DNA from: an uncultured Holophagales bacterium | Lineage (GTDB): Bacteria > Acidobacteriota > Thermoanaerobaculia > Multivoradales > UBA5704 | Direction of reading: 5' to 3' | Assembly: GCA_963842525.1 (NCBI GenBank) | Contig: CAWJGT010000009.1 | Span: 1,024,001-1,088,000 of the forward strand | DNA: 64,000 nucleotides | Shown: one piece after another, positions 1 through 64,000 of the stretch | How the letters are laid out: the number at the start of each line of letters is the position of its first letter | Position numbering within the stretch: the first letter of the stretch is position 1 | The notes under the pieces: generated by a model | The model's input: only the letters and a program-made list of their open reading frames with translations | Database searches by the model: none | What the model was told of the DNA's origin: nothing | Made by a program: the position numbers and the translations under genes

Positions 1-609
1 CCCCTGTGAGAAGGCACCGTAGAGGGCCGCGACCTCCTCTACCAGAAGGTTCATGGACCAGGCGTCCGACACGATGTGATGCATGGTGACGAGGAGCACC
101 TGATCGTCCAGCCCCAGGCGGAGCAGCCGTACCCGGAGCAGCGGCCCCTGGGCCAGATCGAACGGAGCCCACGCCTCCTCGGCCGCGAGCCGCCGTACCT
201 CATCCTCGGTCTCGGCCAGGCCCGAGAGGTCCACCAAGAGGATCGGCATCGGGCAGGGAGGCGCGATCCTCTGGGCCGCCTCCTGACCTTCCATCGCGAA
301 CGTGGTCCGAAGCGTTTCGTGCCGCCGTGCAATGTCCGAGAACACCCGTGCCAGCACCGCCGGATCGAGGGCCGTCCGGATCCGCACCGCGATCGGCAGG
401 TTCCAGGCCGTATTGCCGGGAGCGAGCTGATCCAGGAACCACAGCCGCTCCTGGGCGAACGAGAGGGGATAGGACGATGCATCCCGCGGCACCGGCACGA
501 TCGGCGTCCGCGAAAGATCGATCCCTCCCTTGCGGGCTAGCAGGGCGAGAAGCTCGCGCTTTTTCGGATCGAGAGCGGCGAGGGTCTGGGCGAGATGAGA
601 TTCAGACAC
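1..609 (-). CDS. NRPS, 5' part (docking helix plus condensation domain); runs off the left edge
   Basis: Own translation from GTG at 609: MSESHLAQTLAALDPKKRELLALL...YPLSFAQERLWFLDQL...LLVTMHHIVSDAWS (C-domain HHxxxD motif). Missing from the ORF track because it has no stop in the window. Confidence 0.9.
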   Translation of the reverse strand, partial: MSESHLAQTLAALDPKKRELLALLARKGGIDLSRTPIVPVPRDASSYPLSFAQERLWFLDQLAPGNTAWNLPIAVRIRTALDPAVLARVFSDIARRHETLRTTFAMEGQEAAQRIAPPCPMPILLVDLSGLAETEDEVRRLAAEEAWAPFDLAQGPLLRVRLLRLGLDDQVLLVTMHHIVSDAWSMNLLVEEVAALYGAFSQG

Positions 610-734
610 GGTGAGTCAGCAAGGGAGAAGCGCCAGAATATATACCGCGGTGACGTAGAGTCGGCAAACGGCCACCTACTCCGCAAGGGGGAACGCTACG
701 CGGGGTCGCGCACGCCGTGCTCAGGGTCGCGCCG

Positions 735-3700
735 CTAGCTTCCCCGCAGCTCCGCCAGCATCCTTTCAACCTCCTCGGGCGAGGTCTCCCGCAGCTCCGC
801 CAGCATCCTTTCAACCTCCTCGGGCGAGGCCTCCCGCAGCTCCTCCGCCAGCATCCTTTCAACCTCCTCGGGCGAGGCCTCCCGCAGCTGTGCGGCGAGG
901 CGGGCGAGCTCCTCGGTCTCGGACTCGTCTTCGGTCCGCGCTCGGTCCGCGGCTTCGGCCAGGGCCTGGACCGTCACGGCTTCGAAGAAGGTCGGGAGCG
1001 AGAGGCGCACGCCCAGGACGTCGTGGACGCGGACCATGATCTTCGTGGCGAGGATGGAGTCGCCTCGCAGCTCATAAAAGTTGTCGTCCAGCCCGATCTG
1101 CTCGACGGGCACGCCGAGGACCTCGGACCAGATGCGCGCGATCGCTTGCTCGGTGCCGGTCTGCGGCGGCCGGTGCTCGCGCGAACATAGCGCCAGAGCC
1201 TCCTCGGGCGCGGGCAGGGCGCGGCGGTCGACCTTTCCATTGGGTCCCAGCGGCAGCGCCGCGAGCGGCACGAAGAGCGGAGGCACCATGTAGTCCGGTA
1301 ATCTCTCGCGCAGAAAGGCGCGGAGGTTTTCCGGGTCCTGGTCCGGCACGACGTAGGCGACCAGGTGCTTGCTGCCGAGCCTCTCTCCGAGGGCCACGAC
1401 CACGGCGGCGTGGACGGACGGGTGCTCGGCGAGAGCGGCTTCGATCTCTCCCAGCTCGATCCGGTAGCCCTGGACCTTGACCTGGAAGTCTTCGCGGCCC
1501 TGGAACTCGATCGTACCGTCCGGGAAATACCTTCCAAGATCGCCGGTGCGGTACAGGCGCTCGCCGGTCTCGGGATGGCTCACGAAGCTCGCGGCCGTCT
1601 TGTCCGGATCGCGCCAATAGCCCTGCGCCAAGCCGATGCCGCCGATCCAGAGCTGGCCCGGGACCCCATCCGGCCGCGGCTCGAAACGGCTGTCCAAAAC
1701 GTGGAAGGTCTGGTTCGCCATGGGCCGGCCGTAGGGGATGCTCTTCCAGGCGGGATCGACCTCGCCGATCGGATACCAGATGGACCAGATCGACGCCTCT
1801 GTGGCGCCGCCCAGGCTGACCACCCGGGTCTGCGGGCTCAAGGCGCGGACGCGGCCGGGGAGGTCGAGAGGGATCCAGTCGCCGGAGAGGAGCGCCAGCC
1901 GCAGCGGGCTTTCCAGGCTGCCTTCGGCACTGCTGGTCTCCAGGAAATCGATCAGCATCTGGAGCAGGGCCGGCACCGAATTCCAGACCGTCACACGCTC
2001 GCTCCAGATCCGCTCCGCCCAGTGCGCCGGATCGCGTTGCGCATCGGCGCGCGGGATGACGACGGCGCCGCCGGCTGCCAGGGTGCCGAAGATGTCGTAG
2101 ACCGACAGGTCGAACGAGAGGGAGGACAGGGCGAGCACCCGGTCGTCAGGACCGATCCCATAGGCCCGGTTCACATCGAGCACCGTGTTGACCGCGCCTC
2201 GGTGATCGATCATGACCCCCTTGGGTTGGCCCGTCGAGCCGGAGGTGAAGATCACATAGGCAAGATCGGTGACCTGCTGGACCGGGTCGAGCGGCGCGCC
2301 GTCCGCGGACAGGCCGGTCCCCTCGTGGTCCAGGACCACGCGGTGGACCTCGGGCGGCCAGTCGAGGGCGGCATCCACCGCCGGGGTGGTGACGGCGATC
2401 CGCACCTCGCCGCGTTCCAGGAGTTGGTGGAGGCGCTCGCGGGGGAGGCCGGGCTCCAGTGGCAGGTATGCGGCGCCCGCGGCGAGGACCCCCAGCACCG
2501 AGACGACCTGTTCCCAGCCCTTTTCCTGGACCACCGCGACCAGGGTGTTCGGTTGCGCTCCGAGCGCGCGGAGGTGCCGGCCCAGGCGGCTCGACAGGCG
2601 GTGCAGCTCGCCGTAGGTGAGGGTCCGGCCCGGCGCCAGCACCGCCGGCCGGCCGGGCTCCGCGGCGGCCTGCCTGGCGAACAGGATGTGGAGATGCTCG
2701 CCGGAGACGGGCGCAGCGGTGGCGTTGACCTGTGCTCGGACGGCGAGTTGCTCCGCAGGTAGGAGGTGGAGGCGCTCGGCGGTCCAGGTCGCCTCGTCCT
2801 CGACGAGGCGGTGGAGCAGGGCGCCGTAGGCGTCCCAGACAGCGTCAATCAGCCCCGCGGGGAAGAGCTCGACGACGACGTCCCAGTTGAAGGTCAGCGC
2901 GCCATCCGTCTCGGCCACCTGATGGTCGAGCCAGACCTGCGGTGTCTGGCTGACCCCGTAGACCCACTCCATCCGCGGGCCGACGGCCTCGACGTCCTCC
3001 GCCGGCGCGGTGCCCTGCGTGACGTTGAGGGTGCTGGTGAAGACGACCGGCTGGAGAACGTGATGCCCGTGGACGCGCGCCAGCTCGCGTAGGACGCGCA
3101 CGCCGGACACGGCGCGGTGCTCCAGGTCCTGCCAGAGCCGTTCCTGGACGGACCGCGCGCGTGTTTCGAACCCACCGGCGCCCGACACATCCACGCCTAG
3201 CAGGGTCAAAGAGGTGAAATCGCCGAGGATCTCGTCGGCCTGCGGGTGGACCGGCAGGCGGTTGAACAGGGTCAGCGTGATGGTGAAGCGCGGGCTCTTG
3301 CTCCAGGCGGCGAGGACCTCGGAGAAAGCGGCCAGCAGCAGGCCGGACGGCGTCAGCCCGGCGCGGGCGCCACGCTCCTTGAGGCGCTGCCATGAGGCGG
3401 CCTCGAGCCCGCCGCTCCAACGCCGGAAGCGGGGCTTGTCCAGTGACGCCGGGGCCTTGGCAAGTGGCAGCTCGGGCGCGGGCGGCAGATCCTGCACGCG
3501 CTGCCGCCAATAGTCGAGGGAACGCTGCCAGTCCTCGGTCTCCTGCAGGGCCGCCTCGGCGAGCACATAGTCGCGGAACGACAGTGTGAGCGGCGGCAAG
3601 ACCGCGTCGGGCTCGCGGTAGAGGCGGGCGAGCTCGCGGGACAGGATCTCGAAGCTCCACCCGTCGCCGATCAGGACGTCCAGGCTAATGTAGAGCCGGG

Positions 3701-6700
3701 TCCGTTGCGCGTCGACCCGGGCGGCCCGGATGTCGAAGAGCGGCCAGCGGTCGGGCCGCAGGACCTGGTGCGACATGCCGGTCCGGATCTCCTGGAGCGC
3801 GGTCTCCTTCTTCACGGGATCGAGGCCGGCGAGGTCGACGGCGGCGATCTCATAGGGCGGAACCTCTGGGAGGATGCGCTGCCGGCCGTCGGGCAGGAAG
3901 ACCGCGCGCAGCATCTCGTGCCGGTCGATGGCCCGCCGCAATGCCTGGGTCAGCCGCCCGAGGTCGAGGCCGTCCGCGTCGAATTCGAAATAGATGTGGG
4001 AGCCGACGCCGCCCAGCTCGAAGGCCTCGCTACGGCCGAGCCAGTAGGCCTGCTGGATGTCGGTCAGCGGGAAGGGCTCGAAGCGGTGCTTGGGGTCCGG
4101 CACGACGACCGGCAGGGCCGCGCCTGTCGAGACGCCGAGGTCTCCCTCGCTGCGCCGCCGGGTGACGAGGGCTGCCAGCTCCGCGATCGTCGGATTTTCG
4201 AACAGCGCCGCGATGGGCAGCGCGACGCCGAAGCTCTCGCGCACCCGGCTCATGAGCGAGGTGGCGAGCAGCGAATGGCCACCCATCTCGAAGAAGCTGT
4301 CGTGCCGGCCCACGGCCTCGATGCCCAGGAGTGCCTGCCACGTCCCGGCGATGGAGCGTTCCAGGTCCCCTTCGGGAGGCACGTAGGCGTTCCGCAGGTT
4401 GGGCCGCGCATGGCCGGCGAACGGACCCCGGGTCGCCCCGGCTTCGAGCGCCGGGCTTGTGCTGACGACCGGGGCGGCGCCCCGTCCCGCGGGCCGTCGC
4501 ATCCACCGCTCCTCGCTGCGCCACGCGATTGCCGGTTCCTCACCGTGCAGGGCCTCCGCAAGCAGCCGGCCTGCCATGGCCTCGGCCCAGGCCTCGCGAT
4601 CTGACGAAGGAGGCCGGAGATCAATCGCGCGGCAGAGCAGGCCCTCCTTGGAGGCTGCCTCGCAGAGACCGGGAAGGGATGCCTTGCCGGGGTCAGTCTC
4701 TTCGTCGTCCCGTACGGCGAAGAGACCGTCTGCCACCACCAGCAGGCGCGTAGGCGATCCGTTGCGTGAGCTCAACTCGCGCAGGACGGGGAGGACGCTG
4801 CGGAAGCCCAGCTCTTCGCTGCGTTCCAGCCGGTCGAAGAGGGAGGCGTGTTCGCCGGTCGCCAGGCCCCAGAGGTGGAGGATGCGGGAGGGCGGCGTGC
4901 CGAGGGCGTCGAGCAGGACGGCGCAGTCCTCGCGGGAGCCTGGTCGGATGGTCCAGGTGCGGTCACCGGTGCGGGCGAAGGCTTCGCCGGGGATGACCAG
5001 GACGGCCTGGTGTTCAAGGTGGTGGGCGATGCGGGTCGCGAGGCCAAGGGTGTCGGCGAAGAGGACCCATCCTCCGTCCCATGCCGTCGCCCCTTCAGGG
5101 CTTGAGCTGAAAAATGGGGTGCTACCTGGGGTTGAAACCCCAGGCTTTATGCCGTCGCCCCTTTGGGGCTCACCCACCTCGCCCCCTCTATGTTCCCCCT
5201 CTCCCGGGTGGTGGGGGGGCGATGGGAGAGGGGGCCAGGGGGTGAGGACCCACGGCCGCGGCTCGACTCGGTCGACCCGCTCGATCCAATACCGGTTCCG
5301 TTCGAACGCATACGCCGGCAGCGGCACCCGTTTCCGCTGCTCCCCGGCGTGCACCCCCTTCCAATCGATCTCGACGCCGGCAATCCACAGCTTCGCGAGC
5401 GACTCCAGCACGAAGGCGCGCTCGTCGCCGGTCTCGTGGACCGATGGCAGACTGCGCACCGCAGCACGATCCCCTTCGGCAAGCCCCTCCAGGGAAGCCA
5501 GATGCTGCAACGCCAGCGAGGTCAGGCTGCCGCCGGGGCCAACTTCGAGGAGGAGGCGATCGGGCTCGCGCCACAGCTCGGTGAGGCCTGCGGCGAAGCG
5601 GACCGGGCCGCAGAGATGGCGCGACCAGTACTCGGGATCGGTGGCGTCCGCAGCGGTCAGCCAGCCGCCGGTGACGTTGGAAAGGCATGGGATGCGCGGT
5701 GGCCGTCTCTCGATCTGGCGGACAAGCTCCGTCAGCCGCGGAGCCACTGGGAGCATCATCCGCGAGTGGAAGGCGTGCGAGGTCTCGACAGGTCGGCAGG
5801 CGATTCCGTGCGCCGCGAGCTGGGATTCCAGATCGGCTATGGCTTCGGGTGGACCGGCGACGACGCAGAGCGCCGGGCCGTTGACCGCAGCCAGGGAGAG
5901 AGCCTCGCCGAGCAGCGGCTCGACCTCGGCCTCGGGGAGAGCCACGGCCAGCATCGAGCCGGCCGGCAGCTCGTCGATCCAGCGTGCCCGTTCGGCCACC
6001 AGGAGCAGCGCGTCATCGAGCGAGAGGACTCCGGAGACGCAGGCGGCCACGTACTCGCCCAGGCTGTAGCCGAGCACCGCCTGCGGCCGGACGCCCCAGG
6101 ACATCCAGAGCTTCGCCAGGGCGTACTCCAATGCGAATACCGCCGGCTGGGCGATCGCGGTCCTGGACAGCTCGCCGGTGGTGCTCTCACCTCGGCCGAG
6201 CATGCGCCGCAGGTCGGGGCCACTACCGGTTTTTGTGCCCTCGTCCAGAAGCACCTCTCGAAGATCCCGGCCGAGGTGCGGGAGGAGGATTTCAGCGCAG
6301 CGGTCCAGCTCCTCACGGAAGACCGGCTCGTCGCGATAGAGGCCCGTTCCCATTCCCGGATACTGGTCTCCCAGGCCGGAGAAGACGAAGGTGGCAGGCC
6401 GGTCCTCCGGCCCGCGGGCGCCGGTGAGGAGCCGCCGGGGATCGCGTTCCGCCAGAGCTTGTGTCGCATCTCTGACCGAACGGCAGACCAGGGCGCGACG
6501 GTGCTCCCAGCCGCGGCGCCCGGCCTGGAGGGTCCAGGCGATATTCCCGATGTTCCCCAGGCTCTCGTCCGGATGGGTTTCGAGATGCCGGGCGAGCCGG
6601 TCGGTAGCGCGCTCCAGGGCGGCTTCGGTGCGCGCGGAGAGCACCAGGAGCTGCCAGGGCCGGGCGTCCGTCGTTTCGGACTCGGGCGCCTCCTCCAGGA

Positions 6701-9700
6701 CCACATGGACGTTGGTCCCGCCCAGGCCGAAGGAGCTGACTCCGGCACGGCGCGGCGAGCCATTGCGTGGCCAGGAGGTGAGCGCGGCATTGACCCGGAA
6801 CGGCCCCGCGGCGAAGTCGATCTGCGGGTTCGGGGTCTCGAAGTGCAGGCTCGGCGGGATCTCCCGGTGCTCCAGCGCCAGGACGGTTTTGATCAGGCCG
6901 GTGATCCCCGCCGCCGCATCGAGGTGCCCGACGTTGCTTTTGACACTGCCCAGCGCGCAGGTGCCCGGGCCGGCTCCCGGACCGAAGGCCTGGTGGAGCG
7001 CCGCGACCTCGATGGGGTCTCCCAACGGTGTGGCGCTGCCATGGGCCTCGACGTACTGGATCGTTGCGGGATCGACGCCGGCCGCGGCCTGCGCCTCGGC
7101 GATGGCGCGCGCCTGCCCTTCGATGCTGGGCGCCGTATAGCCCACCTTGCCCGCGCCGTCGTTGTTGATGGCGGAGCCGCGGATCACCGCATGGATGAAG
7201 TCGCCGTCGGCGAGCGCCGCCGCGAGGGGGCGCAGGACCACGACGCCGACGCCATCGCCGCCCACCGTGCCCTGTGCGCGGGCGTCGAACGAGCGGCAGT
7301 GGCCGTCCGGCGATTCGATGCCGGTCTCCATATAGAGGTAGCCGGCCTTCTGGGGGAAGTGGACCGATACGCCGCCGGCCAGGGCCATCTCGCACTCGCC
7401 GGCGAGCAGGCTGCGGCAGGCCTCGTGGACCGCCACCAGCGACGTCGAGCAGGCGGTTTGCACGGTCATTGCCGGACCGCGCAGGTCGAGCTTGTAGGCG
7501 GCCCGCGTCGCCAGAAAATCCTTGTCATTACCCACCATCAGCCCCAGGCCGCGCGCCGACGCCGGCAGGTCGGGGTTGGTGAAAAGGTTTCCAATGCCGT
7601 AGGTGCTGAGGCCTGTGCCGGCCCAGACGCCGGCGCGGAGGCCCTCGCGGCCCGGGTCGTGCCCGGCGTTCTCCAGCGCCTCCAGCGCACATTCCAGGAA
7701 CAGCCGCTGCTGGGGATCGGTCAGCTCGGCCTCGCGCGGGCTGTAGTCGAAGAGCCCGGCGTCGAACAGGTCGGCCCCGTCGAGGATGCCGCGCGCCGGT
7801 ACGTAGGCGGGGTCACGGAACAGCTCCTCGGGGACACCGGCCGCCCGCATCTCTTCCGCGGTGAAAAAAGAGATCGATTCGACCCCTGCGCGCAGGTTCT
7901 GCCAGAGCTCGTCGACGTTTGCGGCGCCCGGGAAGCGGCCTGCCATGCCGATGATGGCGATGTCCCGGGAAGCTTGGCGCGGAGCCGTCGTCACGACAGG
8001 CGTCGGCCGCTCGCTCGTCTCGCCGCGCAGCCGGCGGGCGAGGGAGGACACGTCCGGATGGCGGAAGAGGTCGACGAGGGAGAGGTCGGACCCCAGCTCG
8101 CGGCGCAAGCGGTCGTGGACTCGCATCAACAGGAGCGAGTGCCCGCCCAGGTCGAAGAAGTTGTCCCGCAGCCCTACCCGTTCGACGCCGAGGACGTCAC
8201 GCCAGATCGCAGCGATGGCGCGCTCGGTCTGGGTGCGTGGAGTTTCGTAGACAGCCGGGACGGCCTGGGTCCGCATCCTGTCCCGGGCCTCGGTCCAGCC
8301 GGCCGGGAGCACCTGCCGGCGCTCCTCCTCGGAGAGGACGTCGACCTCGCCCAGGGACCGCTCCGGGTCTGCCGCGAACGCCGCCAGGATATGGTCGAGC
8401 CAGCCCAGCAGGCGGCGTGCTGTAACCGCCTCGAAGCGGTGGTCGTACGTGAGCTGGAGCCGCAGTTGCGCACCGGGGAGGACCGACAAGGTCAGCGGAT
8501 AGCCGGTGCGCTCGACGATGCGGACCCCGGTTACCTCCAGGTCTTCGCTTGTCGCAGCGGCCAGGGAGGCGACCGGATAGCTCTCGAAGGCAAGAAGGGT
8601 CTGGAAGAGAGGCTCACGGGCGGACAGGCCGCTCCAGCGCTGGATTTCGGGAAGCGGCGTCTGCTCGTGCTGGCGCATCCCGGCCTGCCGGGATTGGAGG
8701 TCGGAGAGCCAGCCGGCGATCCGCACGTTGGGATCAACCTCGATCCGCACGGGCAGCGTATTGACGAACAGGCCGAGGGCGGATTCGACGCCGGGCAGCT
8801 CGGGCGGGCGGCCGGCCACCACGGCGCCGAAGACCACCTCGCGCTCGCCGGTCCAGCGGGCGAGGAGGAATCCCCAGGCACCTTGCACCAACGTGTTGAG
8901 GGTCAGTCCGAGCCCGCGGGCCAGCGTCTCCAGGCGGGTGGTGTCGTCCTCGGCCAGGATCACCTCCTCCTGCCCGAAGTCGGACGCCCGCTCGGGTGGC
9001 GGCAACGACCGGTCCCAGGGGAGCCTTGCCGAGGCCGTGAGATCGGCCAGCTCGTGCCGCCACCAACGCTCGGCCTCTTCGTGATCCCGGCTCGCCAGCC
9101 AGGCCACGAAGTCGCGGTAGGGAAGGGCGGGCGGGGGCAGCGGATCGGCCGCCTCGCCCCGCCGTTCGGCCTCGTACAGGGCGAAGACCTCGGCGAAGAC
9201 CCGAGGGAGGCTCCACCCGTCCAGCAGCAGGTGGTGGAAGCTCCAGACGAAGCGGTGCTCGTCCTCGCCGGTCCGCAGCAGCGCGCCGCGCAGCAGCGGC
9301 GCCCGGGAGACGTCGAAGCCGCGCCGGCGGTCCTCCGCGGCGAAGGCCTCCAGCCGTCCGTCCGGGTCCGCGTCCCCCCGCCAGTCCTCTTCGGTCCAGG
9401 GGATCTCGACGCCGCGGCGGACGACCTGGAGCGGCTCGTCGAGATCCTGCCAGACGAAGGCGGTGCGCAGGATGCCGTGCCGGTCCACCAGCCGCTGCCA
9501 GGCGAGGCGGAAGGCGTCGGCATCCAGGTCCCCGTGCAGGGTGCAGGAGAGCTGCTCGAAGTAGATCTCACCCGCCGGGCTGTAGACGGCATGGAAGAGC
9601 AACCCCTCCTGGAGCGGCGCCAGGGGATAGAGGTCCTCGACCGTCCGGTCGTTGTCCAGGAGACGGTCCAGGCCGGACTGGTCCAGCCGGGCCAGTGGGA

Positions 9701-11225
9701 AGTCGGATGGCGTCCAGCCGCCTGCTTCGGAGGACAGGCAGTGCGCGACGAGAGCCTCGAGCTCCTCGGCGAAGCCGTGGGCCAGCGTCTCGACCGTCTC
9801 CCGTTCGTGGAGGTTCTCGCTGTAGGCAAAATGGGCGCTCAGCCGGCCGTCGCGCACCTCGGCAACAACCTCCAGGAGGTGGCGCCGCCGCGCTCGCGGG
9901 CTGCGGGGCGGCCCCGGCGACTCGGCCGCGGGAGCAAGCCGGCCCGTCTCTTCCAGAACCAGGTCGAGGCGGCCCAGGTAGTTGAAGACCACCTCCGACG
10001 GCGGCAGGGCGGCGAGCGGCTCCGCGTCCTCGGGCTCGCCCAGGTAGCGTAGGAGCCCGAAGCCGAGCCCACGCGACGGCACCGCCCGGAGCTGCTCCTT
10101 GACTCTTCGGAGGGCCTGGCGGGGTGGGCCCTCACCCCCGGCCCCTCTCCCATCCGCACTCCCAACCACCGGGAGAGGGGAGCCCCCACCCAGGAGTATC
10201 CGAGGAGGTGCTTCTTCCCCCCTCTCCCGGTGGGTTGGGAGTGCGGATGGGAGAGGGGGGCCAGGGGGGTGAGGGTCCGCAAGATCGAGGACGATCGGAT
10301 AGAGGACCGTAAACCACCCGACAGTGCGCGAGAGGTCCGCCCCCGGAAGGATCAGCTCCTCTTCGCGGCCGTGCCCTTCGAGGTCCAGCCGCAGTCGTGG
10401 TGCGCCGGTCCAGCGCGCCAGGGTCTGGGCCAGGGCGGTCAGCAGCAGGTCTTCGGTCCGCGCGTGGTAAGCCCCGGGGGCCTCCTGGAGGAGCGCGCGG
10501 GTGACCTCGGGGGCAAGGGAGACATCGACCGTCGCCAGGGACGACTCGACGTTCTCGCCGCCCGGCCGGTCGACCGGAATTGGCGGTCCCGGGGGAAGCG
10601 CCAGCCACCAGCCCAGCTCATGGCGGAACCGGGCCGCGCCGGCAGCCTGCGCGATCCGCTCGGCCCACCGTTTCCAGGAGATGGTCTTCGGCGGGAGCTG
10701 GACCGGCTGGCCCGCCGCGGCCTGCTCCCAGGCGGCCTCCAAGTCTTCCAGGAGGATGCGCCACGAGACGCCGTCCACCACCAGGTGATGGATGGCGAGA
10801 AGCAGCCGCGCGCCCGACGGGCCGAGGCCGAAGAGCGCGAACCGCAGGAGAGGGCCGTCCTGGAGGTCGAGGCTCGCCTGGACCTGCGCCGCGGCTGATT
10901 CCAGGGCCGGCCGGCGGAGGGGCTTGGGGAGCGCCGAGAGGTCGACGTGGATGACTGGCGGCTCGGCCGAGGGCTCGCCAAAGGCTGCCCGCATCCCATC
11001 CCCTCCGAACCGGAGACGTAGCGCGTCATGGTGCTCCACCAGCGCGCCGACCGCCCGCCGCAGCGCTGACGCCTCTACATCGCCTCGGATGTCCAGAAGG
11101 ACGGCCTGGTTGAAGTGCCAGGGCTCTTCGGGGCGGCTGTCCAGGAACCAGCGTTGGACCGGGGTGAGCGGCGCGCTGCCGGTGACCCGTCCGGCCTCTT
11201 CCGGCAGGGTGGCCTCCGCACCGAG
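735..11225 (-). CDS. Hybrid NRPS/PKS, 3' part: E-C-T-KS-AT-pseudoKR-ACP-Cy-A(Cys)-T
   Basis: E: HHLVVDGVSW, EGHGRE, RTVGWFT. C: HHLLLDGWS. T: LGGHSLL. KS: TACSTS, GHLDAAAG. AT: GYSLG, HAFHS (malonyl type). ACP: MGGHSLL. Cy: DVLIGDGWS. A-domain code read by eye DLYNLSLIWK (Cys). T: LRGDSIL. The frame stays open upstream of the listed 11039 start to about 11230. Confidence 0.93.
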   Translation of the reverse strand, partial: LGAEATLPEEAGRVTGSAPLTPVQRWFLDSRPEEPWHFNQAVLLDIRGDVEASALRRAVGALVEHHDALRLRFGGDGMRAAFGEPSAEPPVIHVDLSALPKPLRRPALESAAAQVQASLDLQDGPLLRFALFGLGPSGARLLLAIHHLVVDGVSWRILLEDLEAAWEQAAAGQPVQLPPKTISWKRWAERIAQAAGAARFRHELGWWLALPPGPPIPVDRPGGENVESSLATVDVSLAPEVTRALLQEAPGAYHARTEDLLLTALAQTLARWTGAPRLRLDLEGHGREEELILPGADLSRTVGWFTVLYPIVLDLADPHPPGPPLPSALPTHRERGEEAPPRILLGGGSPLPVVGSADGRGAGGEGPPRQALRRVKEQLRAVPSRGLGFGLLRYLGEPEDAEPLAALPPSEVVFNYLGRLDLVLEETGRLAPAAESPGPPRSPRARRRHLLEVVAEVRDGRLSAHFAYSENLHERETVETLAHGFAEELEALVAHCLSSEAGGWTPSDFPLARLDQSGLDRLLDNDRTVEDLYPLAPLQEGLLFHAVYSPAGEIYFEQLSCTLHGDLDADAFRLAWQRLVDRHGILRTAFVWQDLDEPLQVVRRGVEIPWTEEDWRGDADPDGRLEAFAAEDRRRGFDVSRAPLLRGALLRTGEDEHRFVWSFHHLLLDGWSLPRVFAEVFALYEAERRGEAADPLPPPALPYRDFVAWLASRDHEEAERWWRHELADLTASARLPWDRSLPPPERASDFGQEEVILAEDDTTRLETLARGLGLTLNTLVQGAWGFLLARWTGEREVVFGAVVAGRPPELPGVESALGLFVNTLPVRIEVDPNVRIAGWLSDLQSRQAGMRQHEQTPLPEIQRWSGLSAREPLFQTLLAFESYPVASLAAATSEDLEVTGVRIVERTGYPLTLSVLPGAQLRLQLTYDHRFEAVTARRLLGWLDHILAAFAADPERSLGEVDVLSEEERRQVLPAGWTEARDRMRTQAVPAVYETPRTQTERAIAAIWRDVLGVERVGLRDNFFDLGGHSLLLMRVHDRLRRELGSDLSLVDLFRHPDVSSLARRLRGETSERPTPVVTTAPRQASRDIAIIGMAGRFPGAANVDELWQNLRAGVESISFFTAEEMRAAGVPEELFRDPAYVPARGILDGADLFDAGLFDYSPREAELTDPQQRLFLECALEALENAGHDPGREGLRAGVWAGTGLSTYGIGNLFTNPDLPASARGLGLMVGNDKDFLATRAAYKLDLRGPAMTVQTACSTSLVAVHEACRSLLAGECEMALAGGVSVHFPQKAGYLYMETGIESPDGHCRSFDARAQGTVGGDGVGVVVLRPLAAALADGDFIHAVIRGSAINNDGAGKVGYTAPSIEGQARAIAEAQAAAGVDPATIQYVEAHGSATPLGDPIEVAALHQAFGPGAGPGTCALGSVKSNVGHLDAAAGITGLIKTVLALEHREIPPSLHFETPNPQIDFAAGPFRVNAALTSWPRNGSPRRAGVSSFGLGGTNVHVVLEEAPESETTDARPWQLLVLSARTEAALERATDRLARHLETHPDESLGNIGNIAWTLQAGRRGWEHRRALVCRSVRDATQALAERDPRRLLTGARGPEDRPATFVFSGLGDQYPGMGTGLYRDEPVFREELDRCAEILLPHLGRDLREVLLDEGTKTGSGPDLRRMLGRGESTTGELSRTAIAQPAVFALEYALAKLWMSWGVRPQAVLGYSLGEYVAACVSGVLSLDDALLLVAERARWIDELPAGSMLAVALPEAEVEPLLGEALSLAAVNGPALCVVAGPPEAIADLESQLAAHGIACRPVETSHAFHSRMMLPVAPRLTELVRQIERRPPRIPCLSNVTGGWLTAADATDPEYWSRHLCGPVRFAAGLTELWREPDRLLLEVGPGGSLTSLALQHLASLEGLAEGDRAAVRSLPSVHETGDERAFVLESLAKLWIAGVEIDWKGVHAGEQRKRVPLPAYAFERNRYWIERVDRVEPRPWVLTPWPPLPSPPHHPGEGEHRGGEVGEPQRGDGIKPGVSTPGSTPFFSSSPEGATAWDGGWVLFADTLGLATRIAHHLEHQAVLVIPGEAFARTGDRTWTIRPGSREDCAVLLDALGTPPSRILHLWGLATGEHASLFDRLERSEELGFRSVLPVLRELSSRNGSPTRLLVVADGLFAVRDDEETDPGKASLPGLCEAASKEGLLCRAIDLRPPSSDREAWAEAMAGRLLAEALHGEEPAIAWRSEERWMRRPAGRGAAPVVSTSPALEAGATRGPFAGHARPNLRNAYVPPEGDLERSIAGTWQALLGIEAVGRHDSFFEMGGHSLLATSLMSRVRESFGVALPIAALFENPTIAELAALVTRRRSEGDLGVSTGAALPVVVPDPKHRFEPFPLTDIQQAYWLGRSEAFELGGVGSHIYFEFDADGLDLGRLTQALRRAIDRHEMLRAVFLPDGRQRILPEVPPYEIAAVDLAGLDPVKKETALQEIRTGMSHQVLRPDRWPLFDIRAARVDAQRTRLYISLDVLIGDGWSFEILSRELARLYREPDAVLPPLTLSFRDYVLAEAALQETEDWQRSLDYWRQRVQDLPPAPELPLAKAPASLDKPRFRRWSGGLEAASWQRLKERGARAGLTPSGLLLAAFSEVLAAWSKSPRFTITLTLFNRLPVHPQADEILGDFTSLTLLGVDVSGAGGFETRARSVQERLWQDLEHRAVSGVRVLRELARVHGHHVLQPVVFTSTLNVTQGTAPAEDVEAVGPRMEWVYGVSQTPQVWLDHQVAETDGALTFNWDVVVELFPAGLIDAVWDAYGALLHRLVEDEATWTAERLHLLPAEQLAVRAQVNATAAPVSGEHLHILFARQAAAEPGRPAVLAPGRTLTYGELHRLSSRLGRHLRALGAQPNTLVAVVQEKGWEQVVSVLGVLAAGAAYLPLEPGLPRERLHQLLERGEVRIAVTTPAVDAALDWPPEVHRVVLDHEGTGLSADGAPLDPVQQVTDLAYVIFTSGSTGQPKGVMIDHRGAVNTVLDVNRAYGIGPDDRVLALSSLSFDLSVYDIFGTLAAGGAVVIPRADAQRDPAHWAERIWSERVTVWNSVPALLQMLIDFLETSSAEGSLESPLRLALLSGDWIPLDLPGRVRALSPQTRVVSLGGATEASIWSIWYPIGEVDPAWKSIPYGRPMANQTFHVLDSRFEPRPDGVPGQLWIGGIGLAQGYWRDPDKTAASFVSHPETGERLYRTGDLGRYFPDGTIEFQGREDFQVKVQGYRIELGEIEAALAEHPSVHAAVVVALGERLGSKHLVAYVVPDQDPENLRAFLRERLPDYMVPPLFVPLAALPLGPNGKVDRRALPAPEEALALCSREHRPPQTGTEQAIARIWSEVLGVPVEQIGLDDNFYELRGDSILATKIMVRVHDVLGVRLSLPTFFEAVTVQALAEAADRARTEDESETEELARLAAQLREASPEEVERMLAEELREASPEEVERMLAELRETSPEEVERMLAELRGS
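742..890 (-). repeat. Three 42-45 bp tandem repeats encoding LREASPEEVERMLAE(E) at the NRPS C-terminus
   Basis: cccgcagctccgccagcatcctttcaacctcctcgggcgagg occurs three times. Confidence 0.9.
5081..5248. repeat. Composite REP-like palindromic insertion, in frame in the post-AT linker
   Basis: Direct repeat atgccgtcgcccctt (5081, 5149) around the hairpin cctggggttgaaaccccagg (5125-5144), followed by one CCCCTCTCCC..GGGAGAGGGGGCCAGGGGGTGAGG arm. Confidence 0.75.
10129..10275. repeat. 147-bp inverted-doublet palindromic element, in frame in the E domain
   Basis: ccctcacccccggcccctctcccatccgcactcccaaccaccgggagagggg followed by its near-perfect reverse complement; encodes PHPPGPPLPSALP...GRGAGGEG. 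Confidence 0.88.
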
Positions 11226-14200
11226 CTTCCCGGGCTACGGCGGCCAGCTCCGCCACGGTCTGCCGTTCGAAGACCTGCCGCGGGGTGACGGCGAGCCCCT
11301 CGCGGCGGGCGCGGGCAACCATCTGGATGCTCAGGATCGAATCGCCGCCGAGCCGGAAGAAGTTGTCACGGACCCCGACGCGGGGCACCCCCAGGACCTC
11401 GGCCCAGACTGCCGCCAAAGCCTCCTCCCTGGGTGTGCGCGGCGCCGCGTGTCCTTCGCCCCTCTCGACACCGGCGCGGGCATCCGGCGCCGGCAGGGCG
11501 CGCCGGTCGATCTTGCCGCTCGGCGTGAGCGGCAGGGCCGACAGGATCACCCAGAGTGCGGGCACCATGTACGCCGGCAGGCGCTCCGCCAGCCAGGAAC
11601 GCAGGTCCGCGATCGGGTGCTCGATCTCTGTCTCCAGCACCACATAGGCCGCGAGCCGGTCGTCGCGCGGCACCACGGCCGCCTCGCGCACGTGCGGATG
11701 GCCGGCCAGGACCGCCTCGATCTCCCCCGGCTCGATGCGAAACCCTCTTACCTTGACCTGGCGATCGATCCGTCCCAGCAGGTCGATCTCGCCCCAGGGC
11801 CGCCAGCGGACGAGGTCGCCGGTCCTGTAGAGACGGCCGCCCGGGATCTCTGCGAATGGATCAGGTGAGAACCGCTCTGCCGTCAGGTCCGGACGCCCGA
11901 GATACCCGCGGGCAAGCCCGTCGCCGGCCAGGCACAGCTCGCCGCGAGCGCCCAGCGGCACCGGCCGCAGCTCGCGGTCCAGCAGCCAGGCGCGGGTCCC
12001 TGCGACCGGCCGGCCGATCGAGGGCTCGCCGGCCGCGCCGGGAAGGAGCCGGCTGGCGGTGGAGTAGACCGTGTCCTCGGTCGGCCCGTAGAGGTTCCAG
12101 ACCCGCTCGACCGTCGGGATCTTGTGGAGGGCTTCAGCCAGCCGGAGCGGGAACGGCTCGCCGGCCAGATTGACCGTCCGCACCGACGGCGGGAGGCCCT
12201 CGATCCGCAGCAGCTCGGCCATGGCCGAGGGCACCGTGTTGACCAGCTCCACCTCGCCGGCTGCAGGGATCTCGGGAAAGACCAGGGCGTTCTCGGCCAG
12301 GATGACCGTCCCGCCGCACGCCAGGGGCGCGAAGATCTCGAACACCGAGATGTCGAAGCTGATCGAGGTGGACGCCAGGACGCCGCGGGCGAGCTCGCCG
12401 GCGAATTGTTCGATGGCCCAGCCGATGAGTGCCGCGGCGCTGCGGTGGGTCACCCCCACGGCCTTGGGAAGGCCGGTGGAGCCCGAGGTGTAGATGAGGT
12501 AGGCGAGGTGGTCGGGAGAAGGCGGGACCTCACCCCCTGGCCCCCTCTCCCATCTCCCACCCACCCATCCCCGGGAGAGGGGGGACGTTGTTGACGCCTC
12601 CGTGGCGAGCTCGCCGAACGGCTCCGGATGCGTTCCCCCTCTCCCGGCGGGGGGTGGAAGGAAGATGGGAGAGGGGGCCAGGGGGTGAGGTCCCGGCATC
12701 AACCGCCCCTCCAGCTCCGCCGTCGTCACCACCGCCGCGACCCCCGAGTCCTCCACGAGGAACGCGAGACGCTCGCGCGGATGCGACGGATCGAGGGGCA
12801 CGTAGGCGGCTCCCGCCTCCAGGATGCCCAGCAGCGAAGCGATCATCGAACCCGAGCGCGGCAGGCAGACGCCCACGCGGGCCTCGGGCCCGATCCCCAT
12901 CCGCCGCAGCCGGCTCGCCAGCTCGGCCGCCCTGTCGGCCAGCTCCCGGTAGGTCCAGCGTTCCGCGCCGTCCACCACGGCCACCGCCTGGGGTGTCCTC
13001 TTCGCCTGCTCCAGGAACCCGCTGTGGAGGAGCTCCAGGCGGCGCGAGGCCGGGCGGCCGGTGTCGTTCCATTCCACCCGGGCCAGATGGCGCGCCGCGG
13101 CGCTCTCGACCGGCAGGGCGGACAGCCGCGCATCCGGGTCGGCCAGGGCGGCGCCGGTCAGGGCTTCGAAGCCTTCAGCCAGGCGGGCGATGGTCGTGGC
13201 GTTGAACAGGTCGGTGCTGTATTCGAGGTACCCGCTGAAGCCGTCCTCCATGTCCCAGAGTGCCAGGGTCAGCTCGAACGCCGAAGCCTCCGGGTCCGGC
13301 GGCTCGAGCGGCGTCACCCGCAGGCCGGAAAGGTCCAGCGATCCTGACGAGCCCTCGCCCTCCAGCACCACGAGGTCCACCTGGGCGATGGGCGGCCGGC
13401 TCGTGTCCCGTTCCGGGCGTAGCGCCTCGACCAGCTTGCCGAACGGCAGGTCCTGGTGGGAGTAGGCGGCGACCGCCACCTGCCGCACCCGCCCCAGCAG
13501 CTCCCGGAACGTGGGGTCCCCTCCCAGATCGGTGGCGAAGACGAGCTGCGTCAGGAAGAACCCCAGCAGCTCCTCCAGCTCCCGCCGGCTGCGGTTCAGG
13601 TTGGGCGAGGCCACCACCACCGTCTCCTGGCCGGCGTGGCGGGACAGCAGCGTCTGGAAGAGCGCCAGCAGGACCATGAACGGCGTGGCCCGTTCCCGTT
13701 GGGCCAGCCCCTTGAGCGCCTCGGAGCTGGCGCGGGAGAGCCGCAGCGGGAGCCGCCGCCCGCGGGTGGTGGCATAGGCGGGCCGCGGCCGGTCCGTCGG
13801 CAGGTCCAGGGCCAGCGGCGCGTCCGCGAGCTGCTCGCGCCAGAACTCCACATGCTCCGCCAGGGTCTCGCCGTCGAGCTGCTCGCGCTGCCAGATGGCG
13901 AAGTCCGCATACTGCACCGCCAGCTCGGGCAGCGGTGAAGGCCGGCCGGTTGATCCCGTCGAAATCGTGAAGGCTCGGTAGAGCGCGGTCAGCTCACTCC
14001 AGAAGATATGGAGGGAGTAGGCGTCCGCCACGATGTGGTGGACTGTCAGCAGGCAGTCGTGGACGCCGGAAGACAGGCGCACCAGCCAGGCGCGCAGCAG
14101 CGGCCCGCGGGCGAGGTTGAACGGCAGGCGGACCGACGCGCGGGCCAGCCGGCGGGCCTCGGTCTCGCGGAGCGCCTCGCGCAGGCCGCTGAGGTCGATC

Positions 14201-14568
14201 ACCGGCAGCGGTGCGGGAATCGGCGGAGCGATGACCTGGACCGGCCGCCCCTCGAACGCGGGGAAGGTGGTGCGCCACGCCTCGTGCCGGCGGACGACTT
14301 CCGTGAGGCTGCCGGCCAGGGCGGGGACGTCCAGCGGTCCGGTCATCCGGGCCGCGGTACCGAGGTTGTAGGAGACGTCCGTGGGATCGAGCTGGAAGAG
14401 GAACCAGAGCCGCTCCTGGTCGATGGCCAGAGGCCAAGCGTCACCCGCCGGCCGGCGGGGGATCGACGCCGACGCCGGACGTTTCTGGGCGGCCTGCTTC
14501 TTCTGCAGCACCTCCAGCAGGGCCCGGTGCGTCGGGTTGAGGGCAGATATTCGTTCGGAAAGGCTCAC
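11226..14568 (-). CDS. NRPS, 5' part of the same gene: docking helix-C-A(Ala-like)-T; frameshifted relative to the E domain
   Basis: HHIVAD, YTSGSTG, YGPTE, YRTGD, GKIDR, and LGGDSI (T type that precedes E domains). Code read by eye DIFNNALVYK resembles the Ala code DLFNNALTYK. The ORF track runs it on to 11026 in the wrong frame. Confidence 0.88.
12524..12694. repeat. 171-bp inverted-doublet palindromic element, in frame in the first A domain
   Basis: gggacctcaccccctggccccctctcccatct ... agatgggagagggggccagggggtgaggtccc, just before DHLAYLIYTSGSTG. Confidence 0.88.
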
Positions 14569-14676
14569 GACGTCTCCCAGGGACCTCGGGGGGCCGAGGG
14601 ACGCGCCATCCTACCACCGGGTAGTTTCGTGTAGCATCTTGACCCCGCAGGGTCTGTTGACGGAGTGAGGATGGCC

Positions 14677-17091
14677 ATGGGAAATCTGACGAAGGATCTG
14701 CGCTACTCCTTGAGGACGTGGCGCAAGAGCCCCGGTTTTACGTTGGTGGTGCTGCTCACCGTGACGCTGTCGGTGGGCATGACCACCGCCATCTTCAGCG
14801 TGGTCAACGGCGTCCTCCTGAAGCCCTTGCCCTATCCGGAGCCCGACCGGGTGATCTTCTTCTGGAACAGCAACCTCGAGCTGGGGCTGCCCTTCTTCGG
14901 CATCACGACCTACGACTTCGCCGAATGGAAGGCCCAGTCCCGCTCCTTCCAGTACATGACGGCACGGCAGCCCGCGAGCTTCAACCTGACCGGCGATGGC
15001 ATCGAGCCCGAGCGCCTCTCGACCGAGAAGGTCAGCGAGGACTACTTCTCGGTCCTGGGCCTGCGGCCCCTGCGCGGACGCCTGCTCCTGCCCGCCGAGC
15101 AGGCGGGAGGCGGCGCCAAGGTGGTCGTCCTCAACCGCACCCTCTGGGAACGCCGCTTCAGCGCCGATCCCGACCTGCCCGGCAAGTCGATCCTCCTCAA
15201 TGGCGAGCCCTACACCGTGGTCGGCATCGTGGACGATCCGTACCGGGGCGCGGTGACCGAGATCTGGACCCCCCTCGGCTTGAACCTCGCCAACGAGACG
15301 CGGGGCATCCACACCATCGCCGTCCTCGGCCGTCTCCGCAAGGGGGGCTCTGTGGAACAGGCGCAGGCCGAGATGGATACCATCAACGAGCGCCTGGCGC
15401 AGCAATACCCCGACACCAACAAGGGCTGGCAGGTGGGTATCGGGAGGATGCACGACCTGATCGTCCAGGACGTCCGGCCGCGCCTCTACATCCTGCTTGG
15501 GGCCGTGCTCTGCGTCCTGTTGATCGCCTGCGCCAACCTGATGAACCTGTTCCTGGCGCGGATCTCGTCGCGCGAGCGGGAGATCGCCATCCGCGCCGCC
15601 CTCGGCGCCGGTCGCGGCCGGGTGGTGCGCCAGCTCCTGACCGAGACCCTGCTGCTCGCCGTGGTCGGCGGCGGCCTGGGCGTGCTCCTGGCAGGCTGGG
15701 GGACCAAAGCCCTCCTGGCCCTCAATACCAAGGCCGTGCCCCGCCCCGGCGAGATCACCGTCGACGGCCGCGTGCTCCTCTTCGCCCTCGGGGCCTCGGT
15801 CCTCACCGGCCTGATCGTCGGTCTGTGGCCCGCGCTGCGCGCCTCGCGGTCCGACCTGCACGAGCCCCTCAAGGAAGGGGGCCGGGGCCAGGCCGGCGGC
15901 CTGCGCGGCCGCCTCGTCCGCAACGGCCTGGTCCTCCTGGAAGTGGCCGTCGCCCTGGTGCTGCTCGTCGGCGCCGGGCTGCTGATCAAGAGCTTCGGCC
16001 GCCTGCAGGACATCGAGCTGGGCTTCAATCCCGACGGCGCCCTGACCGCCCGCCTCGTCCTGCCGGAGGCCAAGTATGCGGACGAGGCGCGACAGATCGC
16101 CCTCTACGACGAGATCCTGCAGCGCGTCCAGAACCTGCCCGGCGTGGCGGCGGCTGGATTCTTCGCCCGCATGCCTCTCGCCGACAACATGATCTTCAAA
16201 GGCGGCGCCTATCCGGTGGGGCAGCCCCCCGCCGATCCCAACGACCTGCCCATCGTCAACACCCGCATGGTCAGCCCCGGCACCTTCCGCGCCATGGGCA
16301 TGAAGGTCGTGGACGGCCGGCCGCTCCAGCCGCAGGACGGCCCGCGCTCGACCAAGGTGGTGGTGATCAACGAGACCCTGGCGCGGCGCCTGTGGCCCGG
16401 CCAGAGGGCGGTCGGCCAGCAGGCGGTCGTCGACATCGCCGGCAAGGAGCTGCAGGAGATGACCGTCGTCGGGGTGGTGGCCGACATCAAAAGCTCGACC
16501 ATCACCGCCGAGACCGACTCCGAGGTCTTTCTGCCCCACACCCAGCAGCCCGTGACCGACGCGACCCTGATCGTCCGCACCACCGCCTCCGACCCCGCCT
16601 CGATCGCGACCGCGGTGCGCTCCGTGGTCGCGTCGGTGGACCACGAGCTGCCCATCTCCGACGTCCAGACCCTGGACCGGATCGTGGCCACGGCGCTCTC
16701 GCCGGCGCGTTTCGGGATGATCCTGCTGAGCCTGTTCGCGGGCCTGGCGCTGGTGCTCGCCTCGGTCGGAGTCTACGGCGTCATGAGCTATTCAGTGACC
16801 CAGCGCACCCAGGAGATCGGCATCCGCATGGCCATGGGAGCGGACCGCCGGGACGTGCTGCGCATGATCCTGCAGCAGAGCCTGATCATCGCCCTGGTCG
16901 GAGTGTTCCTCGGCCTCGCCGGAGCCCTGGGCCTGACCCAATTCCTCGCCGGCCAGCTCTTCGGAGTGAGCGCCCGCGACCCCCTGGTCTTCGTCGCCGT
17001 CGCCAGCCTCCTCACCAGCGTAGCCCTGATCGCCAGCTACCTCCCCGCCCGCCGTGCCACAGGGGTCGATCCGCTGCTGGCGATGCGGTGA
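14677..17091 (+). CDS. ADOP-type duplicated ABC permease (MacB_PCD/FtsX x2)
   Basis: DLRYSLRTWRKSPGFT, LLIACANLMNL, REIAIRAALGAGRGR, EIGIRMAMGA, YLPARRATGVDP; no ATPase gene next to it. Confidence 0.9.
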   Translation: MGNLTKDLRYSLRTWRKSPGFTLVVLLTVTLSVGMTTAIFSVVNGVLLKPLPYPEPDRVIFFWNSNLELGLPFFGITTYDFAEWKAQSRSFQYMTARQPASFNLTGDGIEPERLSTEKVSEDYFSVLGLRPLRGRLLLPAEQAGGGAKVVVLNRTLWERRFSADPDLPGKSILLNGEPYTVVGIVDDPYRGAVTEIWTPLGLNLANETRGIHTIAVLGRLRKGGSVEQAQAEMDTINERLAQQYPDTNKGWQVGIGRMHDLIVQDVRPRLYILLGAVLCVLLIACANLMNLFLARISSREREIAIRAALGAGRGRVVRQLLTETLLLAVVGGGLGVLLAGWGTKALLALNTKAVPRPGEITVDGRVLLFALGASVLTGLIVGLWPALRASRSDLHEPLKEGGRGQAGGLRGRLVRNGLVLLEVAVALVLLVGAGLLIKSFGRLQDIELGFNPDGALTARLVLPEAKYADEARQIALYDEILQRVQNLPGVAAAGFFARMPLADNMIFKGGAYPVGQPPADPNDLPIVNTRMVSPGTFRAMGMKVVDGRPLQPQDGPRSTKVVVINETLARRLWPGQRAVGQQAVVDIAGKELQEMTVVGVVADIKSSTITAETDSEVFLPHTQQPVTDATLIVRTTASDPASIATAVRSVVASVDHELPISDVQTLDRIVATALSPARFGMILLSLFAGLALVLASVGVYGVMSYSVTQRTQEIGIRMAMGADRRDVLRMILQQSLIIALVGVFLGLAGALGLTQFLAGQLFGVSARDPLVFVAVASLLTSVALIASYLPARRATGVDPLLAMR

Positions 17092-17236
17092 CGTCGCGCA
17101 GTCTGGGAATCAGGCCTGGCCGCCGCTACAGCTTGGTCCTGCTCGACGTAGCGAGTGGCGAGATATCGCCACCTCTTGCAAGACAGCGTGTGAGTCGTTA
17201 CCATTCAACGCGACGCAGGTGGTGACTAGAGGAGAC

Positions 17237-17437
17237 GTGGTGCCTCTCAAGGTACGAGACCTGGTGGCCGAGCTTGAACGGGCGGGTTTCGTCAACCGCG
17301 GCGGGAAGGGAAGCCATAGGAACTATGTTCATCCCAAGGTTGGGAAACCGATTACCATAGCAGGTGCTCTCGGCGACGACGCGAAGCGGTATCAGGTTCG
17401 CGCTGTCCAGTCTGCGATTAAGGAGTCGAAGTCATGA
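17237..17437 (+). CDS. hicA: HicA family toxin
   Basis: GFVNRGGKGSHRNYVHP (GSH motif); RBS ggag; overlaps the next ATG. Confidence 0.8.
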   Translation: MVPLKVRDLVAELERAGFVNRGGKGSHRNYVHPKVGKPITIAGALGDDAKRYQVRAVQSAIKESKS

Positions 17438-17673
17438 GAGAAAGCGCCAGGTACGCGAAGATCGTGGAGTGGTCGGAAGAGGACCAGTGCTTCGTCGGTA
17501 GCTCTCCTGGCCTGATCTTTGGGGGGTGCCACGGCTTGGACGAAAAAGAGGTCTTCGCCCAGTTGTGCGACATCGTGGAGGAAGCGATCGAGCTCTACAA
17601 ACAGGACGGCAAGCCGCTGCCTCCTCCTACCGCCGGGCGGGACTTCGCCAACAAGATGCAGAACGTCGCATAG
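17434..17673 (+). CDS. hicB: HicB-like antitoxin
   Basis: IVEWSEEDQCFVG..PGL..GCHG...EEAIELY..DGKPLPPP. Confidence 0.75.
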   Translation: MRESARYAKIVEWSEEDQCFVGSSPGLIFGGCHGLDEKEVFAQLCDIVEEAIELYKQDGKPLPPPTAGRDFANKMQNVA

Positions 17674-17812
17674 GCCGCGTCGTCATAGTCCTGGTGGCTC
17701 CGCCAGTGGCGTAGGCCAAAAACTTCCGCCTTTGGTGCACGCATATACAAGCCGCAACTGGCCGAAGGCTTTGGCCCACAGGCTTTACGCCAGAAAACCT
17801 ATTACTTATCAG

Positions 17813-18262
17813 GTGACAAAGGTAACTGTCGAAAACTACCGCAATGACAATTACTACCCGAAAGTGGTTCGGGCAGTTGAGGCGATCCTGGCCAAGAGCG
17901 ATGTGGTGACCCCGCTCGACGTCTTCGTTCAATTGGAGCTGCTCAGCAAGGCCGATGTCGAATCGTGGCGCTTCGGACGTGTGCCCTATCTTGAGAAGGT
18001 CATGCACTGCAATTTGAGCAAGGCCAGCCGGATTCTCCGCATCCTCCTTCTGCATGTGCACGACTTGAACATGCGCCCGTCCCGCACGGCATACATGAAA
18101 TGGGGAAAGGGAACGCGGACGCCTCTACGCTTCTCCAAGACCGGCGATCCAAACCTTGAAGAAGCCTACTCTCGCCATTTCCTGACACCGGGGCTCGAGT
18201 CGAAGAAGAGGCGGTCTCCTGAGCAACCAGAGTCCCAAGACGGACTGGGAGCGCCGGAGTAG
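17813..18262 (+). CDS. Conserved hypothetical basic protein
   Basis: WRFGRVPYLEKV..CNLSK..LRFSKTGDPNLEEAYSRHF looks like real protein; start uncertain. Confidence 0.65.
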   Translation: MTKVTVENYRNDNYYPKVVRAVEAILAKSDVVTPLDVFVQLELLSKADVESWRFGRVPYLEKVMHCNLSKASRILRILLLHVHDLNMRPSRTAYMKWGKGTRTPLRFSKTGDPNLEEAYSRHFLTPGLESKKRRSPEQPESQDGLGAPE

Positions 18263-18477
18263 CTCAGGGCGTGAGGATGTCCGAAGCCATGACAGGACGA
18301 ACCGTCTCTCCCTGGGACCGCGGGCGTCCCGCCCGCCCTCCACGGGCTCGGGCCGGCCGAGAGGGCTTGTCACAGCGCCAGAGTTTTTAGCTGAAGCTTC
18401 ATTGCTGCGCGCATTGGAGAGTATACTTCGCGCAGCTCGAGCCTCCCCGGAGTGGAGGCCACTTGAGGGTAATCGCC

Positions 18478-18693
18478 ATGATATTTCACGTCACAATCGA
18501 AGAAGCCGAGGACGGCTGGTTTGTCGCCGAATGTCCTGCCCTTCCAGGCTGCGTGTCTCAGGGTCGAGACGAGAAGGAGACGCTGGAAAACATCCGAGAA
18601 GCCATCACGGCATGGCTGTGGGCTGAGGACCAGAAGGCCGTCGCCGCCTTACCCAATCGCGAAGGCCGCCCCCCCGTCGTGGTGGCAGTCTGA
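18478..18693 (+). CDS. Orphan HicB-like antitoxin
   Basis: FHVTIEEAEDGWFVAECPALPGCVSQGRDEKETLENIREAI; the expected toxin partner downstream is replaced by a gene fragment. Confidence 0.8.
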   Translation: MIFHVTIEEAEDGWFVAECPALPGCVSQGRDEKETLENIREAITAWLWAEDQKAVAALPNREGRPPVVVAV

Positions 18694-18699
18694 TCCATG

Positions 18700-19165
18700 G
18701 GGGTGGGCCTTTCCTTCCCGGACCAGTTCGATGCGTCCGGCGAGGCGGAGGCGGCGGAGGTTCACCCCCACCGCGCGGACGTCCACCGCCCGGCGCAGCT
18801 TCTTGCCAAAACGGCGGTTGACTTCCCGGGCGATAGCGGTTGCGCCGAAAGCCTGCCCCGGCTGCTGCTCCTCCACCACCTTCGCGACGAGCCGGCTCAC
18901 CTTCGGCCTGCCTTGGCCGAGATCTTCCTCCTCTTCCCGCGCCGGCGCCGCAGCCTTGTGGAGAGCGGGAACGCGTCCGATCAGCTCGCCGGCCGACTCT
19001 GCGGCCCTCTTGACTCGAACCGCTCCAGGACCTTCGCGAGCTCTTCTGCAGCAACGGCACGCTGCTCGCGGTGGAACACTTCCCGCTGTGCGTGCATTGC
19101 CTCTTCATTCCGATAGTGCTCGACCTGCGCTTGCAGCTCGGCGATCATCTCGGCGAACCGACGAG
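18700..19165 (-). pseudogene. Fragment of a coiled-coil plus wHTH-like protein, frameshifted near 19010 and truncated at both ends
   Basis: AEMIAELQAQVEHY...LERFES continues in another frame as ...SRLVAKVVE..FGATAIAREVNRRF..LRRLRLAGRIELVREG. Confidence 0.55.
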
Positions 19166-20029
19166 CCGGTCGAGCGGGTGCCGTTCGCGCGGCTGCGTGT
19201 CGATGCGCCCCTGGTGGCGCGCCGCATGGCGATGCTCGCCTGGTCCGCTGTGCCGCTTGCCCTGGCCCTGATGATCTTCCCCCGCGGCACGGGACACCGG
19301 CTGCTGACGGCGCCGCGCCGGCGCGGCCGTCGCCGCTTGGCGGACAATGAAGAGCCCGCCCTCGTCGCGGCGAGCCCGCTGTCCACGCCGGCGCCGGCCG
19401 TCTTCCACGCCCGCGCCGGGACGCCCACGTTCGCCCGGTCGGTGCTCGCCGACGGTCTCCTGATCTGGAGCACGGCTGCGTGGGCGAGGTGGCCGCTCCT
19501 GCTCGCCTCGGGGGTGACGCTCTTCCTGCCAGTGATCGCCGCAAAGGTTTCGATCGCCATCTTCCTGCTGCTGCTCGGCCTGGTGATCGCCGAGGCGGCT
19601 GCCCGCGAGCAGCTCGCCGGCACGGCAGCCACCGTCTTCGCGCAGCCGGGCGTGCCGCGCTCGGCCGTGCTGTGGAAGGTCGCTGCCATCGCGGCCTTCG
19701 TGGCTGTCGTCGGCGCGCCTGTCCTCGTACGCTCCGTCGTGCGCGGTCCCGCATACGGCCTGGCGATGGTGCTCGCTCTGCTGTTCGTGGCCACCGCCGC
19801 CGCCGGGCTCGGCTGGCTCTCGGGTGGCGGCAAGCTCTTCCTCGGCCTGTTCACCGCCCTCTGGTACATCGCCATCCAGCGCGACTCGCCGCTCGACTTC
19901 AGCGGCGCCTTCGCAAGCCGCCCGGACCTCGCCCTCTGCGCCGGTTTCGCGGTGGCGGGGATGGCGGCGGTGCTCGCCGCGTTGCTCTTCGAGCGTGCCC
20001 GCGCCGCCCGGGGGGACGCGGTCGGCTAG
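19166..20029 (+). pseudogene. 3' fragment of a polytopic membrane protein
   Basis: Several hydrophobic helices (LSGGGKLFLGLFTALWY); no credible start; abuts the opposite-strand fragment. Confidence 0.5.
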
Positions 20030-20106
20030 TAGACTATGGCGACGATGCGAAGCTGTTATCAGGTCGAAGTCGCTCCTCGTAGCTGTTATGCGGAAGGGCA
20101 ACACCC

Positions 20107-21360
20107 GTGACTCCTCGATACCTGACCAGGGCTTTTGCAGGCATTCGATCCGCTGTGACCTTGATGAACGAGATCACGCCAGCGCTTGCCTACGACCTCC
20201 GTGCCGACATGGACGACCTTGCAGGCGACTTCCGTCGAGCAGCGGCGGGCGACCCGCCCCTCGATGATTTTGACGACCACTTAAAGTCCGCCATCCGGTC
20301 CCTGTTTGGTCAAATGGAGGCTTTCGTCCACTCGCTAACAGTTGCGGTACTGAAGAGTGACACTGGAACCCTTCAAATCGGCAACTACGAACTGGCCGTG
20401 CTGAGTGAGCGAGACCATGATCCGGTCACTGATGTCATTTCCACTGAAACCCGCCACTACCCGCTTGCGCTTCGCCTCGAGGTGGCATCCCGGCACTTCT
20501 TGGGGATCTGCGGACTCACGACGATTGCGGACTGGGATCCAGATGTCAAGCGGTACCTCAAAGACTTGACGCGAACTCGCAACCACCTCACGCACCCCAC
20601 GCGCATCGAGCACCTAATCGTCGCTCCGGCCTTCGAGAGCTTCCGCCAGATCGCGATCTGGTTCCCGGCGTACGCCTCCCATGTGCTTAGCGTGGCGTCG
20701 CTCACCCTCGGTCTCCCCGCCCGGAAGGCCCTGCCTATCTCGCCGGTTCCTCCGCTTCCCGCAGCCATCCCGCGAGCCGAGCAGATATTTGATGATCACT
20801 TCTACCGTCGGATTTTCTCTGATCCCGGGTCTGCCATTCGATATATCAGCTTCTTCTCCAATCGCCTCGATGAAGAGATCAAACGCGCCTTCGATCACTC
20901 TCGCGATGCCCTATCTCCTCCCTACGACCCTGACCGCGTTGGCCGCGCAGTTCGACGGATGGTCCGAGCGATTACGACCAACCTGGAAGGCCTTATCGGC
21001 TTCACTTCTTTCTTCATGCGGGCAGTCCGAAGATCGAAGGTCAAGGTGGTTTGCCCTCAACCCATCAAGGATGAATCTCCACCAGACCGCGCAGTTCGTG
21101 TTCTTACCGCCTTCTCTAGCGCCTTTGGCGCCGATGTCTTGCCTAAGCGCGACGCCTCGTGGCGCGCCCTACGCACCGTGTTTGACATCCGAGATCGGCT
21201 CACTCACCCGAGAGCAGCTGGGCACGTTCTGCTCAAATTGGATCACCTCGACGCAACCATGAACGCCTTGGGATGGTTTCTGAATCAGGCCTTTCCCGCG
21301 ATACTGCTCGATCAAGAGAAGATCGCCGATTGCTTTGGCAGTCGAAAGCCTGCCCGCTAA
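20107..21360 (+). CDS. Tandem HEPN-like protein, probable integron cassette
   Basis: Two similar halves: AIRSLFGQMEA..RNHLTHP and MVRAITTNLEG..RDRLTHP (Rx4H). Lower GC. Preceded by GTTATGC near 20085 and followed by an attC-like site. Confidence 0.65.
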   Translation: MTPRYLTRAFAGIRSAVTLMNEITPALAYDLRADMDDLAGDFRRAAAGDPPLDDFDDHLKSAIRSLFGQMEAFVHSLTVAVLKSDTGTLQIGNYELAVLSERDHDPVTDVISTETRHYPLALRLEVASRHFLGICGLTTIADWDPDVKRYLKDLTRTRNHLTHPTRIEHLIVAPAFESFRQIAIWFPAYASHVLSVASLTLGLPARKALPISPVPPLPAAIPRAEQIFDDHFYRRIFSDPGSAIRYISFFSNRLDEEIKRAFDHSRDALSPPYDPDRVGRAVRRMVRAITTNLEGLIGFTSFFMRAVRRSKVKVVCPQPIKDESPPDRAVRVLTAFSSAFGADVLPKRDASWRALRTVFDIRDRLTHPRAAGHVLLKLDHLDATMNALGWFLNQAFPAILLDQEKIADCFGSRKPAR

Positions 21361-21415
21361 CCTCGTTGCAGCGGACAACACCAGGCGTTGCCGCTGAATT
21401 CAAGCGCCGTTCGGG
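21355..21415 (+). other. attC-like site
   Basis: cgctaac ctcgttgCAGCGGAC aacaccaggcgtt GCCGCTGA attcaagcgcc gttcggg: R''/L''/L'/R' layout like the sites at 50.6-53.6 kb. Confidence 0.65.
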
Positions 21416-21433
21416 CAGCGCAGGAGCGGAGCC

Positions 21434-21949
21434 ATGCTGTTCCACGTCAGCGAAGAATCCGGCATCGATCGGTTCGAGCCGCGGCCGTCGCCCTACACCG
21501 ACGAGCCCGTCGTGTGGGCTGTCGACGCCGACCGCCTCCGCAACTACCTGCTCCCTCGGGAGTGCCCCCGCGTTACGTACTACGCCGGGCCCGAGACCAC
21601 CGTAGCGGATGTGGAACGGTTCCTCGGAGCCAGCCCGGCAGTCATCGCGGTCGAGAGCGCCTGGTTGGAACGCCTGCGGTCCTGCCGGTTGTACTGCTAT
21701 CACCTGCCGCCGGAGACCTTCGGGTGTATGGACGAATGCGCCGGCTACTTCGTCAGCCGACGGCCCGTTGTGCCAACGCATGTCCAGGTCGTCGAGGACC
21801 TGCTGGCCGCGCTGCTGGGGCGCGGGGTTGAGCTGCGTTTCGTGCCGAACCTCTGGCCTCTCCGCGACGCGGTGGTCTCCTCCACGCTGTGGTTCTCTCT
21901 TATCCGCATGCGGAATGCCTTAGAGCGCCCCTGCTGGCTCAAGGCGTGA
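21434..21949 (+). CDS. Hypothetical protein (DUF6886-like), possible second cassette
   Basis: LFHVSEESGIDRFEPR..VWAVD..NYLLPRECPRV..SLIRMRNA; RBS directly after the attC GTT. Confidence 0.65.
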   Translation: MLFHVSEESGIDRFEPRPSPYTDEPVVWAVDADRLRNYLLPRECPRVTYYAGPETTVADVERFLGASPAVIAVESAWLERLRSCRLYCYHLPPETFGCMDECAGYFVSRRPVVPTHVQVVEDLLAALLGRGVELRFVPNLWPLRDAVVSSTLWFSLIRMRNALERPCWLKA

Positions 21950-22850
21950 GGACGTCCACCACTAGCCCCGTCTGCAGCCGTCCCTGCATCTCCGGGGTGG
22001 GCTCGAGGCGGGCTTCGACGAAGACCATCTGCGAGGCGGTGTCGACTTCCGGGGCGATGCGCTCGATGCGGCCGGGGACGGCGATTCCGAGGCCGCGCAC
22101 CCGGGCGGTCACCCGTGAGCCGGGGGAGAGGCGCCGCGCTTCCTCGGGTGGCACGGCGGTGCGGACCATCAGATCGCCGCCGCTGATCAGCCGCGCGATC
22201 GGCGTGCCGGGGCCGACCAGGGCGCCAGGATCGACGAAGCGCTCGGCCACCCGGCCGGCGAATGGGGCGCGGATCTCCGTCTGGCCCAGGGTCGTCTGGA
22301 GCTGGCGCACCCGGGCGCGCTGTTCGGACACCCGCGCCTGCGCCACTTCCAGCGCGGAGGCGGCGGTCTTGGCGCGCAGCTCCGCATCGGCCAGGTCCTC
22401 CTTGGAGAAGAAGTCGGGATTGGCCTGGCGCCGCTCGTGCCGTGCTCGCGCCTCCTTGAGCTCGGCATCGGCCCGCTCGGCGTCGGCCTCCGCCGCGCGT
22501 AGGGACGAGCGGGCCATCTCCAGATCCTGCTGGGCGAGGCGTGTGTCCAACGTCGCGATCCGGTCGCCGGGACGCACCGTGTCCCCGATTTGCACGTAGA
22601 CTGCCGAGAGCCGGCCCGGCGACTCCGCCGTCACGTCGACCGACTCGCGGGAGATGATCACGCCCACCCACCCCTTGCGAGGGGCGGGCACGGGGCGGGG
22701 CGGAGGGGCGTTCAGGGATGGTCCCGTCGAGGCCTGTGGCTCGGTAGGTGGCCCGGACGGCGCGCGGTCACGGCAGGCCCCAACTGCCCCCGCCAACAGG
22801 GCGAGAACGAGCAGGGTGCGGGTCGGATGGAGCGAACGCATCCGGAGCAT
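21939..22850 (-). CDS. Efflux periplasmic adaptor (membrane fusion protein)
   Basis: V.IGDTVRPGD lipoyl half, coiled hairpin, IRAPFAGRV, GRIERIAPEVD; lipoprotein-like signal. Confidence 0.85.
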   Translation of the reverse strand: MLRMRSLHPTRTLLVLALLAGAVGACRDRAPSGPPTEPQASTGPSLNAPPPRPVPAPRKGWVGVIISRESVDVTAESPGRLSAVYVQIGDTVRPGDRIATLDTRLAQQDLEMARSSLRAAEADAERADAELKEARARHERRQANPDFFSKEDLADAELRAKTAASALEVAQARVSEQRARVRQLQTTLGQTEIRAPFAGRVAERFVDPGALVGPGTPIARLISGGDLMVRTAVPPEEARRLSPGSRVTARVRGLGIAVPGRIERIAPEVDTASQMVFVEARLEPTPEMQGRLQTGLVVDVLTP

Positions 22851-22877
22851 CTTACAATCCCGGACAGGAGAAACCCG

Positions 22878-23789
22878 ATGCGACCGACCTGGATGACGCT
22901 TTTCTCGTTCCTGCTCCTCGTGTTTTCGCCTGCCGCCCGGGCGCAGGGTCCCGCGCCACTACCCCCCTCGTGCGAGCCTGCCGAGGGTCTCGCCCCTCTG
23001 CTCGGCACGAGGACCGTCCTGCTCCTCGGCGAGATGCACGGCACCGAGCAGAGCCCGCGATTCGTCGGCATGGCGGTCTGCCATGCGCTGCGCAAGGGAC
23101 TCCCGGTCACGGTCGCACTGGAGATCCCGCGCGGCGAGGAGCCGGCGGGGGAGGCATTCCTCGCTTCGGCAGGGACGGACCAGGACCGCGCCGCCCTCCT
23201 GACGTCGCCGTTCTGGAACCGCGACTACCAGGACGGCCGCTCCAGCCATGCCATGCTCGCCCTGATCGGCTATCTGCGCGGCCTCGTCCGCGCCGGCTTT
23301 CCGGTGCGGATGCGGTGGATTGACGTCGAGGAGCCGATGGAGCCCCGGCTGCGCGACCGCAAGATGGCGGAGCGGATCGTCGAGCTGACCGCCGAACGGG
23401 AAGGCTTCATCGTCGTGCTCACCGGCAACCTGCACAACCGGATGATCAAGGGGACCCCCTTCAATAAGGACTTCGAGCCCATGGGCTGGGCCCTCACGCA
23501 GCTCCGCCCCAGAGCCCGGATCATCTCGCTCGACGTGTCCTACTCCGATGGCCAGGCCTGGGCCTGCATGCAGACTGAGAAGGCGCCGCAAGGGGAGTGC
23601 GGCGTCTGGCCCATGCGCGCCTATGGCAAAGGCCAGGGCACGGCCCTGCGCGTCATCTTCGCCGATACGATGAGCGAGTCCGGACACCATGGGTATTACT
23701 ACATCGGTGCGATCACCGCGTCGTCGCCGGCTGTGCCGCCGAAAGAGAAGCCGGTGGAGCCGGCTGCAGGTGCGGTGCACCATGTCTGA
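22878..23789 (+). CDS. Secreted hypothetical protein, erythromycin esterase/ChaN-like
   Basis: Signal peptide; LLLGEMHGT, ALE, DGRSS, RD..MA, VLTGNLH; RBS aggag. Confidence 0.65.
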   Translation: MRPTWMTLFSFLLLVFSPAARAQGPAPLPPSCEPAEGLAPLLGTRTVLLLGEMHGTEQSPRFVGMAVCHALRKGLPVTVALEIPRGEEPAGEAFLASAGTDQDRAALLTSPFWNRDYQDGRSSHAMLALIGYLRGLVRAGFPVRMRWIDVEEPMEPRLRDRKMAERIVELTAEREGFIVVLTGNLHNRMIKGTPFNKDFEPMGWALTQLRPRARIISLDVSYSDGQAWACMQTEKAPQGECGVWPMRAYGKGQGTALRVIFADTMSESGHHGYYYIGAITASSPAVPPKEKPVEPAAGAVHHV

Positions 23790-26484
23790 TCCGCAATCGA
23801 CAAGCGCCGCGAGCCCTGAACAGCCACGGCAGATCCAGGTTGTCGTCACCGGCGACGTGACCATGGACTGGAATCTGGCCCGCATCTCGGAAACCGAGGC
23901 TGTCGGTCAGCCCTGGAAGGCCACTGACAGCATTCGGATCTATGGGCAAGCGGGAGGCGCGGCCCTTCTGGGGAGTCTCATCGAAGAGATCGCCGACGAG
24001 CTGAAGAGCCTGAACGTCTTTTCTGAGGTGCGGAGCGTAGAAGTCGCGCCGGTCCAGGGCGGTGATAAGCACCATTCTCATTCCTATGCGATCTGGAGGT
24101 TGTTCGACAGCGAGCGAGGAAAGAAGGGGGAGGCGGTCTGGCGCGTCGCGGACTTCATGGGGCTTGATCCACCCTCCGCGCCGGAGTGGCGGACCGTGGA
24201 GGACCTCGCCGGCCCCGACCTCGTGGTCCTTGACGACGCGAATCTGGGGTTTCGCTCGCAGGCCGCGGTTTGGCCACAAGCCGTGAAGTCCCCTGGGCAG
24301 AAGCGGCCGTGGGTGCTCCTCAAGATGGCTCATCCGGTTGCCCAGGGAGATCTCTGGAGCCGCCTCTACGACGACTTCGCGGATCGGCTGATCGTGGTCA
24401 TGGCGATCAACGATCTGCGCCAGCAAGAGGTTCATGTCAGCCGGGCGCTGTCGTGGGAAAAGACCGCGCAGGGCCTCGTCCAGGAGCTGCGCCGCAACCC
24501 GCCGATCAATGCCCTCTCCCGGTGCGCCCATGTGGTGATCTCCCTGGGAACCGAAGGAGCCTTCCTGCTCTCCAATCCGCGGACCGAGGGTCCCGCCCCC
24601 GCAGCGGCCGAGCTCGATGCCCGACTGTTCTTCGATCCCGAGGAGATCGAGGGGACCTGGGCGGAGAAACGGCCGGGCGGCGTCATCGGCTACACCTTGA
24701 CCTTGACCGCAGCCCTGGCCTGCCAGATCCTGCGCAACCCGGACAGCCCCAACCTGGGGAGGGGGGTCCAGCGCGGCCTCGCAGCCATCCGCAAGCTCCA
24801 TCTGGACGGCTATGGCCAGCCCGGCGCTGTCTCCTCCTCCCAAGCCAGGCTGGCCTTTCCCATCAAGGCCATCGCGGCCGAGGTGATCAAGGAGGATGAG
24901 CCCTTCCCGGTCGCGGAGGTCCCGGAGATCCCTTCCTCGCCGGCCCCGGGCGCGCAGCAATCCGGGGTATGGACGATCCTTGGCGATGCGTTTCCCGAAG
25001 GAATGGAGGCGCTGGCCGAGCAGATCGTCCTCGAGGGGGAGAGGCGGGCCTTGCGGAGCGTGCCCCTGGGGCGCTTTGGCGGCCTCCTGACCGTCGACCG
25101 TCAGGAGATCGAGGGGTACAGGAGCATCGGTGTCCTGATCGAGGAATATTGCCGCAACACCCGTCTCCAAACCCCTCTCTCGGTGGCGGTGTTCGGTGCT
25201 CCAGGGTCAGGCAAATCCTTCGGGATCACCGAAATGGCCAAGTCCCTGGCCTCGGCCAATATCGAGAAACGGACCTTCAACCTGTCCCAGTTCGAGCGCC
25301 CCGATCAGCTCCTGGGGGCCTTCCATCAGGTGCGCGATCTGGCGCTCTCCGGGAAGATGCCCCTCGTCTTCTGGGACGAGTTCGATAGCTCCCTTGGCCA
25401 ACAACCTCTGGGATGGCTGGCCTACTTTCTCTCGCCCATGCAGGACGGAACTTTTCAGGAGGGTCAGATCACCCACCCGATCGGTCGCGCGATCTTCGTC
25501 TTTGCCGGCGGCACCTGCGAGAGGATGGAGGATTTCGGCAACCCCAGGGAAGACTCCCAGCAGAGGATCAATTTCCGCGACGTCAAGGGTCCGGACTTCG
25601 TCAGCCGGCTCAAGGGGTACATCAATGTCCTGGGCCCCAACCCGTGCGGCAATGAAGCCGGAAGCGACCCATACTACGTGATTCGCCGCGCCCTCCTGCT
25701 GCGCTCGATGCTGCTTCGGCAGGCCTCCCGGCTCGTGCAAAAAACCGATGGGAGAGACGTCCTGGACATCGATCCCGGAGTGCTGCGGGCGTTTCTCTTC
25801 ACGCGAAAGTACAACCACGGAGCGCGCTCCATGGAAGCGATCACCGCCATGAGCTCGTTGGCGGGGAGAACACGGTTCGAACGTTCCTGCCTTCCGCCGA
25901 CGGCCCAACTTGCCCTGCACGTCGACGAAGTCGACTTCATGGATCGGGTGACGCGGACCGAGCTGGACCGGTCGCTTCTGGAGCAGTTGGCCCGGGCCAT
26001 TCACCAGGAGTTCTGTAACAATCTCCGCAGGCAGGTAAAGACAGAGCACAGCTCCCTCGTCGACTTCGATGATCTGCCCGAAGACGAGAAAGCACAAAAC
26101 CGCGGCAACGCCCGCGATCTGGTGAACAAGCTGGCTGCTGCTGGCTACCTGATGATCCGCGCCCGTACATCAGAACCGCCTTTTCGGTTCTCCCCGCAGG
26201 AAGTGGAGCCCCTCGCCGAGATGGAGCACGAGCGTTGGCTGCGCATGAAGCTGAATGCTGGATGGCGATGGGCCGAGAAGACCGATAAGCCGCGCAAGCG
26301 CCACAAGGATCTTGTTCTCTGGAAGGCGCTGTCTCCAGAAGAGAGGCTTCAAAAGTACAAGGGCGAGGCCGATCACATAGGGCCGGGAGAGCTCGCCGAG
26401 GAAGACAAGGAAAAGAACCGGGACATGATCCGGAGCAGTGCCAACGTCCTTGCCGGGATCAACTATACGGTGACTCGTGTCTGA
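23782..26484 (+). CDS. PfkB-like N-terminus + AAA ATPase + RyR-domain protein
   Basis: VVVTGDVTMD, AGGAALL; Walker A GAPGSGKS, Walker B VFWDEFD; RyR repeats LARAIH..DFDDLPEDEK and LAEMEHERW..GW..HKDLVLW. Confidence 0.8.
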   Translation: MSDPQSTSAASPEQPRQIQVVVTGDVTMDWNLARISETEAVGQPWKATDSIRIYGQAGGAALLGSLIEEIADELKSLNVFSEVRSVEVAPVQGGDKHHSHSYAIWRLFDSERGKKGEAVWRVADFMGLDPPSAPEWRTVEDLAGPDLVVLDDANLGFRSQAAVWPQAVKSPGQKRPWVLLKMAHPVAQGDLWSRLYDDFADRLIVVMAINDLRQQEVHVSRALSWEKTAQGLVQELRRNPPINALSRCAHVVISLGTEGAFLLSNPRTEGPAPAAAELDARLFFDPEEIEGTWAEKRPGGVIGYTLTLTAALACQILRNPDSPNLGRGVQRGLAAIRKLHLDGYGQPGAVSSSQARLAFPIKAIAAEVIKEDEPFPVAEVPEIPSSPAPGAQQSGVWTILGDAFPEGMEALAEQIVLEGERRALRSVPLGRFGGLLTVDRQEIEGYRSIGVLIEEYCRNTRLQTPLSVAVFGAPGSGKSFGITEMAKSLASANIEKRTFNLSQFERPDQLLGAFHQVRDLALSGKMPLVFWDEFDSSLGQQPLGWLAYFLSPMQDGTFQEGQITHPIGRAIFVFAGGTCERMEDFGNPREDSQQRINFRDVKGPDFVSRLKGYINVLGPNPCGNEAGSDPYYVIRRALLLRSMLLRQASRLVQKTDGRDVLDIDPGVLRAFLFTRKYNHGARSMEAITAMSSLAGRTRFERSCLPPTAQLALHVDEVDFMDRVTRTELDRSLLEQLARAIHQEFCNNLRRQVKTEHSSLVDFDDLPEDEKAQNRGNARDLVNKLAAAGYLMIRARTSEPPFRFSPQEVEPLAEMEHERWLRMKLNAGWRWAEKTDKPRKRHKDLVLWKALSPEERLQKYKGEADHIGPGELAEEDKEKNRDMIRSSANVLAGINYTVTRV

Positions 26485-26729
26485 ATTCTACTTGCCAGAT
26501 TGCACAACGGCGTCTCTCGAGGATTTGCTGGGAGCGCCCCGCTGCTAAGGTCGCAGCAGCCCTGAAGGAGCCCGGCGCGGAGATCGGAGCGGACGGGTTG
26601 TTTCCTCCTACCGTCCCCGCCCCCGGCGCCTCCAGACCGGCGCTCCACACTTCCAAGCAAACCTCCGGCCCTTTCCTGCGTACAGAGTCGAAACGGCGTT
26701 CGACGCGCCCCCTCGCGAGGAGGAAATCC

Positions 26730-27881
26730 ATGCTGCGAAACCCGCTTCGTCTCCTGTCCCTCCTGGTCCTGACCGCATTGCTCGCCGCGCCGGCCGCAGC
26801 GCAGTGGCGCGGCATCGCCCTGCCCCCGGACGGCGACAACCAGCTCTCCTCGGTCACCCAGGGCATCGGCCCGGTGCGCGTGACCATCGAGTATCACAGC
26901 CCCGACGTCCACACCCCCGCGGGCGCGGACCGCCGGGGCAAGGTCTGGGGCGCCCTGGTGCCCTATGGGATGGCCAACCTCGGCTTCGGCACCTGCGGCG
27001 ACCAGTGCCCCTGGCGCGGCGGCGCCAACGAGAACACCGTGCTCACCACGAGCCACGACATCAAGGTCCAGGGACAGCCTCTGCCGGCGGGCACCTATGG
27101 CCTCCATTTCCTCCCCGGGGAACAGGAGTGGACGGTCATCTTCTCGAAGAACCACACTTCGTGGGGGAGCTTCACCTACGACGCGAAGGAGGACGCTCTG
27201 CGCGTCCAGGCGAAGCCCGAGAAGAGCGACTACCACGAGTGGCTGAGCTACGAGTTCACCGACCGCCGTCCGGACCGCGCCACGGTCGCCCTCAAGTGGG
27301 AGGACCTCCAGGTCCCCTTCACCCTCTCCGTCGACAACGTGACGGACCTCTACGTGGACAACCTGCGCAAGGACCTGCGTTCGGACCCTGGCTTCCCCTG
27401 GCAGAACTGGGTCGCGGCGGCGCGCTACTGCCTGGACAACAAGACGAACCTGCAGGAGGCCCTGGTCTGGGCCGATCACGCTGCCCACATGCCGGGCATC
27501 GGTGTGGAGAACTTCGCCACCCTCACCACCCTGGCCGATCTCCAGACCGCCAACGGCAAGGCCGACGATGCGCGCAAGACCATGGAGCAGGCGCTCAACC
27601 ACCGCACCGCCGGTCCCCTCGACATCCATCTCTATGGCCGCCAGCTCCAGCAGCAGCAGAAGAACGAAGAGGCCATGAAGGTCTTCGAGCTGAACGCGAA
27701 GCGGTTCCCGAACCAGTGGCCGGTGCATGTGGGCCTCGCCCGCGGCCACTTCGCTCTCGGCCACAAGCAGGAGGCGCTCGCCGAAGCCCGCCTCGCTCTC
27801 CCGCAGGCGCCGGACGAGCCCAACCGCAACTCGGTCCAGACCCTCATCCAGCAGATCGAGGCGTCCGGGGCTTCGAAGTAG
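26730..27881 (+). CDS. DUF2911-domain secreted protein with C-terminal TPR
   Basis: VTIEYHSP..RGKVWGALVPYG..WRGGANENT..LPAGTYGL..WGSFTYD; RBS ggagg. Confidence 0.85.
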   Translation: MLRNPLRLLSLLVLTALLAAPAAAQWRGIALPPDGDNQLSSVTQGIGPVRVTIEYHSPDVHTPAGADRRGKVWGALVPYGMANLGFGTCGDQCPWRGGANENTVLTTSHDIKVQGQPLPAGTYGLHFLPGEQEWTVIFSKNHTSWGSFTYDAKEDALRVQAKPEKSDYHEWLSYEFTDRRPDRATVALKWEDLQVPFTLSVDNVTDLYVDNLRKDLRSDPGFPWQNWVAAARYCLDNKTNLQEALVWADHAAHMPGIGVENFATLTTLADLQTANGKADDARKTMEQALNHRTAGPLDIHLYGRQLQQQQKNEEAMKVFELNAKRFPNQWPVHVGLARGHFALGHKQEALAEARLALPQAPDEPNRNSVQTLIQQIEASGASK

Positions 27882-27935
27882 CGGGGAGAAGGCTGCAGCA
27901 GGACGGGACGGTCGGCGGGGATAGAATCGCGGGAC

Positions 27936-28496
27936 ATGATCTCCGCCGACCGCCTGCCGACCCTCACCGCGTCCCGGGTCTGCCTGCGGTGGCTGACCGA
28001 GGACGACGTGGAGGCGCTCTTCGCGATCTTTTCCGATCCCGAGGTGATGCGCTTCTGGAGCTCGCCGCCGCTTGCCGAGGTGAGCGGCGCCCGAGAGCTC
28101 CTCGATCACATCCACGCATGCTTCCTGCGGCGGGAGCTCTTCCAGTGGGGCGTCGCGCGCCGCAGCGACGACCTGGTGATCGGGACCTGCACGCTGTACC
28201 ACCTCGACGCCGGCAACGGCCGCGCCGAGATCGGCTTCGCGCTCGGCCGTGAGCACTGGGGGAACGGCTACATCGGCGAGGCCCTGCGGACCCTGCTCGA
28301 CTTCGCGTTCGGAGAGCTCGGCCTCTACCGGCTCGAAGCCGACGTGGATCCCCGGAATGAAGCTTCGATCCGAACCCTGGAGCGCCTCGGTTTTCAGAAG
28401 GAAGGCCTGCTGCGGGAGCGGTGGCGGGTCGACGGAGGGGTCCAGGACTCCCTCTTCCTGGGCCTGTTGCGACGAGAGTGGGCCGGCAGGGCCTGA
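27936..28496 (+). CDS. GNAT acetyltransferase (RimJ/RimL family)
   Basis: AEIGFALGREHWGNGY..RNEASIRTLERLGFQKEGLLRE. Confidence 0.9.
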   Translation: MISADRLPTLTASRVCLRWLTEDDVEALFAIFSDPEVMRFWSSPPLAEVSGARELLDHIHACFLRRELFQWGVARRSDDLVIGTCTLYHLDAGNGRAEIGFALGREHWGNGYIGEALRTLLDFAFGELGLYRLEADVDPRNEASIRTLERLGFQKEGLLRERWRVDGGVQDSLFLGLLRREWAGRA

Positions 28497-28554
28497 GCCG
28501 ATTTCTCGGAGAATTCAGGTTCGCGGCCGTCTAACTTCTGCTGGGAGGATCTCT

Positions 28555-29714
28555 ATGAAACTACGCAGCCGCTGGTTCCTGAAGCAGACGTCGGGGAGGA
28601 AGGAGGAGTCTTCCGCGGAAATCGTGGCCCAGGCTCGCCGGAAGTCCGTCGCGGACGCTCCCGGCGATGCGAAGTGGGAGCTGGCCGGCCCTACCAACGT
28701 CGGCGGTCGTATGACCTGCCTCGTGTGCCATCCCGACAAGCCGGACGTGATCTGGGCCGGATCGGCGGCAGGCGGGGTCTGGAAGAGTGAGACCGCGGGA
28801 GCGGATTGGAGGATGTGCTGGGACGACCAGGAGAAGAGCCTCAACATCGGCGCGCTCGCTCTCGATCCCGGCAATCCGGACCTCCTGTACTGCGGGACGG
28901 GGGAGGCCAACCTGACGTTCGACTCCTATCCGGGAGTCGGCCTGTACCGGTCGCTGGACGGAGGACTATGCTGGAAGCGCCTGGCCTTCGCGCAAAAAGG
29001 AGAGGTTCCGCCCCGGATCGGAGTCATAGCGATCGATCCCTTTGACTCCAAACGTCTCCTGGTCGGCGGAGTAGGCTCCAAGCCTGAGGAGCCTCAGAAA
29101 GCCCTGGGAGGCTTGTACGTATCCACCGATTCTGGCGCCACATGGGTGCGGGACGTTTCATTCTTCCCCGACGGCGACTACCAGTGCCACTCGATCGTCT
29201 TCCACCCGAGCCAGCAGGGAGTGGTGACCTCGACATCGCCCCCGATCCGCGGTACGTCTATGCCGCCACCGAGGCCGGAGGTTTCTACCGGAGCCGGAAT
29301 GGGGGGGATACCTGGACTGAGAACCTTGCGGGTGCGAAACTCCCGAACCAGATGATCACACGGATCGAGACGAGCCCGGACAGTGCGGACGACCTGTTCG
29401 TCACGGTGGCGGGCTTCGGGCATCACCATGTCTTCCGCTCTTCCAATGGGGGCTGGTCTTGGGAGGACGCGGACCGCGGCGGCCTGCCGGATGTGCCCTT
29501 CAATGCCGCGGTGATCCCGCCCAACAATACGAAGACGGTCTACGTCTGTGGGGATGCCGGAGTTTTCGTCTCGTTCGATCGGGGCGGCACATGGATGAAC
29601 CTGACACGGAATCTTCCCAATGTGAGGATCACGGACCTCGTCTACGTCGAAAACGAGAACACCCTCTTCGCGGCTACGTATGGACGAAGTCTCTGGCGGC
29701 TCCGGCTCGCTTGA
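28555..29714 (+). pseudogene. BNR/Asp-box beta-propeller (glycosyl hydrolase-like) with a frame break and probable internal deletion near 29225
   Basis: WELAGPTNVGGR, GGVWKS, SxDGGxxW boxes, AATYGRSLW; N- and C-parts are in different frames. Confidence 0.65.
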
Positions 29715-29825
29715 GCCGTGCTCCTCTCGTCTCGCCCTGGGGCCTGATGGGGGCTGTGTGCCTGTTGTATCCTCATTTCGTGCGATTGTTCGCCTCAGGA
29801 GCGCGACCTCTTCCTGGAGACTTCG

Positions 29826-30050
29826 ATGATCACGGAATACTACGTGTGCTACGGGACCACCACGGCCGAGCTGATCGAGGCCGTCAATGCGGCGATCCAG
29901 AATGGCTGGCAGCCTCTGGGGGGTATTGCGATGAGCACTCGCTGGAGCGACAACCTCGGGCACGGTGTCCCGCGAGGGGAGCTTCTGGTGCAGGCCGTCG
30001 TGCGCACGCGGAACCCCGAGGGACCCGCCGGCCCGGAGACCGTCCCATGA
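29826..30050 (+). CDS. Small DUF1737-like protein
   Basis: AVNAAIQNGWQPLGG...QAVVR; RBS ggag; stop overlaps the next ATG. Confidence 0.6.
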   Translation: MITEYYVCYGTTTAELIEAVNAAIQNGWQPLGGIAMSTRWSDNLGHGVPRGELLVQAVVRTRNPEGPAGPETVP

Positions 30051-31882
30051 GCGAGCGGCTCGCCACCGGCTCCCTGGTCCTGCTCTTCCTGGTCCTGGGC
30101 GCGGCTAGCGGCTGGGCTGGCGAGGACGTGCCCGCGGCCCGCTTCGCCGACCCGGCGCGGCGCGAGAAGCTCGGCCGGGCTCTCCCGGTGATCGAAGCCA
30201 AGATGGAGGAAACGGTGCGGGAGCTGGGCCTTCCGGGGGCGTCCTATGGCTTGGTGATCGACGGCGAGGTGGTTCTGGTCAAGGGCGTGGGGCAGCGCGA
30301 TGTGGCTTCGAAGGCGCCGGCCGACGCGGACACCGTGTTCCGCATCGCCTCGATGACCAAGAGCTTCACCGCGCTCGCGACTCTCAAGCTGCGCGATGAC
30401 GGCAAGCTCGCCCTGGACGATCCGGTCGCCCGCTACATCCCCGAGCTGGCGGCGTGGCCGCCGCCGACGAAGGACTCGGGGCCGATCACGATCCGCCAGC
30501 TCCTGAGCCACACCGCCGGCTTCCCCGAGGACAACCCCTGGGGCGACCGGCAGCTCGACACCCCGGACGAGGAGCTCGCGGCCTGGCTGCGCGCGGGGCT
30601 CCCGTTTTCGACGGCCAGCGGCACCACGTTCGAATACTCGAACTATGGATTCGCCCTCCTCGGGCAGGTCGTTGCGCGCGTCTCCGGGATGCGCTACCAG
30701 GACTACATCAGCCGCGAGATCCTGCAGCCGCTGGGCATGACCTCGACGTATTGGGAGCCGCGGGCGGCCCCCGGCGAGCGGCTCGCCACCGGCTACCAGG
30801 GCGATGGGAGCACGGTCGAGGTGCCGCTCGCCGACGGGACCTTCGGAGCCATGGGCGGCCTGCTGACCACGGCCCGCGACCTGGGCCGTTGGGTGGCGCT
30901 GATGCTCTCGGCCTGGCCGCCGCGCGACGATCCCGAGCAGCCGCCGGCCCTGCGCCGGACCCTCCGGGAGATGCAACAGGGATCGGGGGTCTCGACGTTT
31001 TTCATGGACCGGGGCGTGCCCGGTGCGCCGCTGAACGTCCGCAATGGCAACTACGCCTTCGGCCTGGCCTCCGCCCAGGACTGCCGTGTCCGCTTCGAGG
31101 TGAGCCATGGGGGCGGCCTGCCCGGTTTCGGCTCCGACATGCGTTGGCTCCCTGAATACGGGGTCGGGATCTTCTCGATGTCCAATGTGACCTACGGCCC
31201 GGCGCGGCGCCTCACCCGCGACATGATGGCGGCGCTCGTCGAGACCGGCGGTCTCGAGCCCCGGCGCCCCACGCCAGCCCCGGCGCTGCTCCAGGCGGTG
31301 GCCGACACCGCGCGCCTCCTCGATGCCTGGGACGACGGCCGCGCGCAGGCCCTGGCGGCGGAGAACCTCTTCCTCGACCGCTCCCTGGAGGCGCGCCGTG
31401 ACGATGTCGCGAAGCTCCGCGAAGGGCTGGGGGCGTGCCGCGCCGGCGAGGTCGAAGCGGAGAACGCTCTGCGCGGCAGTTTCCGGATGACCTGCGACAA
31501 GGGCTGGCTCGACGTCGATCTCACCCTCGCGCCCACCCAGCCACCCCGGGTGCAGCAGTTGGACGTCGCCGGCGGCCGGCCGCTGTCCGACGACATGCGC
31601 CGCGCGGTGGATGCGATCGTGGCGTCGATCGTCCGTGGCAACCAGGGGCTGCGCTTGGCGCCGGGCGTGAACGCGGCCGCTCTCGGAGCTCTCCTCGAGA
31701 ACGCGCGCCTGCGCTACGGCACCTGCCGGGCCGGCGAGCCCTTGCGAGGTGACGGGTCCACGCGGACCTTCGTGAAGCTGGACTGCGACCGCGGCGCCGC
31801 GGAAATGCTCGTGAGCCTCGAGCAGGGGAAGCTGAAAGAGGTGCGCTTCGCTCCGGCGGCAGGCACGGTCTGCCCGCCCTGA
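30047..31882 (+). CDS. Serine hydrolase, beta-lactamase/PBP family
   Basis: FRIASMTK (SxxK), FEYSN (YxN), HGG; signal peptide. Confidence 0.9.
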   Translation: MSERLATGSLVLLFLVLGAASGWAGEDVPAARFADPARREKLGRALPVIEAKMEETVRELGLPGASYGLVIDGEVVLVKGVGQRDVASKAPADADTVFRIASMTKSFTALATLKLRDDGKLALDDPVARYIPELAAWPPPTKDSGPITIRQLLSHTAGFPEDNPWGDRQLDTPDEELAAWLRAGLPFSTASGTTFEYSNYGFALLGQVVARVSGMRYQDYISREILQPLGMTSTYWEPRAAPGERLATGYQGDGSTVEVPLADGTFGAMGGLLTTARDLGRWVALMLSAWPPRDDPEQPPALRRTLREMQQGSGVSTFFMDRGVPGAPLNVRNGNYAFGLASAQDCRVRFEVSHGGGLPGFGSDMRWLPEYGVGIFSMSNVTYGPARRLTRDMMAALVETGGLEPRRPTPAPALLQAVADTARLLDAWDDGRAQALAAENLFLDRSLEARRDDVAKLREGLGACRAGEVEAENALRGSFRMTCDKGWLDVDLTLAPTQPPRVQQLDVAGGRPLSDDMRRAVDAIVASIVRGNQGLRLAPGVNAAALGALLENARLRYGTCRAGEPLRGDGSTRTFVKLDCDRGAAEMLVSLEQGKLKEVRFAPAAGTVCPP

Positions 31883-31912
31883 CGCGGTCTCTACGTAGGG
31901 GAACGGTTGGAG

Positions 31913-32173
31913 ATGAATATGCAAATCAAGCTAGAAGTGCCGGAGCAATACCTGATCGACTGCGATCCCGACGAGCTAGGCAAGCGCCTCAAGCTATATG
32001 CGGCGCTCCTCATGTTCCAATCCAAAGAGCTTTCTGCGGGGGCCGCCGCCGAGCTTGCCGAAGTCGATCGCTTCACCTTTGCCCAGGAATGCCAGAAACA
32101 TGGCATCCCGGTGGTGGACTATCCAGTTGAGGATCTCCGATCTGAGCTTGAGTCGTTCCGGAATGCCTCCTGA
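31913..32173 (+). CDS. UPF0175 family antitoxin
   Basis: ELSAGAAAELAEVDRFTF..HGIPVVDY...L; coupled to a PIN gene. Confidence 0.8.
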   Translation: MNMQIKLEVPEQYLIDCDPDELGKRLKLYAALLMFQSKELSAGAAAELAEVDRFTFAQECQKHGIPVVDYPVEDLRSELESFRNAS

Positions 32174-32650
32174 TGCTGGTCATCGCGGATACCTCAGCGC
32201 TCGTGGCACTCGCCGCGTGCAACGGCTTGCCGCTTTTGGATGCCCTGTTTGACGCCGTGCGCATCCCTCCAGCGGTGCTTCGGGAGTGCGCAGTGTCAGG
32301 CAAGCCCGAGGCGGAGCGACTCGAAGGCTACCTTCGCCCCAGAGTAGTGAATGTAGATCTCACCGAATTCGTGATTGCAGTCACCGGCTTGGGTCAGGGC
32401 GAGCTCGAGGCGATGGCGCTCTACAAACGCCTGCATGCAGATCGCTTGCTGGTAGACGATTTCCGGGCTCGAAAGATAGCACGGCTGAACGGAATTGAGG
32501 TGATCGGAAGCCTGGGTGTCCTGCTCCTGGCCAAGCAAGAGGGACTCATTGCGAGGATTCGTCCCGCTTTGGATGAGATCCAAGCCGCCGGCAGCCACCT
32601 GAGCGAAGCTCTCGTTGCTGAGACCTTACGCATTGCCGGGGGAGGAGTAG
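32173..32650 (+). CDS. DUF3368/PIN-domain toxin; natural stop probably at 32650
   Basis: IADTSAL, LGQGELEA, LLVDD..ARKIA, GSLGVLL.AK. Removing one G from the run at about 32637 gives the typical ending LRIAGEE*; as written the ORF runs to 32832. Confidence 0.8.
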
Positions 32651-32838
32651 ATCGGAACTGCTTGAGGGAGATGGCTCACCGTCCTCGCAGCCTGTGTGAA
32701 CGCACCAGCTTGGACCTCCCGTGGCAAGATGCTCGCCGAGCTTATCCGCGAGCTGCGGCCCTGAAACTTTTCCGGGATTCCCACATATACAGGGGGGAAC
32801 GGTGGACGGGTACGACAGGAGGCGGATCCTGAAAAGAA

Positions 32839-35800
32839 ATGGACACGACCCTGGCTCGATCCTGCAGCTCGCGTTTCGACCTCTCCCGGCGCAGGCTCGA
32901 AGGAGCTGCGCTCGCCTTCATCCTGGCCTGCGGCCTGCTGACCGCGGCCCGGCCTGCCTACGCTCAACCCGCTGAAACCCGCCCGGCCTCCGTCCAGGGA
33001 GGCTACGTCCGCGCCGCCACGATCGGCGAGGTCCTTTCGCGCTGGCGGCCGGAGGTCCACCTCTATGTCCTCGGTGACGTAGACCTGGAGGAGGACGCGC
33101 TCCAGGCGCTCGCCGCCTGGCTCGACGGCCGTCATTGGACGGTCCTGCTCGTCCAGGACGCTACGGGCCAGACCTATACCGACGTCGAGGGACAGGTCCG
33201 CGAAGGCGTGGACGCCATCGAGTACGGCACCGGCCAGGGGATCCCGAAACGGCCCGGCTTTGCGGAGCAGGTCCACCCGCGCACGCAGGAGCCGGACGGG
33301 GCCATCTTCTCGATCGTGCTCGCCCAGCGCGTGTTCTTCTACACCGGGTCCGCGGCACAGGACAGCCGCTCGCTCGGCGATGACCACTTCCAGGGCAATC
33401 TCGACCAGTGGGCGATCCAGGCGATGCGGTCGAGCGGCGACATCGTCATGGCGGTCCGGGACACGGTCACCAACATCGACACCCAGGTCGACCTGGCCAT
33501 CGACCGGGCGGCCCAGGAGGCCGTGCAGGCTCGCGAGACCGCCGGCCAGGCTCTCACAAAAGGTGAGAGAGACCTCGCGGACCTCGAACGGCGGGAGCGG
33601 TCTGGCGTGGCCCGCGAGGAGCTGCTGGCGGCCCGCCAGAAGCTGGCCCGGGCGCGCGAGCTCTATGACCGGGGGACTCCCGGCTATGACCAGCCGCTTT
33701 CGGAAGCCCGGGAGGGCTTGTTCGTCGCAGAGCTGGCGATCTCGAGGGCCGACGGCAGGGCCGCCTTCGGGCGCGCCCTGAAGATCTTCTTCCTCACCTT
33801 TCTCGTCTCGGCGCTCCTGGGCACCGGGTTCGTCCTGAACCGCCGGCGCCGCGGGGTCCGGCGGGAAGCCGAGCGGCTCCTGGCCGCCTGGCGCACCGCT
33901 CTCGATGCGAAGCTCGGAGCCCTCCTCGACGAGCTGGAGCGGCGCGTAGCCCGGTTCGTCGGCCCCGCGAGCGGCGAGGGGCGGCGCCCGTGGGCGGGCG
34001 AGACCCTGCGCTGGGCCGAGCAGATCCGCGCCGACGTGGGCTCGCTCTACATCCTCTGGACCAGCGCCAACGGTGTCCTCCAGCAGGCCGAGGCCCTGAT
34101 CCGTGCCTCCGGCCTCGGTGCCGTCTACAACTTCTTCCTGCCCGGCAAGTACCGGCGGGGGATCGCGCTCCTCAAGGACGAGCCGGTCCCCTTCGATCCC
34201 GCCGGCGGCCTGCCGAAGCTGTTCGGCGGCGAGCACACCTGGCGCGACGACCTCCTGGGGGACCTCGCGGGCTACGAGCCGTTCCACAAGTCGTTCCAGG
34301 ACCTCGTCGGCGAGCTCGACCTGCGTGCGAAACGGGCAACCGAGGCGCTCGCCCTCGTCGAGGCCAGCTCGCTCCAGGGCCCCTCCTTATTGGAGGAAAC
34401 CGGCGCAAGGATCTCGGAGACCGCAGCCCTCCGCGAGGAGATCGAGCGCGCCGGCTCCGCCGAGGGCCTTTTCCTCGTGCCGGCAGTTTGCGCCATGGCC
34501 TTGCCAGCGGCGTCCGATGCCCTGGCCCGGACGCGTGCTCTGTTCCCGACCGACCCGGTCGGAGCCCTGCGGGTGGACGGTGCGAGGGCCCGGCGGATTG
34601 CGATGGAGTCCTGGCAGCTCGCCGGGCTCGTGGCTGCGGCGCGACACGGGGTGCTGCCGGCCGTCGAGGCCGGGGCTGTAGCGCTGCGCGACGTCTCGAT
34701 CGCCACCGCCTGGATCGAGGCCGAGCGGATCCAGCTCTCCGGCCATGCGGACCTCCTGGCGGAGCAGGCCGCCGAAGAGCCGGTTTCCGCGGGCATCGAG
34801 GAGCTTGCCGTGAGCCTTGCCGATCTCGGCCTGCGGGTCGAGCGCGCCGTCACCCTGTCGAGGGTCCTGGAGGAGGAGGCGCGGCCGGAGGCCCAACGGG
34901 TTGCCGGGCTCGTCCAGGCGGCCCGCGCCGATCTCGGCGAGCTTCTGAGCCTGCCGCCGGACCGCATCCTGCGGGAAGAGGGCTCCGATCCCTCTGAGCG
35001 CCTGGAGGGCTCAGCCGGGCAGGCCGGAACGGCCCAGGCAGCGCTCGGCCGGGGCGAGTTGGACGCGGCTCAAGCGGCCCTTGCGGAGGCCGCCCGCCTC
35101 ACGGCCGAGGCGGCTGCCATCGTCGAGGCCACGCGGCAGGCGTTCGCTACGCAGGAGGAGACCGTCGAGGAGCGGCGCGCCGAGACTCTCCGCATCGAAG
35201 CGCTCCGCCCCGGGCACGAGAAGGTCCTCGCGGGCATCCGGCAGACCTACGCGCCGAGCGTGCTGTCCCTGCGCGCGGGCGATCCCGCTCATCCGGACGC
35301 CAACGGCACCCTCGGCGACAACCTGGAAGAGACCCGCGCCCACGTCGGCCTCGCCCATGAAAAGCTCGATCGGGCGGTTGCCTCGTTTCGCGGCGGCAAG
35401 CTGCTCGCCGCGGCCCAGCTCCTGCGGGAGGTGAAGCGGCACCAGCAGCTCGCCGTCCACCGCCTGGAAGAGGTCGCCGAGAGGGAGGCCCGCCTCGCGA
35501 GGACCGTCGAGAGCAACCTGGACCTCCTGCAGACCCTGGAGGCCCGGGTGCGGGAGGACCAGACCGCCGTGGCCGGCGATCCGCGGGCCATGCAACCGAC
35601 CCTGACCGCCTTCGAGCAGGGCAGGCTCCAGCTCCAGGAGGCGCGCCGCCTGGTCGAGGCCGCGCCGGGCGATCCTCTCCAGGCCGAGGACGCCCTCCTT
35701 GCCGCCCGGGCAACCCTCGACCAGGTCCACGACCAGATGGCCCCAGGCGACCGCCTCCTCTTCGCAGACGCGCAGAGGAGCGTCGAGGCGGCAAACCGGC

Positions 35801-36468
35801 AGCTCGCCGCCGCCGGAGAGCTGGCCCGGCGTGCCGCCGCGGACAACATTCCGGACAGCCCCGGGATCGTCCAGGGGACCCAGAGCCTGAGAGACCTCTC
35901 GGCCGCCCAGGAGCAGGCTCGGGTCGCCCTGGGTATTCCGCACGGAGACTGGACCGCGCTCGACACCGAGGCCGACCGGATCGCGGGAGAGGGCGCCCGC
36001 TGGGCCGCCACACTGACCGGAGAGCTCGCCGCCGCCGAAAAAGCTGTCACCGCGCTCTCCGCCGCCTCCCAGTGGGTGCGCACAGCCAGCTCCTGGAGGG
36101 GCTCCTACGGGATCACCATCCCGGGGAGCCCGGGGTCGGGCACCCTCTCCCGGGCGAGGTCGCTGCTTGAGCAGGGCCGGTACGACGACGCTGGGAAAGA
36201 AGCCATCGTGGCCTATCAGGAAGCGTCGCAGGCCATCGAGGCTGCCAGGGCCGAAGTGGAGCGCCTCCGCGAAGAGGAGCGCCGCGAGGAGGAGGAACGC
36301 CGCCGCCGTTGGGACTCCATCCACAGCGATGATTCCTCGCCGAGCAGCTTCTCCAGCTCGAGCCACAGCTCCGGATCCAGCAGCTCCAGTTGGGGCAGCA
36401 GCAGCTCTGGGTCGAGCCGCTCGAGTTGGAGAAGCAGCAGCTCAGGCAGCGGCAAGTCGGGCTGGTAG
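32839..36468 (+). CDS. Large membrane-anchored coiled-coil protein with TPM-like N-terminal domain and Ser-rich tail
   Basis: Signal peptide, one internal TM (IFFLTFLVSALLGTGFVL-RRRR), long Ala/Glu helical region, SSS..GW end. Confidence 0.75.
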   Translation: MDTTLARSCSSRFDLSRRRLEGAALAFILACGLLTAARPAYAQPAETRPASVQGGYVRAATIGEVLSRWRPEVHLYVLGDVDLEEDALQALAAWLDGRHWTVLLVQDATGQTYTDVEGQVREGVDAIEYGTGQGIPKRPGFAEQVHPRTQEPDGAIFSIVLAQRVFFYTGSAAQDSRSLGDDHFQGNLDQWAIQAMRSSGDIVMAVRDTVTNIDTQVDLAIDRAAQEAVQARETAGQALTKGERDLADLERRERSGVAREELLAARQKLARARELYDRGTPGYDQPLSEAREGLFVAELAISRADGRAAFGRALKIFFLTFLVSALLGTGFVLNRRRRGVRREAERLLAAWRTALDAKLGALLDELERRVARFVGPASGEGRRPWAGETLRWAEQIRADVGSLYILWTSANGVLQQAEALIRASGLGAVYNFFLPGKYRRGIALLKDEPVPFDPAGGLPKLFGGEHTWRDDLLGDLAGYEPFHKSFQDLVGELDLRAKRATEALALVEASSLQGPSLLEETGARISETAALREEIERAGSAEGLFLVPAVCAMALPAASDALARTRALFPTDPVGALRVDGARARRIAMESWQLAGLVAAARHGVLPAVEAGAVALRDVSIATAWIEAERIQLSGHADLLAEQAAEEPVSAGIEELAVSLADLGLRVERAVTLSRVLEEEARPEAQRVAGLVQAARADLGELLSLPPDRILREEGSDPSERLEGSAGQAGTAQAALGRGELDAAQAALAEAARLTAEAAAIVEATRQAFATQEETVEERRAETLRIEALRPGHEKVLAGIRQTYAPSVLSLRAGDPAHPDANGTLGDNLEETRAHVGLAHEKLDRAVASFRGGKLLAAAQLLREVKRHQQLAVHRLEEVAEREARLARTVESNLDLLQTLEARVREDQTAVAGDPRAMQPTLTAFEQGRLQLQEARRLVEAAPGDPLQAEDALLAARATLDQVHDQMAPGDRLLFADAQRSVEAANRQLAAAGELARRAAADNIPDSPGIVQGTQSLRDLSAAQEQARVALGIPHGDWTALDTEADRIAGEGARWAATLTGELAAAEKAVTALSAASQWVRTASSWRGSYGITIPGSPGSGTLSRARSLLEQGRYDDAGKEAIVAYQEASQAIEAARAEVERLREEERREEEERRRRWDSIHSDDSSPSSFSSSSHSSGSSSSSWGSSSSGSSRSSWRSSSSGSGKSGW

Positions 36469-36502
36469 GGAAGCTAAAGACCTTTACTATGCTGTGGACG
36501 TC

Positions 36503-37213
36503 ATGGCAGCCCTCTGGTCCCAGAAGGTCGAGTCCGCGGGCTTCGCGATCGTGCCCGGCGTCTTCGGCGAAGAGGAACTGGCCGGGTTGGGGGAGGCCCT
36601 TGCGGATCTGGAGGACGGGGGCTCGCGGGGTCTGCGGGGTGGGCGGGGTGGTGTGCGCAATCTCCTGCGGTCGGCTGCGATCCGGGAGCTGACGGAAGAG
36701 GGCGCGCTCCTCGGTCTGGCGCGGACGGTGCTGGGGACCGGTGCGTGGCCGGTCAAGGCGACCCTCTTTGCCAAGTCCCCCACGGCCAACTGGAAGGTGC
36801 CTTGGCACCAGGACGTCACGATCGCGGTCTGCAGCCGGTGTGACGCCGCGGGCTTCGGCTCGTGGACCGAGAAGGACGGGGTCCCGCACGTCCAGGCTCC
36901 CGCCGAGGTCCTGGAGGGGATGCTGGCCCTCCGTCTCCATCTCGATCCATGTCCTGCGGAAAATGGTGCGTTGCGCGTGCTGCCCGGCAGTCACCGCCTG
37001 GGCCGTATCCGGCAGGAGGACCGGGAGGCTCTGCTGTCCCAAAGCGAGCCCGTGATCTGTGAGGCCCGCGCCGGCGACGTCCTGGTGATGCGGCCTCTTC
37101 TTCTCCACGCCTCCTCACCCAGCCGGACGGGCGCGGACCGTCGGGTCCTGCACGTCGAGTACGCCGCAGCCGACCTCCCCGGCGGTCTGAAGTGGCAGGG
37201 CTACACCCGCTGA
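36503..37213 (+). CDS. PhyH family Fe/2OG dioxygenase
   Basis: NWKVPWHQD, RLHLD..ENGALRVLPGSH, MRPLLLHAS, RRVLH. Confidence 0.88.
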   Translation: MAALWSQKVESAGFAIVPGVFGEEELAGLGEALADLEDGGSRGLRGGRGGVRNLLRSAAIRELTEEGALLGLARTVLGTGAWPVKATLFAKSPTANWKVPWHQDVTIAVCSRCDAAGFGSWTEKDGVPHVQAPAEVLEGMLALRLHLDPCPAENGALRVLPGSHRLGRIRQEDREALLSQSEPVICEARAGDVLVMRPLLLHASSPSRTGADRRVLHVEYAAADLPGGLKWQGYTR

Positions 37214-37227
37214 GGCGGTCAGACGCA

Positions 37228-37325
37228 GGAGAGGGGAGCCCCCACCCAGGAGCTTCCTGATCATGCATTTCTCCCCTCTCCCGGGGGAAGGGAGTGCGGA
37301 TGGGAGAGGGGTCGGGGGTGAGGGG
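37228..37325. repeat. Intergenic, left-truncated copy of the CCCTCACCCC/GGGAGAGGG palindromic element
   Basis: Shares ggagaggggagcccccacccaggag and ggagtgcggatgggagagggg with 10129-10275. Confidence 0.8.
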
Positions 37326-38075
37326 CCAGGGCGACGCCCCCAGCAGAGTTTTCCAAACACCCTCTGAAAGGCTCGCTCTGGATCGGAGGACTCCGCTGGG
37401 AGCACCGTCTTCCGGCCCCAGGTGAGGGCCCTCGATCTCGTCTGGATGCTCCAGGCGGAGGAGGACGGCGGCACCGGGGCGAGGGCATTTTGGAGCACGA
37501 GTCTCTCGACGCCGGCCGGCCAGAGGGCTACGGTCTACCGGAAGGCTGGCGGCGACGATTCGCCTGCATCGTCCAGAATCCCGATTCCGTCTCGCCGCGA
37601 TTCGGCTGTCCTGCGAGAGCTTTCGACCCGAGAGCCTTCACATCGGAAGCCGGCTGTAGAGTTCAAGTGAATGTCTCCCGCTCATAGGGACTTGCATCAG
37701 CGACATTCGAGCACATTCCTGCGCATTTGATAGCCCCTGATGTGACATTGGACCTGAGCTCCGCCTCATTGGGACCGGCCGGCGCCCCTTTCGTCATGAG
37801 CTCCCAATGATTCGTACCTCCGGGCGAAAGATTCCGATGCCCAGGCGTCGTGCACGGACCTGTCTCCGTATGTTTGGTCTTGCAGCCTGAAAAACTATTC
37901 AGCCCGGCGGAAAAATCAGTTTTGGCAGATGAATGGCCGCGACTCAGAAGCCGATGTTGCCGAGCACGAGACGAATGATGCGGAAGCCCGGTCGAATCGG
38001 CGAGAGCGCGCCGCGATACGCCGGCAAGGATGACGGCGCTCCCAGCGGAGTCCTTCGTGGGGCGGAGAAACCGCC

Positions 38076-38534
38076 TCACCGGCTCCGCAGCCTGCGGGTG
38101 AGCACCCGGTCCAGGGCGGCGGCGAAGGCTTGCCGGTCCTTGGGGCCGTAGGGCCGCGGCCCGCTGGTCTCCACGCCTGCTCCCCGCAGCCCGTCCATGA
38201 AGTCGCGCACGGCGAGGCGCTCTCCGACGTTCTCCTCCGTGTACTCCTCGCCGCGCGGGTCGAGCACCGTGACCCCCTTCTCGACCAGATTGGCGGCGAG
38301 CGGGATGTCGGCCGTCACGGCCACGTCGCCCGGCTCGGCCTGATCCGCGATGTAGCGGTCGGCCACGTCGGGACCGCCCTCCACCCGCACGGCGGCGACG
38401 AAGGGATGGTCCAAGGGGGTCGAAAGCCGCTGGTTGGCGACGAGAATGGTCTCGATCCGGAGCCGCCGCGCGGCCCGGAAGACGATCTCCTTGACGTCGC
38501 GCGGAGCGGCATCCGCATCGATCCAGAGCTTCAC
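38076..38534 (-). CDS. YaiI/YqxD (UPF0178) family protein
   Basis: [36 protein letters not shown]. Confidence 0.9.
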
Positions 38535-40477
38535 GATGCCGGTTTCACCGCCGGCGTGCCCTTCAGGTACTTGTCCAGGAACGCCAGCGTTGCCTCGTAG
38601 GCCTTCTTCTGGCTCTCCTTGCGGGCGAAGCCGTGCCCCTCGTTCTCGAAGACGAGATATTCCACCGGCACGCCCTTCTTCTTGACCGCCTCGACGATCG
38701 AGTCCGACTCCTGCTTCAGGACCCGCGGATCGTTCGCGCCCTGGAGGACGAGGAGCGGCCTCTCGATCTTGTCGGCGTGGAAGAGAGGAGAGATCCGGGC
38801 CAGGTAGTCGGCGTCCTTGACCGGGTCCCCGATCTCCTGGACGAGCGCGTCGCGGATCGCTCCCCACCACTGCGGGATGCTCTCCATCGTCCGCTTCCAG
38901 TTCGAGATCCCGTACATGTCCACCCCGGCCGCGAACTCCTTCGGCCGGAAGGTGAGTGCGGCGAGCACCATGTAGCCGCCGTAGCTGCCGCCGTAGATGC
39001 CAATCCGGTCGGCGTCGATCCAGCCGGTCGCGGCCAGCATCCGCTTGCTCGCGACACAGTCGTCCAGGTCCGCGTTGCCGTGCTTGCGGTCATCCAGCCC
39101 GTAGAAGGTCTTGCCATAGCCGGAGCTGCCCCGGTTGTTGATGTCGAAGACGGCGTAGCCATGGTTGACCAGGTACTGGATGAGGCCGTTGTAGCCGATC
39201 GTGGCCTGGCCGCCGGGGCCGCCGTGCACCTTCACGAGGGCCGGCACCCTGGCCTTCGCCGAGGACCCGTGCGGCTGGTAGAGGATGCCGGGGATCTCCA
39301 GGCCGTCGTAGGACTTGAAGCGCACCACCTTGCCGGCCACCAGGTCCGCCGGATCGATGGCGGGGCTGAGGCTCTGCGTGAGCTGCCGGTCCTTGCCGCT
39401 CTTCAGGTCGCGGACAAACAGGTTGGCCGGCGTGCTGCCTGTCTCGACGTAGTAGGCCAGCCACCGGCCGTCCGGCGAGAACGTGAGGTCGTCGAGGCTG
39501 GCGTCCGGGACCTCCGGCAGGGGCACGGGGCGCATCCCCGCCGTCTCGAAGGCGCGCACCTCGGTGCGTGCGTCGTTGTTGATTTCGACCAGGAAGTGCT
39601 TGCCGTCCCGGGAGAAGCGGGCCGCCTCCACGTCCCAGTCGGGTTGCAGCACCGTCGTGCGCTGGCCCGAGGCCAGGTCGTAGCGCACCAGGTACTTGAA
39701 CTGCGAGCCCTGATCGGTCGTGTAGTAGAGGCTCGCGCCGTCCGGGCTGAAGGTCTGGGGCACACTGTTCACCTGGGAGGCCGGCGGATCGTCCGGTGTG
39801 AGGAGGCTGGTCTTTCCGGTCGTGCGGTCGTGCAGATACACGTCCGCGTCGGACGTGCCCTGCGACTTGTTGAGCGCGACATAGCGCCGGTCCGGCGAGA
39901 CGCCGCCGGGCAGGAAGCCGCCTTCGTTGGTGTAGAGAAGCTTGCGCTCGTAGCCGTCGAGCGTCATCTCGTAGACGTCGAAGGCGCTCGGGTCGCGCTC
40001 GTTGGTCGAGAAGAAGAACGAGCGCTGGTCGGGCGCCCAGCCGCCGAATTCGGCCTTGAGCTTCTCGCCCGGCGTGAGGTCGCGGACCTTGCCGTCCGGC
40101 GACTGGGCATAGAGGTGCGTCTGCTCGTTGCCCCCCTGGTCGCTCGAATAGAGGAAGCGCTCGTCCTTGGGGAAGTAGCCGAGCGCCTGGATGGCGTTGA
40201 CCTTGGAGTCGGTCAGTTGGACCGGCGGGCCGCCGTCGACCGGGACCGCGAAGGCGTTGTACACCCCGGATTTGTCGCTGCTCACCAGGATCTTGCGGCC
40301 GTCCGGCGAGAAGGAAGAGCCGTTATAGATCGTGGTGGCGAGGAGCTGCTCGATCGTGTACTGGCGCACCTGGCGCTGCGCCGGCTGGGCTGCGGCGCTC
40401 TGGCCCGCGGCGCCGCTGCCGGCGAGCAGGGCGGCCGTCAGAAGGCCGAGAGAGAGGATGCGGGAGGTTCGGGTCAT
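38531..40477 (-). CDS. S9 family prolyl oligopeptidase/acylaminoacyl peptidase
   Basis: HGGP, RGSSGYG, GGSYGG (nucleophile), GANDPRV, EGHGF; signal peptide. Confidence 0.92.
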
Positions 40478-40645
40478 GGTATGTCTCCTGGGTTTGCGCT
40501 TCGCAGGGGATTCTCGCATGGGAAGGTGCCGGCGCCCATCCGGAGAGGACCTCCTCCCCCGCGCGCCGGCGCCGGCGGAGTACGCGCTTTGCGCACGTCG
40601 AAGGAGTCGTGCACACACCAGCACAACGCCCGCTGCGGTTGATCC

Positions 40646-41791
40646 TTACCGCGGCTCCGTGTACCCCGTCAGCTCCACATACCCCAGGCCGTCCACCGGC
40701 CGGCCCGCCCGGGTGCCCTCGACCTCGACCGCGCCCTCCCAGTAGCGGAACGACACGTCGAGCTCCTGGTCCGCCAGCAGGGGAGTCACCGTGAGGTCGA
40801 GGTCCTGCGAAGGGACCCGCAGCCGCCACCTTGCAGGATAGCGGGCCTGGCTGCGTGGGCTCTCCCAGCGGTCCGTGGCCTCGATGGCGAAGTCGTCCAG
40901 CCCGAGCCGGCGGGTGGCGCCGGAAGGCCCGATCACCGTGCCGCTGCTCGCCGGATCGGCGCTGCCGTCGCGGCGGCGGAGGCGGTAGAGCATGAGCTCC
41001 GAGCCGTCCGCGAGCTGGAGGGAGAACCAATCCCAGCCCACTTGGTCCGGACCGAGCGCGCTGGTGCTCCATTCGCGGTCCATCCAGGCCGAGCCGGAGA
41101 CCGCGAGCCGCTCCTCGCCGACGCGCACTGTACCGGCGGCGGGCATGCGGGTCAGCGAGTAGTAATAGGACGCGTTGCCCGGCTCGGCGCTCTTGCGGCT
41201 CAGCCCGCGGTCGCCCTGAAGCACCGGAGGCTTTCCCTGCCGCAACAGGAGATCGATCCCCACCTCACCCTGGGCCGCGCGGAGCCGCAGCGGAAACACC
41301 GGGCCGCCGTCTGCCGCAGCCGACCAGTCCTGGAGCCAGACCCGGAACGGCAGGGCCTGCGCACCGGCGAGGCCGACCGCACCGCGGCTCCACCGCTCAA
41401 AAGAGTGGAACCGTCCGCCGGCCACATCGGTCACCGTGAAATGGGCGAGCCATGCCTGGCGCGCCGCCCACGCCGATTCCCGCGGCGGCATGGCCGGAGC
41501 GAGCGCCGAACGGAAGAACGTGAGCTGGAACCCGAATTGCCGCCCGTCCCGGCTCGCGAGATTGCCCGTGAAATACCACCACTCGGTGCGGAAGTCAGGA
41601 TGCGGCCCATGATCGGCGGGGAAGGCGAAATCCCGCGGCGCGAGAGCCTTGGCATAGCCGCGGTCGTCAGCCGCCCGGAGCGCTCCGGCCACCGACAGAG
41701 AGGCCTCCGGGGCGGCAGGCTCCTTGTCACGGCAATGCAGGAGAGGCCCGACGGCGAGCAGGAGAGCGATCCCAAGGAGCCGTCCATTCAT
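40646..41791 (-). CDS. AttH/CrtC-like lipocalin-domain protein
   Basis: FPADHGPHPDFRTEWWY, GFQLTFFR, ASYYYS, WMDREW, GWDWF, YWEG, GYVELTGY. Confidence 0.88.
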   Translation of the reverse strand: MNGRLLGIALLLAVGPLLHCRDKEPAAPEASLSVAGALRAADDRGYAKALAPRDFAFPADHGPHPDFRTEWWYFTGNLASRDGRQFGFQLTFFRSALAPAMPPRESAWAARQAWLAHFTVTDVAGGRFHSFERWSRGAVGLAGAQALPFRVWLQDWSAAADGGPVFPLRLRAAQGEVGIDLLLRQGKPPVLQGDRGLSRKSAEPGNASYYYSLTRMPAAGTVRVGEERLAVSGSAWMDREWSTSALGPDQVGWDWFSLQLADGSELMLYRLRRRDGSADPASSGTVIGPSGATRRLGLDDFAIEATDRWESPRSQARYPARWRLRVPSQDLDLTVTPLLADQELDVSFRYWEGAVEVEGTRAGRPVDGLGYVELTGYTEPR

Positions 41792-41836
41792 CCGGCCGGG
41801 ATCATATGCGAGCTCCGGAGCTCTCTTTTCAGAGTA

Positions 41837-42997
41837 TCAGCTCAGGATCTGCCCGCCCCACAGGCGCGCCAGGAACTCCCGCCAGGGAAGGACCTCGATA
41901 CCTTCGACGAGACGAGGGGCGCTTTCGTTGCAGACGAGGATGGCGTGGCGCGGGTGGTTGTCCTCGACGAAAGCATGGAGGGAACGGAAATCCGAAGGGT
42001 CGAGCCGCGAGGTCCCCTTGACTTCCACCGCGACCTCGGCGTCCCCGAGCACGAAGTCCACTTCGAGGCCGCTCTTCGTCCGCCAGAAGTGGACTCCGTA
42101 GCCGAGCTCCCGGTAGGCCCTGTGAGCCTGGATCTCCATGAGGATGAAGTGCTCGAGCGCCCGGCCGAAGAGCTCACCCCTTGTCTCCACGATGCGCCGG
42201 CGCGTCAGGGCTCCTGCCACACCTACGTCGAACAGGTAGAACTTTGGGGTTTTTCCGATGACCTGCCGCTCCTGGCGCCGCTTCCATGGCTCAATGAAAG
42301 TGCCGAGAAGCGTGTCGACGAGGATCTGGTAGTACTCCTTCACGGTTTTCGCATCGACGCCGCAGTCCCGCGCGATGTTGGCGTAGTTCGTGAGATCGCC
42401 GTGGGAGTAGCCCATGGCCTCGAAGAAACGTGAGAAGGCGGCCATGTTGCGGGTGAGCCCCTCGTCGAAGACTTCCTCTTTCAAGTAGTCCACGACGTAG
42501 GCTTCGAGAGAGCGCCTGTACTCCGGGCTCAGGTAGTGCGCCGGGACGAGGCCTCGGTTGAGCGCTTGCAGGAGATCGAGATCTCCGATCTCGATCGATA
42601 CGAGCGGGTGCATCTCGTAGCGCCAGGCCCGCCCACCCAGGAGGTTGACGCCGCCCCTCTTGAGCTTGCGAGCGCTCGACCCGCACAGGATGAAGCTCAG
42701 CCCCCGGTTCTCGATGAGCCAGTGAACCTCGTCGAGCAGTTGGGGGACCTTCTGGACCTCGTCCAGGATCACCGGAGAGCGCAGCTTCGCGGGAGGGGCC
42801 GCCAGGAGGCGCTCGCGGAGCAGGGCCGGGCGTTTTGTGAGCTCCAGCAGGAGGTCCGTCTGGAGCAGGTCGAAGGTCAGGCTGTCGGAAAACGACGAAT
42901 GGAGATAGGTGCTCTTCCCGGTCTTGCGGGGTCCCCAGAGAAACGCCGACTGGCGGGGCGGCAAGGCGATTCGCAGGGCGCGCTCGATTTGTACCAT
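41837..42997 (-). CDS. AAA_14 ATPase with DUF4143 (PD-(D/E)xK-like) C-terminus
   Basis: GPRKTGKS, ILDEVQK, GSS, LGGRA, PKFYLFDVG, EVDFV..AVEVK. Confidence 0.9.
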   Translation of the reverse strand: MVQIERALRIALPPRQSAFLWGPRKTGKSTYLHSSFSDSLTFDLLQTDLLLELTKRPALLRERLLAAPPAKLRSPVILDEVQKVPQLLDEVHWLIENRGLSFILCGSSARKLKRGGVNLLGGRAWRYEMHPLVSIEIGDLDLLQALNRGLVPAHYLSPEYRRSLEAYVVDYLKEEVFDEGLTRNMAAFSRFFEAMGYSHGDLTNYANIARDCGVDAKTVKEYYQILVDTLLGTFIEPWKRRQERQVIGKTPKFYLFDVGVAGALTRRRIVETRGELFGRALEHFILMEIQAHRAYRELGYGVHFWRTKSGLEVDFVLGDAEVAVEVKGTSRLDPSDFRSLHAFVEDNHPRHAILVCNESAPRLVEGIEVLPWREFLARLWGGQILS

Positions 42998-43153
42998 TCG
43001 GGAGTGAGCTCCCATTTTGGTCTGACCAAACGGGAGCATACTCCGCGAATAGCTGTGGCCGCAAGGAAGGACGGTCCGGTAGCGGCACGCCGAGCAAGAG
43101 GGCGATCCAGATCCGGAATCGCCCCCCTTTTGCCTCTCTACGTTACCGGAATG

Positions 43154-43456
43154 TCAGGGGCACTCTCCCCCGGGACAGCACAGGAACTGGTTGCAGAGGC
43201 AGCGGTTGGAGGGGGTGCAGAAGCAGGCGGGCTGGTAGGGGCATGGACAATCTGCGACCGTGGAGCATGGTGTGCCGGCCAGAAAGATGGCCGACTCGAG
43301 GGCCTGAAGATCTTCGTAGGCCTGAGAATCAGCGCCATCGAGGACCTGCTTGCACTCCTTGGCCGTGAGGTCTGCCCACGGCTCTGCCGCCGTCGCCTGA
43401 CCCGCGAAGCTGAACAGCAAGACCAATGCGAACACAACCAAGAGTCTCGTTCTCAT
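43154..43456 (-). CDS. Small secreted Cys-rich peptide precursor
   Basis: Signal peptide, acidic pro-region, C-terminal 40 aa with 10 Cys; strong RBS ggaggatagg. Confidence 0.7.
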   Translation of the reverse strand: MRTRLLVVFALVLLFSFAGQATAAEPWADLTAKECKQVLDGADSQAYEDLQALESAIFLAGTPCSTVADCPCPYQPACFCTPSNRCLCNQFLCCPGGECP

Positions 43457-43659
43457 TTCCTATCCTCCTTCCGTTGGTGGACAGCGCCTGCGGAGGAAAC
43501 CGTTCCGCCGCCCGCGCAGGCAGCCACTCTTCATGGTGCTCTGCGCCGCCGCAACGGGACGGACCCCCATCTGATGGGGGAGAAGGCCGGCCTGAGCCGG
43601 TTGCAGTAGAATCCAGCAGTAGCGGTCCCACAGTCGTCGACTTGAATCGAGGAGGTCTC

Positions 43660-44853
43660 ATGAAGTGGCTCGTCCTCACAGCGCTCGCTCTCCTCGCAGG
43701 GAATCCCTCAGCACTTGGTACGGCTGATGTGGTGAAGGAGGCCCACCTGGGCTCGCTGCAGGAAGGCGAGTTGCAGAAGCTCCTCGATCAGTTGCGGAAA
43801 GACGCCGGAGCCCCTGGAGCCATCCTTGGCATAGCTTCGGGGGACGGTCATCTCAAGGTTGTGGCGAGCGGCCAAGCCGACCGCGAGGCCGGCAGGCCGA
43901 TGGCCCCCGACACGCCCTATTTTCTCGGCAGCATCACCAAGACCTACACCGCCGTGGTCATCCTGCGTCTTGCAGAAGAAGGACGCCTCTCTCTCGACGA
44001 TCCCATAGCGCGTTTCCTACCCGCGTTCCCGGAGGGATCGAAGATCACCATTCGCCACCTCCTCACGCACACCAGCGGCCTGAAAGACTTCTATTCGCAT
44101 TTCTACTACCGGCCTGACCGCGAAGAGATGATCAGGCTGGTCACGAAGCGGTGGACGGAGGAGGAGCTTCTCGAGCTGTCTGGCCGTTTTGGCCGCTGGT
44201 TCGATCCCGGTACGGATTGGGATTACAGCAACACGGGCTACTACCTCCTCGGCGTCATCATCGAGCGCGCCAGCGGCCTGGCGTTGACTGAGGCGTACCG
44301 GCGCTACATCTACGAGCCTCTCGGCCTCCGCCGGACCTGGCTCGCCCAGCATGAAGAGGCGCGCGGGCCTTTGCCTGTAGGCTACATGGGGCCCGTGGAG
44401 GGCTGGAAACATTCCGAGATGTTTGGCGAGCTCGGATCCACAGCTGTGTTGGACCAGTCTTCGGTGGAGCTGAGCGCGGGCGGCCTGGCGGCCCCGGCGG
44501 AGGAGAGCCTTCAATTCCTCCGCGGGCTTTTTACAGGGAAGCTCCTGGCCCCCGCGTCGCTGGAAGCCATGCAGGGGTTTCGTGCCACGCCCTCTCTCGG
44601 CCTGTTCAGCAAGAGCGCGGCGCCTCCCAGCAAATTTGAAGGCTACGGCATGGGCTTCGTGAAGATCGAGCGTGCGGGCGTCACGCTCCTGGGGCATGGA
44701 GGGTTGTTCACCGGCCATGCGGCGGGGGTGTGGCACATCCCCGAACGCGGCATCACGTTCGCTCTGTACTTCAATCGTGGTCTCATCGATCAACGGCCAG
44801 CGCTGGATCAGGTGATCCACGTCGTGACGCGCCCGATTAAAGTGCCGGATTAA
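43660..44853 (+). CDS. Serine hydrolase, beta-lactamase/D-Ala-D-Ala peptidase family; last codons supplied by a repeat array
   Basis: GSITK, DYSN, GHGG; RBS ggagg. Confidence 0.9.
   Translation: MKWLVLTALALLAGNPSALGTADVVKEAHLGSLQEGELQKLLDQLRKDAGAPGAILGIASGDGHLKVVASGQADREAGRPMAPDTPYFLGSITKTYTAVVILRLAEEGRLSLDDPIARFLPAFPEGSKITIRHLLTHTSGLKDFYSHFYYRPDREEMIRLVTKRWTEEELLELSGRFGRWFDPGTDWDYSNTGYYLLGVIIERASGLALTEAYRRYIYEPLGLRRTWLAQHEEARGPLPVGYMGPVEGWKHSEMFGELGSTAVLDQSSVELSAGGLAAPAEESLQFLRGLFTGKLLAPASLEAMQGFRATPSLGLFSKSAAPPSKFEGYGMGFVKIERAGVTLLGHGGLFTGHAAGVWHIPERGITFALYFNRGLIDQRPALDQVIHVVTRPIKVPD
44795..44832 (+). repeat. 38-bp direct repeat, left copy (island boundary)
   Basis: ggccagcgctggatcaggtgatccacgtcgtgacgcgc; one mismatch to 57275-57312. 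Confidence 0.92.
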
Positions 44854-44903
44854 AGTGCCACCCAATTCGGATTAAAGTGCCGGATTAAAGTGCCACCCAA
44901 TTC
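44833..44903 (+). repeat. Stuttered motif array: GGATTAAAGTGCC and GGATTAAAGTGCCACCCAATTC in ABAB order
   Basis: Read directly. Confidence 0.9.
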
Positions 44904-44979
44904 AATCCCGCACCTCGGCGATTTCGATGAGGTGCAGCCTGGATCGATCGAACGACCGCGCGCAGAAGGGGGATCGAAC

Positions 44980-45288
44980 ATGGCACAGGTAGCCTTGGGA
45001 TTGCTCGTCCGTCTGGAAGCGAAGCCCGGCAAGGAAGAAGAGGTCGAGAATTTCCTGCGAGGCGGGCTGGCGATCGTCGACGAGGAGCCGGCGACGATCG
45101 CATGGTTTGCGATCCGCCTCGGCCCGACGACGTTCGGCATCTTCGACGCCTTCCCGGATGAAGCCGGCCGGCAGGCCCACCTCACGGGCCGGGTCGCGGC
45201 AGCGCTGATGGCGAAGGCGCCGGACCTGTTCGCCCAGCCGCCTGCCATCGAAAAGGTCGACGTCCTGGCGGCCAAGCTGCCGGGGTGA
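44980..45288 (+). CDS. ABM/quinol monooxygenase-like protein
   Basis: LEAKPGKEEEV..EEP.T.AWFA..FGIFDAFPDEAGRQAHL. Confidence 0.85.
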   Translation: MAQVALGLLVRLEAKPGKEEEVENFLRGGLAIVDEEPATIAWFAIRLGPTTFGIFDAFPDEAGRQAHLTGRVAAALMAKAPDLFAQPPAIEKVDVLAAKLPG

Positions 45289-45875
45289 CCGAGAACGAAG
45301 GACGGGCGCCGCAGGGCGGCTCTCAGGTCCGAAGCAGAGGCGAGAAGGCCGCCGCCGAGAACGGCGCCGCCCTGCCGCTCGTGCAGGAGGATGCGCAGGC
45401 CGGGTGAGGGCGTGACTTCCCTGGCCAGGCGGTGTTCCGCAGAGATGGCCCAGTCCATGACCACCCAACCCGCCGGGTCCACCGCTGGCGGCCCTCGACA
45501 TCTTCAGGAGATCGTCGTCTAGAACTCCTGGATCGCTCTGGCTACCAGCTTGAGGAGGGTTCGACCTCCGGCGCTCGTCAGGAGGGAGAGCCGCGGATAG
45601 CGATATTGACAGGGTGGGATCACATGCTCGCCAGACTGGCAAGCGGGGACCTGAGGCTCGGCAGCGAGCCGATCGTAGACCTGCCAGTCAGACTGGCTCT
45701 GCGCAGCGAAGGCGGAAGCCCATCCTTCCCGGGAGGGCGGCATCAGTTTGGCTCGGAACGGAACGGACGAAGCGTTCGGCGCGGGACAGGTCCCGGAAAT
45801 AAGGTCCTGGCGCGCGGGGTGCTGCTGGGGTTCGGGGAGGGGCAGCGGGATTAGGCACAATGCTGAAATTCTTTT

Positions 45876-46295
45876 GAGGTACCTCGGAACCGTTCGGAGG
45901 TACCGGAAAAAACTTCCGAGGTACCTCAGAAGTTTTCTGAGGTGCCCCAAAAACTTTTCGAGGTACCTCGGAACCGTTCGGAGGTACCGGAAAAAACTTC
46001 TGAGGTACCTCAGAAGCTTTCCGAGGTACTCCAGAAACTTTTCGAGGTACCTCGGAACCGTTCGGAGGTACCGGAAAAAAGTTCTGAGGTACCTCAGAAG
46101 TTTTCCGAGGTACTCCAGAAATTTTTTGAGGTACCTCGGAACCGTTCGGAAGTACCGGAGAAAACTTCTGAAGCCCGCCAGATCTCTTCAGAAGCGCTCC
46201 AGAATTCCTCGGAAGCTCCGGAGAACGGACCGGAAGTCCCGGAGAATCGTCAGGAAGCCCTCTCAAATCGTCCTCAAGCACGCCAGAAGCCTCGC
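45876..46295. repeat. About 20 x 21-bp array with an 84-bp higher-order period
   Basis: GAGGTAC (once GAGGTGC) at 45876, 45897 ... 46128, decaying to GAAG(C/T) at 46149-46254; four unit types cycle. Confidence 0.92.
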
Positions 46296-46308
46296 CTGCC
46301 CTCTCCTG

Positions 46309-46860
46309 TCAACTGGGCTGCGCCTGCCCGAAGCGGAGAGAAGGATCTGTCCGCGCCTCCTGAAGATACCTCGCATACTCCCGGACCGACCGGACCGTGA
46401 GCTGCTCCTGTCGCGCGGCCTCCTGGAAGAGCATCAGCGCGGCGACCGCTTCGCGATGGACGTCCTGCGCCTGGAAGATGGGGAAGATCTCCTCCGCCAG
46501 CCGCTTTACGTCCGCCACGCGCCCTTCCCGGACATAGAGGAGCGCGAGGTCCTCGATCGACACCATGGCCGCGTCATACCCGATGCCCTGGGCAAGGAAC
46601 CCGTCGCGCACCTGGAGGAAGATACGTTCGGCCTCCTCGCTCCGTCCGAGCCCGGCGGCGATCTTGCCCTGGAGCCACGAGAGCCGGAGCTGTGTCCACG
46701 CCTCGGGGAACTCCCGGTAGAGGCCCTCGTCCAGGACGAGCATCTCCGCCGCCTCGCGGTACTGGCGGTCCTCCGTCAGATACCGGGCCAGATTGTTGTA
46801 CCGCGCACAAAGGTAGAGCCGCGAGTCGTCCTCGGTCCGGATCGCCTGGGATGGCGCATC
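46309..46860 (-). pseudogene. 3' fragment of a TPR-like helical protein
   Basis: [51 protein letters not shown]; 5' end replaced by the intI fragment. Confidence 0.65.
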
Positions 46861-47267
46861 GGTGGCCTTTCTGGAGCACCCACCGCTCGCCTTCCGCCAT
46901 GGGAGGGAGGGGGGCGGTCCGCGTCCGCCACCTGCCCGTGGTGCTCACGCGGGAGGAGGTCAGGAGGATTCTCTCGTACATGACCGGCGGCGACCATCTC
47001 TTCATCTCTCTCCTGTACGGCACAGGTATGAGGCTGGCCGAGTGCCAGCGTCTGCGGGTCAAGGATCTCGACTTCGCCCAGCACCAGATCACGATCCGCG
47101 ATGGGAAGGGTGCAAAGGACCGGGTCACGATGTTGCCCGAGACCCTCGCGCCCGCCCTTGTTGGGCGACAATTAGAACTGCGGGGTGACGACAACTAGAA
47201 TTGCGGGTTTCCAGCCCTCGTAAACGCCTGTCCCGTAGGCTCTTGGCCCTCATGAATTGGGGGGCTG

Positions 47268-48744
47268 ATGTTGACGGATAGGCAGGTAAGGAGATTGAGG
47301 ATGGAACTTGGCAAGGGAGAGTCGTTGTCGAGCGCAGCTCTGCGCTCCGGGATGAGTGAGAACACGGCTCGGCGGTATCGCGAGGGTGGGCTTCCGGGCC
47401 AGCGCAGGGTGGTGCGGCAGTATCGGACCCGGCCGGACCCGTTTGCCGGGGTGTGGCCTGAGATCGAAGGGATGCTCGAGCAGGCGCCCGGCCTGGAGGC
47501 GGTGACGATCTTCGAGGCTCCTGAGGGGGCGGCCGGAGCTGAGCTTTTCGGATGGTCAGCTGCGTACGTTGCAGCGGCGGATCCGTCGTTGGCGGGCGTC
47601 GCAGGGTCCCGAGCGGGAGGTGATGTTCGCGCAGGAGCACCGCCCGGGGGAGTACGCCCAGAGTGATTTCACGAGTATGACGGAACTGGGCATCTGCTTC
47701 GGAGGCGAGCCGTTCGACCACCTGGTGTTCCATTTTGTGTTGCCGTACTCGAACTGGGAGACGGGCGGGATCTGCTTTTCGGAGAGTTTTGAGGCTCTGA
47801 TCAGTGGCTTCCAGGCCGCGGTCTGGGAGCTGGGCAAGGTGCCGAAGCTGCACCGGACGGACAACCTTTCGGCGGCCACCCACGAGTTGGGCGAGGGGGG
47901 CCGGACGTTCAACGAGCGCTACCTGGGTGCGCTCGCGCACTACCAGGTCCAGCCCGACTGCAACACCCCTGGGCGTGGCCACGAAAACGGCGATGTGGAG
48001 CAGGCGCACCACCGCTTCAAGCGGGCGGTCCAGCAAGCGCTTCTGCTGCGGGGAAGCCGGGAGTTTTCGAGCCGCGCCGCGTACGAGGTGTTCTTGGGGG
48101 AGATCTTTTTGGGGCGCAACCGGGGCCGTGCCGACAAGCTGCGCGAGGAGCTGGAGCAGATGAGGGATCTGCCGCTGTCGCGCCTGGACGATTTCCGGCG
48201 GGAGCGGGTCCGGGTCAGCGTGTTTTCCACCCTGCGGGTGTCCAACAACGTCTACTCGGTGGCCTCGCGGCTGATCGGCGAATGGGTGGACATTCGGCTG
48301 TATGCGGAGCGGATCGAGGTGCACTTCGCCGGCGAACGGGTGGCCGAGATGGATCGCCTTCGGGGCCGCGGCCACGCCGCCATCGACTATCGCCATCTGA
48401 TCTGGTCGTTAATCCGCAAACCGGGAGCGTTCGCGCGCTACCGGTACCGGGAGGCGCTGTTTCCGAGCCTGGTTTTCCGGCAGACCTACGATGCGCTGGA
48501 GGGGCGGCACGGGGCGCGTGCGGACGTGGAGTACGTGCGGATCCTGCACCTGGCGGCGAGCACGGGAGAGAGCGCGGTGGAGGGTGTGCTGGCGGCCCTG
48601 TTGGAGAGCGGCGAGCTGCGGGACTTCGCTCAGGTGCAGACGGCCCTTCGGCCGGTGCGCCTGGAGCCGCCGGTGTGCCGGATCGATCCTCCGGACCTTC
48701 GGGTCTACGACGAGTGCATCGCCGCGGCAGGAGGTGGCCTGTGA
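47268..48744 (+). CDS. istA: IS21 transposase, frameshift near 47518
   Basis: YRTRPDPF, QEHRPGEYAQSDFT, RTDNLSAA, HENGDVE, NVYSV.SRLIG; two overlapping frames. Confidence 0.88.
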
Positions 48745-49517
48745 AGCCGGCCAGCGAGGCGGGATTGCCGCTGCTGCTGAAATCGTTGTGCCTGCCGACC
48801 TTCGCCCGGGAGTACGCGACGGTGGCCGTCCAGGCGGTGCGTGGGGGGCTCACCCACGAGGGGTATCTGCTGGCTCTGGCCGAGCAAGAGGCCAGCGAAC
48901 GGTGCGAGCGCCGGGTGGAGAGACTGCTTCAGGAGTCCAGGCTGCCGCGAGAAAAGAGCCTGGCGGGCTTCGAGGTGGGCCGGCTTCCACCCAAGGCCAG
49001 GGCGGCCCTGGCCGCTCTTCAGGACGGCTCGTTTCTTGACCAAGCCACCAATCTGATCGTGTTTGGCAACCCCGGGACCGGCAAGTCTCACCTGGTCTGC
49101 GGTCTGGGCCAGGAGCTGGTGCGCGGGGGCCGGACGGTGCTGTTTTCCCCGACGTACCAGATCGTCCAGCGGCTCCTGGCCGCGAAGCGGGATCTGCGCC
49201 TGGCGGCCGAGCTGAAGCGGCTGGACCGATTCGAAGCCCTGATCCTGGACGACCTCGGCTACGTCGAGCAAAGCCGCGAGGAGATGGAGGTTCTGTTTAC
49301 CCTGATCGCCGAGCGGTACGAGAGGCGCTCGGTGCTGATCACCAGCAACCTGGTGTTCAGCAAGTGGGAGCAGATTTTCAAGGACCCGATGACGACGGCG
49401 GCCGCGGTGGATCGGATCGTCCACCATTCGGTGATCCTGGAGCTGAGCATCGAGAGCTACCGGGCACAGGCGGCCAAGGAGAGAGCTGCGGGAGCCAAGG
49501 GGGCCCGCGGGGCGTGA
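48741..49517 (+). CDS. istB: IS21 helper ATPase
   Basis: GNPGTGKSH, LILDDLGY, ERYERRS..TSN, AAVDRIVHH, SYR. Confidence 0.93.
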   Translation: MKPASEAGLPLLLKSLCLPTFAREYATVAVQAVRGGLTHEGYLLALAEQEASERCERRVERLLQESRLPREKSLAGFEVGRLPPKARAALAALQDGSFLDQATNLIVFGNPGTGKSHLVCGLGQELVRGGRTVLFSPTYQIVQRLLAAKRDLRLAAELKRLDRFEALILDDLGYVEQSREEMEVLFTLIAERYERRSVLITSNLVFSKWEQIFKDPMTTAAAVDRIVHHSVILELSIESYRAQAAKERAAGAKGARGA

Positions 49518-50247
49518 GCTCCAGAGCTTGGATGGGCCATGCTACCGCGCATAATTGCAATCGCTGAAGGATGCCCGCAGCTGCGGGCATCCTTCCCTGC
49601 TAAGTCCCTGCCCCCCGGAAGGAGGTCAAGAGCCGACCAGCCCCCACCCGGCCCCCTGAAAGAAGCTCCCCCCGCCCCCCGTAGGAGTGTTGACACGAAC
49701 TGGAGGAGGATCCCGCAGTTCTAATTGTCGCCGACCCTCAATTCTAGTTGACGCCGGACACGCCCTCGAGGAGCATCTGCGCAGTGTGCGAGAGCAACAT
49801 CGCAAGGATCTCGCCGAAGGCCACGGCCGGGTCCATCTTCCTTATGCGATCGAGAGAAAATACCCACGAGCGGCAGCGGAGTGGGGTTGGCAGTGTCCTG
49901 AACCGTGGGGGGAAGGGGGTCTTGAGCCTTCTCGACAACCTGTAGCTTAGACGACCGGCGGCTGACGCAAGGGACTTCACAGCACTCTCGGCAAGTCGCT
50001 GCCTTGCCGAGACTTGAGCCCTGCCTCTAGGACGGCTTCATGCCCCCCTTCCAGCCGCAGATCGCTCTTTTGCACCTGATCTCGGGCGACCTTCTCTGAC
50101 GCATAAGAACTTCTCGTGTACCTGAAACGCCAAGCGCACGTGGAGTCAGATGCGATCTTCTCGACCGCCTTCGCTTGCCAGGCATGACGTGGTCGCGACC
50201 TCGCGGGCACAGGGGCCACAGAGTGCTTATGTGCGGCCGGGGCGGTG

Positions 50248-50276
50248 TTGACGCACGTTAGGAAGAGGTGTAGAGT
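50248..50276 (+). promoter_or_regulatory. Possible sigma70 promoter facing the cassette array
   Basis: TTGACG-N17-TAGAGT. Confidence 0.35.
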
Positions 50277-50302
50277 CAACTAAGTCGAAGAGGATAAGCA
50301 CC

Positions 50303-50611
50303 TTGCACGCCCGCAACCCTGGGCCCGGCCGTGGAGTCAACCCCCAGGTTGCGTCGCATGGGTGGGAAAAGCTGCAGCGCCTAGTCAAAATGCGAAATGA
50401 TTTAACCCATCCTAAGAGTGTGCATGACACCCTGTTAAGCCCTGAGATGCCCAACGTCATTCGCGATGCAGCAGTCTGGTTCTTGGGGTGCATGCGTGAT
50501 CTTATTGCGACGGCCGACACCCAACTGCTGGAACAGAGCTTCAAGGAGACGGCGAAGATGCCAGAAATGCAGAAGCTACTAGCTGAAAGGGCAGCTCGAA
50601 AGGAGAAGTAG
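50303..50611 (+). pseudogene. Cassette 1: C-terminal remnant of a HEPN-like protein
   Basis: WEKLQRLVKMRNDLTHPKS (Rx4H); followed by attC; 5' part missing. Confidence 0.55.
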
Positions 50612-50622
50612 TTGAAACCGCC

Positions 50623-50682
50623 GCCGAACCCCGCTGCTCAACCGGATGGCTGCGCCACCGGTTAGCAGCAACAGCGTTCTAC
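50623..50682 (+). other. attC site 1
   Basis: GCCGAAC...tgctcaaccgg..ccggttagca...GTTCTAC. Confidence 0.82.
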
Positions 50683-50725
50683 GCCAAAGGTACACCGGCA
50701 GCGCGAATGACCGACGAACCATTCC

Positions 50726-51052
50726 ATGAGCCGAACTTTTGAACAGATCGTCAGGTTGGTGGCAAGCCGTGATGTGCGGGTCTCGGTGCATGGCTATGAC
50801 GAACTCGCAGCTGATGGTATTCTCGTCCGCGATGTTGTCGCTGGTGTCCACGAAGGTGAGGTGATTGAAGACTATCCAGACTATCGAAAAGGCCCTTGCG
50901 TTTTGGTGTTGCAAAAGGATCAAGGCGGCACGCCGATTCATGTTGTGTGGGGTATCCCCAGCGGCAAATCATCCCCAGCCGTAGTGGTGACGGCGTATAG
51001 ACCGAAGCGCGAGAAATGGACCGACGACTACAAACGCAGGAGAAGGCAATGA
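50726..51052 (+). CDS. Cassette 2: DUF4258-like toxin
   Basis: SVHGYDEL, EVIEDYP..GPCVLVL, PIHVVWG, VVTAYRP...W. Confidence 0.8.
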   Translation: MSRTFEQIVRLVASRDVRVSVHGYDELAADGILVRDVVAGVHEGEVIEDYPDYRKGPCVLVLQKDQGGTPIHVVWGIPSGKSSPAVVVTAYRPKREKWTDDYKRRRRQ

Positions 51053-51261
51053 GTACGCGCCACAGGAAGTTCGTTCATGAAGGAGAGTACGCTGCGGAGG
51101 TCGAGGTCGATCTCATCGAGGCAGAGGAGGAGTGGTCCCCATATTTGTCACTTGAGGATGCTGAGAAGCTCGATACTGTCCGCGAAGCCCTTCGCCGCGG
51201 CGATGTCAGAGAAGCAAGCAAGGTGGGGCGCGTATTCCGACTGACTCCGCTGTCGGCATGA
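51049..51261 (+). CDS. Cassette 2: probable antitoxin
   Basis: ATGA overlap with the toxin; HEGEYAAEVEV..WSPYLSLEDA..ALRRGD. Confidence 0.7.
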   Translation: MSTRHRKFVHEGEYAAEVEVDLIEAEEEWSPYLSLEDAEKLDTVREALRRGDVREASKVGRVFRLTPLSA

Positions 51262-51273
51262 TGACACGCTGGC

Positions 51274-51332
51274 GTAGAACCCAGGCTTGCAGCGCACAGC
51301 TTCGCCGTCGCTGAAGCCCAGCAGCGTTATGT
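51274..51332 (+). other. attC site 2
   Basis: GTAGAAC (complement of the preceding GTTCTAC)...GTTATGT. Confidence 0.88.
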
Positions 51333-51388
51333 GACATGGCAGCGTAGGCGTAGAGGCCTCGCGCATGTGATCCCGGAGCATCCGTAGC

Positions 51389-52018
51389 ATGCCATCACTC
51401 TCGGCTCTCCAACTCCTTCTTGCCGCGCTTACTGGAGCGGCGGGCGCCTTAATCATACGGATTGTCCTAAGACTCTACCTCCGCTCCAGAGAGTCCAAGA
51501 GAGCGCTAGCAGTTTACTATTGTGGTAAGCGATCGCCGACGCCAGGTGGACTCGATCACGGCTGGGGCCAAGAGTCAAAATCAAAAGGCCCCTCTGGCCG
51601 TAATGTATGGTTATACACAGAGGAGCCTACCGACCAAATACACCCTCGTGAGCATACAATATACGGCCCCTATGTAAACGACCTTGGGCGGCCAGGATAC
51701 TACCGAGTAGCCTTCTCAATCTGTGCTAAGAACTTCTTGCAGAACTCAGACAGATCTGTATTGTTACTAGATGTAGTGCAGGCACCCTTTGGAGGCACTA
51801 CAACCTATGTCTTGCATGGGCAGCGACTGATTAGGGAAGACGAACTAGCAAGCGGTAAGGAGCAATACAATACCTATGAAATCGAATTCTATGCACCCGG
51901 AACTGGAGTTTATGAATACCGTGCACGGGTGTTCGGAAGCAATGTGACTCGCGATCAAACGGTTGAGTTTGACACAATCCGTGTTTTCCGCAATACTCCC
52001 CTGTGGGAGGTGTTCTAG
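51389..52018 (+). CDS. Cassette 3: N-terminal TM plus beta-sandwich hypothetical protein
   Basis: Low-GC ORF filling the cassette; YGPY..PGYYRVAF..YEYR. Confidence 0.7.
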   Translation: MPSLSALQLLLAALTGAAGALIIRIVLRLYLRSRESKRALAVYYCGKRSPTPGGLDHGWGQESKSKGPSGRNVWLYTEEPTDQIHPREHTIYGPYVNDLGRPGYYRVAFSICAKNFLQNSDRSVLLLDVVQAPFGGTTTYVLHGQRLIREDELASGKEQYNTYEIEFYAPGTGVYEYRARVFGSNVTRDQTVEFDTIRVFRNTPLWEVF

Positions 52019-52030
52019 GGTGGAGAGGGC

Positions 52031-52090
52031 ACATAACCCGGGCGCTGCACAGGACGGCTGACGCCGCCTGTGAGCTTCCACTCGTTGGGC
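52031..52090 (+). other. attC site 3
   Basis: ACATAAC (complement of GTTATGT)...GTTGGGC. Confidence 0.88.
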
Positions 52091-52143
52091 GTCTCTAAGA
52101 AGAGCGATGGCTACTACAGCCCGATCGAATAGGAGGAAAGCCA

Positions 52144-52665
52144 ATGGCGAGACTTGCGGCTATTCCGGCGAGTGCGGCTAGTGCGCTTAGTTCTACGCCA
52201 TTCTGGCGAGGGGAGTTTCGCCCTGAAGCTGTGGGCTTGCCTCCAGTGACATTCAAGCTAAGGCAAGTGTTCGTGTTGATGCCGATGGAAGGCGAAGAGG
52301 CGGAGGAAATCTACCGGACACTGAAGGCCGCCTGTGCGACAGTCGATCTGATAGCAACGAGGGTGGACGAGAGGGTCGGTGCCCGAATCATTATGCAAGA
52401 TATCGACCGAATGATGGGAGAGGCCGAGTTTCTCATATTTGATCTAAGTAAAGAGCGCCCAAATGTCTACTATGAACTCGGCTATGCCCATGGTATTGGC
52501 AACAATGCCGAGAACATCTTATTAATAGCCCGCGAAGGCACGCATATTCACTTTGATGTTGCACCTCTACGGATCCAGTTCTATCGATCGACCGATCACC
52601 TCCAGTCTCTTGTTGCCTCACAGCTAAGCGCAATGAAGCAAATCACACGAGGATTGGTACGATGA
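52144..52665 (+). CDS. Cassette 4: nucleoside 2-deoxyribosyltransferase-like (NDT/TIR-like fold) protein
   Basis: FVLMP..RVD..I...AEFLIFDLSKERPNVYYELGYAHG..FDV. Confidence 0.78.
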   Translation: MARLAAIPASAASALSSTPFWRGEFRPEAVGLPPVTFKLRQVFVLMPMEGEEAEEIYRTLKAACATVDLIATRVDERVGARIIMQDIDRMMGEAEFLIFDLSKERPNVYYELGYAHGIGNNAENILLIAREGTHIHFDVAPLRIQFYRSTDHLQSLVASQLSAMKQITRGLVR

Positions 52666-52724
52666 ATTGCACTGGCCGGCAGTCTGAGCTGCGTCGGCGG
52701 TTCCAGGGCGTACTGCCAATCGGC

Positions 52725-52801
52725 GCCCAACCCCGGCTGTCGAGCGGACGGAAACCGCAAACAGCGCGGTTCCCGCTCGCTCACCTTCTGCGGCGTTGGC
52801 C
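52725..52801 (+). other. attC site 4
   Basis: GCCCAAC (complement of GTTGGGC)..gagcggacggaaaccgc..gcggttcccgctcgctc..GTTGGCC. Confidence 0.88.
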
Positions 52802-52816
52802 GTCGCAGGAAGCTAA

Positions 52817-53494
52817 ATGGCTGATCTGAAGCTGCATCACATTGGAGAGCCCTTGGTCGCCAGGATGCTTCAGAAGCTTGAGGCGGCCGGGCGGCTCTCG
52901 AACTTGGTCTGCGAGCGTATGCACGTCTCGGTTGAGGATGACATCGTTGCTGGGGGACTTCAAAGGCCGATCGAGTTCTTTCCGGAGAGAGCAACCCTCG
53001 GTGTCTCGGCCAATGGTGAAGAATTGATCTGTGATGGCGCACAGAAGGTTGATGTCCTCTGCGTGAGTAGTGGCCAGCGGGCCATGGCGTTCGAGCTCAA
53101 GCTGGGAGAGGAGCGACTTGGGACCAACGAGTTCGAGAGACGGTTCTTGGGAAAGTGCTCCACTTCCCATGCTGGTTCTCGGCTCAAGGGCTCAATGATC
53201 TCTGTACTTGATCGCAGTTTCTTGAGGACCGACGCGGCGGTTCTCCGGGCATCCGCATCGCCTCCTACTGGTGGGCCTATCAAGAAGTGGGATGTCGTCC
53301 GTCCTTGGTGGCTGGTCATCAGGAACAGTGTTTGGTTCCGATGGAAACAGTCCGGGATACCGGGCTTGACCAATGGGCGTATCCTCGTCATCGAGAAAGT
53401 CGTCCGAGAACTCGGAGGCGAGGAGGTCTTCAATGGTTTGGTCCGTGAGGTTCTATGCGGCAACTTTTTCGAGGCGTGGGAGATAGGTCAGTGA
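52817..53494 (+). CDS. Cassette 5: hypothetical protein, possible PD-(D/E)xK nuclease
   Basis: KVDVL....AMAFELKLG resembles D...ExK. Confidence 0.6.
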   Translation: MADLKLHHIGEPLVARMLQKLEAAGRLSNLVCERMHVSVEDDIVAGGLQRPIEFFPERATLGVSANGEELICDGAQKVDVLCVSSGQRAMAFELKLGEERLGTNEFERRFLGKCSTSHAGSRLKGSMISVLDRSFLRTDAAVLRASASPPTGGPIKKWDVVRPWWLVIRNSVWFRWKQSGIPGLTNGRILVIEKVVRELGGEEVFNGLVREVLCGNFFEAWEIGQ

Positions 53495-53500
53495 ACCGCC

Positions 53501-53562
53501 GGCCAACCAAGCGGCTCCAGCGGACGGCTGACGCCGCGCGCTGAGCCGCCACAGCGTTAGGC
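53501..53562 (+). other. attC site 5
   Basis: GGCCAAC (complement of GTTGGCC)..cagcggac..cgctga..GTTAGGC. Confidence 0.88.
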
Positions 53563-53579
53563 GTTTTGAGGCAGCACCT

Positions 53580-54278
53580 ATGAATCGAACTGAAAAACTG
53601 AACGAACTGCGAGCCCTCGCGCAGAACAAGCCGACGATCCCAAACGAGGAATTCGGCGCATGGCAAGCGCGGGTGTCGGCGCTCATTGGTTTCGACCGTC
53701 TGCAACAAGACAAGTTCCGCCACTTGGCGAGTTCGGCGACGATTCCCGGTGACGACTTCTTCCCGTCGTGCATGCGCCAGATGGAACAGATCCTCTTCCA
53801 AGCCATAGCGGACTTGGAGGTTGGTCCAGATGTCCCAGCCGAGCCACCTGCCGAATCCGGGAAGCCAATAGACGTATTCATCAGTTATTCGACTACCGAC
53901 AGAGCGATTGCAGAGGAGTTAGCCAATCGTCTCAGAGCACTTCAGCTTACAGTCTTCTTGTCGCACGACACCATCACAACGGGACCCGCATGGCGTTCAC
54001 AAGTCGGTGTCGTCCTTCGTCGCTGCGGCGTAGCAGTGCTGCTCTTGAGCACGCAATCACTCCACAGCGATTGGGTTCGTTACGAGATTGGAGCATTATG
54101 GGCACTTAATAAGCCTGTCGCTCCGGCTCTGCTCGACTGTGATGCATCTCAACTTCCTGAGCTTGTGCGCGATTTCCAATCACGCTCAGTTGCAACCGCC
54201 TCAGATCGCGCCGTCTTTTGCCACGAAGTGGAAAGACTGGTCCGCGATACTCGAACAAATGACAACCGAAACGCCTAA
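53580..54278 (+). CDS. Cassette 6: TIR-domain protein; attC truncated after GCCTAAC
   Basis: DVFISYS..D..AEEL..L..VFL, SDWVRYEIG (catalytic E); GCCTAAC at 54273-54279 complements GTTAGGC. Confidence 0.85.
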   Translation: MNRTEKLNELRALAQNKPTIPNEEFGAWQARVSALIGFDRLQQDKFRHLASSATIPGDDFFPSCMRQMEQILFQAIADLEVGPDVPAEPPAESGKPIDVFISYSTTDRAIAEELANRLRALQLTVFLSHDTITTGPAWRSQVGVVLRRCGVAVLLLSTQSLHSDWVRYEIGALWALNKPVAPALLDCDASQLPELVRDFQSRSVATASDRAVFCHEVERLVRDTRTNDNRNA

Positions 54279-54279
54279 C

Positions 54280-54380
54280 CGGAAATAAGTGCCAGCCGAA
54301 TCTAGCCTGGCCCAAACCCGAAATGAGTGGCCCAAACCCGAAATGAGTGCGGCCGAAATGAGTGCCCGAAATGAGTGCCA
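54280..54380 (+). repeat. Stuttered motif array: GAAATAAGTGCCAGCCGAATCTAGCCT followed by four CCGAAATGAGTG
   Basis: Read directly; replaces the rest of attC 6. Confidence 0.88.
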
Positions 54381-54399
54381 CCCATTAGAAGGCTCTTGT

Positions 54400-54820
54400 C
54401 AACGACCCACACGTCTCCCACCCGGGAGTGTTCGTTTCAAGAACGGCTCGTTCCGGCAAGATGTGCTCCCGTGTCGGGTTTGCGCGCCCGTAGTCTCGCT
54501 GTGCTTCAGGTGCGGAGATCCGCACCAGCCACCCATCGGGATCAAGGCGGGTCGGAGCCGGTGACGGCTCCGACCCGCCCCTGGCACGGTTTGCGTGCCC
54601 CCAGAAAATCTTCGGTTCCAGGTTCGTGTCCAAGGTTCAGGACAACCAATAAGGCTACCTCCTCCCCCCGAAGGGGGTTCAGAGGTGCCAGCACATTCGG
54701 GCTCACGACCTGGGCGCATCTCCGACAAAAGAGCCAAAAACGGTGGAAGACAGGGGCCAATCAGCCGTAGAGGGTTCTTTCGCCCAGCACCTAATTGCAG
54801 GCTCCCTGTCTTCCACCTGA
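54400..54820 (-). ncRNA. Putative bridge/seek RNA region of the IS110
   Basis: About 420 bp non-coding, several hairpins, position typical of IS1111-type elements, short matches to the target; RNA ends unknown. Confidence 0.55.
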
Positions 54821-54821
54821 A

Positions 54822-55838
54822 TCAACCAAAAGCTTGCGCCGACCTGAACGGCACCTGGTCGCGCAGGATGTAGAACGCGGCACGAGTCAGCTTGTTCGAG
54901 ATCGTCCGCAGGGCCACCAACTCGTTGGTCCTGGCCCGCTTGCGCTCGTAGAGACGCTTGGCGAGGGGCTCGAACCGAATGGCGAAATGTGAAGCCTCCA
55001 TGAACGCCCAGGACAGGTACGGGTTGCCATTGCGTACGTTGCCGGAACCCTTGACCTTGCCGTTGCTGAGGTGCTGACTGGGTACACAGCGGCAGTAGGA
55101 GGAGAAGTGGCCCGCCTCGGCAAAGCGAGCGATGGAGCCGGTTTCGTACATGATCGTCAGGGCAAGGGTCAGACCGATGCCGGGAATGCTCTCGAGCAGC
55201 TCGAACTCGGGCCTCAGTCTGGCCTGTTTGAGAACAGTTTTCTCGATGCCAGAGATTTGGTCTTTCAGCGTGCGGGCGATCGCCAGGCTGCTGGTGATCG
55301 TCAAGGCGATATGTGGGTCCGTGAATTGCTCCTCGACCTGCTCGGCCGTCATGCGCTTGAGCTCGCTGAGGGGAACTTGCGCTCCGGTGTAGCGCGAGAA
55401 GACGTTTTTGACGCTCAGCAAGCTGGCGGTGCGCTGTCGCACCAGAAAGGCTCGGCGGCGCAGTAGATCTCGCACCGCGCGCTCCTTTTTCGGATAGATG
55501 TGACCGGTGGGCAGAATGTTGAGGTGGAGCAGGCGCGCCAGCCACCGCGCGTCATGGCGGTCATCGACGTACTTCAAGCCCTCGTACTGGCGGACAGCGG
55601 AGGTGTTGACCAAGCGAACCTCGTAGCCGGCCTCCATGAGCCCATCCACCAACCAGTACCAGTTGAAGGTGGACTCCACGGCGGTCGCCTGGATCTGCTC
55701 TCGGAAGGGCTCCAGGGATTCCAGGACCGCCTCCAGACGGTTGGGCACCCGCCTGCTGAGGACCGATTGCAGTTGCTCGTTCATCACCACGAGATAGCTG
55801 TTGGTTGAATGCAAGTCGATTCCACAGTAAAGTCCCAT
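54822..55838 (-). CDS. IS110 family DEDD recombinase/transposase
   Basis: GIDLH, VEST, K..DRHDA..LA, SIPGIG, RF, SNGK, GNPYL. Confidence 0.93.
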   Translation of the reverse strand: MGLYCGIDLHSTNSYLVVMNEQLQSVLSRRVPNRLEAVLESLEPFREQIQATAVESTFNWYWLVDGLMEAGYEVRLVNTSAVRQYEGLKYVDDRHDARWLARLLHLNILPTGHIYPKKERAVRDLLRRRAFLVRQRTASLLSVKNVFSRYTGAQVPLSELKRMTAEQVEEQFTDPHIALTITSSLAIARTLKDQISGIEKTVLKQARLRPEFELLESIPGIGLTLALTIMYETGSIARFAEAGHFSSYCRCVPSQHLSNGKVKGSGNVRNGNPYLSWAFMEASHFAIRFEPLAKRLYERKRARTNELVALRTISNKLTRAAFYILRDQVPFRSAQAFG

Positions 55839-56171
55839 GCGCTCCTCCTTTCAGGGATTGGTCTCCCGACGAGCCTATCGCGGCTCGTCAGAAGGGAGGA
55901 GCCTTCTAGAGGATCATCAGCCGAATCTAGCCTCCTGAAGAGTCAATTGCACTGCCGAGCCGCGCTTCGGTGTGGCTTCGGTGCGCAAACTGGCAGGTGA
56001 AGGGCACCTGAGCACGCCGAGAGGTGGTCGCTCACTCCTTGTGTGGAGCGTTGAAAGCCTGTATCGCGCTTTTTGAGGGTTCCAGGGATAGACCTCTCCC
56101 GATCCCGCGCCAGGAAGTCAGCGGCCGGCCGGAAACTACGAAGGCTGTCAGCGGCCCGAAGTCCCGAGGGC

Positions 56172-57096
56172 CTACCCACTTACCCAGGGCAGGGCCGGCG
56201 GGAAGCTGCCTGCCGGGAAGACAACATCGCGCACTCCCGCCCGGAGCTTCTCCGCGGCGGTCCGGAAGGCGCCCACGAACTCGCCATAGGCTCGATAGAA
56301 CTCGAGACGGACGTTCTTGCTCGCCGCATGGAAGAGCGGAGCAGGAGATTTCTTCGGTTTGGCCGGCCGGTCGTGACGCTTCTGGGCGCAGACTGCTTCG
56401 GGACCCAGGACAGGACGGCCCATGGCCTCGCGGACCTCCGCAGCCCGAGACTCGATGCTGGCCACCAGAGCGGCGATCCGCTCGCGGTACTGTTGAGGAG
56501 TGAGATGCGCCCAGCAGGGGAGCTGCTCGAGCTTGAGGGTGTATTCGGTCGCGAAGTCGAGACGGTGGAAGGACTGGCCTCTCTGGCGGGCGGCGTACTC
56601 GCTCGAGCGGTTGAACCAGTGGCCGACGAGGAGAGCACCATCCAGCAGAGCGGGGACGACGCTGACGCCCGGCCAGTCCCGGAGGGTTTGGACAAGTCCC
56701 TCCTTGACCCCGTGGCTCAAAATGTACGCGAGGCGTTCGATCTGGGCCTGGGGCTCGTCGCTGATCGGGATGGCCTGAAAGCGGCGGGACCAGAACTTTT
56801 CCCGCCAGTCGGCCAGGCGCCCGGCTTCGCGGGCAAGATTTGAGTTGAAGTGATTCATGAATGAGGCGAGTCGGCGCGTGTCGTCGACCTGGAGAAGGAG
56901 GTGATAGTGCCCGGAGGCAAAGGCGAAGGCGATGAGGCGGACGGGGTAGAGCTGCCTGGGCGCGTCCGAGGGCGCCGAGGATGAGGTCATTGAGCTCCGC
57001 AGAGGGAGCGAGCAGGAAGCGGCCGTGGACGGTCCGTGTGGTGACCTCGACAAGTCCGCTCCCCTCGGGTGGCATGAAACGGAGTTTTCGACTCAT
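56172..57096 (-). CDS. Y1/HUH transposase (RAYT/IS200-like), frameshift near 56955
   Basis: MSRKLR..VEVTTR..GRFLL, then FASGHYHLL (HUH), FWSRRF, LAYILSHGVKEGLV..WPG (catalytic Y). Confidence 0.8.
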
Positions 57097-57230
57097 GCCC
57101 CTTAAAAAGACGTAAAACGGGTCGCCGATCTTGCATAACTCGGAAAAGTTCTTGCCGCGGACCGGAATGATGACTGAATGTCAACGGACGGCGGATCTGT
57201 GGAGGTAGTCCAGAGCGGTCCCGAGCGAAG

Positions 57231-57274
57231 CTGTTCGGCTGGCACTTCTGTCTGTTCGGCTGGCACTTCTGTCT
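57231..57274 (-). repeat. Tandem 21-mer ACAGAAGTGCCAGCCGAACAG x2 (minus strand)
   Basis: ctgttcggctggcacttctgt occurs twice. Confidence 0.9.
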
Positions 57275-57312
57275 GGCCGGCGCTGGATCAGGTGATCCAC
57301 GTCGTGACGCGC
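57275..57312 (+). repeat. 38-bp direct repeat, right copy (island boundary)
   Basis: Matches 44795-44832 at 37/38. Confidence 0.92.
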
Positions 57313-57323
57313 AACCCAGCATC

Positions 57324-57532
57324 CCCAGAGAGGCGGCCAGGGCGGTAGTCACCAGGGACCAGAAGAGCTCTGCGCCGGGATAGACCGCGAGCAGGCGGAA
57401 AAAGCTCCTGGCGCGCAGACGTTCAAAATTGTTCGACCATCGTGCGCGTTCGTCCGGATTGGACAGCAGCGGCAGCAGTGGCGTCTCCACTCCGATGCGG
57501 AGGATCAGATTGGCCGAAACGATTCCGGGCGC
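57324..57532 (-). repeat. 209-bp duplicate of the 3' end of the 1072-aa gene (other copy 58198-58406)
   Basis: Aligned by eye: 6 mismatches, no gaps. Confidence 0.92.
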
Positions 57533-57586
57533 TGCACCAAGGTGCCAGCCGCCCCTGAGGCACTTATTTCGTGGCGAGCACTTAGA

Positions 57587-57853
57587 TTAGGGGAAGTATC
57601 TGTAGATATCTCGGCGGTGGAGAATTCTGACCAGCGTTGCTTGGTCGCCTTCGATCATAAGACCCAGGCGGTAATCACCGATACGGATGCGATAGTACGC
57701 TCCGGGACCTTGGAGCTTTCTGAGCTGAGGGATCTCTCCAATCCCATCGGCGCACTCAACCGCCTCGATGACTCGCTTGACACGAGCCCGAGCTTCCGGC
57801 TGCCGGAGCTGCCGCAAGTCCCTGGCGAAGCTCTCGCGAAAGCTGGTTTTCAC
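57587..57853 (-). CDS. RelE/ParE family toxin
   Basis: SFARDLRQL..KLQG..YYRIRIGDYR..HRRDIYR. Confidence 0.9.
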   Translation of the reverse strand: MKTSFRESFARDLRQLRQPEARARVKRVIEAVECADGIGEIPQLRKLQGPGAYYRIRIGDYRLGLMIEGDQATLVRILHRRDIYRYFP

Positions 57854-58053
57854 TCTTCGAGGATCCGGAAAACCTCGTCTCGCCCCACAGGCAGGCTCTG
57901 CTCGCCTTCACGGATCGCATGGACCATGCCGATGTCCTCCAGAGCCTCTTCCAAGAGATCCAGCACAAGATCCCTGCGCTCTTCGAGTACCTCGATCATG
58001 GCCGTCTCGACCAGATTCTTGATCCTGCTGTCTTCAATGCTCGCGTCCGCCAT
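57850..58053 (-). CDS. Antitoxin partner
   Basis: Acidic 67 aa, EALEDIGM..AIREG..V.RDEVF; overlaps the toxin start. Confidence 0.8.
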   Translation of the reverse strand: MADASIEDSRIKNLVETAMIEVLEERRDLVLDLLEEALEDIGMVHAIREGEQSLPVGRDEVFRILEE

Positions 58054-58160
58054 ACTTCCTCCGCTGTTGCGGCTACTCTATGCCACCCCACCCCGCACTT
58101 CCACCCAGGCGGCCGATCACACGGATCATACCGGAGCCTGGGTGTGAAAATTGGAGCAAC

Positions 58161-61100
58161 TTACGGCGCGCGCGGCTTTGCCACGGTCGCAACGGCACCC
58201 AGAGAGGCGGCCAGGGCGGCAATCACCAGGGACCAGAAGAGCTCTGAGCCGGGATAGACCGCGAGCAGGCGGAGAAAGCTCCTGGCGCGCAGACGTTCAA
58301 AGTTGTTCGACCATCGTGCGCGTTCGTCCGGATTGGACAGCAGCGGCAGCAGTGGCGTCTCGACTCCGATGCGGAGGATCAGATTGGCCGAAACGATTCC
58401 GGGCGCCGGAACGGCTCCGCAGGTCCTCGCCACCACCAGCCATGCCAGGGGGGCCACGGCAAAGACGGAGAGACCGAAGACGAGATAGCCCTTGAGGCGC
58501 GACCCCGCACGGACCTGTGCGGCACCGGGAATGCACCGCGCCACAACGACCCGCGCGCGGCCCCACGCCAGAAGGAGGCCGGCGGGCAAGGCGATCACAA
58601 ACATTGCGGCGATGCCCGCGAGGGCCAGGAGCAGCCGGGCTCCGGCGCTGTAGCTCCGGATTGCCTGTGCTTTTTGAATCAGGCGCGCCGGCGTTTGCGT
58701 GGCCGGCTCGACGACGCCCTTCGTGATCCATGCGCGCAACACGTCCGCAGTGGTGAGCTCGTAGCGATCCTCGTAGCTGGCCTGCGCCTGCCTGGCGGCA
58801 ACGACGTCGCCCAGCTCGCGGGGCACTGCGGTGAGATATCCCAGGTAGGATGCAGCCAGGATCGAAAGGGAAAGAGCGAGGTAGAGCGCCATGAAGAGGA
58901 TCAGTAGCGCCAGGCCATGAGATCTGAAGGTTGCCTGGGCCGCTTGTCTCCAGCCCGGCCACCGGAGACGGCGCAGTGCCGGGCGCCGCCGTACCATCCG
59001 GGAGCCGGCCACGGCCAATCGGGCGAAGAGCATCGCTGCGCAGGCCATCACGACATACAGGGAGTAGTCGAGCCAGGCGCTGCGGGTCACCGGATCGAAG
59101 GGGTAACGCCGGGCCTGTCTCAGAAAGGCGCGTTCGTCCCGTGCGCCTGCGCGGTCCCTTCGCCGCTCGAGGTCGTCGACCCAGAGGGCCGCACGGAAGG
59201 CGTCCCCAGGCGCGATCCCCGAGATCTCCCGCAGCCGCCGCCACCAGAGGTGGCGCTTCCCGGGATCGCGAAGCCCGTTATCCAGCCAGGACGTGGCTGC
59301 GTTGATCCGCCGCTCGGCCGCTTGGCTGGCCACGATGGGTCGGGGCAGCCGGCGGCGCTGTTCCAGGGCCTGTGCGAAGGCGCGGTCAGCCCAATCGCGC
59401 TGGCCGTAGATCTCGTGGAACACCGCCATCCACAAGAGCTCGTAGTAGGGAGTCGCCCACGGGCCGCCCTCCCAGATCCTTCGCCACAGTGTTTCGGCTT
59501 CCTGCCGCCGCCCCTCTGCCCACAGTGCCTGGCCGAGAAAGAACAGGTGCCACGGTTGGGTGGGATCGCGGAGCGCCGCCGCGCGCGATGCCTTTTCGAG
59601 CTCGGGGAGATCGAGGGGAAGGTGGTCGTCGATCGGACCGAGGACGTCGAAGGAAGAGCGCGGGCCCGCGAACGCCACGTTGACGAGGTTATCGGCCAGG
59701 AGCGTGCCGTTTTCGATCGCCGCGGCGCGCAAGACCAGGTTGGCCGGCACCCGGCCCGGTGCTGCGCGGCGCAGCCCGGCCAGGCGGACGGTGCCGGCTC
59801 CACGCAGGGTGACCTGGAGGTCTCCGCGCTCAACCGCGAACGCCTCCGGCGCCGCGGGCAGGAGATGGCGTTCCAGCACCCGGCCGGACGCAGGGTCCCA
59901 GGCGAGCAGATATCCCGTCAGCCAGTAATAGCGGGTGTCGTTCCATCCGGAGAGGGAGAGGTAGCTCTCGGCGCCCCAGAGCTTGCCGTCGAACATGCGG
60001 CCGCAGAGGGTCTCCAGCCCGGGAGAGGTCTGCTCCGCAAGACCGTACGCCTCGGCCGCCGCGGCCAGGCGTCCGGCGACCAGGTTGAGGTCGCCGAGAA
60101 GGGCGAACATCTCGCCCGGCGGAGGAACGGGGGTGGACCGCAGCGATTCCAGGCCGGGCAGCCCACTGAAGAGACGCGCCAGGTCGGCGCTCGCCGTCTG
60201 CTCGATGTCGTCGAGGAAGCGCCGCGCCCAGGCCGTTCTCAAAGCCTGTTGATCCGCGACGAGGCCCCGCTCCCAGGAATAGCGCGCCAGCCGCAAGCGG
60301 GCCTGCTCGAGCACCTCCGCGATCGTGTCACCTGCCGAGGTCAGGTGGTCGCAGGTGAGCTTCGCGAGGGCCGAGGGTGGATTTTCCGTAGGCACGCCGG
60401 TGGGAAGCAACGAACGAAAGGGATCCCGCCGGCCGGCCGGCCTGTCGGCCAAGGCCCAAGCCTCGTCGGCCGTCTTGCGGGAAGCCCCGGCGGCGCTGGT
60501 CCAACGGGGATCGAGCCGCTTGACGACCTGGCGAAACGGATAGACCGTCGTGGGATCTTGCTCTATCTGCTTGAAGATCAGGCCCTGCTGAAGGTCGATC
60601 CGGTCCAGGTCGCCGTCGTAGAGCTGGTCGCCTTCGCGGAGGGAAAAATGTTTCTGCGCGCTGCGTACCTCGGCGACAGGACCCCAGGGCGTGATGAACA
60701 GGCCCTCGACTTTGAGATCGTCGATCAGGAGGTCGGAGGAGGTCGGTAGACCGGGGTCGTTCCATAACGGTTGCGGGCGGGCCTGATATGACAGGTCGAG
60801 GAAAGGATCGCGCCTCGTTGCCGCGCCGTAGGATGGACGGAACACCTCCCGGAGCTTCTCGCGAGAGGAGAAGGGGACTTCGATCATTCCGAAACCCGGC
60901 TCCAGAAGGAGCCGGGCTCTATCGCTGCGGACCCGCTTGCGGAGGTCCGAACGCTCCAGCATCCCGGCGACGAGACGCGGCGCGTTTTCGATCGAGAGCC
61001 CCCAGATCCAGGGCGGAAAGCCTTTGCCGCCGAGGAGCTCATCGCCGAGCCTGTGAGCTTCGACCCCGGCCCCTCCGATCGTCAGGCCGCGTCTGAGCCT

Positions 61101-61379
61101 CCGCCCCGCTTCCGGGCTCTCGCGCGCCGCCAGGAGCCAGACCACCGGGCGATACGGGACGCCGGGAATGGCGACGCGCCGCCGGAAGCGCAGCCAGGCG
61201 ACCGTTGGCGCGATGACGTCGATCCCGTCGACCTCACCGTCAGCAAGCTGGTCGCCGTCCCGTAAGAGGACATCGCGGCTTCGCGCCCGCACCCGCGCCA
61301 CGCCGCCAGTCGACGTCGAATAGATTTCTTTGACCGTGATCTCGTCGATGGACAACCCGGCGAGAGACTGCTCGTCCAC
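58161..61379 (-). CDS. Membrane protein with two PilP-like domains, TPR-like region and C-terminal TMs
   Basis: Repeat L.ID....GI..A.V...LR.GDQL.DG...ID..(Y/F)R.VV occurs twice; RRDPF motif twice; several TMs. Confidence 0.6.
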   Translation of the reverse strand: MDEQSLAGLSIDEITVKEIYSTSTGGVARVRARSRDVLLRDGDQLADGEVDGIDVIAPTVAWLRFRRRVAIPGVPYRPVVWLLAARESPEAGRRLRRGLTIGGAGVEAHRLGDELLGGKGFPPWIWGLSIENAPRLVAGMLERSDLRKRVRSDRARLLLEPGFGMIEVPFSSREKLREVFRPSYGAATRRDPFLDLSYQARPQPLWNDPGLPTSSDLLIDDLKVEGLFITPWGPVAEVRSAQKHFSLREGDQLYDGDLDRIDLQQGLIFKQIEQDPTTVYPFRQVVKRLDPRWTSAAGASRKTADEAWALADRPAGRRDPFRSLLPTGVPTENPPSALAKLTCDHLTSAGDTIAEVLEQARLRLARYSWERGLVADQQALRTAWARRFLDDIEQTASADLARLFSGLPGLESLRSTPVPPPGEMFALLGDLNLVAGRLAAAAEAYGLAEQTSPGLETLCGRMFDGKLWGAESYLSLSGWNDTRYYWLTGYLLAWDPASGRVLERHLLPAAPEAFAVERGDLQVTLRGAGTVRLAGLRRAAPGRVPANLVLRAAAIENGTLLADNLVNVAFAGPRSSFDVLGPIDDHLPLDLPELEKASRAAALRDPTQPWHLFFLGQALWAEGRRQEAETLWRRIWEGGPWATPYYELLWMAVFHEIYGQRDWADRAFAQALEQRRRLPRPIVASQAAERRINAATSWLDNGLRDPGKRHLWWRRLREISGIAPGDAFRAALWVDDLERRRDRAGARDERAFLRQARRYPFDPVTRSAWLDYSLYVVMACAAMLFARLAVAGSRMVRRRPALRRLRWPGWRQAAQATFRSHGLALLILFMALYLALSLSILAASYLGYLTAVPRELGDVVAARQAQASYEDRYELTTADVLRAWITKGVVEPATQTPARLIQKAQAIRSYSAGARLLLALAGIAAMFVIALPAGLLLAWGRARVVVARCIPGAAQVRAGSRLKGYLVFGLSVFAVAPLAWLVVARTCGAVPAPGIVSANLILRIGVETPLLPLLSNPDERARWSNNFERLRARSFLRLLAVYPGSELFWSLVIAALAASLGAVATVAKPRAP

Positions 61380-61454
61380 AACCGGGTGGCCGTCTGTCCC
61401 GAGGTTTTTCTTTGTGCTGAGGCCGCCGGACCGGCGGATCGGGGTGGGGCGTGG

Positions 61455-61907
61455 TCAGGTGAAGGGAGGGAGGAGCAGCCGGAACAAAGCCTGTGTGACC
61501 GGAGGAGTGGCGAAAAACGGGAGCTTTTCCTCAGGCCAGGGTGCATCCGGCGCCGGCTCCGCCTTGGGAATGAGGATCGTGAGCTCGTAGCCGCGTTCCG
61601 AGCAGGTGATCTGGCGCAGGACCGGCTCGGGAGTGTACGGATTCCGTCCCAGGTCTTCCAGCAGATCCGCAATGCCGTCCCAGTCTTTCGCATGGCCACG
61701 GAGGATGGTGTGGTGCGGAGATTGGTACCGGGCGTCGACCGCGACGCGCTCCGGGAGGGCGCGCGAGACCGGCTCCGCGCTGCCCGCTCCGGCCAGGAGG
61801 CCGGCCGCAGCCACGGCTGCCAAGACTTGCCGCCGGCACCGCCTGTCGCACCCGCCGTCCCACCTGCGGTGTTCCATGGCCCGACCCCCTGTGCGAGCCA
61901 GAGGCAA
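61455..61907 (-). CDS. Secreted hypothetical protein, in frame with the 1072-aa ORF across one TGA
   Basis: RRQVLAAVAAAGLLAG signal; 25 sense codons between the TGA at 61455-61457 and GTG 61379. Confidence 0.5.
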   Translation of the reverse strand: MPLARTGGRAMEHRRWDGGCDRRCRRQVLAAVAAAGLLAGAGSAEPVSRALPERVAVDARYQSPHHTILRGHAKDWDGIADLLEDLGRNPYTPEPVLRQITCSERGYELTILIPKAEPAPDAPWPEEKLPFFATPPVTQALFRLLLPPFT

Positions 61908-62108
61908 GGCTTATACCAGGGCTCCGGCCATAGGCCGGACGGGAGAAAGAGAGCCGGCGGGCGATCGATCGAGCCACGGATTGTCAGTCCATGACGCCAA
62001 AGATCGTCAGCGCGGGCCCCGGCCCTGGCCGGACCTTGCACCCCCGATGCCCCGGCGTTAAGATCCCCCGCACACGCCAACGGCTAGACCCTCGAGAGGC
62101 GGAGGTTT

Positions 62109-62585
62109 ATGGCCAACATCACGCTGCAAGTCAATGAGAAGAGCCACGTCGTGGACGTGGAGCCGCGGACGCTGCTCGTCGAGCTTCTGCGCGAGCACCT
62201 GCGACTGACCGGCACCCACGTGGGCTGCGACACCAGCCAGTGCGGCGCCTGCACGGTCTGGGTCGACGGCAAGTCGGTCAAGAGCTGCACCATGCTGGCG
62301 GTGGAAGCCGACGGCGCGACGGTGACGACCATCGAAGGATTGGCGACCAATGGTGGGCTGCACCCCATGCAGGCGGCCTTCCACACCTGCCATGGTCTGC
62401 AATGCGGCTTCTGCACGCCCGGCATGGTGATGAGCGCCGCCGAGCTGGTGCGCCGCAATCCGCAGCCGACCGAGGGCGAGGTGCGGCACTGGCTGGAGGG
62501 CAACCTCTGCCGCTGCACCGGGTACCACAACATCGTCAAGGCCGTGCTGGCGGCGGCTGAAGAGATGCAAGGAGGTGCGCAATGA
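62109..62585 (+). CDS. coxS: (2Fe-2S) small subunit, CoxS/CutS family
   Basis: [32 protein letters not shown]. Confidence 0.92.
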
Positions 62586-64000
62586 CGGGCCAGGGGATGG
62601 GTGCCTCCGTCGCGCGCCGCGAGGACCGGCGCTTCCTCCTCGGCAAGGGGCGGTACACCGACGACATCGCGCTCCCCGGGCAGACCTGGGCCGTGTTCGT
62701 CCGCTCTCCCTACGCCCATGCGGCCATCCGGTCGATCGACGCCTCCGCCGCGCTCGCGGCGCCGGGCGTGCTCGCCGTGCTGACGGGCGACGACGTGGCC
62801 GCCGACGGGCTGGGCGGGATTCCCTGCGGCTGGCAGCTCCACAACAAAGACGGCTCGCCCATGGTCGAGCCGCCGCACCCGGCCCTCGCGCAGGGGAAGG
62901 TGCGGCACGCCGGCGATCCGGTCGTGATGGTGATCGCCGAGACCCGGGCGCAGGCGAAGGATGCGGCGCAGCTCGTGGAGGTCGACTACGACCCGCGGCC
63001 GGCGGTCGCCCACCTGACGGCGGCCGTGGCTGACGGCGCGCCGCTCGTGTGGGATGAGGCCCCCGGCAACGTCTGCTTCGACTTTCATCTCGGCGACGCT
63101 GCGGCCACCGAGGCCGAATTCACGGGGGCGGCCCACATCACCGCCATCGACCTGGTCAACAACCGCATCGCCCCCAATGCGATCGAGCCGCGCGCCGCCA
63201 ACGGCCACTACGACTCGGCCGAAGACCGGTACACCCTCTACACCACGTCGCAGAACCCGCACCTGACGCGCCTGCTGCTCGGGGCGTTCAGCCTGAAGGT
63301 GCCGGAGCACCGGCTGCGCGTGGTCGCGCCCGACGTGGGCGGTGGGTTCGGCTCGAAGATCTTCCACTATGCCGAAGAGCTGCTCGTCCTCTGGGCTTCC
63401 AAACGGGTCGGCCGGCCGGTCAAGTGGACCGCCGAGCGGAGCGAGTCCTTCCTGTCCGACGCACACGGCCGGGACCATGTGAGCCACGCCGAGCTCGCCC
63501 TCGACGCCGACGGCAGGTTCCGCGGCCTGCGCGTCCGCACGCTCGCCAACATGGGGGCGTATCTCTCCACGTTCGCGCCGGTCATCCCGACCTATCTCCA
63601 CGCCACGCTCCTCTCCGGACCGTACGTCATCCCGGCGATCTATGCCGAGGTGAAGGCGATCTTCACCAACACCGTCCCGGTGGACGCGGTGCGCGGCGCC
63701 GGCCGCCCCGAGGCCACGTACCTGCTCGAACGCCTGGTGGACAAGGCCGCCCGCGAGCTGAACATCGACCGCGTGGAGATCCGGCGGAAGAACCTGATCC
63801 AGCCGGACCAGTTCCCCTATCAGACGCCGGTGGCCCTGCAGTACGACATCGGCGACTACCCGGCGACGCTCGACCTCGCGCTCCAGGCCATCGACTACCC
63901 GCGGCTCATGGAGCGCAAGGCTGCGTCCGTATCGCGTGGCAAGCTGCGTGGCTTCGGGATTTCGACCTACATCGAGGCGTGCGGCATCGCGCCGTCCGCG
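62582..64000 (+). CDS. Molybdopterin large subunit, CoxL/xanthine dehydrogenase family (form II-like); runs off the right edge
   Basis: Own translation: [55 protein letters not shown]. Confidence 0.9.

Follow-up and report, generated by a model that had tools for sequence, protein, structure and literature searches.

A Y1/HUH transposon flanked by terminal inverted repeats in a 12.4-kb island with a decayed integron in a Thermoanaerobaculia genome

The window analyzed here, a stretch of 64,000 nucleotides from an uncultured Holophagales bacterium, carries a member of a little-studied family of Y1/HUH transposons that are flanked by terminal inverted repeats (TIRs) and are common in Thermoanaerobaculia; the nearest described kind is the TIRtron/TIRYT, a likeness drawn by description. 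The motif that recurs in the window is the core of the ~27-bp TIR flanking the Y1/HUH gene. There is a single copy of autonomous type, which has a gene read from the minus strand, a left end (57231-57276) and two tandem right ends (RE1 and RE2), and there are two gene-less TIR ends, the right-end-type array at 44833-44903 and a 39-bp pair at 57533-57571 (Table 1). From this orphan array to the left-end TIR extends a 12.4-kb island that was inserted where two converging genes overlap at their 3' ends and that has a dead integron as cargo; an insertion of this size with a Y1 copy and a decayed integron is unusual, and precedents exist. Taken as a whole (a TIR-flanked Y1 transposon, an IS1111 insertion, an integron island and the steps proposed below), this is the best explanation we can offer and one that we hold to be moderately probable.

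Table 1. Positions of the island, its contents and its immediate surroundings in the window
Feature	Position	Strand	Evidence or remarks
Serine hydrolase gene, beta-lactamase fold	43426..44853	+	Pfam PF00144 208.6 bits
Left copy (X) of 38-bp direct repeat	44795..44832		37/38 identical to 57275-57312
Orphan right-end-type TIR array (a)	44833..44903	+	2 full TIR units (CCGGATTAAAGTGCCACCCAATTC), 13-nt outer-half unit before each
Small ORF, 102 aa (cargo)	44980..45288	+	No Pfam or NCBIfam match
21-nt unit array (84-nt super-unit x3.6), palindrome GAGGTACCTC	45871..46171		TRF score 518; repeat search
3' fragment of TPR gene	46309..46743	-	38% identity over 137 aa, E 4e-26, to L001:11024-12031
Integron integrase (intI) pseudogene	46917..49950	+	TIGR02249, both parts under cut-off 265
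IS21-family element	47158..49760	+	istA in two frames, istB; target duplication CGCCCT (6 bp)
Six gene cassettes	50303..54278	+	DUF4258 pair, two TIR-domain proteins, unknowns (Pfam)
Five whole attC sites	~50622-50687, 51276-51334, 52033-52094, 52725-52799, 53503-53564		R'/R'' pairing
Outer right-end TIR (RE1) of Y1 element	54279..54308	+	PWM 28.8 bits; adjoins R'' box of attC 6
Stutter of outer-half TIR units (CCGAAATGAGTG x4)	54309..54382	+	TRF and reading of sequence
IS1111-type (IS110-family) element in RE2	54383..55915	-	transpos_IS110 188.3 bits, cut-off 140
Inner half of RE2	55916..55933	+	16 nt identical to RE1; direct repeat CAGCCGAATCTAGCCT at 54293 and 55918
Y1/HUH transposase gene	56172..57096	-	Pfam Y1_Tnp 25.9 bits, cut-off 23
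Left-end TIR (d)	57231..57276	-	21-nt unit x2 (TRF 21 nt x2.1 at 100%)
Right copy (X') of 38-bp repeat	57275..57312		Contiguous with ancestral hydrolase tail
Copy A of 223-bp repeat (Y)	57310..57532		Duplicated 3' end of 1072-aa gene; reading frame kept
Motif (e), miniature TIR pair	57533..57571	+	TIR core AAGGTGCCAGCCG, 7 nt, inverted outer half GGCACTTATTTCG; PWM 15.9 bits
ParE toxin and RelB-like antitoxin genes	57587..58053	-	PF05016 33.8 bits, PF25734 50.1 bits
1072-aa gene	58161..61379	-	Contains copy B, 58188-58406

The TIR consensus in the window is CCGGAAATAAGTGCCAGCCGAATCTAG, and the motif arrays are written AAGTGCCA(G/C)CC. All three stuttered arrays of the first-pass annotation lie where it had placed them, and the check for motif enrichment that it suggested, run on the 64-kb window, returned six matches to the core AGTGCCASCC versus 0.34 expected; none of 100 shuffles gave six, and all six matches fall inside the arrays. 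Tandem repeats scoring at least 65 occur at seven loci in the window (nine rows, some overlapping), four of which are motif arrays. A PWM of the TIR gives array a 26.3 and 23.0 bits and the left end 21.1 and 16.7 bits, scores that are partly circular because four of the six window hits are among the 10 instances from which the PWM was made; scanned over the window, it finds no strong copy outside the island. Array a contains GATTAAAGTGCC four times, with ACCCAATTC after two of these, and is resolved by TRF into a 35-nt unit repeated 2.0 times at 100% identity (44835-44903). Because it matches the right-end TIR at 54279 in just 18/27 positions, and the left-end TIR in ~16/25 (a hand count from the alignment), it may represent another subfamily, possibly one that the resident Y1 enzyme does not use. 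At RE1, GGAAATAAGTGCCAGCCGAATC (54280-54301) lies immediately 3' of GCCTAAC, the R'' box of attC 6, and positions 54279-54300 form a 22-nt inverted repeat, 86% complementary, with 57255-57276 in the left end, where the minus strand reads AGAAGTGCCAGCCGAAC over 57231-57272; since the two ends repeat each other in inverted orientation, we conclude that this is a TIR-flanked Y1 element. The partial units beyond RE1 (54308-54379; 20 nt x2.1 at 100% and 13 nt x3.2 by TRF) finish with a unit that is itself the outer half of RE2, which stands in tandem with RE1 and is split by the IS1111-type element (54366-54382/55916-55933). The alternation of G and C in the motif is a natural TIR variant outside the copy at 54374, where the C sits at the joint of that element and its target. 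The motif that had been reported at the junction of the toxin-antitoxin (TA) module is also there, as GGTGCCAGCC at 57541 and GGCACTTATTTC at 57559-57570.

The Y1 gene does lie between the 54.3- and 57.2-kb arrays, as first annotated, and alignment with four homologous loci reveals that it is frameshifted by one extra base near 56960. The HUH histidines and the Tyr are invariant across 14 Y1 sequences, and the protein, of ~307 aa, has the tyrosine motif Y-x3-HG, weak profile matches to ISDra2 TnpA and marginal ones to solved Y1 structures (profile E 0.057-0.064). The four loci (L001-L004), recovered from 90 candidate stretches in a scanned collection to which the source genome does not belong, come from two other Thermoanaerobaculia assemblies and encode proteins that are 56-79% identical. 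They bear out the claim that the motif is tied to the Y1 family: in L001, L002 and L004 the homologues are flanked by related TIRs, and in L003 such TIRs lie upstream. The ~245 nt 3' of the Y1 stop codon do not align among the loci, and at ~245 nt beyond the stop codon a right-end sequence is present in L001, L002 and L004. The right end of the window is matched by that of L002 at 21/27 positions ungapped and by that of L001 at 18/27; L004 has its own inverted pair of ends (15/19), and in L001 and L003 the left ends have diverged and score under the PWM threshold. Tandem partial copies are found at the element ends in three of the four loci, the best non-CRISPR tandem repeats there being 18 nt x2.2 in L001, 14 nt x3.2 and 35 nt x2.3 in L003, and 12 nt x5.4 in L004; the ends in L002 have no tandem repeat. 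At three right ends (arrays a and c of the window, and L004) it is the outer 12-13 nt of the TIR that are repeated. Long duplications are not a trait of the family, because neither L001 nor L002 has a long flanking direct repeat and the flanking repeats of L004 are CRISPR repeats.

The first-pass annotation had read these features as a RAYT/REP-like system, in which a RAYT-like enzyme would nick single-stranded DNA at a REP-like motif where replication then restarts, producing the stutters, the capture of cargo and the long duplications. In its favor are the link between motif and Y1 family, the stutters at the ends of related elements, a repeated unit that ends at a fixed TIR point and the cassette arrays that stand beside the right end in two genomes. 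The NCBIfam RAYT model, however, gives the Y1 protein 39 bits versus a cut-off of 80, the folded TIR ends form no consistent hairpin (z is above -2 in seven of eight) and the motif is not dispersed across the 50 kb of flanking genome, and a RAYT/REP system was rejected on these counts; REP identity is further opposed by the presence of three copies of the Y1 gene in one assembly. Also contrary to such an enzyme are the tyrosine motif, which is Y-x3-NP in class 2 according to the part of PMC6006769 that bears on it, and the lack of a long duplication in L001 and L002. The Y1-linked motif, the tandem partial copies at element ends, the real insertion and the absence of an intact integrase survive from the earlier interpretation, the RAYT/REP identity does not, and we regard a RAYT-like enzyme as an unlikely source of the whole.

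TIRtrons/TIRYTs, described by Di Nocera et al. 2013 (PMC3733652) and tied to subclass 2.1 by Quentin et al. 2018 (PMC6006769), are similar to the window element, as far as the relevant portions of these papers portray them, in having a RAYT-like Y1/HUH gene between terminal inverted repeats and not REP hairpins, TIR copies that are also single, paired or clustered, and a long protein with a C-terminal extension; an Acidobacteria-specific group is on record in the same portions. The common motif published there, GGGGWSAS, does not fit the window TIR (the proteins were compared by description), the C-terminal ~170 aa of the window protein yielded neither an HTH nor a Bac_DnaA_C domain, and the multi-kb cargo, cassette-array adjacency, partial-unit stutters and long flanking duplications seen here set the window apart from that description. 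Experimental evidence of TIRtron mobility was not found in those portions of PMC3733652. REPtrons (RAYT/TnpA-REP, REP/REPIN) likewise have a Y1/HUH gene with inverted copies of the cognate repeat on both sides, repeats in tandem clusters and insertions of IS110-family elements into the repeats, but the window repeats are neither hairpins nor dispersed at high copy, and the Y1 gene is multi-copy in one assembly, falls under the RAYT cut-off and has another tyrosine motif. With IS200/IS605 elements (IS608, ISDra2) the window element has the catalytic domain Y1_Tnp in common, whereas in these the subterminal hairpins differ between the two ends, TIRs are absent and the enzyme has ~140 aa. In IS91/ISCR, an HUH enzyme that misses the proper end carries neighboring genes to a surrogate end; the window element is like this one-ended rolling-circle capture in its HUH enzyme and in the proposed carriage of neighboring genes, but IS91/ISCR enzymes are of the Y2 type, their ends are not inverted repeats, and the window element bears no sign of rolling-circle copying.

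The 38-bp direct repeat claimed to bracket the island is present, and the last seven codons of the serine hydrolase (stop included), on which all NCBIfam beta-lactamase models score far under cut-off, are encoded by island sequence. Six of the 31 tails listed for hydrolase relatives continue TRNP..., the closest relative among those listed (89% identical) ends TRNPSPERPPGS, which is the tail encoded by 57300-57345, and the island-encoded tail is found, among the tails listed, in the window's own hydrolase alone. Since the relatives end with the tail that is encoded to the right of the island, the island is a true insertion, as had been proposed. A second long direct repeat of 223/219 bp, absent from the first-pass annotation, brackets the ParE/RelB module (57310-57532 versus 58188-58406, 212/223 columns identical) and has the breakpoint 57312/57313 in common with the 38-bp repeat; both of its copies preserve the reading frame, the last nine codons of the 1072-aa gene derive from inserted DNA, and the TA module has a TIR at one side only. 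We suggest that the Y1 enzyme would act at the TIRs and that, by way of a distal alternative right end, the element could have moved together with the neighboring cassette array, with the stutters as by-products of cutting and of rejoining or re-copying at the point, just after GTGCC, where the outer half of the TIR gives way to the inner half. Two routes could account for the 38-bp and 223-bp repeats: nicks placed far apart on the two target strands, or circles that took flanking DNA along and recombined homologously into an empty site. A role of the Y1 enzyme in moving the entire 12.4 kb, or in creating the long repeats, is an inference.

A circular element, e.g., one derived from a plasmid or ICE, could instead have integrated at the hydrolase 3' end in a site-specific or Campbell-type manner, with the 38-bp repeat as its attachment site and the TIR arrays as later or incidental insertions at the island edges. 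Direct repeats from the 3' end of a gene are typical of integrated elements, the repeat copies differ (1/38; 11/223 columns) and both 223-bp copies keep the frame, as they would after recombination between diverged alleles, and the 21-nt array within the island is iteron-like. This origin is nevertheless improbable: Pfam and NCBIfam detect no recombinase besides the intI pseudogene and the IS transposases, the NCBIfam search upholding the claim that the island has no intact integrase, and the TIR arrays meet both 38-bp copies to the base, in inverted orientation, with a further TIR at the junction of the second long repeat.

The IS1111-type element that separates the Y1 gene from the 54.3-kb array is absent from the first-pass annotation. 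Its boundaries are uncertain by ~3 bp; its transposase (54822-55838; Pfam DEDD_Tnp_IS110 and Transposase_20) is followed downstream by a non-coding region (54397-54821), and a subterminal inverted repeat, TAGAAGGCTC, lies at 54386 and 55899. The predicted non-coding RNA reads AGCCCGAAU, then GCUGGCACC, such that a top-strand complement is situated 5' of a bottom-strand match to the TIR, with the overlap ATTCGGCTGGCAC. A seekRNA layout of overlapping target matches and a 7/3-bp extension rule are given for the IS1111 family in the pertinent part of PMC11187229; applied to the boundaries here, the rule does not restore a perfect TIR and leaves 6 extra bases. Judged from its sequence, the element appears to be RNA-guided; it has inserted into one of the Y1 right ends. 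It is like the IS1111-attC group, IS4321/IS5075 (Tn21 ends) and ISPpu9/10 (REPs), within what the consulted passages on them relate, in encoding a DEDD transposase, in its subterminal inverted repeats, in a non-coding region downstream where two target matches are paired in a seekRNA-like way, and in having inserted where a cassette array ends, within the end repeat of a different mobile element; it differs in that its target is a Y1-transposon TIR, of which those passages hold no report. The motif could then be a mere target or footprint of this element, unrelated to the Y1 gene, a reading suggested by the IS inside one copy, by RNA that matches the motif on both strands and by the attC sites, REPs and transposon ends that relatives target in the same passages; it is contradicted by related ends beside Y1 homologues in four loci, none of which has an IS110-type or intI gene, and by the conserved distance of the ends from the Y1 stop codon, and is highly improbable. 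The least credible reading is that assembly errors produced the stutters and the long repeats. Assembly can generate exact tandem copies and junction repeats, but similar stutters occur at the same kind of end in two other independent assemblies, the window proteins are on record on a 1,975,831-bp contig and the repeat copies are non-identical.

The intI pseudogene lacks its 5' part, has an internal deletion and is split by the IS21-family element (a split that the first-pass annotation did not include); TIGR02249 scores 108 bits at 46692-47198 and 42.4 bits at 49687-49950; the IS21 element itself (IstB 185.9 bits, rve/Mu-transpos_C, transpos_IS21 153.7 bits) ends in 21-nt perfect inverted repeats. 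In every attC the R' box is the complement of the R'' box in the attC that follows, and the bottom-strand hairpins of sites 1-5 have z of -4.19, -1.39, -2.24, -4.21 and -2.22; only the R'' box is left of the sixth (54272-54278; z -0.69). The counterpart of the TPR fragment, L001:11024-12031, is a full-length homologue with TPR_12 that directly adjoins the Y1 right end of that locus. In L002 the left end faces chromosomal genes and the right end adjoins a cassette array that is antisense, has two attC sites and meets this end with a truncated SLFN_AlbA_2 cassette, so that a Y1 right end borders a truncated cassette array in a second genome too.

The repeats that the first-pass annotation reported at the edges of the island, and the stuttered motif inside them, are all present in the sequence. 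The two copies of the 38-bp direct repeat agree at 37 of 38 positions; inside the left copy stands an array with two identical copies of a 35-nt unit, in which GATTAAAGTGCC occurs four times, with ACCCAATTC directly after two of these, and inside the right copy a 21-nt unit is likewise repeated twice at 100% identity and reads AGAAGTGCCAGCCGAAC on the minus strand. The motif core was also claimed at two further joints and is found at both: at the truncated attC 6 it begins immediately after the R'' box, with nested partial units behind it, and at the edge of the ParE/RelB toxin-antitoxin (TA) module it is accompanied by an inverted copy of its own outer part. In the window, whose G+C content is 66.7%, AGTGCCASCC has six matches, all within these arrays, where 0.34 would be expected, and 0 of 100 shuffles reached that number. 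A second long direct repeat (212 of 223 columns identical) copies the 3' end of the 1072-aa gene and encloses the 655-bp ParE/RelB module; its first copy begins where the right 38-bp copy stops, so that both duplications share the breakpoint 57312/57313.

Coordinates of features in the window and at the related loci (window positions unless a locus is named)
Feature	Location	Strand	Remark
3434-aa ORF	735-11039	-	
45-nt tandem repeat	743-889		x3.2, 93% matches; 3' part of 3434-aa ORF
Acido-Lenti-1 RNA motif	5125-5170	+	43.5 bits (gathering score 37)
38-bp repeat, left copy	44795-44832		
Left array, right-end type	44833-44903		35-nt units at 44835-44903
Degenerate TIR outer half	45793-45812		CCGGAAATAAGGTCCTGGCG, 80% to 54279-54298
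21-nt unit array	45871-46171		weaker copies to ~46260
IS21-family element	47158-49760		6-bp target duplication CGCCCT
istA, two frames	47268-47666 and 47569-48744		
intI pseudogene/cassettes	49950/50303		same strand
Cassettes with recognised content	50726-51261, 52144-52665, 53580-54278		
R'' box of attC 6	54272-54278		
Middle array: complete TIR	54279-54308		motif starts at 54279
IS1111-type element	~54383-55915		subterminal repeats at 54386 and 55899
Y1 gene	56172-57096	-	frameshifted
Right array (left-end TIR)	57231-57272		21-nt units
38-bp repeat, right copy	57275-57312		
223-bp repeat	57310-57532 and 58188-58406		
Motif at TA junction	57541-57570		
1072-aa gene	58161-61379	-	
TIR-type ends	57.2 kb; 54.3 kb; 44.8 kb; 57.5 kb		left end; two right ends; right-end-type array; 39-bp TIR pair
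Tandem repeat at Y1 end	L001		18 nt x2.2
Extra left-end copy	L001 2859-2886		28 nt, exact copy of 9676-9703
Extra right-end-type TIR	L001 3409-3433		
Second left-end-type TIR	L002 9110-9134		variant GGAAGTGCCACCCGATCC
Tandem repeats at Y1 ends	L003		14 nt x3.2 and 35 nt x2.3
Tandem repeat at Y1 end	L004		12 nt x5.4, with 15-nt duplication of adjoining target
CRISPR array around Y1 element	L004 306-711, 2309-2422		37-nt repeat

The identity of the motif is best seen by comparison with other loci that carry relatives of the Y1 gene. Of 4760 candidates, 1655 are related to the window's Y1 fragment at E 1e-5 or lower. They are typically of ~307 aa; most come from Thermoanaerobaculia assemblies, and their contigs are often 1-5 kb long. 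A protein-mode search of a plasmid collection gave no match. A genome scan with the Y1 protein, the source genome lying outside the scanned set, yielded four loci (L001 to L004) from 90 candidate stretches, with L001, L003 and L004 all from one assembly. Nucleotide similarity between the window and these loci is limited to the Y1 gene and ~50-90 nt upstream of it, and the ~245 nt that follow the stop codon show no alignment between loci. At ~245 nt past the stop codon, L001, L002 and L004 have a related sequence of ~27 nt (ungapped against the window's right-end copy, 21/27 in L002 and 18/27 in L001), and the reverse complement of the end sequence lies upstream of the Y1 gene (19/22 in the window, 15/19 in L004), the inverted ends of L001 and L002 having been judged by eye only, as the aligner did not pick them up. 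Because inverted copies stand on both sides of the Y1 gene, the motif is the core of the terminal inverted repeat (TIR) of a Y1 element, and since IS110-type and intI genes are absent from all four loci, the repeat does not depend on either. The motif had been proposed to be linked to the Y1 family, to mark rearrangement joints and to belong to a RAYT-like system; the first two parts of this proposal hold, but in place of a REP system we find a TIR-flanked Y1 transposon. A reading of the motif as part of attC 6 is ruled out, since attC 1-5 lack it and it stands beside Y1 genes at other loci.

REPs are scattered through a genome in many copies. A TIR weight matrix was built from ten instances that include four of its six hits in the window, and it describes these hits only; outside the island, which leaves 50.4 kb of the window, it found no copy that exceeds chance, and it found a TIR on only one side of the TA module. 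L001 has one extra 28-nt exact copy of its left end and one extra, strong right-end-type copy, both within an intergenic stretch (2700-3433) with a small minus-strand ORF between them; this stretch may be a gene-less TIR-bounded element. In L002 the proper left end has a second left-end-type variant ~360 bp outside it; a 108-aa ORF separates the two, and these nested ends mirror the nested right ends of the window.

The best non-CRISPR tandem repeats of the related loci also fall at the ends of Y1 elements, although none was found at those of L002. Together with its relatives, the window locus shows a consistent anatomy of the ends. At three right ends, those of the window's left and middle arrays and of L004, what is repeated comprises the outer 12-13 nt of the TIR and runs as far as GTGCC or the equivalent, and the partial units there stand outside a complete TIR. 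That the unit is fixed at three right ends suggests that there is a processing point, which likely lies between the outer and inner halves of the TIR. This regularity of the unit is the best support for the earlier idea that an enzyme may cut and restart at the motif.

The Y1 protein itself retains the expected catalytic residues: H49, H51 (in S-x-H-Y/F-H-L-L-L) and Y110 are invariant among 14 aligned family members, as are H63, H65 and Y124 in an alignment of 37. The Pfam Y1_Tnp model scores 25.9 bits with the window fragment and 26.4-35.7 bits with four intact homologues (cut-off 23); a single sequence gave no match in PDB, and a profile of the 14 gave marginal matches to ISDra2 TnpA (2xm3, E 0.057) and TnpA-REP (4er8, E 0.064). 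The suggestion that the enzyme is RAYT-like does not fare well, NCBIfam NF047646 giving 39.1 bits against a cut-off of 80. The tyrosine motif given for class 2 by Quentin et al. 2018 (PMC6006769) is Y-x3-NP, whereas the family here has Y-[VI]-L-[AS]-H-G (Y-x3-HG); RAYT genes are single in a genome, whereas one assembly here has three loci and many homologues lie on 1-5 kb contigs; and RAYTs act with palindromic REP hairpins. At the ends here, seven of eight regions folded as single-stranded DNA are no more stable than shuffles (z -1.82 to +0.41), and the eighth (z -3.04) covers a repeat array and an IS end. The IS200/IS605 elements are also unlike the present ones, for they have distinct subterminal hairpins, no inverted repeats and a TnpA of ~140 aa, in contrast to the TIRs, hairpins not found, and ~307 aa seen here. 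Y1 genes flanked by inverted repeats rather than REPs have been called TIRtrons or TIRYT by Di Nocera et al. 2013 (PMC3733652), who in the section concerned note an Acidobacteria-specific group, and sections of Quentin et al. tie TIRtrons to subclass 2.1. Set beside the published proteins by description, the TIRtron/TIRYT is the closest known kind to the Y1 element of the window, in that the Y1 gene lies between terminal inverted repeats. It differs in that the motif given as shared by most described TIRs, GGGGWSAS, does not fit the cores GTGCCAGCC and GTGCCACCC or their complements, and in that the C-terminal HTH or Bac_DnaA_C-like domain described for subclass 2.1 has no Pfam match in the four intact homologues (E up to 1). 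Those portions of the 2013 and 2018 catalogues that concern TIR-flanked Y1 genes offer no evidence of their movement or mechanism (PMC3733652, PMC6006769).

The gene to the left of the Y1 gene in the island encodes a transposase of the IS110 family (188.3 bits with NF033542, cut-off 140), with the domains PF01548 (DEDD, RuvC-like, N-terminal; 54.5 bits) and PF02371 (Transposase_20, C-terminal; 65.6 bits). In the IS1111 branch, subterminal repeats of 11-13 bp stand in inverted orientation and tnp is followed by a long non-coding region, as set out in part of Siddiquee et al. (PMC11187229); here subterminal inverted repeats TAGAAGGCTC are perfect over 10 nt and extendable with mismatches, and 425 nt separate the stop codon from the subterminal repeat. 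The extent of the element follows from the 7/3-bp rule in the same text, and its boundaries are uncertain by ~3 bp, because six extra bases are left when the flanks are set against an intact TIR. The non-coding RNA would carry AGCCCGAAU and then GCUGGCACC, for the target ATTCGGCTGGCAC: the first stretch complements the target's top strand and the second matches it, the two overlapping on the target, with matches of 8-10 nt that are each weak alone. The order is that described for IS1111 seekRNA, the top-strand complement being 5' of the bottom-strand match (PMC11187229); Rfam, at gathering and relaxed thresholds, has no model that matches an IS non-coding RNA here. The element sits inside the second right-end TIR, which accounts for the 16-bp repeat CAGCCGAATCTAGCCT, and leaves the partial units and the complete TIR outside; a reading in which the stutter at 54.3 kb belongs to the IS was rejected, since the subterminal repeats place it outside. 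With the end of a Y1 transposon, this IS1111-type element adds a new natural target to those of RNA-guided recombinases.

Protein-family scans and direct reading of the sequence give the order along the island. The serine-hydrolase gene stands leftmost, with the left repeat copy and then the left array next to it; a small ORF without family match follows, then the array of 21-nt palindrome units, the 3' portion of a TPR gene, an intI pseudogene and six cassettes. To the right of the cassettes come the middle array and the IS110-family gene, and beyond these lies the Y1 gene with its frameshift, followed by the right array and finally by the right repeat copy. In the window the hydrolase ends ...VTRPIKVPD, its final codons being supplied by the left array, while the tail encoded to the right of the island would read ...VTRNPASPERRPGR. 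The closest relative among the 31 tails listed (89% identical) ends ...VTRNPSPERPPGS, five others continue TRNP, and the island-encoded tail occurs in none of the 31 but the window's own protein. The empty site that had been proposed is thus found, at the protein level, in the hydrolase tails of relatives, and judged by these uninterrupted tails the 12.4-kb island is an insertion. The tails of the 1072-aa protein vary among relatives; on our reading, the ancestral order puts its stop ~12 nt to the left of the 38-bp repeat, and the two ancestral genes would have overlapped tail to tail by ~80 bp. Each gene keeps a near-complete copy of its own end through both duplications.

The integron within the island is dead. 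Its integrase gene lacks the 5' part, has an internal deletion and is split by the IS21-family element, whose istA is read in two frames; the remnants match TIGR02249 as fragments only (positions 93-174 and 168-215), and a stretch ALERKYPRA...W..WQ, a candidate for the integron-specific extra segment, can be read in them. Sites located by eye and then folded show that five of the six cassettes have whole attC sites, the sixth being reduced to its R'' box; bottom strands fold as bulged hairpins, and in all five the R' box, read directly, has its complement in the R'' box of the site that follows. The three cassettes with recognised content encode a DUF4258 protein with a small overlapping ORF, a toxin-antitoxin-like pair, together with two TIR-domain proteins (defence-like), and the other three have no family match. 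The pseudogene and the cassettes share one strand, with the 3' end of the gene towards the array; this layout is inverted, where a divergent one would be usual, and no attI site was located. A degenerate outer half of the Y1 element's repeat directly follows the box GTTCGGC, for which the R'' box of attC 1 would be a pairing partner.

The TIR-type ends of the island all share one direction relative to the Y1 gene, so that the 12.4 kb is bounded by the left end and a distal right-end-type array, and both of these meet the copies of the 38-bp repeat with base precision. In L002 the layout is the same as in the window: the right end adjoins an antisense array that has two attC sites and whose cassette at this point, SLFN_AlbA_2, is truncated, and the left end faces chromosomal genes. 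In L001 the right end adjoins a TPR gene, to which the TPR fragment of the island is homologous (38% identity, E 4e-26); these comparisons speak for cargo that would travel with the Y1 element. Sequence-level signs of mobility are the insertion in a CRISPR array, the insertion in two overlapping gene ends and the presence of several copies in one assembly. It is a tentative reading, and one that we consider unlikely, that TIR-flanked Thermoanaerobaculia Y1/HUH transposons lodge at the ends of cassette arrays and, via alternative distal ends, move entire arrays, TA modules and TPR genes to new places in the chromosome as an HUH-driven mobile integron, with end processing leaving partial-TIR stutters and flank-carrying intermediates leaving direct repeats that range in length from tens to hundreds of bases. 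Should the link to cassette arrays hold in more genomes, it would amount to a new route of integron mobilisation outside the clinical Tn402/Tn21 setting, and to a third class of elements homing to such arrays, besides IS1111-attC elements and group IIC introns.

Four points count against movement of cargo by the Y1 element: the distal array at 44.8 kb matches the resident right end at only 18 of 27 positions; the Y1 elements of L001 and L002 have no long flanking direct repeats, but only scattered 9-11-mers away from the ends; the repeats that flank the element of L004 belong to a CRISPR array; and the TA module has a TIR on one side only. A rival explanation is that an unrelated circular element integrated and that its recombinase has since been lost. 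The long repeats could have arisen by widely separated target nicks, one of them fixed at 57312/57313, or by insertion of elements at that point and their excision as circles with 38 or 223 nt of flank, which would have re-entered the empty site by homologous recombination. The latter route fits in three respects: both repeats have the same breakpoint, their copies differ (at 1 of 38 positions and in 11 of 223 columns), and the reading frame is intact in both 223-bp copies. The long flanking repeats of L004, considered as a second case of long duplication, are CRISPR repeats, and a possible 10-12-bp duplication there is ambiguous; the Y1 element of L004 lies inside the CRISPR array, and a partial repeat end, together with a duplication of 15 nt of spacer DNA, adjoins its right end.

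The 21-nt array near the left edge of the island comprises fourteen units built on the palindrome GAGGTACCTC, in an 84-nt super-unit present 3.6 times (93%); it resembles an iteron or centromere-like array, but neither a rep nor a par gene could be recognised near it. The Acido-Lenti-1 RNA match lies antisense within the 3434-aa ORF.

Follow-up and report, generated by a model that had tools for sequence, protein, structure and literature searches.

Elements of the IS1111 group are characterized by subterminal inverted repeats of 7-17 bp, as given in the available part of one description (PMC11208160), and by non-coding ends of unequal length, a long one 3′ of the transposase gene and a short one 5′ of it (PMC11187229, and the same part of PMC11208160). 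The members ISEc11, ISKpn4 and ISPst6 combine this plan with a transposase of 330-350 aa, a promoter formed at the circle junction and two short matches to the target, one on each strand, which overlap where the element inserts (PMC11187229). The window (the whole stretch of DNA analysed, 64,000 nt) contains an insertion sequence (IS) of 1537 bp that resembles these three in each respect and carries the gene for a 338-aa IS110-family DEDD transposase on the minus strand. For ISEc11, ISKpn4 and ISPst6 the seekRNA was found by experiment to be programmable (PMC11187229), while for the window IS, whose targets differ from theirs, we infer both the RNA and the activity.

We put the probability at about 0.85 that this IS belongs to the IS1111 group of the IS110 family, has been active recently and has a 3′ non-coding region that encodes a bridge/seek RNA, with GUGC and UUGGUUG in one internal loop serving as target guides that read opposite strands. 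The element and its ends comprise the following.

54381 to 55917, minus strand: IS1111-group insertion sequence, 1537 bp with one copy of the core dinucleotide left out; four full copies have the same ends, and relatives L015-L027 are alignable end to end
54379 to 54380, no strand assigned: core dinucleotide CA (TG in the sense of the element), window-left junction; CA stands at both junctions of all full copies
55918 to 55919, no strand assigned: core dinucleotide CA, window-right junction
55839 to 55917, minus strand: 5′ non-coding end, 79 nt, in which the subterminal repeat of the left end and the -10 part of the junction promoter lie
55899 to 55908, no strand assigned: left-end copy of the subterminal inverted repeat, sense TAGAAGGCTC, 9 nt from the terminus and kept in relatives
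54386 to 54395, no strand assigned: right-end copy of the same repeat, 5 nt from the terminus and kept in relatives
54397 to 54402, minus strand: -35 hexamer TTGACA of the promoter predicted on end joining; GTTGACAA is invariant in 13 close relatives
55913 to 55918, minus strand: -10 hexamer GATGAT, which many relatives have as GATAAT; joining of the ends would place it 17 nt from TTGACA
54822 to 55838, minus strand: transposase/recombinase gene, 338 aa, with a DEDD (RuvC-like) N-domain and a Transposase_20 C-domain

With 54381-55917 as the query, a search of its own genome returned four full-length copies (identity 100, 97, 97 and 97%) and five partial ones. The first and last bases are the same in all four full copies, the ORF is intact in three and frameshifted in one, and the guide segments are identical among them; from the closeness of the copies, their mostly intact ORFs and their unchanged guides we conclude that the element has probably been mobile. 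Deleting the IS with one CA gives AAATGAGTGC-CA-GCCGAATCTAGCCT, which is identical at 25 of 26 positions to the uninterrupted AAATAAGTGCCAGCCGAATCTAGCCT at 54283-54308, so that the boundaries and the restorable target proposed in a preliminary description of this DNA are confirmed. One of the two CA copies is the target's own, and there is no duplication at the junctions beyond the core dinucleotide. The subterminal repeat TAGAAGGCTC is 10 bp long, and the non-coding regions measure 441 nt 3′ of the transposase gene versus 79 nt 5′ of it. The junction promoter proposed at the outset also holds up: on the sense strand the joined ends would give TTGACA, 17 nt and GATGAT, an arrangement conserved in relatives, and a promoter scan found no sigma-70-like promoter within the element. 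Contigs of four DNA sequencing runs contained only fragments of the element, none spanning an empty site or a circle junction. The related IS were delimited by their conserved termini, and the collection therefore covers lineages whose ends have not diverged. Relatives of the IS occur in Acidobacteriota/Thermoanaerobaculia MAGs.

The transposase matches PF01548 (1.5e-14, 54.5 bits, cutoff 29), PF02371 (5.3e-18, 65.6 bits, cutoff 21.3) and the NCBIfam model NF033542, ‘IS110 family RNA-guided transposase’ (188.3 bits, cutoff 140). It is homologous to the solved IS621 and ISCro4 chains (1.5e-10 to the solved IS621 chain), and in the alignment its Ser258 falls on the Ser of the IS621 SG motif (...YESG...), though N rather than G follows it here. 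We tentatively take D8, E55, D92/D93 and D96, in GIDLH, VEST and DDRHDA, to be the DEDD residues. By these matches the protein is an IS110-family DEDD transposase. Placement in the IS1111 group, which the first reading had assigned by eye, is supported by the subterminal repeats, the long 3′ non-coding region and the size of the transposase, which by a comparison of length only falls within the 330-350 aa of that group.

The target and its surroundings are as follows.

54283 to 54308, plus strand: uninterrupted copy of the target motif, 25 of 26 positions identical to the restored site
54375 to 54378, minus strand: right-target bases GCAC (sense), putatively read by the right-target guide
55920 to 55925, minus strand: left-target bases TTCGGC (sense), putatively read by the left-target guide
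56172 to 57053, minus strand: Y1 (HUH) tyrosine-transposase-like gene flanked by the target motif; PF01797, 25.9 bits (cutoff 23)
57234 to 57266, minus strand: two inverted copies of motif GTGCCAGCCGAA beyond the Y1 gene as seen from the IS, at C9:1081234 and C9:1081255 (minus strand)

In window orientation the full copies share the insertion site AGGTGC-CA-GCCGAA. The right flank is CAGCCGAA in all four and the left flank ends in GTGCCA in three, the fourth copy adjoining a partial copy; GGTGCCA also borders three partial copies that retain the left end, giving the common target in six of the seven left flanks that border host DNA. Comparison of flanks among further copies, the check proposed beforehand, thus returned one common target. 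In the 9.95-Mb genome there are 23 occurrences of the motif GTGCCAGCCGAA versus 2.3 expected from base composition, an excess of about 10-fold, which together with the position of the motif on both sides of the neighbouring Y1/HUH gene agrees with the earlier claim of a real multicopy element. Intact or split by the IS, the motif is found at all five Y1 gene copies of at least 79% identity, and it lies inverted on both sides of the gene at the window copy and at C3:734102-735466. The NCBIfam model for REP-associated tyrosine transposases, NF047646, scores the Y1-like gene at 56172-57053 below its cutoff (39.1 bits versus 80). The target is best explained as the terminal repeat of a multicopy Y1/HUH-transposase element.

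Features of the 3′ non-coding region are listed below in the order in which they are discussed.

54734 to 54817, minus strand: long hairpin immediately 3′ of the stop codon, with GUUUUUGG after it; a terminator-like element or one for processing, whose two arms change together in relatives
54618 to 54713, minus strand: target-binding domain (96 nt) of the predicted bridge/seek RNA, closed by stem P1 (54713-54704 with 54628-54618)
54652 to 54690, minus strand: hairpin P2, between the two guides, with the UGGCAC of the preliminary description in its 5′ strand
54691 to 54694, minus strand: predicted right-target guide GUGC, 5′ side of the loop, pairing with top-strand (sense) GCAC in the right flank
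54643 to 54649, minus strand: predicted left-target guide UUGGUUG, 3′ side of the loop; its sense is that of left flank and core (TCGGC-TG)
54604 to 54610, minus strand: probable right-donor guide GAUUUUC, six of whose seven bases pair with G-ATGATC of the left IS end
54530 to 54537, minus strand: probable left-donor guide GAUGGGUG, same sense as the right end of the IS and the core (AATGGG-TG)

From what is described for the family, we infer that this region yields a bridge/seek RNA aimed at the motif. A single-sequence fold of the region gives z = -6.6, and a simple terminator scan missed the long hairpin after the stop codon. Although strongly structured, the single-sequence minimum-energy folds lack the covariation-supported stem P1 and were therefore not used for the anatomy of the loop. 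When 156 complete non-coding regions were aligned with MAFFT the result was too ragged, and an anchored alignment of the target-binding domain took its place; anchored sequences of 87-128 nt were kept (82 of 92 unique ones, the remaining 10 being mis-anchored), and the 83 sequences of this alignment were used for covariation. Of the eight pairs in P1, seven vary on both sides, and 95.6% of its cells are paired. Compensatory changes occur in P1, P1b and the base of P2, where 90.6% of cells are paired versus 81.7% after shuffling and 21.8-45.2% with the partner slid. The pairs at the base of P2 are G-C in 82/83 and 70/83 lineages, and the sequence of this stem varies without relation to the target. 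A search of Rfam over 53000-58000 (E ≤ 1) gave no match in the element, its only hit being a chance snoRNA match at 57832-57885.

Within the loop, the right guide and the right flank switch together among lineages (GUGC/GCAC, GGGU/ACCC, ACGC/GCGT, GUGU/ACAC). Their covariation score is 177 versus 147.0 ± 4.8 after shuffling, and that of the left guide is 138 versus 98.3 ± 6.3 (34 unique guide/flank pairs, core excluded); none of 5000 shuffles scored as high in either case, counts that are not probabilities since the lineages are related. The right guide of the window lineage makes just four Watson-Crick pairs (GUGC/GCAC), its fifth position mismatching the conserved C of the flanks, and relatives with AGGUGC make six. 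The conserved UG after GUGC may wobble-pair with the core. UUGGUUG makes seven pairs with the bottom strand, two of them U-G. Fits are poor for the left guides of L106 and L022 (3/8 each), and L088 fits only when its register is shifted by one. As reported for IS1111 seekRNAs (PMC11187229), the top-strand match comes first, 5′ of the bottom-strand one, and the strand set (left bottom, right top) is that of IS621 in the part of its description available (PMC11208160).

A second, conserved loop composed of GAUUUUC and GAUGGGUG probably reads the ends of the IS, to judge from three or four compensating lineages and the analogy between the two loops. GAUUUUC is nearly invariant in the family; L026 compensates (GAUUCUC with G-AGGATC), and two lineages have the compensating change GAUCUUC with G-ATGATC. 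GAUGGGUG is kept in all lineages collected, and L042 has GAUGUGUG with the end AATGTG-TG. The conserved GCGCCCA (54716-54710) was considered as partner of the left-donor guide and set aside, L042 showing no compensation there.

On the family model, the element would excise as a circle, joining TTGACA and GATGAT into a promoter, and the 3′ region would give a bridge/seek RNA with two homologous internal loops. As the first loop would read the target, GAUUUUC and GAUGGGUG in the second would read the joined IS ends, and the recombinase would then exchange strands at the TG core.

The preliminary description also saw an RNA guide aimed at the motif, and looked for it in what proves to be the right internal loop; the bases and strands that it named are not supported. 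The sense strand at 54704-54684 does read GAGCCCGAAUGUGCUGGCACC as it quoted, and in the window lineage the matches are long: CUGGCACCU is identical to C-TG-GCACCT at nine of nine positions, for which we estimate about 0.03 chance occurrences in the 441-nt region, and CCGAAU is complementary to ATTCGG at six of six, a match expected about twice by chance in the region by the same kind of estimate. Comparison across the 83 lineages points elsewhere. The CC of the proposed guide GCC pairs with a downstream GG (CG in 69, UA in 14, unpaired in none), and the UGG of the proposed UGGCAC opens hairpin P2 (G-C in 82/83), so that the first lies in a covarying stem and the second in a hairpin stem; L099, L026, L108 and L042 keep a GCACC target with other P2 sequences. 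Scored against the right flanks, the P2 strand reaches 181 versus 173.9 ± 5.3 (528 of 5000 shuffles as high). Pairing of CCGAAU with the left flank, 6/6 in the window lineage only, stays at the shuffle mean when held in register (67 versus 67.6, with 2920 of 5000 as high; 62 versus 59.5, with 1665 of 5000), although a test at any offset is mildly enriched (104 versus 93.5 ± 4.2; 56 of 5000). The bases named thus sit in stems and do not covary with the target, an outcome that the preliminary description had itself given as refuting and that applies here to those bases, and the covarying segments of the same loop lie on the opposite strands; the strand set proposed (left top, right bottom) is also opposite to that of IS621 in the available part of its description (PMC11208160). 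That the named bases are the guides after all is quite unlikely. A nine-nucleotide match found by eye had led to the right loop with the wrong bases and strands, and only the comparison of relatives could tell.

Very unlikely, too, is a reading in which the protein, or else the hairpin shape of the REP-like repeat, determines the target and the structured 3′ region is only a terminator or regulatory RNA. The terminator-like hairpin after the stop codon would suit it, as would the conservation of flanks past the guide-paired bases (GCACCTRT) and the likeness of right flanks across genomes (e.g. GCACCTAYTTSGGG in L097, L026, L042 and the window), but since the target is a repeated element, conservation of this kind is accounted for. 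In many lineages, moreover, a changed guide goes with a changed flank, and the IS110 family has been shown by experiment to be RNA-guided (PMC11187229; PMC11208160 in its available part). We give hardly any credence to the idea that the copies are decayed relics and that the motif match stems from one ancestral insertion spread by duplication of the Y1 element: two of the insertions do adjoin Y1 gene copies and one IS copy is frameshifted, yet the outer flanks differ among the four full copies, which are 97-100% alike with three ORFs intact, and in contigs of another soil sample this IS end adjoins a different flank, again one ending in AAGGTGCCA.

Beside the preferred guides GUGC and UUGGUUG, it is conceivable, if improbable, that the target-binding loop of the window lineage carries more than two canonical guides. 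The 5′ strand of P2 with UGG is a 9-nt copy of the target core and right half, and six nucleotides in the distal 5′ loop are complementary to the left half on its top strand, so the RNA could touch all four target half-strands; alternatively, P2 could imitate the target duplex in RNA form and mask the neighbouring GUGC guide or control its timing. A tandem partial copy with its breakpoint inside the loop might be a by-product of such extra matches. Its interpretation as a guide-directed self-insertion (C9:241652-243504) was rejected, the junction CGAA-TG-TGCTGG matching neither guide.

Bridge/seek-RNA recombinases are under development as programmable genome-insertion tools, for which natural guide/target pairs are raw material. 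The contribution here is a well-delimited IS1111-group family from Acidobacteriota-type soil genomes, with about 40 distinct guide/flank pairs and a TG core. G-U pairing is frequent in the guides, and with the help of wobble pairs a single guide, AGGUGC, apparently recognizes both GCACCT and GCGCTT as targets. The family is a further case of such elements homing in on the repeats of HUH-transposase systems, and it leaves the accepted picture of how the IS110 family works unchanged.

Among known systems, IS621 (IS110 group, bridge RNA, structures 8wt6 and others) shares with the window IS the DEDD and Tnp domains and, in the available part of its description, two internal loops that each read left-bottom and right-top strands with the core included (PMC11208160). 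It differs in its core, which is TG in the window IS, and, in the same part of that source, in an RNA made from the left end with the left guide on the 5′ side of the loop, whereas here the RNA would come from the right end with the order reversed, and in subterminal repeats of only 2-3 bp versus 10 bp (PMC11208160). ISPpu9 and ISPpu10 (Pseudomonas putida, IS110 family) likewise insert site-specifically at a REP dinucleotide and have partial element modules elsewhere in the genome, those of ISPpu9 bounded by repeated boxes; ISPpu9 circles lack a hybrid promoter, in contrast to the conserved one of the window IS (all from the accessible part of PMC12288879). Judged by its published description, ISPa11 (IS1111 group) differs in host phylum and target sequence and shares the non-coding region 3′ of the transposase gene, the subterminal inverted repeats and a multicopy target of REP type, the REP of P. 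aeruginosa (PMC11187229). Its seekRNA of 96 nt equals the P1-closed domain in size and has the same guide order (PMC11187229).

The element at window 54381-55917 is, at a probability of about 0.85 judged from sequence comparison, an IS1111-group insertion sequence whose predicted bridge/seek RNA would target the repeat of an HUH-transposase system. A search of its own genome (9.95 Mb, 34 contigs) gave 14 matches: four full-length copies (100, 97, 97 and 97% identity), a 1010-nt partial copy without the window-left part, fragments of 315, 227, 111 and 58 nt, and five 34-nt internal self-matches. All four full copies have exactly the start and end bases proposed in the preliminary description, and by these alignments the interval is a discrete mobile element. 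In window orientation the core is CA at both junctions (TG on the sense strand), CAGCCGAA forms the right flank at all four, and the left flank ends in GTGCCA at three. The fourth adjoins a partial copy of the element that carries the GGTGCCA flank itself, a flank also present at two more fragments retaining the window-left end. It had been claimed that removing the element with one CA restores a 26-mer matching 54283-54308 at 25 of 26 positions, that the joined ends would read TTGACA-N17-GATGAT, and that a quoted RNA string lies in the non-coding region; all three were borne out. The genome has 23 copies of GTGCCAGCCGAA (2.3 expected).

Features of the element and its neighbour
54822-55838, minus strand: transposase ORF, 338 aa, the element's only long ORF, with DEDD_Tnp_IS110 and Transposase_20 domains
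Order on the sense strand: 79-nt 5' end, gene, 441-nt 3' non-coding region
Subterminal, 9 and 5 nt from the ends: 10-bp inverted repeat TAGAAGGCTC
56172-57053: Y1/HUH transposase-like ORF, 293 aa, weak matches (PF01797, 25.9 bits; RAYT model, 39.1 bits where 80 is the cutoff)

The transposase scores 188 bits with the NCBI model 'IS110 family RNA-guided transposase' (cutoff 140) and shares homology with the transposases of known structure from ISCro4 and IS621, its Ser258 aligning with their motif serine. The reading frame is kept in three of the four full copies and frameshifted in one; the guide segments are identical in all four. A short 5' end, a long 3' non-coding region and subterminal repeats are the features by which the IS1111 group is defined in the relevant parts of PMC11187229 and PMC11208160, and the 441-nt 3' region folds far better than shuffled sequences (z = -6.6).

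A tblastn search with the Y1 ORF found 14 matches in the genome, and each of the five with at least 79% identity has the target motif close by, intact or split by the insertion sequence. Inverted motif copies lie on both sides of two full Y1 genes, the one in the window and C3:734356-735135. Since the motif adjoins Y1 copies in this way and brackets two of them, the earlier suggestion that it is the terminal or REP-like repeat of the Y1 element is upheld. The element copy at C9:853819-855356 (1538 nt, transposase frame broken) adjoins a Y1 gene remnant, C9:855602-855817. Just past the window's Y1 element, to judge by domain matches, is a type II toxin-antitoxin pair (57587-58053): a ParE-type toxin (57587-57853, minus; PF05016, 33.8 bits) whose gene is overlapped by that of a RelB-like antitoxin (57850-58053, minus; PF25734, 50.1 bits). 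Directly upstream of the insertion sequence is a TIR-domain protein (53580-54278, plus; PF13676, 5e-19; weak ThsB_TIR), and a second ORF (52144-52665, plus) has a faint CAP12/Pycsar TIR match below cutoff; the area may be a neighbourhood of defence genes. GAAATGAGTG occurs four times within 59 nt just upstream of the split target (54320-54378; starts 54320, 54340, 54356 and 54369, irregularly spaced), and similar right flanks (GCACYYAYTTSGGG, sense strand) lie beside the relatives L097, L026 and L042 in other genomes.

Some copies are rearranged. At C9:241652-243504 a full copy is followed by a second copy of its own last 315 nt (sense strand), joined as TAATGGG-TG-TGCTGGCACC; the breakpoint falls within the target-binding loop, between guide bases, and the composite occupies a normal target; its internal junction fits neither guide. 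Three fragments (C3:1291385-1291495, C3:337239-337296 and C9:243189-243504; 111, 58 and 315 nt) comprise only the right, 3' non-coding end, each with a proper GGTGCCA flank; they are possibly relics, or modules as in ISPpu9.

Scanning one genome per species with the protein as guide gave 556 relatives that were confirmed; the 80 best were retained. Thirteen loci, which lie in MAGs of Acidobacteriota, Holophagales and Thermoanaerobaculia, match the element over its full length (68.5-80.7% nucleotide and 69-83% protein identity). With a conserved 23-nt segment of the 3' region as the pattern, exact-match scans turned up 19 genomic loci and at least 120 metagenomic stretches, flanks being taken for 80 of the latter; sources holding the motif number at least 198 in all. 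Termini were located by the conserved ends (..TAATGGG, TGATRATC..), independently of the non-coding region, with six ambiguous cases settled by hand and L054 and L061 (duplicated right ends) excluded. Within the 3' region, the first domain was anchored between two conserved motifs, and a length filter kept 82 of 92 unique sequences, which with the window's own gave an alignment of 83 sequences and 151 columns. RNAalifold and pair counts support three helices.

Predicted target-binding domain (sense strand)
54713-54704 with 54628-54618: P1, closing stem, 8 pairs, 7 changed on both sides, 95.6% of cells paired
P1b: 2-pair extension, CC of conserved GAGCC with downstream GG (CG 69, UA 14, unpaired none)
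P2: hairpin opening with conserved UGG, G-C in 82 of 83
54699-54691 (CGAAUGUGC, 5' strand) and 54652-54643 (UUAUUGGUUG, start of 3' strand): internal loop between P1b and P2

Over the whole structure 90.6% of cells are paired, versus 81.7% in column shuffles and 21.8-45.2% with partners slid by 1-3 columns.

Two segments of this loop track the flanks across lineages; the window's target, on the sense strand, is TTCGGC-TG-GCACCT. The right-target guide, immediately 5' of UGG, is complementary to the first right-flank bases, in the classes GUGC/GCAC, GGGU or GGGGU/ACCC(C), GCACGC/GCGTGC (L098) and GUGU/ACAC (L173). The left-target guide, on the 3' strand and ending in conserved UG, matches the left flank and core in the same sense (L026, AGCGCGUG/AACGCG-TG; L112, CCCUG/CCC-TG; L125, AGAUUUG/AGATT-TG; L088, UAAACUG/TAAAC-TG). 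Scored over six positions without the core, on unique guide/flank pairs, the right guide reached 177 versus 147.0 +/- 4.8 (n = 40 of 60) and the left 138 versus 98.3 +/- 6.3 (n = 34 of 35), with 0 of 5000 shuffles as high in either case, counts that are not probabilities because the lineages are kin. The guide/flank switches belong to several distinct classes. In the window, GUGC (54694-54691) forms only four Watson-Crick pairs on GCAC, with the fifth position mismatched, versus six right-guide pairs in AGGUGC relatives; UUGGUUG (54649-54643) forms seven on TCGGC-TG, two of them U-G. We consider these exact base assignments likely from the covariation.

The preliminary description had chosen the correct loop, but the 83-sequence alignment and flank covariation put its guide bases and strands in error. 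Its GCC(C)GAAU and UGGCAC lie on either side of the right guide identified by covariation, with the CC in P1b and UGG and CAC in P2. Reading the P2 5' strand as the right flank, as UGGCAC would imply, scores 181 versus 173.9 +/- 5.3 (n = 52), a value equalled or exceeded by 528 of 5000 shuffles. For the segment upstream of the guide as complement of the left flank (n = 35 pairs), the score at any offset is 104 versus 93.5 +/- 4.2 (56 of 5000 as high); in the proposed register it is 67 versus 67.6 and 62 versus 59.5 (2920 and 1665 of 5000), and six of six matches occur in the window's lineage only. L099, L026, L108 and L042 combine a GCACC target with P2 stems that are quite different. Separately, CUGGCACCU (54683-54691, sense) is identical to C, core TG and GCACCT of the target; the coincidence amounts to about 5 nt, because four bases (C, UG, G) are fixed by guide and scaffold. 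In the window's lineage and a few related ones the P2 stem is thus a copy of the target duplex's right half; other lineages with the same target lack this.

Within one MAG, the sub-lineages L096/L100/L104 and L097/L105 share guides (AGGUGC; CGACUG) and occupy two targets, AATAGCC-TG-GCGCTTCAG and GGC-TG-GCACCTATTT; the fit is perfect to the latter and involves two G-U pairs with the former. Contigs from DNA sequencing runs contained the element as fragments only. One soil contig has a relative in which a 77-nt guide-bearing part of the loop is swapped for 65 other letters between conserved arms; one has the same IS end beside another flank, ending in AAGGTGCCA.

The sequence 3' of P1 is laid out like the first loop (GAACC, 10 nt, UGG, hairpin, CC), and this second loop probably reads the joined IS ends, the donor. 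GAUUUUC (54610-54604) can pair at 6 of 7 positions with G-ATGATC at the left end, and GAUGGGUG (54537-54530) matches AATGGG-TG, the right end with its core, in the same sense. These candidates hardly vary, nor do the IS ends, and informative lineages are few: L042 (GAUGUGUG with AATGTG-TG), L026 (GAUUCUC with G-AGGATC) and two with GAUCUUC and G-ATGATC. On balance we favour this donor assignment. At its start (54716-54710) the RNA domain has a conserved GCGCCCA, complementary to UGGGUG within the left-donor guide (54530-54535), and a single-sequence fold pairs the two; GCGCCCA has no compensating change in L042, whose left-donor guide differs.

REP-homing IS110-family elements are already known, as described for ISPa11 (PMC11187229) and ISPpu9 (PMC12288879). 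At 96 nt, the domain closed by P1 equals the ISPa11 seekRNA in length. Its guide order is that described for IS1111 seekRNAs, the top-strand match 5' of the bottom-strand match (Siddiquee et al., PMC11187229), and its strand set (left-bottom, right-top) is that described for IS621 (PMC11208160).
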